Source: Malacoraja senta
Lineage: Eukaryota
Direction: 5' to 3'
DNA: 60,000 bases
NCBI GenBank assembly: GCA_038087875.1
Contig: CM075987.1
Span: 22,570,001 to 22,630,000 of the forward strand
Made by a program: the position numbers and the translations under genes. This document shows positions 1 to 60,000 of this stretch, piece after piece. A model generated the notes under the pieces. It had not been told where the DNA came from, did no database searches, and saw only the letters and a program-made list of their open reading frames with translations. The stretch's first letter is position 1; each line of letters opens with the position of its first letter.

Positions 1-1525
1 ACATTTTGGTTTCACCATGTAGAAATTACAGCAGTGTTTATACATAGTCCCCCCATTTCAGGGCACCATAATGTTTGGGACACAGCAATGTCATGTAAAT
101 GAAAGTAGTCATGTTTAGTATTTTGTTGCATATCCTTTGCATGCAATGACTGCTTGAAGTCTGTGATTCATGGACATCACCAGTTGCTGGGTGTCTTCTC
201 TGGTGATGATCTGCCAGGCCTGTATCGCAGCCATCTTTAGCTTATGCTTGTTTTGGGGGCTAGTCCCCTTCAGTTTTCTCTTCAGCATATAAAAGGCATG
301 CTCAATTGGGTTCAGATCGGGTGATTGACTTGGCCACTCAAGTATTGACCATTTTTTAGCTTTGAAAAACTCCTTTGTTGCTTTAGCAGTATGTTTGCGA
401 TCATTGTCTTGCTGTAGAATTAACTGCCGGCCAATGAGTTTTGAGGCATTTGTTTGAACTTGATGTGAAACTATACACTTCAGAATTCATTATGCTACTA
501 CCATCAGCAGTTGTATCATCAATGAAGATAAGTGAGCCAGTACCTTCAGCAGCCATACATGCCCAGGCCATAACACCCCCACCACTGTGTTTCACAGATG
601 AGGTGGTATACTTTGGATCTTGGGCAGTTCCTTCTCTCCTCCATACTTTGCTCTTGCCATCACTCTGATATAAGTTAATCTTCGTCTCATCCGTCCACAA
701 GACCTTTTTCCAGAACTGTGGTTGCTCTTTTAAATACTTCTTGGCAAACTGTACCCGGCCATCCTATTTTTGCAGCTAACCAGTGGTTTGCATCTTGCAG
801 TGTAGCCTCTGTATTTCTGTTCATGAAGTCTTCTGCAGACAGTGGTCATTGACAAATCCACATCTGACTCCTGAAGAGTGTTTCTGATCTGTTGGACAGG
901 TGTTTGGGGGTTTTCCTTTATTGTAGAGAGAATTCTTCTGTCATCAGCTGCGGAGGTCTTCCTTGGCCTGCCAGTCCCTTTGCGATTAGTAAGCTCACCA
1001 GTGCTCTCTTTCTTCTTAATGATGTTCCAAACAGTTGATTTTGGTAAGCCTAAGGTTTGGCTGATGTCTCTAACTGTTTTATTCTTGTTTCTCAGTCTCA
1101 TACGGGCTTATTTGACTTTCATTTGCACAACTTTGGTCCTCATGTTGATAACTGATAAACAGCAATAAATGCTTCCAAAGGTGATGGAAAGACTGGAGGA
1201 AGTACTAGGTGCCGGGAGCTCTCATATACCTGCATTAAGGAGGCAATTAAACACACCTGAGCAATTACAAATGCCTGTGAAGCCATGTGCCCTGAAATTT
1301 GGGGGGGGGGGGGGGGGGGGGGGAAACGACACACATTATGTATGAACACAGCTGCAAATTTCTATATGGTGAAATCAAAATGTTTAAAAATGGCCTTTAA
1401 TAAAATCTGACAATGTGCACTTTAAGCACATGATTTTTTTTAAATATTACAAATCTCAAATTGTGGAGTACAGAGGCAAATAAATAAATGATGGGTCTTT
1501 GTCCCAAACATAATGGAGGGCACTG
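1..1525 (-). mobile_element. Tc1-like DNA transposon (IR/DR type), decayed; left end beyond the window
   Basis: Right end ...GTCCCAAACATAATGGAGGGCACTG at 1501-1525. Bases 1-84 are the reverse complement of ~1285-1385 (long inverted repeat with inner direct repeat CCATAATGTTTGGGACA). Transposase remnants lie between. Confidence 0.9.
115..1143 (-). pseudogene. Tc1 DD34E transposase pseudogene
   Basis: Paired-like HTH and GRPRK (730-1101), WTDETK, and QQDND...SPDLNPIE with 34 residues between D and E, ending CKGYATKY*. Early stop after the ATG at 1143, plus frameshifts. Confidence 0.9.
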
Positions 1526-1802
1526 TGGCTGATGGCTAAAGCAGGCCTGGCTGATATATCAAACCCATCCAGGTGTTAAAAATTGAATTCAAATATGCAG
1601 ATGGGTGGATTACAATGAAAGCAACAGAAGCACTGAACCATTACCCTTCCCCCTCATTTCAATGGATGAATGTCAATTGAGGAGAATGGCCCAGAGTCTT
1701 TATTTTTGGGAGCAATGGGTGGAAAGATTAGATGGATCCAGAATGCCGAAGATCTCCCACTCTCTCGCCAACCACCAGTATTATTTTTAAACGTTTACTC
1801 AC

Positions 1803-2243
1803 CTTTGCTGTTTCCCCTGCACCTGGAGGAGCACTGGGTGCCTTGGGTATATTTCTCCAAATCTTGCTCGATCTGGGTCTCCCGCGATGGGTCTGACTTT
1901 CAATCTTCAAATTGGCCACAGGCTGTTCCACTGCTGTGTCGTCGTCACCTTTGCCTGCTGTGTTTTCCTCCGCAGGTAGCTGCTGCTTTGCTACGATTGG
2001 AACCCACCGGTCCACATCCAACACTATGGCCTCAGCTGGCTTCTTGCGTTTTATCGGACGCTTCTTTTGTTCGACTTTCTGGACCAACTCATGGTCTTCG
2101 TCTTCCTCTTCCTCTTCCTCCTGCTCCATCTCCTCCAAGATGTTGTCTTTCTCAGAATCCTCAGAACTCTCCTCAGGAGTGCTTTCCCGTTTCCACTGTT
2201 TGGTGATGCGTCGTCTCCTCTTCCGTTTCCTTTGTCGAAGAGC
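1803..2243 (-). CDS. SNAPC4: SNAPC4 exon (basic/acidic region after the Myb repeats)
   Basis: cag|GCT...AAG|gtgagt, 441 nt; RQRKRKRRRR, acidic run, VLDVDRWVP. Confidence 0.8.
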
Positions 2244-5200
2244 CTGTAGGATGTTATGAAAATAAAATAAATTGCCGTTTCAAACTTTAGTAGACACAAG
2301 AAAGTACATAGGCTGGTTTGCAACTTAAAAAGACAGTGCTGTAGTAAATCAGTGGGTTGGGCAGCATCTCCAGAGAACATGGATAGGTGACGTTTTGGGT
2401 TGGAATCCTTCTTCAAACTGAATGTAGAAGGGGGAGAAAGCTGGAAGAGAGGTGGGGATGGGACATAGCTGGGCAAGTGATAGGTGGATACACAAAAGGA
2501 GGGGCGTTGATTGGCAAAAACACATGATAAGACAAGTAGTGCGAGATAAGGACAGAAGAGTGAAACGTCACTCCTTCACTCTTTCCCCGTAAACCTGCAA
2601 ATGCCCATCCAGTTCCCTTTCAATGGCCATAGCAACTGTTTCCAGAGCAAAACACAAGGTGCTGGTGGAACTCAGCGGGCCAAGCAGCATCCGTGAAGGG
2701 AGTGGACAGGTGACATTTCTAGCCGGGACCCTTATTCAGATTGATTGCAGTTGGAGGGGATTGGAAAAGAGAGGTGGGGGACAAGACAAAGTTTAGGGGG
2801 GAGGGGGTTGATTAGCAGATGGGTGGAGTAAGTGACGGAGGCTGGAGGTGACTATTTCTTCCTCGCTCAATGGCAATGAGCCTATAGATCATAATTGCTC
2901 TATCAAAATGATTATCCTCACATTCCCCATCTCTATCTCATGCAGGACAGCCAGGTAATTTTCCTCTGTAAATTGCCCTTAGTGTGTAGGAAGTGAACTC
3001 GAAAATTGGATAACACGGAACTAGAATGAACGATGGTCGTCATGGACTTGTTGGGCCAAGGGGCTTGTTTCCATGCTGTTTCTTTCAATCAATCAATCGC
3101 ACCGAGTATGGATCCTCACCGTTAGGCCTGCTAGTCCCTTCCATTTGCTGATGCATTGCGTGTCGGTCCTGCCCGACAGCTCTGCAGCTATTTTGGCCCA
3201 TTTGCCTGTTAAAACAGAACGACATTGAAAACACTGAAACGATGTCTGGGAATAGAGTAACAAGTGATAAACTAGAATTTCAGTTCAGCAATTCAACGCA
3301 TTGAGACTAATTGACACCGAAAGGCACGTACCACTGTTTCCTGAGGACTTCACTGCTTCACAACCAACTGTTTGGCAACTTACGATCAAGCTGAAGATAC
3401 AGAGCGAGTGCGGGTAACACTTGTGAGCTAACAATAGAGGAACCAAGTTGTGGCTCGTTTGTTAGTGCTTGTCAAACGAGTTTGACCTAAACTTTGATAC
3501 TAGGGCGCCAATTTCAAAGCTGTTGCTCTTATTAGGCATTAGAGCCTTGAAGTATTTTCCAAATGACCACAAACATTTGTATGTGTTCCTCTGTCTTCCC
3601 CCTCTATCTTAAAGGCCATCCTTATGGATTACAATCAGAGCTGCCAAGTTTTGTCAGAGCATTCAGTATTCTAGTACCTGAAAATCAGTATTTTGCTGAG
3701 GAAATCAGTATTTTTACGTGGTGCCATTTTTGCTGAAAAGTGTTATTTTTTATGTGCGGTCATACCTATGCAAGAGTACAAGAATGCATAACTTTGCTAC
3801 CAATTGAAATGTCTTCTACGCACCTTACTTGACAGTGCATTCATTGCCATCTGTTTGTATACTGCTGTTTGAACGGCTGCTTCCTGCTTTCAGCACCAGA
3901 TGTGGAAGCCATTTTGGAAGCCTCTCTCTCTCTCTCCTTCCTCTCTTTCCCTCACTTTCCCTCCCTCTCCCTCTTTCCCTCCCACCCTCCCTATCTCCTT
4001 CCTTTTTTCTCTCTCTCCCTCTCTTATTCCCTCCCTCCCTCTCTCCCCCCCTAACAGTCTGTGACCCACAGCGCTGTGGCCATAGGGCTACGTGGAAAGG
4101 CAATCGCGCTCCAGCTGCGAGCACTATTTTAGAACCCATAGCGCTGTTCGTTTAAATTCCCACGTGTTAAACTGACAGCGCTGTTTAAACCTGGAGTGGG
4201 ACAGGCAGATCAAAGCTTACAAAAATAATCATGCAGATCTTGAAATTTAAAATACTAACAGATTTGCTATAATCTGCTATAATATTTAGAGGTACAGTAT
4301 GACTTTTTATATCCTTGCATTTTTTAAGCAGCAAGATGAAACAGGAAGTCAGGCTGATTTTTAAAAAATCCGTATTTTACAAAGCAAATCCGTACCTCCG
4401 TATTCTGATCGCATTTCCATACAAAATACGGAAAATCCGTACTACTTGGCAGCTCTGTACAATGCATTTATCATTTGTTAGCACCCAAGGCTCCTTAATC
4501 TGATTAGAAAAAACCTCCACACTCACTACTATATCTCTCTATCTTGTCAAATGAACCTGCTGTTTCCTAGAAATAGAGCAACCAAGAATAAATCGAGGCT
4601 GCTCGGAGCTGGAGGGGAAACAGGAAGAACATTCAGATGGAGGAAACAGCCTAGGATCGGAAAGAAGCTAAAGGTTTATTTTAAACTTTAGGGAATTACT
4701 TCAAAAAACGTGCAACTTTTTATATGACTTTACTTTGATGTTCTAGGCTGGAAATTATTTAATCTGTCTCTTACTTGTGAGCCAATAATAGGAAAGCATC
4801 TTGGACTGCAAGATGATATACAGATTAACATTCAATGGGAAGATTCAGGTCAATTATGAGAACCAAAAAAAAATCAAAGGCATATCTTATTGGACAAATT
4901 GAAGATATAATGAAATGTATTTTAAAAGAAAATGCAGAAGATTTTGTTTCTTTAGAAAGGACTTGCAGCACATATAATGCATAGTGATCACCACTTCAGG
5001 GCATGAGTGAGGAAAGGGAACCAAAAACTGGTAGAGTAGCAAAATGAGTTTTCAGGCCTTACGCGTGCACTCGTCTCTTACCGACTCCATGCTTCTCAAT
5101 CAATGCTTTAAAATCGCTCTCTTCTTTTTCAGTCCATTTTCCTTTCCTCACATCTTGATTTAAGCCATTCCGGTATCTGTGAACATTTTAAATAACCTTT

Positions 5201-8200
5201 ACCCACACCACATCTCAGGCCTACTAAAACCTTTCCCAGCAATTTAGCACTAAAAAGGTTACAAAGGAGCAACTACTGGGTAACAGAATATCCAGCTTAC
5301 AACCTGCCCAACCAAGACAGTATTGCCTTATTAACATTAGTCCTTTTATTACCAATTATGCAGCCATTATCTGTGCCACAAGAAAACCATCACCAATATA
5401 CTATTGAGAGACAATCCCCCCCCCACCCCCCCGCCTATCTCTGGCAATGTCCTCCATAAGTATACACTATAAACATACCTGTCTCTACATTGGGAATCCA
5501 TCCTCCCAGGGACCATCTCTTGAATCTTGTACCAGTCCCGGCTTCCATATTTTGCCACTGCCTTCAGGAGAAGCTAGAAAACAAACCAATCTATTATATT
5601 GATCCTTGATTCTGCTTGGCCACAGAGGTACAATCTGTGGGGTTACCTAGAACTAGGAGACATTGTGAAATCAAAGCAGGTCATTCTGGTTACTCATGCT
5701 ATTACGTCTCTCTCTTTCACAACACTCCTAATCCAATATCCTGGGTGATCCTAGCTGCATATTTTCTATTGTATGTACATCCCTTCTATAAATGGGCCCT
5801 AAAGCCATCAAATATTACTCTCCTGCTTTTGTATTCTATACCTCTATACAAAATAAGGAGTCAGTTCTATATTTTATGTCTTTACCCACATAGATTAAAT
5901 TCTGGATATCTTGGGGGAAATCAATGATGTACCCGATGACAGAGAAATAACAATGCATCAATGCATTTAATAGGAATTTGAGGGGTAACTTTTTCACACA
6001 AAGGGGGGTGGATGTATGGAACAAGCTGCCAGAGGAGGTAGTTGTGGCAGGGACTATCCCAACATTTAAGAAGCAGTTAGACAGGTACATGGATAGGACA
6101 GGTTTGGGGGGGATATGGACCAAATGCTGGCAGGTGGGGCTCATGTAGCTGGGACATGTTGGCCGGTGTGGGCAAGTTGGGCCGAAGGGCCTGTTTTCAC
6201 GTTGCATCACTCTATGACTCTAAGAAGTTTCCAAGAATTCGTGTTGCAGGATACAATTTCAATCAGCATCCTAGATTTTGGTGGGCAAATGTAACCAGAC
6301 AATGGTGATGAAGTCTTCTGTACCCATCATGTACTGCGCACAGAATCAGATTTTGCTCCAAACCCTTGGGGTAAAAAGAATGACCAAAATGTATCTTCCA
6401 TGTTCACCTAAAGGCAAGGTGCTGAACGAAAACTCTCTGTGCTGATGCCTTTTGAGAGACGTGGAGTGGGCAGAAAAGAAATGTAGCAATATGATTTTAG
6501 AAGTGGTGACGTCAGTAAATGCAATCACAGTCTGACTCGACTAGACCCAGACCGAGTTTGCCTCGACTCAACTGTATAGGTCCTCCCAAGCATATGTACA
6601 ACCGACTTACAAACAGCCCAAATATACAGACAAGCGTTCGGGAGACCAGTGGGTTGGATTTATCGGCTGCTGTGGGGTTGCAAGCACCAATCACTGTGTG
6701 GGAACTGTTTGTGGCCACATTTCTGTCTGACCGGCTCGCAGATAGTTCTCGGGATTAGAAACCATGGCCCGGGGAGGACCTGGCTGGTTATCCAGGACAG
6801 AGAAAGGAAGGACCGACGACCAGAAATAACCTACCTCATCTTCTTTTGGTGTCCAAGGCCCTTTTGTCACTTTGGGATCCAGTGCCTTGGACCAGCGATA
6901 CACAATCTGTTTACCATTCCGTCCCTCCATAAAATACGCAACTGCAATGAAGCAAGTTCGCATTTCAGAATCTTATCTATCCAAATTAAATCACAAACAG
7001 TGTATCTGCTAATTAGTACCGGAGGGATGGTCAAATCAAAAGACTGCAGTTAGAAGGATAGGTCCTTTAAGGATCACTTGTTTCCTTTGAAGGCTCGGAT
7101 CTGTGTTCGGGACATTGTAACTGGGTCAAAATTGTAAACTTCCCCAACTGCGCAGCAACAAGACTTTCACCATGAAGACTTCAAGCGTTCCGGACAGCAA
7201 CCTACACCACCTCTTAAGCAATATTCTTCTGAAAGTTAAGGGATTGGAAATATTTTGTGTTATAGATTGATCAGATACTACTTTTGGGAGTGCTGGAAGC
7301 AATCGGGCTTGGGATAGCAATGGTCAAGAATCTCGTTGCTGTTCACCACTAAAGCACCAGAGGTGGGATTAGCCCCAGCTGCGACACCCCCTAGTGGCTG
7401 GATTTGGGAAACTATCGTGGGCAGGTTCCCCACCAAATCACACACCATTCTGATTTCAATACATCAGCTTGCCTTCATCTTGACCTGGGGGCAAATCCTG
7501 AAACATGGTGACACCTTCACCAGGAATGCAACAGTTCAAAAAAGCTGCTCAACATCATCTGCTCAAAGAAGGAATAGGGATTGGCACCAAATGCTGGCTT
7601 TGGTGGCAAACCTTTACTGCACAAACTGTATGAATTAAAAACTGCGAGGGCTTGACACAGTATCCCAATAAAAACTAGAAAATCATTAAAGCATAAATGA
7701 GCCTGTGTCTGCCTTCAGCAGAAGTAATTTAGTCACTCTTTCCCCCCAGCATCTTTCCTTGGGGCCCTACATTTCTCCCACAGGTTGGATCATTCCTTTT
7801 TGGAAAAAAACAATAAAATCTACTTCCACCATCCTTTTAGCCAGTGAAATCCCACAGGCTACATGGAACGGTTTTCCTTCTTGTCATCCCTGGCTCTTTT
7901 ATCAGCTGAATTAAATCTGTCCACAGTTCTTGATCGTCCTGTCAATGAGAACATTTTCTTCTTCATTTTTCTACATTCCTACTGAGTCCATTGAACACCA
8001 TTATTAATGCACACATTGATCATAGAAGTCGGGTTACACCACAAGCCGAGCAGGCGGCGGTCAGGAAAGGATTTGCATCCAGGCCCTCTCACGCTCGCCT
8101 GATCTGCACGACTGTTACACTCACTCTTTGTATATGGGATGAAGTTCCCAACTCTCATTTTTTGCACGAGCTCAGTAAGCATCTGGTCTTCTTCCTTAGA

Positions 8201-11200
8201 CCACTCTCTCCTCTTCAGGTCCTTGTTAAACTCCTGATACTTCTGAAGACACATGTAAGCAGAACGGGATGTCTACAGTGGGAAGGAGAAAAGGGAAATT
8301 ACAATTTAAAGATGCTGGATTTTTTAAATCACCTTTAAAATTACTGTTGCACACATCTATCCATTAATTTAGGATAGACACAAAATGCTGGAGTAACCCA
8401 GCGGGACAGGGAGCATCTCTGGAGAAGGAATGGGTGACGTTTCGTGTCGAGACCCTTCTTCACTTACTCCAGCATTTTGTGTCCATCTTCGATTTAAACC
8501 AGCATCTGCAGTTCTTTCCTATCCAATGGCTTTACCGAGAAACTACAATGTCATGGATTCAAGTCTCATTCCAGGCTGGGCACAATGCCAGTGAACATTC
8601 CAGTGTGCTACTTACAGATGGCAGCAGATAAACAGAGGCAAAAGTGATCCCTTCCCCTTCACTGATTGCCCCTATTTGATGCATCAGCTTAATACCATGA
8701 ACGTGTAATACCAAAATACATCAACACCCAGAAATTGTTTAAAATAACCAATTACCTCATTGATTTGGATTTATCATTGGATTTATTGTGTGTAAAATTA
8801 AGCTAAAATATCTTCCTGCACTATAAATATTTAAATCTTTTGAAATATTAAGACGGCATTACAGAAAAACATACATTTTTCCTTGCTACAGTTTCATGAG
8901 ATCTTCAGTCACAGTTAACACTTCCTAATCAAGGTAATACAGAATAAAACCACTAGTAAAGAACGACCAAACGTAAACAACGGATCAACAACCGATCCTG
9001 GATAGAATAGGTCTCTCAATTAGAACCCTACCTGGGATAATTTGACCAGTTCACACCAAGTATTAGTAAGGAATTGTATCATTCAGATACAAGAGGATAG
9101 AATCCAGATCTAGCAGGCCTTGATCTGAATGCAATAAACCCAAGTGATAAAAAAGGTTCGAAGGGCTAAACACTTCACTTCTGTAACTATGTTCCTAACA
9201 TCTATCAGTGCATGTTGTTGCCATTTGATGTTCAGACCCTACTAGAATAAGCAAGACTCAGTTGAGCCTGATGAAGGGTCCAACCTAAAAAGTTGACTAT
9301 TACGACTGAAGGGCCCTGACCCAAATCGTCGCCTGTCCATTCCCTCTACAGATGTTCCCCCAACACTGTGTTTTGATCAGTTGTGAAGGCTTGCTGCTAC
9401 TGAATTGCTCTGTAGTAAACACAGTAAACCTAAGCTTAGAAAAGCCCATTAACCTGGTGGAACTCAACTTTTGCGCTGTGCAACATCAGTACCTGTAGCT
9501 CACTTGCAATACTCTCCCAGTCCACATAGCCAGCTCTCTTCGAGATCTCATTTAGCCGCTGTATATCTTCGCTGCTCCACTGGGTTTGATTGATGCTTGG
9601 ATGTTCAGAGTTCTGCCAGACCCTCTTGATATCTTCCGCCTTGCGAATTCCATCAAACTACAAACATAAAACATTTACAGGTTCAGTCGCGTGTTGAAGA
9701 CTCTAAAAGGGATGAAAACTCCTCTCACTGTTGGAACTGGACAGAGCATTCACATTTAGCAAGCTAGACAGTGTCTGAGTGAGTTTACTTCAGATCATCT
9801 GAGCCAAGAGGAGAAATCAGGCAGAGCTTTACCCCATCTGATCATTATCAAGTACAGCTGGCTGGATCAGAATGTTGAGCAAGTAAATAATTTTCAAGAT
9901 GAAAATTTCATCCATTGAACTTGAAATTGTATTCAAGCAACTTTAAGTTCAATGGATATCCAAGCAGACGGACAGATACAGAGTAGTAACGGCAGAGAAC
10001 AAAAGGATAGTGGGCGGGGGTAAGGAAACACAGAAAGACTGATGAACCCTAAACATACACCCATCAATATTGATTAAGAAAGAACTGCAGATGCTGGAAA
10101 AATCAAAGGTATTCAAAAATGCTGGAGAAACTCAGCAGGTGAGGCAGCATCTATGGAGAGAAGGAATGGGCGATGTTTCGGGTTGAGACCCTTCTTCAGA
10201 CTGAGTTTCTCCAGCATTTTTGTCTACCTTCGATATTGATATACTTACATCAATGTTGGAGATCTTTATCCAATCGTGGTCGTCAAACCTATTTCCCAAC
10301 AACTGCCGTTGCGTCATCTGGCTACAAAAGAGTTAAGGAGTAACACACTTTTATAAACCATGGCTAGAGTTGTTTACACTCACTCTCAGCCAGATGTAGA
10401 CATTAAATATCATTGGTTGAAAATTGGCAACACCTTTCCTTGTAGACTGTACTTAGTGGCAAAAAAAAAAAAAAAGCAAAAAGGCACCTCTTGTCAGCTC
10501 ACGATGTTTGACAGACTGGAATAGTAAATCCAATGAAATTCAGGTTAAATACACTTCACCTTCAGCAGAGACGTTCGTTCATTGTTTCATAAACATGCAC
10601 CAGCAGTAGGATACAGGGAAATAAATCTCATAGCAGACAGAATATTTTCCTCTGGCTTGGTGGTTGCCTACAAATTTAAAGCATTCCTGAGAAAACCATC
10701 ATCTTTATGCAAACACTTAACCCCGCCCCAAGCTTCATCAAATGACCCATCGTGTGGTCTTAATTCGATCATTGCATGGTCTATGCTCAGATATTACGCC
10801 TTATTGCACGAAAATGATCCCACCAGGTCGTATCTGAATGCTTTGCTTTTGCATTGAAGGCAGGTTCAGAAGTGCCAGCCTCCCCATTCCCAGTTTTCTC
10901 AATAAACTTGTACATAAATTGTGACTCGAGAATAATAAATATTCATTAAAAAATACATGCATAACTAAAAATTTTGTACTTGTCTTTAATTCAATGTTTT
11001 GATTAACTTTCTCCTCACCATGCCTGTGTGTGCATGAACAGACTCCCAAGCTGTTCCTCAGCTCTATCGGAATATGGCTGGACTCCATTTGAACAATTTT
11101 GCTCCATAGTCCTCAATATCTTCCTACCCCAAACTATAAAAACTATTTCTGGAAAACCAGCCCGAGCTCCTCCAAGAAACGCTAAACCACTGCTCACTGA

Positions 11201-14200
11201 GAAGATAAGCCGTCTTCATGACACTAGTCCTCATGGGTGGTAATAAAGGCCATGATAGTCTTGCTTGCTTTGTAGCATCGGAGCCCAGTATAAATGGAAC
11301 AAAATTGTACCAAAGAAAATGAACGTCAATCATCATCGTGTGTTTTAAAATATGTTTCAATGCCTTTAAAATGGATTCTATATAAAATTAAGTTCTTCAG
11401 GAAGAAATACGGAAACATACAGCAACCTAGTACTTCACTACACAACCTGTGAGCGCTAGAGGTCCGGGCACACGTTACAGACCACAACTAACAACGCTGG
11501 TTATTTGTCTAAAAAGGTTGCTGCCATAGGCAAGAATCACATTTTCCCGTGCTCGATTTCAGCATGGAGCCACCTATGTGAACTGTTACAATCCAAAGAC
11601 AAAGTCTGAAATTAAAAGCTGATAACACGAGGGAAGTTCGAGAAGTTAATAAACAAAAGAACATGCAGCCAACGGTGTGACTACACTTTCTTCATTAGAT
11701 ATTGACATAACTTGTACTTATTGCAGCCAAAGAGAATAAACACACGGGAGTGCATCCATACACAAGATGCCACTATTGTTCACAAATGCACAGGTACTGT
11801 GGCAGTGAATCAAAGAGACTTTCTTATGCAAGGGCAAGGTCCGACTGAAAAGACAGTCGCAATGCAAATCACTTGGTGACAAATGCTCAATTAGATACTC
11901 TTCTAAAAATGCCTGATGGCAGGAATGTTATCTCACTTAATCTCATCCATTTCCCGCTCAGTTTCACCAATTTGCTTCCACATGACACTTTTCTCCTTTT
12001 CATCGCGGGACATCGCCACTTTTTTGTTCAGGTACTCGAGCCTAAAAATGCAAGGAAAATATTAGAGTTCTTAGCTTATATCCTGATTTGTGCCCATGAT
12101 CAATCAGGGTAACAACTAAAGTTCAGAATTCAATACTCCAAAACAAGGAAAAGAAACAAGGGAGGAATTTCTCAGGTCATGACTGAGCAGGAATCTGCTA
12201 GAACGGGATGGAATTCTGGCCCAAAACAGTGTTGCCTCCAACAGTGAAACGTTCCTTTGATACAATGAGCTTGGATAAAGTTCTTGGAAGTTACTGAGAC
12301 TATCCCAGCAAGCATTTACTGGTGTTTATGGGGAAACGAGACATTTAACGGGACAAATGTTATACCCTGAAACATATGAAAACAATGAACATGAAATGTC
12401 CAGGATGCCAAGAATATTATAACCAGATTATTCCTATCTAGCGTTCAATGCAGACTACATCACCTCACCTCACGCCTGAGGATTGGGGGGGGGGGGGGGG
12501 GGGGTGAAAGCCCTGGACTAAAAAGAGGAGACAATCTGGAAGATTTTTCTGACCTAGGTCAACAAAAAGTGGATAAGATCATGAGAGGAATAGATCGGGT
12601 AGATGCACAGAATCTCTTGACCAGATTAGGATAATCGAGGACTAGAGGACATAGGTTTAAGGTGAAGGGGAAAAGATTTAATAGGAATCTGAGGGGTAAC
12701 ATTTTCAACAAAGGGTGGTTGGTATGGAACAAGCTGCCAGAGGAGGTGGAGTGTCTCCAATATGGATTCAGAGCAGCTTGTACTGGAGCCTACCAGGGAG
12801 AAGGCAATTCTGGATTTAGTGTTGTGTAATGAACCGGATTTGATAAGGAAAGTCGAGGCAAAGGAGCCATTAGGAGGCAGTGACCATAATATGATAAGTT
12901 TTAATCCACAATTTGAGAGGGAGAAGGGAAAATCAGAAGTGTCAGTGTTGCAGTTGAACAAAGGGGGCTGTGGAGGCATGATGGAGGAGCTGGCCAAAGT
13001 TGACTGGAAAGAAACCCTGGCATGGATGACAGTGGAACAACAATGGCAGGTATTGGGAGTAGGATACTGACATGGATGGAAAATTGGTTGGCAGACAGGA
13101 AACAAAGAGTAGGGATTAACGGGTCCCTTTCAGAATGGCAGGCAGTGACTGGTGGGATGCCGCAAGGCTCGGTGCTGGGACCGCAGCTATTTACAATATA
13201 CATGAATGATTTAGATGAAGGGATTAAAAGTAACATTAGCAAATTTGCAGATGACACAAAGCACTGTGGCAGTGTGAACAGTGAGGGTCTAAAAATATTG
13301 GATGCCAGGAGACAAAGGGGGCCCACTTCATCAGGGGCACACTTGATATAGGGGGCCCACTTCATCAGGTGCCCACTTGCCATCGGGCAAGCTGATACCC
13401 TGGCCAGTCCGCCACTGGCTCTGAGGATGCAGGGTGACTTGGACAGATTGGGTGAGTGGGCAGATGCATGGCAGATGCAGTTTAATGTGGATAAATGGGA
13501 GGTTATTCATTTTGGTGGCAAGAACAGGAAGGCAGATTATTATCTCAATGGTGTCGTTAGGAAAAGGGGAAGTACAACAAGATCTGGGTGTCCTTGTACA
13601 TCAGTCACCTAAAGTAAGCATGCAGGTACAGCAGGCAGTGAAGAAAGCAAATGTTGGCTTTCATGACGAGGAGTTGAGCAGAGGAGCAAAGAGGTCCTTC
13701 TGCAGTTGTAGAACTGCACCTGGAGATCACACCTGGAGTATCGTGAGCAGTTTTGGTCTCCAAATTTGAGGAAGGGCATTCTTGCTATTGAGGGAGTGCA
13801 GCGTAGGTTCACGAGGTTAATTCTCGGGATGGCGGGACTGTCATATGTTGATAGAATGGAGCGACTGGGCTTGTATACTCTGGAATTTAGAAGGATGAGA
13901 GGCAATCTTTTTGAAACATGTAAGATTATTAAGGGATTGGACAGGCTAGAGGCGAGAAACATGTTCCCGATGTTGGGGGAGTCCGGAACCAGGGGCCATA
14001 GTTTAAGAATAACGGGTAGGCCATTTAGAACGGTGATGAGGAGAAACTTTTTCACCCAGAGTTGTGAATCTGTAGAATTCTCTGCCTCAGAAGGCAGTGG
14101 AGGCCGATTCTCTGGATGCTTTCAAGAGAGAGTTAGAGCTCTTAAAGATAGCGGAGTCAAGGGATTATGGGGAGAAGGCAGGAACAGGGTACTCATTGCG

Positions 14201-17200
14201 GATGATCAGCCATGATCACAGTGAATGGCGGTGCTGGATTGAACGGCCAAATGGCCTACTCATGCACCAATTGTCTATTGTAGTTGAGGCTGGGACTATC
14301 CCAACGTTGAAGAAACAGTTAGATAAGCACATGGGTAGGACAAGTTTGGAGGGATATGGACCAAGCGCAGACAGGTGGGACTAGTGTAGTTGGGACAAGT
14401 TGGGCCAAAGGGCCTGTTTCCACACTGTATCACTCTATGACTCTATTGAAGATCCTCATAATGCTCAAGCAAATATTTATCGATTACTCACCTTTCAGTT
14501 GATGGGACATGACCAGCAGGAACCAGCTCAAGTCTATGTTGCTCTAAATTACATAGACTCATCTCTTTGCAATTTAGTTTACAAAGGTTCTTTAAAGTAA
14601 AAATTATTCTTGAGACTCTTCTTTAAACCGTGTGTCCAATGCTACTGTTATTATTCATCATGGAGTACATCAACAAGAACTAACATTTATACAATCCAAC
14701 ACATTTTCTGGCAGTTTAGTTAGAAATGCTTAAGGGAGAGCCAGATTAGGACAGAGAACCAAAGTGAAGGGGAAAATTCCAAAACTTAGGTTCCAGATGC
14801 CAAAGAATGAATTATCAAAGTGGGTAATGAAAATTAGGTTTGTACAAGTTGCCAAAGTCAAAAGAATGCACAAATCTTGGGGTTTGCAGTGCCAGGGAGA
14901 CGGTCATGGAGCAATTTGAAAGCATTTAAGGATTAAACAAAAAGGAGGAAAAATTGACGATGGCCTAAAAATCAATGGAAGTCAGCAACCACAGAAGTAG
15001 TCAGTGAGTAGGGCTTGGTGGAAGGCTGGCCAGGAGACATCTCTCACAGAAGATAAAAAGGGCGAATTAATTCAACTTGTCAGTGAAGGAAATGACGATA
15101 CACCGAGTCATTTACATGACTGCATGCATCTCGTAGCGTCAAACATGCCAATTGAAGGAGGAATTTCAGATTTCAGCCATATTACAATCGATGAGGACTG
15201 GGCCAATAATATATTAAAAAGTATTTTACCTCACAAGTTTAGGCTGCAGCAGTCGCTGCATCGAATCACTTGCGATCGAGACTTTTAGCTTGTCTTTCTC
15301 TCTCTGCTTCCCTGAGAAAAGACAAATTTCAGAATATGAGTTTATTTTGTAACTTGTGACCAGGCCCTTTGAACCACTAGTAGGCCTGGAGCTCTATCAG
15401 TGATCCCCAAGTTTAGTTAAGGGGAGATACCAGGTACTGACTAAACAAAATATCCCACTCAAAGCCAGTCCTTATCTAACAGATGATAAGCCTCGGACAA
15501 TTGCACGAGGCTCAGGTAAGGAATGGAGGGCCAGAACCACAAGCAACCCCACTAATCCACTCAGTTTAATTAAACAGAACTCCATTAGATCTCACTCTGA
15601 GAAATGAATGCTGGCCCTGCCAGCAACACCACTGACCCAAGAACAAATTAAAAAAATATTCAACACCATTTGTCAGTTTGACATAGAGTCATGCAGCACA
15701 GACATAAGGCCTTGGGCCCAACTTACACATGCCAACCAAGATGGTCCATAGAAACTCGTCTTATTTGCCCGTGTTTGGCCTTAATCCCTATCGTCTCCTA
15801 TCAATGTATTGGTCCAAATTACTATTAAATATTGTCATTGTATCTTGCAACTACTTCTTCCTCTGGCAGCTTCTTCCATATACCCACCGCCCTCTGTGCG
15901 AAAAAGGTGCCCTACGGGTTCTTATTAAACCTTTCCCCACAACTTAAACTTATGCCCTCTATTTCTTAATTCTCCTGCCTGGGACAAATACTGTGAGCAT
16001 TCACCATATCTATGCCTCACATGATTTTATACACCTCTTTAAGATCACCCTTCAGTTCACTGCACTCCAAGGAATAAAATCCTAGCCCGTGCAATACTCC
16101 AGGTGCAACCTCACCGATACCACGTACAATTGGAGTATAATGTCACAACCTCTATACTCAATTCCTGGACTGATGAAAAGTCAAAGCATTATACAAGTTG
16201 AATAGAGGCCGATGGGTATATGCAAGTTGAATATGGAGGCAACGGGGCATGGGACTAAATGTTGCCGAAAAAGATAGACTCAAGAGGAAATTATCAGCAA
16301 GCAAATTCAAAACTCTAGCCAGCTGTAGATACTGGCACCATTGGGAGAAGTATCAAAACTGAGACATGGAAGAGGCCATTATTGGACAAATGACAAATAC
16401 TTACAGCTTTTTACGAGAAATTCTTCAAAAGGTTTTATGCCTTGAGTGGCCTTCTCCTTTGTGTCTTGGTTTGCTGGAGGACCCTGGTCACAATTAGAGA
16501 TACAGTATATTAGCATATACATAAAGCTGGGCAGCTGTTGAGCCAACAATTATTAATACTTCTTCAAATGATGCAAGTATAAGTAACACTAAATATCTTT
16601 CATTACATCCGATACTGACAGCAGCTCATTGATTACCAAATATTGATCAACTGCTTCAAGTTGTACTGATGTAGACACTAGGAACTGCAGATGATGGAAT
16701 CTTATGCAGAACACAAAGTGCTGAAGTATCTCAGCTGGTCCAGCAGTATCTCTGGAGGAAGACATGGAGAGGCGACGTTTTGGGTTGGACCTTCCTCAGA
16801 CTGCACTAGAACTGGAATTGCATGGAAGCTAGACTAGATAAATGGTTGCATAGTTCCTTCTCTTTAAAGACACTGTAAACAAATTGGGAGGAGAGACTTT
16901 CAGTGTTTTCATTTTAGGTGGAGAAGGTAGATCTGTTGGTGTTTGATAACCATCTAAACAAAATACCATCAATAATTAGCAATTAGTTCTGTTTAAAAAA
17001 TCAAAAATACTTACAAGGCCAGTCACTTTATCCCTGAAGTATGGCTTCATGAAGTGCCCCAGGAACATGGAAGACTGAGTCTTTGATAATTTTGATTTCT
17101 CAACATCTTCTCCTGCCAGGTCACTCATTATTTCGGCCTGTAGGAGATAAAAGAGGATTGTGTATTTGCTAGCAGAGAGATAAGGAGAGCGCAAGAGCTG

Positions 17201-20200
17201 GCATATCCAAAACCATGTTGTTTTAACTCAATTGCTCTTTCCATATCAGGCACCATTTATGGCTACACCTCTACAGCTTTCTCTGCTTTACTTCCAAAAA
17301 GCCTCAGTCAACAAAGTCTCACAGTTAATTCTGAATCCGAGCTGGGTTAGTTGATTTGTAATTTGCCTCAAACCCGTTGCAATAGGAACCAGTGACAAGA
17401 AATTATCAACGTCCCTGTAACTGATTACTATGTAGTTATAACTACAAAAATGGTTAGGATCACAATATGTGATATTTAGAGTCTTATATCCAGGTACATA
17501 CAATTTAGGCCAACACATGATGACCACTTAACTGAGATAAAGGAATTCATCTTTCCATGTTCTCCTTTCACTTCCAATTTATAGACAGAAGTGGAACATG
17601 GAAAGGAGATGAGGGGACAAAGCCCTGCAGTCACAAGCAACACTGGAACCGTCCTTTAGTGTTGAATCCCCCATTGTACAAGAACAGCTGGGTGGTCACT
17701 GACACCTCCAAAAGAGGTTGGATCTGTGCATCAAATCTTCCACTGGGATTACTACCAATGCCCTACTTTTTCAAGTCACCTCAGCCACGTACACTCACCT
17801 GCATTTCCTTATTGTGGGTGAGCAGCAACGCCAGGTCCTGCAGCTTCTCCACAATCACCTCCTGGTACACCAGATTCATCTGTAGGCACGTCTCAGGGTC
17901 CTCGGGAAGATCATCTCCCTCGTCATCCGAAATACTGTCAGGGAGCCGAGGTGCAGTTTCACTGACAGAGGCCTCCACCTGAAGACAACAAAGTTACTTC
18001 TTCCTCTACCCTCTGCATTGTCTTAAAGACAAATGAAATATCTGGGGATCTAGTCAATAACCACAACAGGTTAAGAAGATTTAAAAGGAGATTGGCATGA
18101 AATTAGAGGTACCCAAGGCTTGCTTGCCAGCAATGTCTCTCAGGTGGAAGGTTGTAGCTGTTTTCATTATAGTTCATTTATGCATTAATGGCAGTACTTT
18201 TTCCCTGTCCTCAAATATTAATGAGCTGGGAATCAGCTATATTCTTGAACCTCAATCCATGATAATGGTATTCTCAGTGCTGCTGCGTAGGGTGATACAG
18301 TACTTGGAGCTATTGACACTGAGGGATGGAAAAGATCCCTAAGTCAGGAAAGTGGTTTACTTGGAAGGGAACCTGTAGGCAGTCCCATGTACCTGCTGCC
18401 CTTATTGTTTAGGAATGTGTAGGAAAGAACTGCAGATGCTGGTTTAAATCGAAGGTAGACACAAACTGCTGGAGTAACTCAGCCGGACAAGCAGCGTCTC
18501 TGAAGAGAAGGAATGCTGCCTGTCCCGCTGAGTTAATCCAGCAGTTGGTTTCGCCCTTATTGTTTAGGTGACAGAAGCCACTGATTGAGAGGTGCTGCTG
18601 AAGAACCCACAGAACATTGTTGCAAAGGACTTTGTAGACGGTAGATACCAGAGGCATGGACGAAGGAAAGAAGGAAGGAATGTTTAAGGCAAGGACTGGG
18701 TTCCAATTAAGTGAGCCGCTACTTCCTGGAAGGGGGTCACAGCTCCATCCAAGCCTTGGCATGCTGTAGATGGTGGAATGGATCTAGGAGTTAGTAGACC
18801 AATGCTATGTAGAGTTTCGGACTGTAAGGAACTTCATATTTGTTTTGAAGGAGGTGTAAACAAGGATCAGTAGATTCCTAGAACAAAGCAGCTCACATAA
18901 AACTGAGGTTGTGCAGATTGAGTCTACTCATTGCAGCGTTGAAGAATGAGAGCTGATATTATTAAACCAAGGATTCTGAGGGGGAATTCAACAGGTTGGA
19001 GGCCGAGACGATTTTTCCCCTTGTAGGGCTATCCAGAACTAGGAGGCCAAGTTTCAGAAGCACCTTTACTCTTCTAATTCATTAACTGTTAAGAAACCCA
19101 CAGCAATCGGCAACCCACCTATCGAAATGTTTTAGAAGAATTTACAAACGAACAGTTTATGCACTGCTATTGAGATTGTTCAATGGCCTCGAGTATGCTC
19201 CAAGGCAGCCTGCCTTTTTATAAGCTGATGCTTGTTCTGTAAGAGATATTCTGGGATCAAGTAAAGAGGTCCTTACCAGAGAAAGGCACTGCTCTTCTAC
19301 AGATTTTTCTTCAGCATCATATCCTGCCGATGTAAGAAAGGGCATTACCTCACAAACAAGGCAAGTCAGGATTCTGGGAGGAACATTACACTCTATATTG
19401 ATGCAAGATATCCTCAAAGTGCATAAAATTGGAATTACATCATCCTAACCCAGATAAGGAGCACTGCCATTCAATAATATCGACCAGCATCCCAACAAAT
19501 GTCCCAAGCAATCTTTTGCCTCCTTACATCCCCAGTAAAATTTTCCAGTTGTGATGAAAGTTCATCTGCATAAAACGTTAATTTTGTTTCATGCTGGCAT
19601 TTCTAGCATCTTTAGTGTGTATCCCATTATCATTAGACACAATAGCTGGATATATAAAGCACTGTTTAGGCACTGACACTATTGCATAAAACGCAAGCAC
19701 CACTCACAATGCGTGCATTTTGGTCACTGCCGATTTTGAGCCACAATATCCTATTTAATTTTATGTATTATGCAGTAATCATGAAAGTGTATAATTAATA
19801 ATTTACAATATAATTCTTCATATTTTTATGGGAGGGATATAGAGAGAAAGAAGGAACAGGTTACTGATTCTGGCTGATCAGCCATGATCATATTGAATGG
19901 CGGTGCTGGGTCGAAGGGTCGAAGGGCCGAAAAGCCTACCCCTGCACCTATTTTCTATGTTTCTTCCCTTCTGCCCTATGTTAGCTCAGAGAGAAGATTA
20001 AATGTTCATCTCCTGGTCAGAGAAACCCAATGAAGGGTTGTCAATACCAGGTCAGAAAACTCTCAGCTCATCATAGCCCTTGATCCCCATTCAGATGACA
20101 CATTCAGTTAATAAAAATGAAGATGATTAACTCTAAGTTTGTTGATCACATCCCCATCTAATGACCTTGTTAATCCAATCAAACACCCTCCCTCACACCA

Positions 20201-21006
20201 TAACAGCAACTTTCTCTTTTCTATTTCAACCACTACCTGATTATCTCTACTTATCCATACCTCTACCTCACCATAGCCATATCACGAGTCTGAAGAGTCC
20301 CAACTCAAAATCTTGCTTGTCCATTTCCCTACACAAATGCTGCCTGCCCCGCTGAGTTCATCCTGCACTTTTTTTGCTCAAATGTTCAGCCTCTCCCTCC
20401 CTCCCATCCTCCCCGACTCATTCTTCTCTGACTTTACTGTGCTGTTCTCCTCATATTGCCTTCTCTTCCCCACTCCAGAAAGGTACAACTCTGGAACCAA
20501 GTGATGCAAAGGCATCCTTATAAGAGAAATAGGATATATAGGGAATGGAGGGATATGAATCCATATGCAGGCAACTGAGGGCCAAGGTACGTTTATCTGG
20601 GTCATGTTAGAACAGACATTGTGATCCGAAGGGGCCTGTTCTTATTCTATACGTTTATATGTTTTATATGTAAAATTACTCCCTCTTCCTACCTTTCCTT
20701 CGGTCGCTCACAGTTCCTTTCTTTATCCATTAACGTAATATTTTTCTCTACCCAGACGTTCACTAACTCTCTCTCTCTATCTCTCCTTCCCCACCCACCC
20801 ACCCCTTGCATCATTTTCCCCCCTCCTCGGCTGGGCTGAGGCTAACTCGTCCCCATCTCCCCACCCACCCACTCACTCACCGCCCTCCTTGCCTCCCATC
20901 TCTTCAATGGCGTCCACTTCCCAGGCGCCCGTTCCAATTCCAGGATCTCCCAGCGAATCCGCTCTCTCTCCGCCTGCAGCGCCTCACTGCCTCCTTGGGC
21001 CTCCAT
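1803..21006 (-). CDS. SNAPC4: snRNA-activating protein complex subunit 4 (SNAP190), partial; 3' exons lie off the left edge
   Basis: 15 GT-AG exons in consistent phase: 20877(or 20881)-21006, 19277-19323, 17799-17978, 17015-17137, 16405-16483, 15230-15311, 11937-12041, 10249-10321, 9493-9657, 8125-8272, 6835-6941, 5479-5573, 5082-5176, 3120-3205, 1803-2243. Motifs LPEDPETCLQMNLVYQEVI, GHFMKPYFRDKVTG, GPPAN and Myb repeats. Confidence 0.95.
3120..3205 (-). CDS. SNAPC4: SNAPC4 exon (Myb repeat)
   Basis: KWAKIAAELSGRTDTQCISKWK; cag|...|gtgagg. Confidence 0.92.
3636..4457. mobile_element. Non-autonomous DNA transposon (MITE) with 14-bp TIR
   Basis: TIR CAGAGCTGCCAAGT / ACTTGGCAGCTCTG, flanked by TACAAT on both sides. 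Subterminal AAAATC(A/C)GTA repeats and an internal CT-rich tract (~3921-4050). Confidence 0.85.
5082..5176 (-). CDS. SNAPC4: SNAPC4 exon (Myb repeat)
   Basis: YRNGLNQDVRKGKWTEKEESDFKALIEKHGV; cag|...|gtaaga. Confidence 0.92.
5479..5573 (-). CDS. SNAPC4: SNAPC4 exon (Myb repeat)
   Basis: LLLKAVAKYGSRDWYKIQEMVPGRMDSQCRDR; tag|...|gtatgt. Confidence 0.95.
5965..6222 (+). mobile_element. CR1/HER1-like LINE 3' fragment
   Basis: End of ORF2 (..FFTQRGVDVWNKLPEEVV..) plus 3' tail GGGCCGAAGGGCCTGTTT..CTCTATGACTCTA. Confidence 0.8.
6835..6941 (-). CDS. SNAPC4: SNAPC4 exon (Myb repeat)
   Basis: AYFMEGRNGKQIVYRWSKALDPKVTKGPWTPKEDE; cag|...|gtaggt. Confidence 0.95.
8125..8272 (-). CDS. SNAPC4: SNAPC4 exon (Myb repeat)
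   Basis: TSRSAYMCLQKYQEFNKDLKRREWSKEEDQMLTELVQKMRVGNFIPYTK; tag|...|gtgagt. Confidence 0.95.
8374..8521. repeat. Penelope-derived short repeat (partly fold-back)
   Basis: TAGACACAAAATGCTGGAGTAAC...GGTGACGTTTCG..GAGACCCTTCTTCA followed by the inverted copy TTACTCCAGCATTTTGTGTC..GCATCTGCAGTTC. Confidence 0.75.
9493..9657 (-). CDS. SNAPC4: SNAPC4 exon (Myb repeat)
   Basis: FDGIRKAEDIKRVWQNSEHPSINQTQWS...WESIASELQ; tag|...|gtactg. Confidence 0.95.
10075..10232. repeat. Penelope-derived short repeat with target-site duplication
   Basis: AAGAACTGCAGATGCTGG... unit plus a partial inverted copy, flanked by ATATTGAT (10067-10074 / 10233-10240). Confidence 0.75.
10249..10321 (-). CDS. SNAPC4: SNAPC4 exon
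   Basis: QMTQRQLLGNRFDDHDWIKISNID; tag|...|gtaagt. Confidence 0.93.
11937..12041 (-). CDS. SNAPC4: SNAPC4 exon
   Basis: LEYLNKKVAMSRDEKEKSVMWKQIGETEREMDEI; tag|...|gtgaga. Confidence 0.9.
12570..14445 (+). mobile_element. Nested CR1/HER1-type LINEs (outer 3' fragment split by an inner CR1)
   Basis: Outer element is ~12570-12748 plus ~14280-14445, joining as GAGGAGG/TAGTTGAGG (compare the intact copy near 6030). Inner element has an APE endonuclease end (LGGSDHN), RT motifs (PQGSVLGP, KFADDTK), the ORF2 C-terminus and a 3' tail; it is frameshifted and internally deleted. Confidence 0.9.
15230..15311 (-). CDS. SNAPC4: SNAPC4 exon
   Basis: (W)KQREKDKLKVSIASDSMQRLLQPKLV; cag|...|gtaaaa. Confidence 0.92.
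15682..16180 (-). mobile_element. CR1/HER1-like LINE 3' fragment
   Basis: Reverse complement of the LINE ORF2 end and tail seen at 5965-6222. Confidence 0.7.
16405..16483 (-). CDS. SNAPC4: SNAPC4 exon
   Basis: GPPANQDTKEKATQGIKPFEEFLVKS; cag|...|gtaagt. Confidence 0.95.
17015..17137 (-). CDS. SNAPC4: SNAPC4 exon
   Basis: AEIMSDLAG...MFLGHFMKPYFRDKVTGL; cag|...|gtaagt. Confidence 0.95.
17799..17978 (-). CDS. SNAPC4: SNAPC4 exon
   Basis: ...DLPEDPETCLQMNLVYQEVIVEKLQDLALLLTHNKEMQ; cag|...|gtgagt. Confidence 0.95.
18414..18552. repeat. Penelope-derived fold-back repeat with 16-bp TSD
   Basis: GCCCTTATTGTTTAGG duplicated at 18398-18413 and 18553-18568. Confidence 0.8.
19277..19323 (-). CDS. 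SNAPC4: SNAPC4 small exon (47 nt)
   Basis: ggcag|GATATGATGCT...TCTCTG|gtaagg; YDAEEKSVEEQCLSL; phase 1 in, phase 0 out. Confidence 0.6.
20877..21006 (-). CDS. SNAPC4: SNAPC4 first coding exon
   Basis: MEAQGGSEALQAERERIRWEILELER resembles the SNAPC4 N-terminus as I recall it (AEREKITQEIKELER). Tandem donors GTGAGTGAGT, so the exon ends at 20881 or 20877. Confidence 0.8.
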
Positions 21007-21016
21007 CGCTGCAAAG

Positions 21017-21180
21017 CTGGAATAAATAAAAGGCCGGGGCGGCCTTGGTGGAGTGGGCCAGGGGTCAGTGCATGGCGCAGTGCCAACGTCTGAGATGTGC
21101 GACTCGCTCAGCGGCCATTTTGTGATCACGACTCCCAGATCAGTGACCATGCAAGATTCCGGTTCCGGCTCAACCTTCAG
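21017..21180 (-). promoter_or_regulatory. Probable SNAPC4 promoter / 5' UTR region
   Basis: CpG-rich. On the - strand: YY1-like CAAAATGGCCGC (~21111-21122) and ETS-like CCGGAACCGGAA (~21157-21168). A possible acceptor tttattccag lies just upstream of the ATG. Confidence 0.5.
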
Positions 21181-21360
21181 CTCCTCCCCAACCCATCCCA
21201 ACAAAACTCAAGAGGTGCAAACCAAAGATTATAGAGCTCCTCTAGTATCTTTGTTGCAAACAGCAAAGGTCTCCTAAATCCTGTGATCAACCAAACCAAA
21301 GATCCTGGGATCTTTGAACCAAACCACTCTGGTCCTCCAACCCACATCTCATCAGAATTC

Positions 21361-21470
21361 AAACACTTCTGAAGAAGGGTTTCGGGCCGAAACGATGCCT
21401 ATTTGATTCCTTCGCTCCATGATAGATGCTGCTGCACCCGCTGAGTTTCTCCAGCACTTTCGTCTACCTT
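21361..21470 (+). repeat. Penelope-derived short repeat with hammerhead-like core
   Basis: CTGAAGAAGGGTTTCGGGCCGAAACG; flanked by CATCAGAA(T/C)TC. Confidence 0.75.
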
Positions 21471-21934
21471 CATCAGAACTCAGCCCTTCTTCCCCGTCCG
21501 ACATCCATCGCCGTCTAAACTCCTTCCTTGAGGACCAGGAAACCAAGATACAACCCACATCCCCCAATTCCAGGGCTGCCAACTCTCACGCTTTCAGCGT
21601 GAGAATCACGCCTTGGAGAAAATTCTCACGCCCTCACGCTCAAGACCGAGTTCTCACGCTGAGTTCAGTCCCTGCAGTTTGTCCCCTTGCGCCGCGTGCC
21701 AGGATTCTGGGGAAGCGCGTCGGTTGCCGGCTGTGATTGACGTCGCGTCTCTTCTCTCTTGGTTGGATGTGCAGCCCGCCGGGTGTCAGCAGCTCTATGT
21801 GCCGGCTGTGAGCGCTGCGCTGTCGGCCGCCGCGCAGCCCTCGCTCGCTCCCTCCTGCCCTTCAACTCACACGGCAGCGCAGCGCCGCCAATCCACGCTG
21901 CACCGTGCCCGCCAGACTCCCCATTGGGCGGGCC

Positions 21935-22450
21935 GGGGAGAGAGAGGGAAGGGGGGAAAGAGAGAGAGAGAGGGAAAGAAAAAAAGGGAGGGATGGAGGC
22001 AAAGCGAGACAAGGGGAGGGAATGTAGAAAGGGGATGAAGGAAGGAGTGGAGAAAGAGGGAAGGATGGGGGCAGGAGGGAGGAAGGGGTGGATGGAGGGA
22101 GGGGGAAGAAAAGGTGTGTGTGCTTGTGTGTCTGTCTCCCCTGTGTGTGTCTCCTTGTGTGTGTGTGTGTCCCTGTGTGTGTGTCTCCCTGTGTGTGTGT
22201 TCTCCCCGTGTTTGTTGTTTGTCTCCCTGTGTGTGTGTGCGTGTCTGTGTCTCCCTGTGTGTGTGTCTCCCTGTGTGTATGTGTGTCTCCCCGTGTATGT
22301 GTCTGTCTGTCTCCCTGTGTGTGTGTCTGTCTCCCTGTGCGTGTCTGTGTGTCTCCCTGTGTGTATGTGTGTCTCCCCGTGTATGTGTCTGTCTGTCCTC
22401 CCTGTGTGTGTGTGTCTTCCTTTGTGTATGTGTCTCCCTGTGTTGTCTGT
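21935..22450. repeat. GA-rich tract followed by (GT)n/GTCTCCCT compound minisatellite
   Basis: Directly visible low-complexity sequence; source of several spurious long ORFs. Confidence 0.95.
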
Positions 22451-23715
22451 TGTCACATCCTGGCCTTAGACAGGGCTGCCAACTCTCAACGCTTTGAGCA
22501 TGAGAGTCATGCATTTCAGCCAATGCTCACGCGGATGACAGAATTCTCACGCTGTCTTCAGTCCCTGCACAGTTTGTCTCTTTGCGCCACATCACAGCGA
22601 TCTGTGCAGTCTGGGGAAGCGCGTCAGTTGGCGACTGTGAGTGACGTCATAACTCTTTTCTTCTCTTCTTTCTTGGTTGGATGTGCAGCCGCCGACAACA
22701 TGAAGCAGCCGGCGATAGAACTAATCAGGTGAATTGGTTGTAAAACATGGGGGGGGACCACAATGAGGCAAACATCTAGGACAGGGTTCGGCAACCTACG
22801 GCACACGGGCCAAATCCGGCCCGTAACCCGAAAAAACGAGTTTTTTTTTTCAATTCGTTTTCACAACGTCGGGGCAGGCAAGCCAACCTGAGGAACTGCA
22901 GCCAGTCCCTGGGACGCGAGCTGATCTGGGAACGGCAGCCAGTCCCTGGGCACGCAGAATGCCAACTTGATCATTATGGACAAATTGGGCCAGCCATGTA
23001 CATGTTGTATAACTCTGACTCTATGCACAATCTGAATGGGGCTTAGAATGACCATTTAAGCAAAATTGCCCTCATATTCCCAATTTTGATTCATGAGATT
23101 AATATCCCTTTGCTCTGTTAACAGCGTTAAAGTACTTATGAGGTAGAGTCAGGAAAGGGAACATGTTTATTTTCTTTTGAGTTTGCTTTAATTTGTTAGT
23201 TGATTTTTTGTTGACTGCCATAATTTCTGAAATGGTCTTAATGTAACTTAACAGTTATAAAGCAGTAATAAGTGATTTTTGTCCATACAATTGAAACTTG
23301 CATAAAATGTTTGCATTATTAGCAGGGCTGCCAACTCTCATTCATTGAGCGTGAGGACTCACGTATTTCACAAAACTCTCAATGCTCTCACGCTGATCAC
23401 AAAATTATATAATGAGAATAGGACCTGTTTTGCTTAACAAATAGTGTAGGAAGGAATTACAGATGCTGGTTTAAACTGAAGATAGACACTAAAAACTAGA
23501 AAAACTCAGCAGGACAGGCAGCATCTCTGGAGAGAAAGAATGGGTGATGTTTCGAGTCGAGACCTTCAGCCTGAAGAGGTTGAAAACCAGCCATAAAACA
23601 CAATGACTGGACATGTGTGTTATCCAACTAAGGGCAGAAATCAGAATCATGTGTTCATCTTTATTCACGTGACACCATAATAAATATATTACAGAAAAAA
23701 ATAATTTAATGGGGT

Positions 23716-23920
23716 GGCACGGTGGCGCAGTGGTAGAGTTGCTGCCTTACTACCACATGGGTTTTCTCTGGATATTCCGGTTTCTCCCATATCCGAAAGA
23801 AGTGCAGGTTTGTAGGTTAATTGGCTTCTGTAAATTGTCCCTGGCGTGATGGATGGAATTGGTGTATGATAGATTGCTGGTCGGTGTGGACTTTGTGGGC
23901 GGAAGGGCCTGTTTCCATAT
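23716..23920 (+). mobile_element. HE1-like tRNA-derived SINE (internally deleted)
   Basis: GGCACGGTGGCGCAGTGGTAGAG head, GGTTAATTGG core, GAAGGGCCTGTTTCC LINE-like tail. Confidence 0.75.
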
Positions 23921-24017
23921 ATATTTTTACATATATATCTTAATTTCATTGAACCATATATGATTGAATATGTGGCATTATTTTCGTCTTGTTTCTATAT
24001 TCAAAGGGTAAGGTTGA

Positions 24018-24151
24018 AACCGTCTGAAGAAGGGTTTCGGCCCGAAACGTTGACTATTTCCTTCGCTCCATAGATGCTGCCGCACCCGCTGAGTTTCTCC
24101 TGCAATTTTGTCTACCTTCGATTCTCCAGCATCTGTAGTTCCTTCTTGAAC
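24018..24151 (+). repeat. Penelope-derived short repeat with intact hammerhead-like core
   Basis: CTGAAGAAGGGTTTCGGCCCGAAACGTT at 24024-24051; flanked by AAGGTTGA (24010-24017 / 24152-24159). Confidence 0.8.
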
Positions 24152-25064
24152 AAGGTTGATTGATTTATTTGTGCAGAACAGTGATGGAAGTCCGACTTTT
24201 GCTTTGTTTCTCTGAGTTTTTCTCTCTATATATACATAACAGCATGAATATAATCTGATTTCCATATATGAATACAGTCATTCATGTGCTGCACCTGTTG
24301 ATCAGAGCCTGGCTCTATTGTGGAATGTAATTAGGAATGTAATTTAGCCTAACCTTATTCATACCTCATCCAATGTAAAGCATAAATGTTGCATTCAAAT
24401 GCAAGTTAAAAGACTCGCTACAGAATGCACCAGATTGCACAATTTCAAGCTGAAAAATGCAAAAGCTCCCACACCCCCCCCCCAGTCGCTACGCTCCCTC
24501 ACAATTTCTCACTCTCAACTCTCACCCAATGTTAGCAGCCCTGCCTAATTCTAATCTAGCATCCCACCTCACCCGTCCCCCAGCCAGTTCCTCAACTGAC
24601 CCCCATCATCACTTCTCATCTTTCTCATCATTCCAAGCCTCCGTGTCCCTACTAAACTCCATGCCACATGCACCCAAATTCCCATCACTTTTTCTACTGC
24701 AAACTACTACACACCACAAGCCTTAAAGTGCATCCCTTAAACTCCCTTCCTATCGCACTGCAGCCTTTGCCCATTCCTCCCACATTTCATGTTCCAATCA
24801 TCTCCGCTGTACCCAATCCTAGTTGCCATCATGTGCTCCCAATTGAACCCAATGCATATGTCGCATCAGTGGATCAGTTCCTCAGCTACCCAAGTTCACA
24901 TTTCAACTAAGAGCAGTTTAAGATTATTTTAAAACCTGCAAACAAAGCTCATCTCTTGAAGTGACAGTGAAACTGCTATGTTGTTATTGCAACAACAGTT
25001 TTTGAGTATTTCATTGAGAAATGTAACTACTGCCATGACATGTTTTAAAAGTGTTTGGTATTTA

Positions 25065-25345
25065 GAGGTACAGACAAAACAGCCCACTGAGTCCACACTG
25101 ACCATTGATTACTCATTTACATTAGTTCCATATTACCCCACATTCTTGTCCACTCTTTACATATTAGGGGCAATTTGGAGGCCAATTAACCTACAAACCC
25201 ACACCTCTCCAGGACAAGGGAGGAAACTGGAGCACCCGGAGGAAACCTACGCAGTCACAGGGAGAACATGCAAACTTCACAAAGACAGTACCCGAATCTG
25301 GCTCTCAGGTGTTGCGAGGCAGCAGCTCTACCAACTGAGCCACTG
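25065..25345 (-). mobile_element. HE1-like SINE
   Basis: Reverse complement of the SINE at 45317 (CCAATTAACCTACAAACC, GGAAACTGGAGCACCCGGAGGAAACC, GGCAGCAGCTCTACC). Confidence 0.75.
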
Positions 25346-26601
25346 TACTGCACCTTCACTCCCATCACTCTTTTTCTACTGCAAACTCCAATTCATATCA
25401 CGCCTCAAAATGCATCCCTTAAATTCCCTCCGTCACACTGCAGCCTTTACCCATTTCAGATTTTAAAACCTAGCAATCATCGCTATACCCAGTCCCACAT
25501 TTGGCATCATGCGCTGTCATTGAATCCAATGCATTTGTCACATCAGTGGACCGGTACCTCAGTGCTCCAAGTTCAGAATTTCATCCAAGAGCAGTTTGAG
25601 AAATCAGATTTTTTAAATATTTTTTTTTAAATTGGCATTTTAAAGTGTTGAGACACAAATGGTTTTCCAATACTTCCTTGTGAAACATCAGTACTGCATT
25701 TATAAAGTTTGAGTCCATATAAGAATGAGGACTAAATGTTCAAGATAAATAAGCTGCATAACAATACACCACTCCTTTGGTCCTGCATAAGACCATTTAC
25801 TTGCATTACATGCATGAATCTCTGGAGCAGATTTAAACTTGACCACCTAACTCAAACAAAAAAATGCTACCCAATGAGTCACAAGAAAGCGTGAGTTTTA
25901 CATACAGGTAAATATTTCTTGGAAGAGTTATGGTAGTTTCATGAAACTAGAGGACAAAGTGAAATCAAGAATGTGGTTACATGAAGAATTAATTAAAAAT
26001 GATAAAATTCAAGGACTTGAATTAACTTGACTCCATGAATTGTTAATTTATTCCTGTTATGTACATGAATTATAAGTTACTTCCGTCTCTCCAACGTATT
26101 GTACAAATTCTTAAATAGACATCTCAATGTTAAATATATAGTTTCATCAAAACCAGTTCAGTGAGGAACACAATTCAAAATCCATTTTTTTCTAATGTAA
26201 TGCAAGGCAAATGACTGGTGTGAAAGTGAATCGATATTGTTCATAGTTCTTTCTCAGCAGCAGCCATCCCATCCCCTACATATTTGCCATCATTACCCTT
26301 TAATGAGTGATCCAAATGGGATGTTTATCAATTATTGAGGGGCATTAATAAGAATAGGAAAATTATTTACTTTAATGGGAAGCCCAGGGCCAAGAGCATA
26401 ATTCTAAAATTAGAACAGGATCATTCAGATTTGATATCCAGAAGTCTGGAATTCTCCCTATCCCAGTACAGCTCGATAAAGACTGGCCATTGGAGGTTGC
26501 AAAACAAAGATTTCTTGTGAGGTTATTACAGGCAACCAAGGCAGCTAAGTTAATTTAAGGCAATGATCTAAATGACTGGGATAAAAGGCTCGAAGATTGA
26601 T

Positions 26602-27035
26602 GGTCATAGAGTCACAAAGCACAGAAGCAGGACCTTCAGACAATATTGACCAAGATATCTACCCCGGTTAGTCCCATTTTCCTGCATTTGGCCCATATCC
26701 CTCTAAACCTCTTCTATCTATGTACCTATCCAAATGTCTTTTAAACATTGTAACTGTATCTGCCACAACAAATACCTCTGGCAGCTAGTTCCATATACCC
26801 ACTTGTGTATAAAATTTGCCACTCGGGTCCCCTTTAAATCTTTCCCCTCTACCTTAAATCTATCTTTTCTAGTTTTAGACTTCCCTACTCTATGATAAAG
26901 ACTGTGACCATCCATCTTTTCCATGCCACTCATGATTTCAAATACCTTTCGTGTCACCCCACAGCCTCCTGCACTCCAGTGAAAAAAAAGTCCAGTCTCT
27001 CCATATAACTCAAGCCCCCCCCAATCCCTGTAACA
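26602..27035 (-). mobile_element. CR1/HER1-like LINE 3' fragment
   Basis: Reverse complement of LINE ORF2 end and tail. Confidence 0.7.
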
Positions 27036-27566
27036 TCAACATTTACAGTGCACTACATGAGATGATGCCATGTGCAAGGCAGGGGGGGAAATAACGCACT
27101 ATAGGAAATTAAATGGAGAGCATGAGGCACATTAGTGGACAGTGCCTGCTTCCCACATGTTAAATTATTACACACAATCCATTTTAAACACAGCATTAAA
27201 AAAAAAACAGCAGTAGAGGGCAGCTTTTTTTGCAAAGAGAGGAAGATGGCCAGAATCCATAAATTACTCACTAATATTATTGATGGATATAAATCCCTTC
27301 ATAATTGATGGCATAATTCCACTTTAATACAAACAATAAGATGACTTTTGTGATGCTGAAGGTAGAATACAAATTTGTGATCCCACCAAATGAAAGAGGG
27401 CATTTCGGATAATTTCAAATGTGGCCAGTCTCGTGGTGCAAGTGGCAGGTTCAGTCTGTGCCGAGGCAGTGGGGAGTCAAATTAATCAATCTCTCAGTGT
27501 TGTGTTGAATCATCTGGTGGGTGACGTTCAGACTGGGGTGGGTGGAGCTAGAGGAAGATGACTGCA

Positions 27567-27675
27567 TCAGCTCGGATCTTCCACAATGCAGCAAGGTGGT
27601 AGCTCAGAAATTCTGTCCATGGACTTCAGTAGCTCAGATGCCAGCCGTAATGTTTCTGCTCCAGACATGAGCTGC
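27567..27675 (-). CDS. ENTR1: ENTR1 last coding exon
   Basis: QLMSGAETLRLASELLKSMDRISE...DPS*. Confidence 0.92.
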
Positions 27676-30600
27676 CTAAAAGGGGAATAAAAAAGCAGAT
27701 TATAAGCTTGGCAAGTTTTGCATTGCTACTAATTTAGATCTTCTGTGAGTTACATAGATATAAATCTTCATAGGAAAAATATTTCTATTACATTGATTCT
27801 ACTGGGATTTGAACCCAGACAAGATGAGAAACATTCCATCTCTATAATAAACACAAAAAATGCTAGACGCACTCAGCAAATTGGACTGCATCTGTGGGAT
27901 GAGAAATAAGGTTTCAGGTCAAAGGCCCTTTGTCAGGTCTAATTCTGAATCCCTGTTATATAGGGTTAATGTGGACACTCCAAGTCATTCAACAATCACA
28001 CTTATCCCTATAAGTCAGAGGGTAGGGACGCTCCTGGCCGAGCAACTGGGAACACTGTGGCCTGGGCTGTTCAAAGCCACACTGCTTGCCCTTGAACCCA
28101 CAGAGCTACTGGGGACTCATAGAAACATAGAAATTAGGTGCAGGAGTAGGCCATTCGGCCCTTCGAGCCTGCACCACCATTCAATATGATCATGGCTGAT
28201 CATCCAACTCAGTATCCCGTACCTGCCTTCTCTCCATACCCTCTGATCCCTTTAGCCACAAGGGCCACATCTAACTCCCTCTTAAATATAGCCAATGAAC
28301 TGGCCTCGACTACCCTCTGTGGCAGAGAGTTCCAGAGATTCACCACTCTGTGTGAAAAAAGTTCTTCTCATCTCAGTTTTAAAGGATTTCCCCCTTATCC
28401 TTAAGCTGTGACCCCTTGTCCTGGACTTCCCCAACATCGGGAGCAATCTTCCTGCATCTAGCCTGTCCAACCCCTTAAGAATTTTGTAAGTTTCTGTAAG
28501 ATCCCCTCACAATCTCCTAAATTCTAGAGAGTATAAACCAAGTCTATCCAATCTTTCTTCATAAGACAGTCCTGACATCCCAGGAATCAGTCTGGTGAAC
28601 CTTCTCTGCACTCCCTCTATGGCAATAATGTCCTTCCTCCAATCTTCTACTCCAATGGCAAAATGTTGGTTTCATCTCCAAAATGTTCTCCTGGTCTGAA
28701 CAGTGGAAGATGGAGAAGGCAGAATTAGCAATTCAAGGAGGCACTTCAATGAGGAATGAATGAAAGAGATGGGTCTGAGAGATATTGGATAGATGTGGGA
28801 GATTTGGGGAAAGATTGTAGGGTACAAAATAAACTTCCTAACTATTCATCCCATTCACTTCAATTATTTCCCTCGTCCAGTGTCTCCAATATTCTTTTGT
28901 TATTATAAAGCATTCAACTTGTCTTCCTGAAGAGTAAGTTGTCAGGTGCGTACTTCACCGAGGTCTCTGCTTCATGTGCAGTCTTCACAAGATAATCTGA
29001 GGCAAGTCGAGCACTGTTTTTTGCTGAACTCAGAGCAGCAGAATCTTGAGATCGAAGTATTTCATTCTCAGACTTGGACTGTTGCAGTTCTGCCTGTCAG
29101 CACAAAACAAATACACAATGAGATCCACATACAGTGAAGAGTGAAGGAGAGGGAGAAGAAGAGAGATGAGAGAGAGGAAAAGAGATGAAGGAGAGAAAAG
29201 AAGATGAGATAAAGGAGAGAAAGAGAAACGGGAGAGACAGAGGATAGAGAAAGAGGGGAGTGAGAGAAATATTTAAAAATAAAATACAATTCACACCATA
29301 CCTGTAGAGTTACAAGTTCCTGTCTCAGTTTAGTCACTGTGTTCTCTGCTTTCACAGCCCGTTTCTGAAATATATTAATAAATACAAAGACTTAATTACA
29401 AATCCAGTTATTTCAGTGCTGGTTGTTTCTCTCATGCAACCTTGTTAAATCAAAAGGTACTGGTAATGTTTCAACCAATTTGAATTTGAGCCAGAAAATG
29501 TAATTTCCATCTGTGATCCGAGCCTCGTCAGCCACCTCAACTGAGCTGGAACTATGACCCGAGACAAGATAGACACTAAATGCTGGAGTAACTCAGCGGG
29601 ACAGGCAGCATCTCTGGAGAGAAGGAATGGGTGACGTTTTGGGTCGAGACCCTTCTTCAGACTGAGAGTTAGGGGAGGGGGAGATACTTGAGATAACTTC
29701 ACTTTGCACTTTTTTTTTAAGACCAAAGATGCAGGTGAGGCCACAAACGTGAAGGAGAACTGAACTGGGGTACAGCTTTGATGAACCCCCAGAGATGTTC
29801 TAAGGAGAGCTACAGTAGCAGGGTTCTGCCCTTTCTCACAGGTTCTATCCTCACCGTCATCAGTTGCAGATTCTCTTCGACTTGCTGAACAATCGCTTCC
29901 AATGCTCGTGCCTCCTTCACCTCTTTAATTTTCCTTTTCTCCAGATCTTCTTCCAATCTCTTGGTCCTGGAAAAATGGCCAGTGGACACTGCATTATAGT
30001 ACATCATTACAGCACATCAATGTCGCTGTTTGAGGTCCCCCAGAGTAGCAACACAAAATGTCCCTTTACCACCATATGTCATTCCCCACTATCTTGACGA
30101 TGTGCATGTTCTTTGACACCAATTCCCGTAGCACCCCCCCCTTTCCCTAAATGCAATAGCAATTATACACAAGAGCGATTATACTATGCAGTGATTTTCT
30201 GCAGTACCACTACAACTAGCATGTCATAATGTTTTACCCTTGTGGCCTACAACGAACAAGTGAAAGGTCAGAGTCCAAGCCCTTCCAGCCAACCTCCAGC
30301 AGTTTAATGAAGGACAAAGGACATTTATTGTCACATACACCAATTGATGCAGTGACATTTGAGTCACCATGCAGCACACAAATAAGATAAACACAACACA
30401 ACATTGAACATAAAACATAAAAGCATCCCCCCACAGCGGAATCAACGTTTCCCCACTGTGAGGGAAGGCAACAAAGTTCAGTCAACTTCCTCATGTTCAA
30501 CCGTGGTCGGGGCCTATTGAGGCCTCTGCAGTCGCCGCAACGGCGGCCTGATGTTTCAGGCCCTCAAACAGAAGAACACTCTCAGCGGCTTGGAGTTTCA

Positions 30601-33600
30601 GAATCAGCTGCTTCCTACCGGAGACCGCGGCTCCCGAACTCCACAGGAGGAATACAAGTGCTGTAGTTCAATTTGCACAATTTGATCCCAGTATCTTTTT
30701 ATTGTTGGGGGGACATTAGCCCAAGCTGGCTGTATAGCCAGCCATCTGTCACTGTCAGTAAACAATGACAACTTGAACTAGGTGTATTGAGTTCATTCAA
30801 GAGCTGAAAGGTTGCTCTCAAATAAACATGAGGGGGGAAACCCCCCCCCACAAAAAGCAGATCATTGCTGCACTGCATTTTCTATTCATGCTGCATTCAC
30901 TTTTTAACTATTTTCAAAATTATTATACTCAGCACTTCGTACCTCCTTACATGGTCCTTTGCCAGTTGCTTTGCTTCTTTAGTCTGTCTTCGTAATAGGG
31001 CATTTTCTTCTTTCAGCTAGAAGAGGAACATGGGTTATTCCAAATATCTCCAGCTCTCAACAGCTCTGTTGCCCTTTGCTACCCCCAGACTCAATCTTTC
31101 CATTACTCTCTTGGAAGGCTCTCCATCTTCCACCAAACCCATCCAAAAGTCTGCTGTCTGTATCTCACTCATACACACTTCTCTTTGTGCACCTTGTTTG
31201 CTGCGATATAGTACCTCCTTGAACAGCAACAGGTTAGATTTAAAATTCTCATCCTCATGTTTAAATCCCTTAACACATTTGCCTTTCATCATCTCTAAAG
31301 CCTCCTTTAATCTATCAATGTTTGCATTGCTCCAACCATTTATTCATACATCACATCCTACTGAACACCAAAATTCCCTCTGAAAACATCACGATCCTTT
31401 TTACAGATCAATCGAGTAAATCCCATTGCTTTGCTTTCTCCTCATGTCTACATTTTTTTTCAAATATTTATCCAATTTCCTCACCTCTCCATAGCTCTCA
31501 AATCTTACTTAAAATTGGTGCTTTAATGAAATCTAAGTAGTGGGGAGGAGGGGTGGGAATACCAGCATTTTGAACGATATGAACTTACTTTCTCATTGCT
31601 TAGCAACTGACTTTGATAGAGAACCTCCCCGACCAAGTCAAAATTATCTTTTGGAGAGTCATGGCCATCGCAAGGAGGCTGGAGCTGCGAGGTTGCATCC
31701 CATTTGTTATGATCCTGCTCGACTTCCTCCTCCTCTTCATCATCCACTTGCCACTCAGACGGTGCATATTGGACGCTGTCATGTTGCAGTAGCTCGGTGG
31801 GGCTCAGAGTTGGCGGGTTGGGGGAGTCACCGTGGAGCAAGTCAGAAAAAACAAACTCATGAGCAGCCTCAATAACGGCAGGCTGGTACGTTTCACTCCA
31901 GTCATCATCCTCTTCGTCCAAAGAAGGACTGTTGGGCATCGGATCAGGAAAGTAGCTCTCTGGAAAATTCAGCCTCAAGTTCAATTCTTTGGGTGCAGCC
32001 AGACCCTTCTCAAAGGCAATTCCTGTGGAGCCCTGCAATGGAAGGTTTGAGTGAGGACAGGCAGGGGACAGTGGTATGGAGGGAAGCGGTGGAGAAAACA
32101 AGTTTAGGTTTATTATTGTCATGTGTACCGAGGTAAAGTGAAAAGCTTTGTTTTGCATGCTATCCAATCCGATCAAGTAATGATGTACATAAATGCAAAC
32201 ATTCCAAACTGAAGGATCTAAGGTAGAGCATTGTAGCACCTCAGTTCCACAGACAAAATCCAATGACTGCAATGGGGTGGAAGAGTCAGACTGCACCCTA
32301 GGTTATGGAAGGACCATTTGGAAACCCGATAATAGAGGGGAAGAAGCTGTTCCCAAGTTTGGCGATGTGCACTTTCAAGCTTCTGTAGCTTTGCCCGGGA
32401 GCATGGTGAAGGAGGAATGGCAGGGGAAGAACCAGTCTTTGATTACATTGGCTGCTTTTCCAAGGCAGCATAAAGTGTAGGTGGAGTCAATGGTGGGGGT
32501 CTGGTCTCCTGAACTGGACCAATAACCTGACAGAGAAATTTGCTAGAGCTACTTAAGACAGTTTAAAATAGTCTTGCAAGCGGGGTTGTACCCGAAGGGC
32601 GAGCGAGGGAGATGTGAAGGCTAAGGCAACTGCTCCAAGTTATAGAGAGCAGGTCCAGCAAAGGGGACAGGAGGAGTATAACAGGGAACAAGGCAAGTGT
32701 GTTGGTTTAAATAGCATTTATTTCAATGCAAGAGGCCTGACAGACAAGGCAGATGAATATGATATAAATAGGAATATTGAACCAGGATAATATAGAAATG
32801 TGGATGAGTCAGGAGTCATTAGCCATGGTCACAGTGAATGGTAGTGCTGGCTTGAAGGGCCGAATGGCCTATTACTGCACCTATTGTCATTTGTCTATTG
32901 TCTAAAAGTGTTTTATTGTAATATGTCCCAAAACAGAACAATGAAATTCTTACTTGCAGCAGCACAACAGATATGTAAACATGATAATCAGTAGACACCA
33001 TTATAAACAACAAAAAGCTCAATATATATATATTTTTAAGCAATATCGTGCAAAATCAAAAACCAAGCCCCAAATCCCTAGTGCAATCGAGGCAGCTCGG
33101 AGTTCAACCTTTAGTTGGAGTTCGCAGTGTTCGTAGTTGGAGTTAGTTGGAACGTAGGTTGTGGACAGGAGTGGCAGTTCAATGTTCTAGGGCACAAATG
33201 CTGCAGATAGAGCTGGAGGTAAAGAGGAGGAGGAGTTGTATTTTTCACGAGGGAGAACATCACACCAGTATTTAGAGAACATATTGCTGGTATCATTTGG
33301 CAAGGCTATTTGGGTGAAATTGGGTGGTTATTTTGATGGTATTGTACTCTAGGCCCTGCAATAGTTAGAGGAGAAAATATGCAGGGCGATCACAGATACA
33401 CGCAAGAACAATAAGGTTATAATAGGAAAGGATTTAAACTTTCCTAATATTGACTGGGACAGTCAAAGACATCGCAGGATAGGAGAGTGAAAAACTAGAG
33501 GACAGGTTTAAGGTGAGAGGGGAGAGATGTAGAAGGGACCAATGGTACAACTTTACATACCAAGGGTAGTTTATACAGAATGAGCTGCTAGAGGAAGTGG

Positions 33601-36600
33601 AAGAGGTGGGCACAATTATATTTTAAAAACAGTGAAACTTGGATGGATAATAAAGATTAGGAGGTGTATGGGTCAGATGTAGACAAATGGGACTAACTTG
33701 CATAAGCAACTTATTTAAGAAGGAACTGCAGATGCTGGAAAATCGAAGGTAGACAAAAATGCTGGAGAAACTCAGCGGGTGAGGCAGCATCGATGAAGCG
33801 AAGGAATTTCCTTCGCTCCATAGATGCTGCCTCACCCGCTGAGTTTCTCCAGCATTTTTGTCTACCTGCATAAGCAACTTGGTCGGCATGGATGTGTTGG
33901 ACTGCAGGGCCTGTTTCCATGCTGTATAGCTCTATGACGAGGGGAATGTCTGGGAACTATAATAATGGGCATTTATATGGTTTCCTTAGAGTAACACAAG
34001 GAGTATTATCAAAGAAACAATTGCACTAAGCTACATTCCCAAGATTGTATCTACTGTTAAAAAAAATTGAGAACAATTGTTTTTCTAGATCAGTAGACAG
34101 CCATTGCAAGATGAAAATCATTTTAATGACCAAAGGACAACTAATTAGAATCAAGGACTGTAGCACCATATCTAAAGTAGTTGTTGATCTGACATGTTAT
34201 GCATACATCAGCTCTGAAATCCTGACAGGGCCAGAAATACTGGATATGGGGAGGATGTTTCCCTTGACTAAGATCAAGGATGAGCATTCTCAGTCTTGGG
34301 CAATAGGGAGCGAAATAAGGGTGTTTCTTCACTTAGGTGAACCTGTGGAATTCTCTTCCACTGAGGCTATAAAGGCCAAGTCACTGCATGTTTTAAAGAA
34401 GTAGATATATTTCTAGACAGTCGGGGAAGAGAGCAGGATAATGGCTTGAAATAGATGATCAACTATCATGTTGATTGGCATAGCAGGCTTGTAGGGGCAT
34501 ACGGTGTATTTTCTCCGATTCCATTAAAATCCAATCTCTCTACCCCCTCCTCCTCCTTTAATTAGCTGGTAAACACTTCTGTCCTAATATACCTTTATAT
34601 GGATCATTGTTAGGTTCTGTATTATAAACACACTTGTGAAGTATATTAGAACATAAGACAAGAGAGAAATGGTCCCTCGTGCTACTCAATAAGATCAGTT
34701 GATCTACATCAACTCCATATCCCCTGATTCCCTTGGTATTCAAACACCTGTCAATCTAGTGTTGAATTGTAGTCTGCAACTGATAACCCTCATGACTTGG
34801 GTTAGAACATTGCAAAGCGTCACACCAATTTGAGTGAAGACGTTTCTCTTCATCTCATTCCTGGATGACTTACATAATCTGATTGTGAACTCTGGCTCAA
34901 AGCATTTCAGACGGGGTACATAGCCTCTCATTATCCTTTTTCCAAAATGCTTACACTAATAAATGCCATTGCTATGAGAATATAGGCCCATACAGCACCT
35001 TCAGTTCATAGTGGATCTGCTTTCTCATCTCTTCCCTTTTCGTTGTTGATCGACTTTTAATCTTGACAAATTCCTTAAAGGAAAAAGGGTTTGATTCTTC
35101 ATCATTCTTTTCCTTTTCACCTGGAAGTGGTAGAAAATTAAATGATACAGTTGGATACAGTATGGCAACATTTTGCTGTATGAGCTGGCCTTGATTAGGC
35201 CAAATTGATAAATTTGGTTTTCATAGCTCTAGGTTAGGGAGGGGGGGGGGGATACATAATCAGTCAGTGTTCTTGTACTGGTGGTTTATACTAGGAAACA
35301 CCCGGTGGATATTGAAAGGTTTATTAGTGCGATACTCTGGAATAGGTGAAAGGACACAAAGTGCTGGACTAACTCAACAGGTCTCACAGCATCTCTGGAG
35401 AACAAGGATAGGTAACTTTTCAGGTGCTCCACACTGGAATAGATAGGTTGCCTTGCGAGAAGAATTTGGACAGGCTAAGGGTGTTTTCACTAGAATTCAG
35501 AAGTGGAGATTTGATTGAAGTGTACAAACTTCTGAAGCCTTGACAGGATGTTTATAACTGGAGTCATTGTTTAAAACCAAAGGGTCACTATTTCAAAACA
35601 AAGACAAGGCAATCCTATTTTTGCTATTCCCATTTTTGAAATATCTTCCTCAAAGGTAGATAGATGGAATGCCTGACCAGCTGAGTTACTCTGCACTTTG
35701 TGTCTTTTGTAACTGCCTTTTGTCTTTTGTGTCAATGCTGAGAACTACATTCTGTACTCTGGTATCCATACCTTCACTCTACCTGCAAAAACAAGGAACT
35801 GCAGGTGTCGGTTTACAGAAAAAGACACAAAGTGCGAGAGTACCTCAGCTGGTCAGGCAGCATCTCTGGAGAACATGCATAGGTAACATGTCAGGTCGTG
35901 TCCAGCCTGAAATGTCACCTATCCACGTTCTCCAGAGATGCTGCTCTGTCCTTCACTCAACCTATTGTACTTGAGTTTGGCTTGATTGTATTTATGCATA
36001 GCATTATCTGAATTGACTGGATAGCATGTAAAATAATACTTTTCACTGTACCTCGGTACACGTGACAATAATAAACCTAAACTAAAGATTCTAGGTAAGT
36101 AAGGGGCGGGTGGGAAGGATTAGGATAGGCAGTCAGGAATGCAGAGTGAGATTTGTAATCAGAGCAGTCTCTATTTTTGCTTGTGTTTGTCGCCCTGCAA
36201 AAGACTGAAGTTCCCAGAGACACGAACAGTTCAATGCCTCCAATTCCACCACAACTCAAACAGGAGGGGGATCAACACAAAATGCTGGAGTAACTCAGCG
36301 GGTCAAGTTGCATCTCTGGAGAGAAAGAATGGGTGACATTTCGGGTCGAGATGCTTGTTCAGACCGAGAGTCAGGGGAGAGGGAGACTAGCGATATGGAA
36401 GGACAAGGTATGAAAACGACAGATCATAGCAGACGATGTTCAAGGTAGTGTACAATCTCTCCATCCCTCCCCACCCTAGTTCTCCAACTAGTTTCACTGT
36501 CCTGATTAATTTTACTGATTATACGCCTATTCACACAATATCTGTCGTTTTCACACCTAACCCTTCCATATCTCTAGTTACCCTCTCCCCTGACTCAGTC

Positions 36601-37104
36601 TGAAGAGAAGGGTCTCGACCCGATCCGTCGCCCATACCTTCTCTCCAGAGATGCTGCCTGACCCGCTGAGTTACCCCCAGCATTTTGTCTCTGTCTACAA
36701 TGGTTCATTGTTAGCCGAGGGGTGGAAACCTCACTTGCAAATGAGGCCAGACTACTGTCGTTTTCACACCTTACCCTTCCATGTCTCTAGTTTCCCTCTC
36801 CCCTGACTCAGGCTGAAGAAGGGTTTCGGCCCGAAACGTTGCCTATTTGTATTTCCTTCGCTCCATAGATGCTGCTGCACCCGCTGAGTTTCTCCAGCAC
36901 TTTTGTCTACCCCTTCTACATTGTTAGCCGATGGCGAGGTGACAAGGAGGCACACAATCAGTAAAACCCCGCCTGCGTGGTAAAAGTCGCATCTTCTCCC
37001 ACTTTGTCATCGGGTGCATGGACAGCTCCCGCAGTCACAACGCCCATTGCCGCCGCCATTGCCGCCGCCTCCTCACCTCGCTCTCCCCGGGAGCTCATCC
37101 TCAT
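27567..37104 (-). CDS. ENTR1: Endosome-associated trafficking regulator 1 (SDCCAG3), ~363 aa
   Basis: Exons 37077-37104, 34999-35120, 31589-32032, 30943-31016, 29855-29966, 29302-29364, 28954-29093, 27567-27675 join in frame. Motifs EESNPFSFKEF and coiled-coil ALEAIVQQVEENLQLMTKRAVKAEN; syntenic position. Confidence 0.9.
28118..28640 (-). mobile_element. CR1-like LINE 3' fragment
   Basis: ORF2 C-terminus (RTRGHSLRIRG..FFTQ) and tail (CATAGAAA)n on the + strand. Confidence 0.85.
28954..29093 (-). CDS. ENTR1: ENTR1 exon
   Basis: AELQQSKSENEILRS...AHEAETSV; cag|...|gtacgc. Confidence 0.88.
29302..29364 (-). CDS. ENTR1: ENTR1 exon
   Basis: KRAVKAENTVTKLRQELVTLQ; cag|...|gtatgg. Confidence 0.93.
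29855..29966 (-). CDS. ENTR1: ENTR1 exon
   Basis: TKRLEEDLEKRKIKEVKEARALEAIVQQVEENLQLMT; cag|...|gtgagg. Confidence 0.93.
30943..31016 (-). CDS. ENTR1: ENTR1 exon
   Basis: LKEENALLRRQTKEAKQLAKDHVR; tag|...|gtacga. Confidence 0.88.
31589..32032 (-). CDS. ENTR1: ENTR1 large internal exon
   Basis: 444-nt open frame containing SLDEEDDDWSETYQPAVIE; cag|...|gtaagt. Confidence 0.85.
32100..32510 (-). mobile_element. Rex1/Babar-like LINE 3' fragment
   Basis: The - strand reads ..YRSLKVHIAKLGNSFFPSIIG.., resembling a Rex1-type ORF end. The tail TTTATTGTCA..GTACCGAGGTA..GTGAAA recurs near 36040, 38255 and 54348. Confidence 0.55.
33713..33866. repeat. Penelope-derived near-perfect fold-back insertion with 14-bp TSD
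   Basis: ~60-bp arms centred near 33807; TGCATAAGCAACTT at 33699-33712 and 33867-33880; inserted in a LINE tail. Confidence 0.85.
34999..35120 (-). CDS. ENTR1: ENTR1 exon 2
   Basis: EKEKNDEESNPFSFKEFVKIK...; cag|...AAG|gtgctg. Confidence 0.85.
36275..36915. repeat. Cluster of Penelope-derived repeats (inverted and tandem copies)
   Basis: 36275-36415 is inverted relative to 36545-36695. A further copy at 36755-36912 has CTGAAGAAGGGTTTCGGCCCGAAACGTT. Confidence 0.75.
37077..37104 (-). CDS. ENTR1: ENTR1 probable first coding exon
   Basis: MRMSSRGER + G|gtgagg; phase 1 matches the next exon; start codon uncertain. Confidence 0.55.
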
Positions 37105-37262
37105 CGTCCCCCCGCCCGGTCTCGGCCTTGGCCCGGTCGCCAGGCGGTTGTCAAGGGGCGCTTGACCCCGGAACCCGTACCCCTCCGGGGGAGAGGGGGA
37201 GAGGGAGAGGAGGGGGGGGGGGGGGGGAAGATCAAGCGGCCGGAAGTCCATAGGCGGTCAAG
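37105..37262. promoter_or_regulatory. Bidirectional CpG-island promoter ENTR1/PMPCA
   Basis: Divergent ATGs 158 bp apart; ETS/GABP motif CCGGAAGT (37240-37247); YY1-like AAGATGGCGGC overlapping the PMPCA ATG; G-rich tract. Confidence 0.8.
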
Positions 37263-48793
<11,531 letters not shown>

Positions 48794-50879
48794 GCAGCTC
48801 CCAATTTCTGACTGAACAGAGAAGCTATTTGTATACTCCAGGTTTCTGGTAGTAGTTTATCTGTGAGCTGCTTCTGTTAAGTGAGGAGTGACTGTTTGTA
48901 AATAGAGGGGAAATGGGCTTTGTAATGTGATCTGATTGATTTTATATTAAGGGAGCTGAAAAATCTGTTTTAAAATAACAGCTGTGATTACTTTGTTCTG
49001 TGATGCTGCTATAGTTTGTCTCCTCCTGGACTGTGGTCATTCTATCACTGCACAACGGATGTCACGTCCTGCAATATCAGTCTTTGACCTTCTGATGCAA
49101 GGCACATTTGGCTTCATCTTTATTCCCTTCCCGGGTTTCTGCTCCAAGTGGGGGAAAAGTACATAGAAAGCTGGAAAACCACTTGCCCATGCCTCCCACT
49201 GCATGCTCTGCCCTTTCTCCCACGTCATCCTCACTCCACCTCTGGCCACTTGCTACATACTAGTGTTTCTCTCCCCGTATCAGCCTCCTCCCACCTCTGG
49301 TTGATCTATTCCTTTCGGTACCAGAGGCACGACAATGGGATCTGGGGCTTGCCTATGTTGCTGGTTGGAGAACTTGATCCTTGTTCCTCACATGGGCACG
49401 GTATAGGCAACTGATGGAAACAAGAATCAATGACAGATGCTGCGATAGAACCACTTTGTTTTTTGATGTGGGAAGATCAACGGTTGTTCAATCCTCCTGG
49501 AACCAACAACCGAGCTGAGCATTCTTAAAACACTTTCAAAGACAAGTCAGCAAAATTAGGTCAATGTAGTTAAACTACAAATTTAAGTGTTACAGAATTC
49601 AAGTGGATTTGTGAGAGGATTGAGATTGCCATTCAGTGGTTCTCTGATGCTATCCCATGGGAGGATTTAAGCTCATCTCCTTCAGTGGTGGAGGACAGGC
49701 TGCATTGAGTGGCCTCCATTTGTGTGTCTCCTCTACTCTGTCCCAGTTGGTGTCTTGCTGGGTGACCACTGAGCAGTCTAGCCCTAAGGATGCTTTACAC
49801 GGTTGTTCATGTTTACTAACGCACCCGCTGAGTTTCTCCAGCACTTTTGTCTACCTTCGATTTTCCAGCATCTGCAGTTCCTTCTTAAACCCAGTGAAGC
49901 TCATTCTTGTCCTGTGTAAGTCTGTAGAGTCCCAGTTCTCCTCTGCTATTAACTCAAGAAAGAATTTGGCCATACACTAATGACGTTTGAATTAAAACTC
50001 TTGGAACCACTGGTTAATAGAACCAAGAGGTGTCCAAGCAGTGTGTCCTCCAGTAAAAACCTGTGCTCAGTGACCACTCTAACAAGAAGCTGGCAGAGTG
50101 ATGCTCAGAACACACAAGTAATGATATTGTTTAATAATCCCCCTAAATTTAAAAAAAGGGCTAAAATACCAGTCGGTTGTAGTCTTGTGTTCACTAATTT
50201 CTTTGGTGCAAGCTTTCCAGTAAAATAACCAAGGTTGTCATTTAAATTCAAGGCATCTCAGCAAGATTACAAAGGAATGAATCCCGGAAGATCTGCATTA
50301 GCGGGGTTAGTATTAGGGTTTGTTCTTGCTTCAGTTGGACTTTCGTTGGCGACTGGCTGCATTTGTTATGCATGAACTCAGGATATTGAGATGATATCAC
50401 CTACATTATATTCTCTTGCATGTATAAGGTTTGTGTTTAAATGGCCACTTAGAATACATCTAAATCACCATGCACACTTGTCTGCCTGGGTAGCCCAGAG
50501 TCGTGCAAGGCTTCAACAGGGAGAAACTTGGAAATAACATTTTAAACAACTTTTCATGTTCCCACATTTAGTTCATAAAAATCTGGTGTATATCAAACAT
50601 CGTCAATGTGTTGTAAATACAAAAAGCCATAAAATATAAAACAAAAGTAATAATCATGGACTGATCTATGCACCGCTACCACTTATTACTGGGTTGCACG
50701 GGTTCTTCATCCTTCGGCATTGCACCTGAAGGCAGCTCTGCGACTGTGGCAAGGGCTTCCATCCTGTGCAAGGTCAGCGCTGTGCTCAGCACCCTTTGCA
50801 ATGGTGCTGCACTGTTGAGGCGTCTCTCTGTTGCATTGCTACAGATTGTGCAGGTTAAGGAAGGCTCCTGGTGGTTGTG

Positions 50880-51009
50880 TCAGGAGACACTGCAGATTGT
50901 GCTGTTCTTCTGGTTCAATGAACTACATTGACTCGCATTCCCGGGGAACCGTCTCTTTATTCCCTCGATGTAGATGTCTCTGTCAAACTGACCGGCACAC
51001 AATGGGATG
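50880..51009 (-). CDS. INPP5E: INPP5E last exon
   Basis: [20 protein letters not shown]...STICSVS* (ciliary targeting motif and CaaX). Confidence 0.95.
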
Positions 51010-54000
51010 CTGAAGGAGTAAAGCAGACAAGTTGAATGCACTCTGAAATATTCTGCTGCACATTCCCTAATATTCAATTTAGCTTAATACAGAACCAGTG
51101 GAAGTTCTTTATTTTTGCCCCCATTTTGGGATATTCACGATAGTCCTTAGACTCTCTGGTTATCAAGGACTCAGTAAAGAAAGATGTGTAGACGTTGAAC
51201 AGAAAAGAGAGCTGCCCTACAGGACCAGAAAAACATTTAGCATGGCAGGGGAGCAGAAATAAAAACAATGTCTCACTTGTCTTTTCCGGGTCGAATCTTT
51301 ACTTGATAGAAGCAGTAGACAGGTCTGTGGTCCGAGGTTTTGATAGAGCTGCAGGAGCCATACTTAACCACAAGAATGTCATCTTTATGCCGATTCTTGT
51401 AAATGATTCTGTCCTGGAAGATGAGGGGAATAAGTTGCCTTTTGTATTGATATGAAATCAAGACTCCAACGGAAGGTAGACTGGAGATCCTTCCCTCACC
51501 CCCACCCACTGCTTGTTGTGTGTGCATCTTACAACCATATTCTCTACATTACAACTCTGACCGAGATTCAAAGGGACACTTTTTGCTGTGAAACACAGTC
51601 CTTTCAGTTCTAGAGTTCAGTCTTTAGAAGACTTATCTAAACATCTGCAATTCCCTCACAAACTCAAATGTTCATAAGTTCTACGGGCAGAATTAGGCCA
51701 TTCGGCCTATGAACGCCATTCAATCATGGCTGATCTATCTGTCCCTCTCAATCCCATTCTCCTGCCTTCTCCCCTCGACACCTTTTGAATTTTCTTGTTT
51801 TCAAACATAGGTAGAGTTCCCTTTTAAAAAAAAAAAAAGATGCTACCATCCTTTCAGACTTCTAATGGATGATCATAACAGCTGCATTAAAAATGTCTTA
51901 TCCTCCCTCTGGTTCATTTAATACAACTCTTAAACATGCCTCTTCTGGTTATTAACTATCCTCCCCAGTGGGAAGTATTCCTCATTTTATCCAAGCTTAA
52001 ACTGCTGACTTATGAGAACCTCAGATGGAATTCCTTTTAGTTTTCTGCTTCAAGAACAATTTTAGCTTTGTGCAGGGACTCAGCTAATCGGAAGATTAAA
52101 CAAGCGGGAAGACAGGTTAAAGAAGGGACAGCCACAGCCAGAGATTCTCACAGAAATAAAACAAACTCCTTCCATTGATTCCTTACCGTATAAGAGGGAG
52201 TCCTTTTCTTGGAACTACTGTCGTATACATCACATCCAACGTCAAATTTGTAGGTGGGTGGAAAACATATTTCAGCTTCTTTGAAGCCTTTGAAAACAGA
52301 CCCTGAGGAATTAGGAAAGATCAGGTCAGTGAGCTTTAATGATGTTATCACCTTGATACATAGGATGTGGACTGAAAAGTGCTGCTGTCAGATCATCTGC
52401 AAGCACATTGCCTCACTGCGTCCACCACAGACGGGCGAGGTTCCAATTGCTAATTGCTCTGAACTTTATACTATAGTGAATTAGTGCCCATGGAACATAT
52501 CCCACTGAGAGTTTGTGCACAGGAAACAAGTACTCTTGGAGAGTCACCTGCACCCCATCAGGTCTAGATGCCTTAGAATCCACAGCCTAGACCAGCCCTC
52601 ACCCTGCTGCCCACCCCAAGTTGATGGAAGGTTCACAATTCATCCTACCCTCCTGTAGTTTCCTGGTTAACTCGTCATAATGTAAAATAGAGCAGAGGTT
52701 TTCCTGGCTGTTGCTGTCCAGGAGCTCGTCGATCACCGCTCGCTTTACATCCAGCCGAAAGTTGAAGTCACCAAACCAGAAAACATTGTCAAACCGAGAG
52801 GTCACATCATCTACAGGAATGGGAAAATAAAAAAGAGAAAACGCTTTACTCCTAGTTATATCAAATTATGAAACTGTGTCGCAGGCCATGTCAGCCTGGT
52901 TTAGTGGCAGCACACCAGATGAATGCCAGAAGTTCACTTCTGTACACTGCAACGCTCACATAACGCTTGTTATTATATCTATCAAGCTGGGGGCTCTGAT
53001 CATGGCTTCAAGGACATGGAGGGCTTTAGATGTGAGGGGTGGACTGAGAAGGTAGGCCTTTTAGTTACAAAGTAACTTTCACATTGAAGCTTTTTATCTT
53101 CACTGGATCATGAGCTCATTGTATAAGGTCATAAGTGATAGGAGCAGAATTAGGCCCTTTGGCCCTTCAAGTCTACTCCACCATTCAATCATGGCTGATC
53201 TATCTCTCCCTCCTAACCCCATTCTCCTGCCTTCTACCCATAATCTTTTGACACCCGTACTAATCAAGAATCTATCTCTCTGCTTTAAAAATATCCATTG
53301 ATTTGGCCTCCACAGCCTTCTGTGGCAATGAATTCCACAGATTCATCATGCTCTGATGAAAGACATTCCTCATCTCCTTCCTAAAGGAACGTTCTTGCAG
53401 GAGTCAGGCCCTGTGGCCCAACTACCATTAAGCACTAGAAAAATGGAATGTGCTGGCAGAACTCAGCAGGTCAGGCAGCATCTGTGGAGGAAATGGACAG
53501 GTGCCATTTCAGGGACCTCCGATCAATTTGCTGAAACACATATCCATTCCCTCCACAGATGCTGCCTGACCCGAGTTCCTCCAGCAGTTTGTGTTTTGCT
53601 GAAGATTCCACACCTGCAGTTCTTTTAATATCAATTTATAACTAAGTTTACTCTAATCCCATTTTATTCACCCCACACTTCTATCGACTCTCCTCCAGAC
53701 TTGGCACTCACCTAAATGTTAGAGGCGATTTATAGTGATCAATTGACTTACCAATCTGCACATTTTTGAGATGTGGATGGGAACTGGAACACCCAGAGGA
53801 AACAACTTTCAAACTCCACATAGACAGCACTGTAGGTCAGGATTGAACCCAGGTCACCAAGTTTTGAAACAGGAGCACTACTAACTCCGCTGTTATGCCA
53901 GCCCATTTTTCTATATAACATCTCCCAACCAGAAAACACCAGAACTGAGAGAGTATATACGTCAAGGAGGGCTCGACCCGAAACGCCCCCCATTCTTTCT

Positions 54001-57000
54001 CTCCAGAGATGCTGCCTGTCTTGCTGAGTTACTCCAGCATTTTGTGTCTACCTTTGATTTAAACCAGCATCTGCAGTTCTTTCCTACACAAGAAAAATTA
54101 AATATTCTGCAGTGATCCAATCAACATTTTCCCCCCCAATGATGATGGATCAATACGTCAGTCATGATAAACAAGTTTTTGTAATCTATGGTGGTCATAA
54201 ATACAAGATGGGCATTAATATAACAAGCAAGGATCTCAGGAGATACTCCTATCTGATAATGAATGTGGGACTTCTTACCAATTGAAATAGTTGAAACAAA
54301 AAAAATAATCTATTAAGGGGTACCTGGAAAGTATAGTTTGAGTTTAGTTTATTGTCACAGGTACAGTGAAAAGCTTTTCTTGCGTGCTCACCAGTCAGCG
54401 GAAAGACAATGCATGATTACAATAGAGCCATTCATACCGTGAATAACTTTTAGTGTAAGATAACGGCAGTAAAGTCTGATCAAAGACAGTACGAAGGTTT
54501 CCAATGAGGTAGACAGTAGTTCAGGACTGCTCTCTAGTTGTGGTAGGATGATTCAGTTGCCTGATAACAACTGGGAAGAAACTGTCTCTGAATCTGGAAT
54601 AAGTGGATTATGTTGCTGAAAGGGTGAGGAGAAGAGTGGGAGAAGGCCATAAATATTTTTGTTGGTTTGAGTGGTCAGTTTTGACACTAAGACCCTGCTG
54701 GCGTTATTGCTGCACTCTGCAAATCACACATTCTTTAAAATACCAGTACTCACTTGGGTTAGATCTGTACTTATTGGTGTTGGGAATGATCCTTGGCAGC
54801 CCAAGGGATTCTATTGTTTTAGTGTAGTCCAGCATCCGCTCAAAAACCTTCCCTGGCCCAGCTGAGGGAATAGAGAGATAAATTAAAATGAATGTATGAT
54901 ACATTTTACTGATACTTCCCCAGAACATCACCAAATCATGCTTCACTTGCACTGTGTCACTGTCCCATTGATTCAGAATACAGCAGCACTTTTAAAACGT
55001 CAAATAGGTTTAAAACAGTGAAAATTGAATAACCATTGGCCTTACCCAAGAAGATTTTGAGATTTTTAGGCATGTGGGATCAAAATCTAGGCAAATGCTT
55101 CCCAGCAATGCTAGACAAATGCCCAAATAGTGGGCGCTCTGGATAGTCTGGATGCTTTATTAAACAGACCAATGCCTTCAAGCTGGGAAAATCAGTCCAA
55201 ATTAATTGAATTCAAATGGGCACAGCACTAAGCATACCTAAAACTGAGGTGCCAACCCAGTGATACAACATGCTGTAAAAACAGCAGTCATAGACAGCAG
55301 ATGATCTCAAAACCAACATAACAGATTGTAACCCTAGCACAGAGTTGTGAAAGGTGATGGTCAATTAAATAGCTAAACAGACAGTTCCAAGATGATCTTC
55401 ATCCTCGACACGCGAATGCTAAAGACCAGGCTGAAGTATTAGCAAACGTGTTCAGTAGGAAGTGCCAAGTGGCTGAATCTGCTCATCATATGACGAGAGA
55501 CTATGGACAGGAAAGGTTGAGGGATATGGGCCAAACATGAGCAAATAGGACTAGCTTAGATGAGACATCTAGGTCAACATGGACGAGGTAGTCCAAAGGG
55601 CCAGTTCCCATGCTGTCTGACTGATCCGTGATCTAGAGTGAATCTTCCTATGTCAGCAACTGATTCTGCAAAACTTACAGGTGAAATGAGAAGTAATGAA
55701 GAGGAAGGATGTCCCAAAAAAAGTGAATGAGATCCCCACAGCTCCTTTCGTCTTGACCTGGGAGATGATGCGAGTTGTCACAGATGCTTGTTCCACCTCT
55801 GAGGGAAGAACAAATAGACACATAATGTAAACCTTCAAAACTGATGATCCAGATATTCCAGCCTGCACAGAATATCGGGTTGTCCCAACCTGCACAGAAT
55901 ATCGGGTTGTCCCAACCTGCACAAGCAAAACAGCTTGACACCCGAGATTCTACACTGTATCTAACCCAAACTTTACCTCTCTTAGGAATGATCGATCGAT
56001 TAAGAGGAGTGAGCTCTACTCTACATAACTGGTGCTATAGCTGATCTGAGTGTCTGAAGTAAGAGTACTCAAGCTTCTGGGCCTGGAGGTCTGTTTCAAG
56101 GTCAGAATAGAAAATGAGCGATAGCATTTCATGACATTTCTGAATGTTTGACACGTTGATGTATAAAGGCACACATGCAGTGATGTTAAACTGTACAATG
56201 CTTGTCTGGCATCATGTGCAACATTCCACTGCACAGACAAGGCCTATCCCATCACTGAAGCAAGTCTCAGCTTGCGAGTTAAAGTCTGCTTCAGCTTAAA
56301 GGAGTTGACTCTATGTGGGCCATTTTCATTTTCCCCTGCCCCCAACCCTAGTTGCTGAAGTCCTCTGATGTCCCATCATCTGCCCAACCTGTGCTCCCTT
56401 ACCCGACCAAACAATGATCTGTCTGATCATTCCACCAATCCTCCCACCCCAGGCCAAATTCTCTCCCTCCCCGAACACCCATCTCCCACCCTGCACAATC
56501 CTTTTCAAGGGAGAGTTAGATTTAGCTCTTAGGGCTGAGGGAATCAAGGGATATGGGGAAAAAGCAGGAACGGGGTACTGATTTTAGATGATCAGCCATG
56601 ATCATATTGAATGGTGGTGCTGGCTCGAAGGGCTGAATGGCCTCCTCCTGCAGCTATGTTTCTATGTTCCCCTGACCTACATCATGCAATCCTCTCCCCA
56701 ACTCTTCGCTGCATCTGCATGGGGTAAACAGAGTGAAATAGATTTAATTCTTCAGGTCAAAGGCCTTTCACCTGATTTTGTTTCTGCACAATCTGCTGAG
56801 TATTGGCAGCTTTTTCAAATTTAATTCAGACCGGCATGGTGACACAGCGGTAGAGTTGCTGCCATACAGCGCCGGAGTCCTGGGTTCGATCCCGACCACG
56901 GGTGTTGTCTGCATGGAGTTTGTATTTACTCCCCATGATCTGTGTGGGTTTACTCCGAGATCTTTGGTTTCCTCCCACACTCCAAAGACGTACAGGTTTG

Positions 57001-58842
57001 TAGGTTGATTGGCTTAGTATAAATGTAAATCGTCCCTAGTGTGCGGGGATCGCTGGTCGGTGCGGACTCGGCGGGCCGAAGGGCCTGTTTCCTAAACTTA
57101 TCTCGAAACTAATTCTAATTTTAAGCACCCATTGTACTCTGCTTTAAAATGTTGTTGAAGAAGGAACGGGCTTTCAGTTCTCAGCACTCACCTGAACAGA
57201 ACCAGATGAGGTCTCTCCTGATGAACACGGAGAGTTGCAGCACTCCATGTGATGCCGAGCACAGCAATACAAAGTAAGGCCCCAAGATCATCTGCAGGCG
57301 GATCTCCCACTCTCTCCTTTGCAAAGGGGGGGGGGGTGGGGGAAGGGGAGGGAATTAAATTAGGTCATTCAAGGCATGATCCTGGAAGATGTCTGCTAAG
57401 ACATAAAAAAATACAGAAACTTGGCTGTTAACACCACCCCTGGGTCTATCGGACGATCCACTCCAGAGACCCATTCTCTCTTGGAATAGAATCCTGAGTT
57501 TGAACACCCTTTTCCATCCCACGATCAGAAGCTGCCAAAATAGGTGGTCTCAGGCCGTGGAGGGAGAGCAATTAACTGCAGTACCTTCAGGGTTGAAGGT
57601 GGTCTAGACTAGACAAAGAGAGCACCTGATTTGATGCTGCACCAGTTTGGGATGAGAAGTATATTATGGGACAAGCTTTTTTTTGGAGGCAAGGGGAGGG
57701 TACAAGAGGAACTGATTGAGAACCTGCAAGACACTGGATAATGCCGTGATATTCTTGTTGCTATTACTTGTCTGGGATTCCTTCCTGAGTACCGATGACA
57801 TACAGGTCATGTATGGATTGAGAGTCGGAGGGCAGCAGCAGATCCTCCAGTGAATCCGGAAACTCCTGGGAAAGAGTGGAAACAGCATCGGTTAGAACAG
57901 GCTTGCTTCCAACGTGATCGGTGGGAAGAAGAGAAAGCTTTCGTTAGCACAGTACAATGTTTTTTTTCCTTCCGACATCCCAAAGTACTGTGCAGGGAAT
58001 TAAATATTATTTTACTTAGATTCACCCAGCGTGGAAACAGGCCCCTCTGCCCACATTGCCCATGCCGACTGAAACGGCCAATCCAAACTGGTCCCATTTG
58101 CAGCCAGCTGCCTTATATTCCTCTAAATCTTTAAGAAGGAACTGCAGATGCTGGAAAATCGAAGGTAGACAAAAGTGCTGGAGAAACTCAGCGGGTGCAG
58201 CAGCATCTATGGAGCGAAGGAAATAGGCAACTTTTCGGGCCGAAACCCAAAGGTTTCGGCCCGAAGCGTTGCCTATTTTCTTAAGGGTTATTTCCTTCAG
58301 GGTTTCGGCCCGAAATGTTACCTGTTTCCTTCGCTCCATAGATGCTGCTGCACCCGCTGAGTTTCTCCAGCACTTTTGTCTACCTCCCTCTAAATCTTTC
58401 CCATCTAAACCTTTCCTAGTGCTTATTTTATTATTTAATGTGTGCGTGTGCTCTCCATCAGCTGGTAGAGGTGGCACTGAAATGCATTCAGGACCACTGG
58501 TTTACTTATTCCTGATTGTAACGGGCAGCTGTGACCACGTGTCTCGGCTCTTAACACATGGCTTGTCCACATAAAGCAGAGAGATCACGCTGGGCGTACC
58601 AAACCTAAACATAAAAGAGGCCAGCTGGCTTGGTCTTAATGCTATTCTATATTCAAACTGAAAATTCCTCTTCATGGAGGTTTTGTCTTTGCTCGGTTTC
58701 CTATGGCTAGTTGCTCACCTTCTTGCCTTGCGTGTTCCAGGTGGCAATATACACTTGTATCATTTTGTTAGGAAAATAACGGTGCAATTCACCGGCTCCC
58801 AAAAGTGATCCGCCGGCCAGGAGATTACTGTCCATGTAACTC
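50880..58842 (-). CDS. INPP5E: Inositol polyphosphate-5-phosphatase E, partial; first coding exon off the right edge
   Basis: Exons 58719-58842, 57768-57865, 57192-57316, 55679-55798, 54754-54861, 52649-52810, 52187-52302, 51277-51413, 50880-51009. Motifs [38 protein letters not shown] and C-terminal CaaX CSVS. Confidence 0.96.
51277..51413 (-). CDS. INPP5E: INPP5E exon
   Basis: [12 protein letters not shown]...[22 protein letters not shown]. Confidence 0.95.
52187..52302 (-). CDS. INPP5E: INPP5E exon
   Basis: [38 protein letters not shown]. Confidence 0.95.
52649..52810 (-). CDS. INPP5E: INPP5E exon
   Basis: [19 protein letters not shown]...[12 protein letters not shown]. Confidence 0.95.
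53128..53395 (-). mobile_element. CR1-like LINE 3' fragment
   Basis: TCATAAGTGATAGGAGCAGAATTAGGCC..CCATTCAATCATGGCTGATC tail in reverse orientation. Confidence 0.7.
53640..53902 (-). mobile_element. HE1-like SINE (diverged)
   Basis: Reverse SINE core and head (GGAACACCCAGAGGAAAC, AAACTCCACATAGACAGCAC, GGATTGAACCCAGG). Confidence 0.65.
54754..54861 (-). CDS. INPP5E: INPP5E exon
   Basis: [35 protein letters not shown]. Confidence 0.93.
55679..55798 (-). CDS. INPP5E: INPP5E exon
   Basis: [39 protein letters not shown]. Confidence 0.96.
55858..55924. repeat. 27-bp tandem repeat (~2.5 copies)
   Basis: CCTGCACAGAATATCGGGTTGTCCCAA repeated. Confidence 0.9.
56500..56668 (+). mobile_element. CR1-like LINE 3' tail
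   Basis: GAGTTAGATTTAGCTCTT..GATGATCAGCCATGATCATATTGAATGG..CTATGTTTCTATG. Confidence 0.8.
56833..57097 (+). mobile_element. HE1-like tRNA-derived SINE
   Basis: Head with GGTTCGATCC B-box, core and GGGCCGAAGGGCCTGTTTCC tail. Confidence 0.85.
57192..57316 (-). CDS. INPP5E: INPP5E exon
   Basis: [41 protein letters not shown]. Confidence 0.95.
57768..57865 (-). CDS. INPP5E: INPP5E exon
   Basis: [32 protein letters not shown]. Confidence 0.94.
58133..58386. repeat. Penelope-derived fold-back insertion with 13-bp TSD, inside a LINE tail
   Basis: CCTCTAAATCTTT at 58120-58132 and 58387-58399; long inverted arms; three GGTTTCGGCCCGAA modules. Confidence 0.85.
58719..58842 (-). CDS. INPP5E: INPP5E exon 2
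   Basis: [41 protein letters not shown]; cag|...|gtgagc. Confidence 0.94.
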
Positions 58843-59065
58843 CTGTCGAGACACAGAGGCAGATGTTACAGTGCAGGCATGGTATAACAGTCACTAGAAC
58901 TCGCTATGTCGTTTGCCCTTTTAGCAACAATCTCCTAGCTAGCAGTCTTTCCTGCACACCATTTGCCCTGCCATATCATTGTCTTCATCTATCTTACATT
59001 TTGATCCCAGAGCAGTGGTCTGTCAGTTCCATCGTGTCTTCTGCGACAGTATAAAGCCCAAACTT

Positions 59066-59900
59066 AGAAAAAGGCACGGAGGCGACGGAAGAAGAGCTCT
59101 ACGTCGTGGCAGACCCGGAACTTGTTGAGGTGGGGGCAGAGGGGAATGAAGGAGGACAGACCACTCCGTATCAGAAAGGGGGCGTCAGGGGAGGATGGTG
59201 AAGACATGACAAGGGTGGGGGTTGGGATCAGAGGAGGGCCGGGGAGTGGACAAAGGCAGGGGCGAGATCTGATGGGGGGGGATGGTGGGTGTTCAGAGAG
59301 GAGCGGGGCGTGAGGACTATTGTATGGGTGGGGTATAGTCGTGGTAACCTGGTTTAAAAAAAAGGGGAAGAGGAAGACCCATCACTACTGAGGTTCCTAG
59401 TAGGAGGGGGAGGGGGGGGGAGCAATAGGGCCCAGCAGAGTCAGACCACGTGGTGCTGGAGTCTGCATCGTGGAGGCTGTGTTGGGTGCTGAGCCTGGAA
59501 CTCTGGCGAGGCCCGCTGGTGGGTGGCCCCGGGGAGGCGGTGAGAGTCGGCAGCCACGGCAGTTTTGGTGGTCCGGGCCTGGGTTCGGCCAGGAAGGCAG
59601 TGAAGGTCAGAGAGGCGGTGGAGGTTGGTGCTGCTCCTTGTGGTGGCAATCTCGGCCTCGTGGTTGTCGGGCAGTCCAGCGGTGGAGCCCTGGGCCTGCG
59701 GGTGGTCGAGTCAAGGAGTGTCGGTGGAGGGAGTGGTCTGGAGGCGGGTAGAGTCGAGGTTAGCGAGGAAGCGTTTGTTTTGGGCGTGGATCAGCCATTG
59801 AATGAAGTACAGTTGGGGTCCATTGCAGGTGTGGGTGAGTGAGGCTCGGAGCAGCGGGAGTCAGAGCGAGGGCCTGCTGGTGCCGGCACATTGCAGCATC
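59066..59900 (-). mobile_element. Degenerate Penelope-like retroelement ORF fragment (pre-RT region)
   Basis: The - strand gives NGPQLYFIQWLIHAQNKRF.. and VFTILPD..LSDTEWSVL..FIPLCPHLNKFRVCHDVELFFRRLRAFF, resembling, from memory, the region upstream of RT in fish Penelope ORFs. Stops and frameshifts present. Confidence 0.65.
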
Positions 59901-60000
59901 AGCAAAGCCACTTCAGTACCTGGATCAAAAAAACCTTGGTTTGTGCAGACATGATTCTACTTCCTCATAACTGTATATTATTTTGATCAGGTCAAACCTA

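What the first reader, a model, noticed from the sequence alone, without database searches (positions are those of the whole stretch)
24018..24151. Short interspersed family carrying a minimal hammerhead-ribozyme-like core
Seen: CTGAAGA-AGGG-TTTCGG-CCC-GAAA-CGTT at 24024-24051 and 36813-36840. Variants (GGGTCTCGACCCGAAACGTC type, mostly with substitutions) occur on either strand near 2390, 2710, 8433, 9268, 9305, 10168, 16770, 19548, 21369, 23542, 29630, 36332, 36600, 40781, 40822, 53965 and 58225-58320, i.e. more than 15 in 60 kb. Known: CUGAnGA / stem II / GAAA / NUH is the hammerhead core, and minimal type I hammerheads with a palindromic stem III (here ACGT) that act as dimers occur in Penelope pLTRs and retrozymes. 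Inference: this is a very abundant non-coding, Penelope-mobilised, ribozyme-derived SINE/retrozyme-like family lying in introns of housekeeping genes. Caveat: stem I pairing is poor in these copies, so many may be inactive.
Basis: partly seen in the sequence, partly recalled or inferred. Interest (0 to 1): 0.75.

Follow-up and report, generated by a model that had tools for sequence, protein, structure and literature searches.

The report
Penelope retroelement tails carrying hammerhead motif
The repeated motif is real, but it is the non-coding tail end of a very abundant Penelope-like jumping gene. A minimal hammerhead-ribozyme motif is already a described feature of such elements, so the finding is right in outline and ordinary in kind.

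Summary
The 28-nt string is exact at 24024-24051 and 36813-36840. A profile finds 37 family pieces in the 60-kb window, and 52 in 100 kb of arbitrary pieces of the same 1.94-Gb genome (about 5.5% of bases).

The family is not a free-standing SINE. It is the 3'-terminal, pseudo-LTR part of Penelope-like elements (PLEs). [quoted passage not shown]

Window copies show the PLE insertion signature:
- severe 5' truncation;
- two alternative 3' ends about 36 nt apart (the "tail");
- abutting head-to-head pairs with the tail on one arm only;
- target-site duplications of 8-14 bp.

The motif has the published marks of metazoan PLE minimal hammerheads: an extra base after A9, a G10.1-C11.1 pair, a palindromic ACGU and a weak helix I.

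Activity is not shown. Rfam models miss it, no covariation is seen, monomers do not fold as hammerheads, and only 11 of 43 sampled copies keep the core. RNA reads show no ends at the predicted cut. This is a new member of a known kind, of low interest.

The parts
24018..24151 (+). One 134-bp insertion: a 5'-truncated PLE tail, long form (with the ~36-nt tail). It is flanked by an 8-bp target-site duplication AAGGTTGA (24010-24017 and 24152-24159).
   Evidence: Sequence. Profile hit 24017-24154, model 28-165. 93.8% identical over 96 nt to the 3' end of full-length PLEs L036 and L038 (L037: 93.8% over 97 nt).
24024..24051 (+). Minimal hammerhead-like core. CUGAAGA (C3-A9), an extra A, helix II GGGU/GCCC closing loop UUCG (U-G as the fourth pair), GAAA, a palindromic ACGU, and U at position 17. 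The predicted cut lies after 24051.
   Evidence: The features match the min-HHR description in PMC4209133.
36792..36911 (+). PLE tail, short form, holding the second exact copy of the core (36813-36840). It is the second unit of a head-to-tail pair with 36580-36695.
36275..36695 (.). An inverted copy (36385-36275, minus strand) facing a forward copy (36580-36695). The arms extend about 60 nt upstream of the core.
   Evidence: the repeat finder I1-I4 and D1-D2; profile hits.
33713..33866 (.). Palindromic mini-insertion. The inverted arm carries the tail (33807-33709, model 67-166). The forward arm is short form (33806-33872, model 67-133). It is flanked by a 14-bp duplication TGCATAAGCAACTT (33699-33712 and 33867-33880).
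18414..18554 (.). Head-to-head pair: an inverted long-form arm plus a forward partial arm. It is flanked by CCTTATTGTTTAGG (18400-18413 and 18555-18568).
58133..58386 (.). Complex insertion: an inverted long-form arm, a short forward piece, then a forward short-form arm. It is flanked by CCTCTAAATCTTT (58120-58132 and 58387-58399).
10069..10236 (.). Inverted long-form copy with an intact core boxes (10206-10069, minus strand), abutting a forward internal piece (10200-10236).
8367..8527 (.). Head-to-head pair: an inverted short-form arm (8462-8367) and a forward piece with the tail (8463-8527).
21368..21475 (+). Tail copy whose core differs from the 28-nt string at 2 positions.
40729..40947 (.). 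Head-to-head pair whose junction lies inside the core region: 40828-40729 on the minus strand and 40805-40947 on the plus strand.
53448..54095 (.). Three decayed tail copies: 53525-53448 (minus), 53538-53635 (plus) and 53964-54095 (plus).
2297..2764 (-). Two old tail copies (2448-2297 and 2764-2649) with decayed cores.
29566..29682 (-). Short-form tail copy of the older TCTCGA type. G12 is mutated to A.

Best explanation
The family consists of dead-on-arrival, heavily 5'-truncated copies of Penelope-like retrotransposons (PLEs). Each piece is the last 60-170 nt of the element's pseudo-LTR region.

Shown here:
- The element then runs on about 66 nt (short end) or about 102 nt (long end, with the 'tail') past the predicted cut site.
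- One full-length copy starts with the same 21 nt that end it, so its cDNA covered slightly more than one unit.
- Window insertions carry target-site duplications. About two in five pieces lie in abutting head-to-head pairs in which only one arm has the tail.

Inferred from published work on a reptile PLE (PMC11167929):
- The element's protein nicks both DNA strands.
- It starts reverse transcription at two adjacent internal sites of the RNA.
- It usually aborts within 100-170 nt, and the two cDNAs are joined. This would give the short single and inverted pieces seen here.

The CUGAAGA-A-stem II-GAAACGU(U/C) motif is the element's own minimal type I hammerhead. My best guess, at about even odds, is that in the active lineage it cuts multimeric element RNA weakly, as a dimer and/or with the help of the element's protein. 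In most genomic copies it is a mutated relic with no function.
For: 1. ORF adjacency.
- L024 and L025: the GIY-YIG frame (Pfam PF01541, 30.5 and 27.9 bits, cut-off 22.6) stops 88 and 114 nt before the motif, on the same strand.
- L036-L038: open frames of 1222-1224 aa with RVT_1 (E 6.7e-6) and GIY-YIG, the stop, 119 nt, then the exact 28-nt type of motif.
- Homologues are 670-1130-aa RT proteins, many with GIY-YIG.

2. Terminal redundancy. In L036 the 21 nt at 3246-3266 equal those at 7165-7185.

3. Two 3' ends. Of 89 profile hits, 29 end at model 119-135 and 32 at 157 or beyond.

4. Orientation. There are 19 abutting head-to-head pairs against 4 tail-to-tail. The arms are long+short in 8, long+other in 8, other+other in 3, and never long+long or short+short. 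An inverted EN-plus-tail copy sits before a forward copy inside one duplication in L024.

5. Target duplications at 24010/24152, 33699/33867, 18400/18555 and 58120/58387.

6. Motif features named for metazoan PLE min-HHRs: a base between positions 9 and 10.1, a G10.1-C11.1 pair, palindromic 15.2-16.2, a short helix I, and dual motifs on opposite strands 100-700 bp apart (PMC4209133, whole text read). All are present here.

7. A second, distant PLE family of the genome (27% identity) has its own CTGACGA-A-stem-GAAAC motif once per unit, about 350 nt before its frame.

8. [quoted passage not shown]
Against: - The window itself holds no PLE coding remnant: tblastn with two PLE frames gave no hit at E 0.01. 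The link therefore rests on loci elsewhere in the genome.
- RVT_1 (26.4 bits against a cut-off of 29.6) and GIY-YIG (19.3 against 22.6) fall below Pfam's cut-offs in the young full-length frame.
- No named PLE protein appeared among the homologues, and no RT tree was made.

Against a working ribozyme:
- No Rfam hammerhead model matches at gathering score in the window, at E up to 10 on 23980-24180, or at E up to 1 on L021, L024 and L036.
- Paired cells are 73.5%, against 73.8% in shuffles, with no covariation.
- Helix I is 58.7% paired.
- Monomer folds are not hammerheads and are no more stable than shuffles (z 0.45 to 0.80 for three, -0.51 for the fourth). The young type prefers a GUUUCG/CGAAAC hairpin that buries GAAA. 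The hammerhead-shaped fold is worth only +0.5 and -2.7 kcal/mol.
- Core columns (0.88 identity) are no better kept than other blocks of the tail; columns 99-115 and 141-155 are mostly above 0.9.
- Only 11 of 43 unselected copies keep all core bases, and 3 of 43 also keep helix II and the palindrome.
- Only 1 of 89 pieces starts exactly at the predicted cut.
- Two raw RNA runs show no pile-up of read ends anywhere on the stretch.
Confidence: 0.85

Rival explanations
1. A separate non-autonomous family (a SINE or non-LTR retrozyme) shares only its 3' end with PLEs and is copied by their enzyme in trans. Some pieces would then come from short master genes or small circular RNAs rather than from truncated autonomous elements.
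For: Some copies share about 60 nt upstream of the motif that I could not match to the 3' UTRs of L024 or L036 (36540-36596 and 36755-36809). Two head-to-tail pairs exist: window 36580/36792 and L043 8981-9235. Non-LTR retrozymes are reported to be PLE pLTR derivatives in vertebrates (bioRxiv 10.64898/2026.07.22.740005, Results read). The copy number is very high, about 0.5 hits per kb.
Against: The 5' ends are scattered over model positions 4-136 with no fixed head. ARAGORN finds no tRNA in 22400-24700. The same tail ends autonomous elements with intact frames. Head-to-head pairs (19) far outnumber short tandems. RNA reads show no discrete ends.
Confidence: 0.1
2. The hammerhead look is a by-product. 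The stretch is conserved as a hairpin or protein-binding site of the element's RNA and has never cut RNA in this lineage.
For: There is no covariation, helix I is weak, no Rfam hit was found, alternative hairpins are favoured, and conservation is no higher than in the neighbouring blocks. In vitro insertion by a reptile PLE did not need its hammerhead, and no RNA-seq ends were seen at its cut site (PMC11167929, Main text read).
Against: The stretch has ten invariant core bases in the right order and spacing, plus three accessory marks that the 2014 survey found to be recurrent and not imposed by its search. The motif sits in the pseudo-LTR, as in the PLEs surveyed in that paper. A second PLE family of the same genome holds an analogous motif. 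The reptile motif does cut when the protein is added, and its C3/G8 mutants behave as expected.
Confidence: 0.3

Closest known systems
Minimal hammerheads (min-HHR) in the pseudo-LTRs of metazoan Penelope-like elements (Cervera and De la Pena 2014, PMC4209133)
   Same: Type I layout. There is no closed helix III but a palindromic ACGU. An unpaired base sits between A9 and G10.1, with a G10.1-C11.1 pair and a short, poorly defined helix I. The motif occurs once per pseudo-LTR, mostly as scattered single copies from truncated elements, and also as pairs on opposite strands.
   Different: Helix II is 4 pairs (a fifth would leave a 2-nt loop), against the 6-8 reported for the flatworm and fly examples. 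Helix I is only 2+2 pairs around a 2x2 mismatch. Self-cleavage is untested here.
PAc, the Poseidon-type PLE of the green anole, studied in vitro (Frangieh et al. 2024, PMC11167929)
   Same: Two adjacent internal start sites for reverse transcription, which explain a 30-40-bp optional tail. Both DNA strands are cut and extended. The hammerhead motif lies in the pLTR-ORF junction region.
   Different: In PAc the frame begins inside the hammerhead and the start sites lie 111-118 nt into the frame. Here the predicted cut lies 137 nt before the ATG, and both 3' ends lie before it (L036).
Non-LTR retrozymes of animals (PMC7229834, abstract only; bioRxiv 10.64898/2026.07.22.740005)
   Same: Short non-coding units with type I hammerheads related to PLE pseudo-LTRs.
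   Different: Retrozymes are short tandem arrays that give small circular RNAs. Here the pieces are mostly single or head-to-head, with scattered 5' ends.
Canonical EN+ PLE insertion architecture (Craig et al. 2021, PMC8557442)
   Same: A high degree of 5' truncation, partial tandems, an adjacent inverted 5'-truncated copy, and a 30-40-bp tail often present at only one end.
   Different: None found. The share of very short pieces (100-170 bp) and the total load (about 5.5% of sampled bases) are high, but I did not compare them with other genomes.

Membership tests
Penelope-like element (canonical, EN+) | A single open frame with a reverse transcriptase followed by a C-terminal GIY-YIG nuclease | tested here: met
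   In L036, RVT_1 covers aa 708-877 (E 6.7e-6, below the cut-off) and GIY-YIG covers aa 1128-1161. GIY-YIG is above the cut-off in the related frames of L024 and L025. The frames are 1222-1224 aa.
Penelope-like element (canonical, EN+) | Pseudo-LTR or partial-tandem organisation | tested here: met
   L036 has a 21-nt terminal direct repeat. Head-to-tail tail pairs occur in the window and in L043. No complete tandem of the 1224-aa family was examined.
Penelope-like element (canonical, EN+) | An inverted 5'-truncated copy next to the forward copy | tested here: met
   19 abutting head-to-head pairs against 4 tail-to-tail among 89 hits. L024 has an inverted EN-plus-tail copy and a forward copy inside one duplication.
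Penelope-like element (canonical, EN+) | An optional 30-40-bp tail, often at one end only | tested here: met
   3' ends cluster at model 119-135 (29 of 89) and at 157 or beyond (32 of 89). In the 19 abutting pairs there is no long+long or short+short case.
Penelope-like element (canonical, EN+) | A reverse transcriptase of the telomerase-related PLE clade | not tested
   No tree was made. The homologues carry no family names.
Hammerhead ribozyme, minimal type I of PLEs | Core bases C3 U4 G5 A6 G8 A9, G12 A13 A14 A15.1, U16.1, and a non-G at position 17 | tested here: met
   Met in the named copies (24024, 36813, L036-L038), in 11 of 43 unselected copies, and in 13 of all 46 aligned.
Hammerhead ribozyme, minimal type I of PLEs | Helix II with G10.1-C11.1, an extra base after A9, and palindromic 15.2-16.2 | tested here: met
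   Helix II cells are 84-88% paired, and CG is at positions 15.2/16.2 in 28 of 46 rows.
Hammerhead ribozyme, minimal type I of PLEs | A helix I of about 4-5 pairs | tested here: inconclusive
   Two pairs, a 2x2 mismatch, then two pairs in the young type. 58.7% of cells are paired overall. A 2-bp helix I is reported for the D. virilis motif.
Hammerhead ribozyme, minimal type I of PLEs | A match to curated hammerhead covariance models | tested here: not met
   No hammerhead family appeared. The 2014 survey needed a relaxed descriptor of its own, so this test is weak for min-HHRs.
Hammerhead ribozyme, minimal type I of PLEs | Self-cleavage at the predicted site | not testable with these tools
   Indirect only: no read-end pile-up in two RNA runs, and 1 of 89 pieces starts at the site.
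SINE | A pol III-type head (tRNA, 7SL or 5S) and a fixed 5' end | tested here: not met
   5' ends are spread over model positions 4-136. ARAGORN finds 0 genes in 22400-24700. A and B boxes were not searched for in the family profile.
Non-LTR retrozyme | Short tandem units, each with a hammerhead, giving circular RNA | tested here: inconclusive
   Only two head-to-tail pairs were noted. Circular RNA could not be tested.

The most novel reading that the evidence does not exclude
The genome is a natural record of the PLE insertion reaction. About 5.5% of its DNA would be mini-insertions of 100-170 bp. Roughly two in five pieces lie in head-to-head pairs that never carry the tail on both arms or on neither. 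Often the two arms break off at nearly the same template position.

This would fit a model in which the two halves of a dimeric RT-nuclease start at the two adjacent sites of one RNA and prime on the two DNA strands. That goes beyond the in vitro report, which saw no difference in start site between strands.

A bolder add-on: the change in helix II of the currently expanding subfamily (UCUCGA to UUUCGG) creates a competing hairpin that works as an on/off switch for the hammerhead.
Probability: 0.25. Interest if true: 0.5.

Novelty: new member of a known kind. Interest (0 to 1): 0.2.

Why it matters
The finding gives the right name to a repeat that may make up about a twentieth of this genome and that litters the non-coding DNA of this window. 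Annotators often miss or misfile PLE tails, as Craig et al. 2021 note for PLEs in general (passages).

It adds a vertebrate-scale genome in which a PLE lineage looks recently active. Many loci give the same protein score, and three loci have open frames of 1222-1224 aa.

The many short, dated insertions could be mined for the rules of PLE integration. They do not by themselves add to what is known about hammerhead ribozymes.

Tried and rejected
- Rfam gave no hammerhead. This covered the window at gathering scores, 23980-24180 at E up to 10, and L021, L036 and L024 at E up to 1.
- Covariation counts on 46 aligned motif regions were no better than shuffles.
- RNAalifold on 22 long-form tails downstream of the motif gave 6 pairs at -1.47 kcal/mol with no compensatory change. 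No structure is claimed for that part.
- Monomer and homodimer folding did not favour the hammerhead shape.
- I tested whether pieces start at the predicted cut. One of 89 starts there exactly. Five start at model 67-68, four of them as arms of inverted pairs. This is not enough to claim processing.
- tblastn of two PLE frames against the window gave no hit.
- No RNA holder was listed for L036:5800-7190. The raw RNA runs laid (X21, X24) belong to coded organisms other than the best DNA holder, and most reads are only 90-95% alike. They therefore say little about the young subfamily in the source species.
- The paper of Lunse et al. (PMC5785218) is not held. I saw only its title in a reference list, and a summary in PMC6765202.
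Density and end statistics rest on the window plus ten 10-kb pieces.
- Dfam and Repbase are not on hand. Whether this family already has a name is unknown.
- Supplementary figures of PMC4209133 (motif alignments of fish PLEs) were not opened.

Full report
**What is there**

A third copy sits at 21369-21396 with two mismatches. None is expected in shuffled sequence. The commoner variant string gives 10 matches at up to 3 mismatches, against 0 expected.

BLAST with the region gave 36 local matches in the window. A profile seeded with one natural copy (L025:5388-5645) and rebuilt once gave 37 hits in the window, covering 5.9% of its bases. It gave 52 hits in ten arbitrary 10-kb pieces of the same genome, covering 5.5%. 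Extrapolated to 1.94 Gb, this is on the order of a million pieces. That figure rests on only 100 kb.

9268 is a degenerate neighbour of the hit at 9307. 19548 is not a member.

**The named interval**

24018-24151 is one 134-bp insertion between 8-bp direct repeats AAGGTTGA at 24010-24017 and 24152-24159.

It lies inside a larger repeat. That repeat has a common end near 24541 and variable starts, and its copies elsewhere are 89-96% alike over up to 2 kb. This is why the genome search returned 40 matches, including the window's own copy, at 98-100% identity over the 134 nt. The small insertion was carried along when the larger unit multiplied.

**What the family is**

A search of the genome for GIY-YIG domains, then for one of the frames found, led to loci where the family follows a coding frame on the same strand.

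- In L024 and L025, a frame with a GIY-YIG domain above Pfam's cut-off stops 88 and 114 nt before CTGAAGA.
[quoted passage not shown] Both are significant by E-value but below Pfam's cut-offs in this frame.
- Each of these frames stops 119 nt before the same type of 28-nt motif. The element ends 66 nt after the predicted cut.
- L036 begins with the 21 nt that also end it. It then runs through 36 more nt, which are the 'tail' of the long-form copies, and reaches its ATG 71 nt after the repeat.
- Read as a tandem unit of about 3.9 kb, the motif lies 119 nt after one frame and 137 nt before the next, in a spacer of about 283 nt. This is the pseudo-LTR logic of Penelope-like elements (PMC11167929, Main text; PMC6765202, passages).
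- Database homologues of the RT-nuclease part are 670-1130-aa proteins with RT domains, many with GIY-YIG. Only a few carry source names, such as 'uncharacterized' or 'hypothetical protein', from invertebrate genomes.
- The window itself has no PLE coding remnant.

**Insertion signature**

3' ends fall in two groups about 36 nt apart. Of 89 hits, 29 end at model 119-135 and 32 at 157 or beyond. The rest are cut short by divergence or truncation. 5' ends are scattered from model 4 to 136.

Nineteen pairs of hits abut head to head, against 4 tail to tail. The arms are long+short in 8 pairs, long+other in 8, other+other in 3, and never long+long or short+short.

Clear target duplications flank whole head-to-head inserts at 33699/33867 (14 bp), 18400/18555 (14 bp) and 58120/58387 (13 bp). 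In L024 they flank an inverted copy that includes nuclease coding sequence.

Craig et al. 2021 describe exactly these traits for PLEs: strong 5' truncation, partial tandems, an adjacent inverted truncated copy, and a 30-40-bp tail often at one end only (PMC8557442, passages). Frangieh et al. 2024 trace the tail to two adjacent internal start sites of reverse transcription. They also show that their element cuts and extends both DNA strands.

**The motif as a hammerhead**

Read on the standard numbering, the young type is:
- CUGAAGA (C3-A9);
- an extra A;
- helix II GGGU/GCCC closing loop UUCG, with U-G as the fourth pair (the older type is GGGU/ACCC closing CUCG);
- GAAA;
- CGU;
- then U or C at position 17.

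A15.1-C-G-U16.1 forms the palindrome ACGU, which could pair between two molecules.

Cervera and De la Pena 2014 (whole text read) list recurrent marks of metazoan PLE min-HHRs: a base between 9 and 10.1, the G10.1-C11.1 pair, palindromic 15.2-16.2, a short helix I, and scattered single motifs or pairs on opposite strands. All are seen here.

A second PLE family of this genome has an analogous CTGACGA-A-stem-GAAAC motif once per unit, about 350 nt before its frame. That family has 759-aa frames in tandem arrays and is 27% identical. I take this as good evidence that the motif is the element's hammerhead by descent.

**Is it active?**

This is not shown, and several tests came out neutral or negative.

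- Rfam's hammerhead models do not match.
- On 46 aligned copies the proposed pairs are kept in 73.5% of cells, the same as in shuffles (73.8%), with no excess of double changes. Helix I is kept in 58.7%.
- Core columns average 0.88 identity. Upstream columns average 0.62, but the 65 columns downstream average 0.81 and the tail 0.80. Several downstream blocks are mostly above 0.9.
- Only 11 of 43 unselected copies keep all core bases, and 3 of 43 also keep four helix II pairs and the CG palindrome. The commonest losses sit in CpG contexts.
- Monomers fold otherwise and are no more stable than shuffles. The young type prefers a hairpin that buries GAAA. The hammerhead-shaped fold is worth +0.5 and -2.7 kcal/mol, and the ACGU duplex -3.1 to -4.9.
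- One of 89 pieces starts exactly at the predicted cut.
- Raw RNA reads of two coded runs cover the tail 1000-4800-fold in both directions alike, and the coding part about 15-430-fold. No place shows many molecules beginning or ending. These runs are polyA or oligo-dT libraries of organisms coded differently from the best DNA holder, and only about 5-6% of each run was read. This is weak evidence.

The picture agrees with the literature. Min-HHRs cut poorly in vitro even as dimers. The anole motif cuts only with the element's protein, is not needed for insertion in vitro, and leaves no read ends in RNA-seq.

**Verdict**

It is wrong in treating the family as a separate SINE or retrozyme: the pieces are the element's own truncated tails. 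The kind is already described, so the case is a new member at most. Whether the family has a Repbase or Dfam name could not be checked. Earlier notes of this scan on other genomes reached similar verdicts for PLE hammerheads. I did not test them.

Noticed in passing
window 19982-20079 (-): A C/D-box snoRNA matching Rfam snoZ30 (77.6 bits, gathering score 50, E 1.7e-14). This was the only Rfam match at gathering score in the window.
   Followed up: no
window before 22518 to about 24541 (+); L002-L008: A larger repeat with a common end (...GGCAGCCCTG) and variable starts. Copies elsewhere are 89-96% alike over 0.85-2 kb. It carries the 134-bp PLE tail, an older inverted tail (23577-23442) and other pieces as passengers. 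What kind of element it is was not worked out.
   Followed up: partly
window about 23712-23925 (+): A stretch beginning GGGGTGGCACGGTGGCGCAGTGGTAGAG looks to me, from recall, like the head of a tRNA-derived SINE. ARAGORN calls no tRNA there. One related locus (L002) starts its similarity at this point.
   Followed up: partly
L021-L023, L009-L020 (other contigs of the genome): A second, distant PLE family has 759-aa frames, 27% identical to the first. It stands in long tandem arrays with periods of about 1.4-7.5 kb, including a run on contig C14 near 18.24-18.41 Mb. Each unit has its own CTGACGA-A-GCUA...UAGC-GAAAC motif about 350 nt before the frame.
   Followed up: partly
L036, L037, L038: The long N-terminal, proline-rich part of the 1222-1224-aa frames holds a repeat of about 26 aa (…PTDPDYTAHGPRPSGP…) present one, two and three times in the three loci. 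Dozens of loci give the same protein score, which suggests very recent spread.
   Followed up: no
window 118-1107 (-); 12693-13348 (+); 44055-44411 (-): Remnants of a Tc1/mariner-type transposase (DDE_3, HTH_Tnp_Tc3_2) and of LINE-type endonuclease/reverse transcriptase.
   Followed up: no
window 6694-6972 (-), 7982-8272 (-); 51276-52865 (-): Probable host exons: Myb-type DNA-binding pieces, and three pieces matching successive parts of an inositol-polyphosphate-phosphatase-type domain (PF22669) on the minus strand. PLE tails lie between and around them.
   Followed up: no
window about 21650-22530: A low-complexity CA/TG- and GA-rich stretch gives long spurious open frames on both strands.
   Followed up: no
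L036:5800-6930 in run X21: Over the coding part, pairs whose first mate lies on the + strand outnumber the others about 2-6 to 1 in one polyA run, but not in the oligo-dT run. The tail region is balanced in both. The library type is unknown, so the transcribed strand cannot be told.
   Followed up: no
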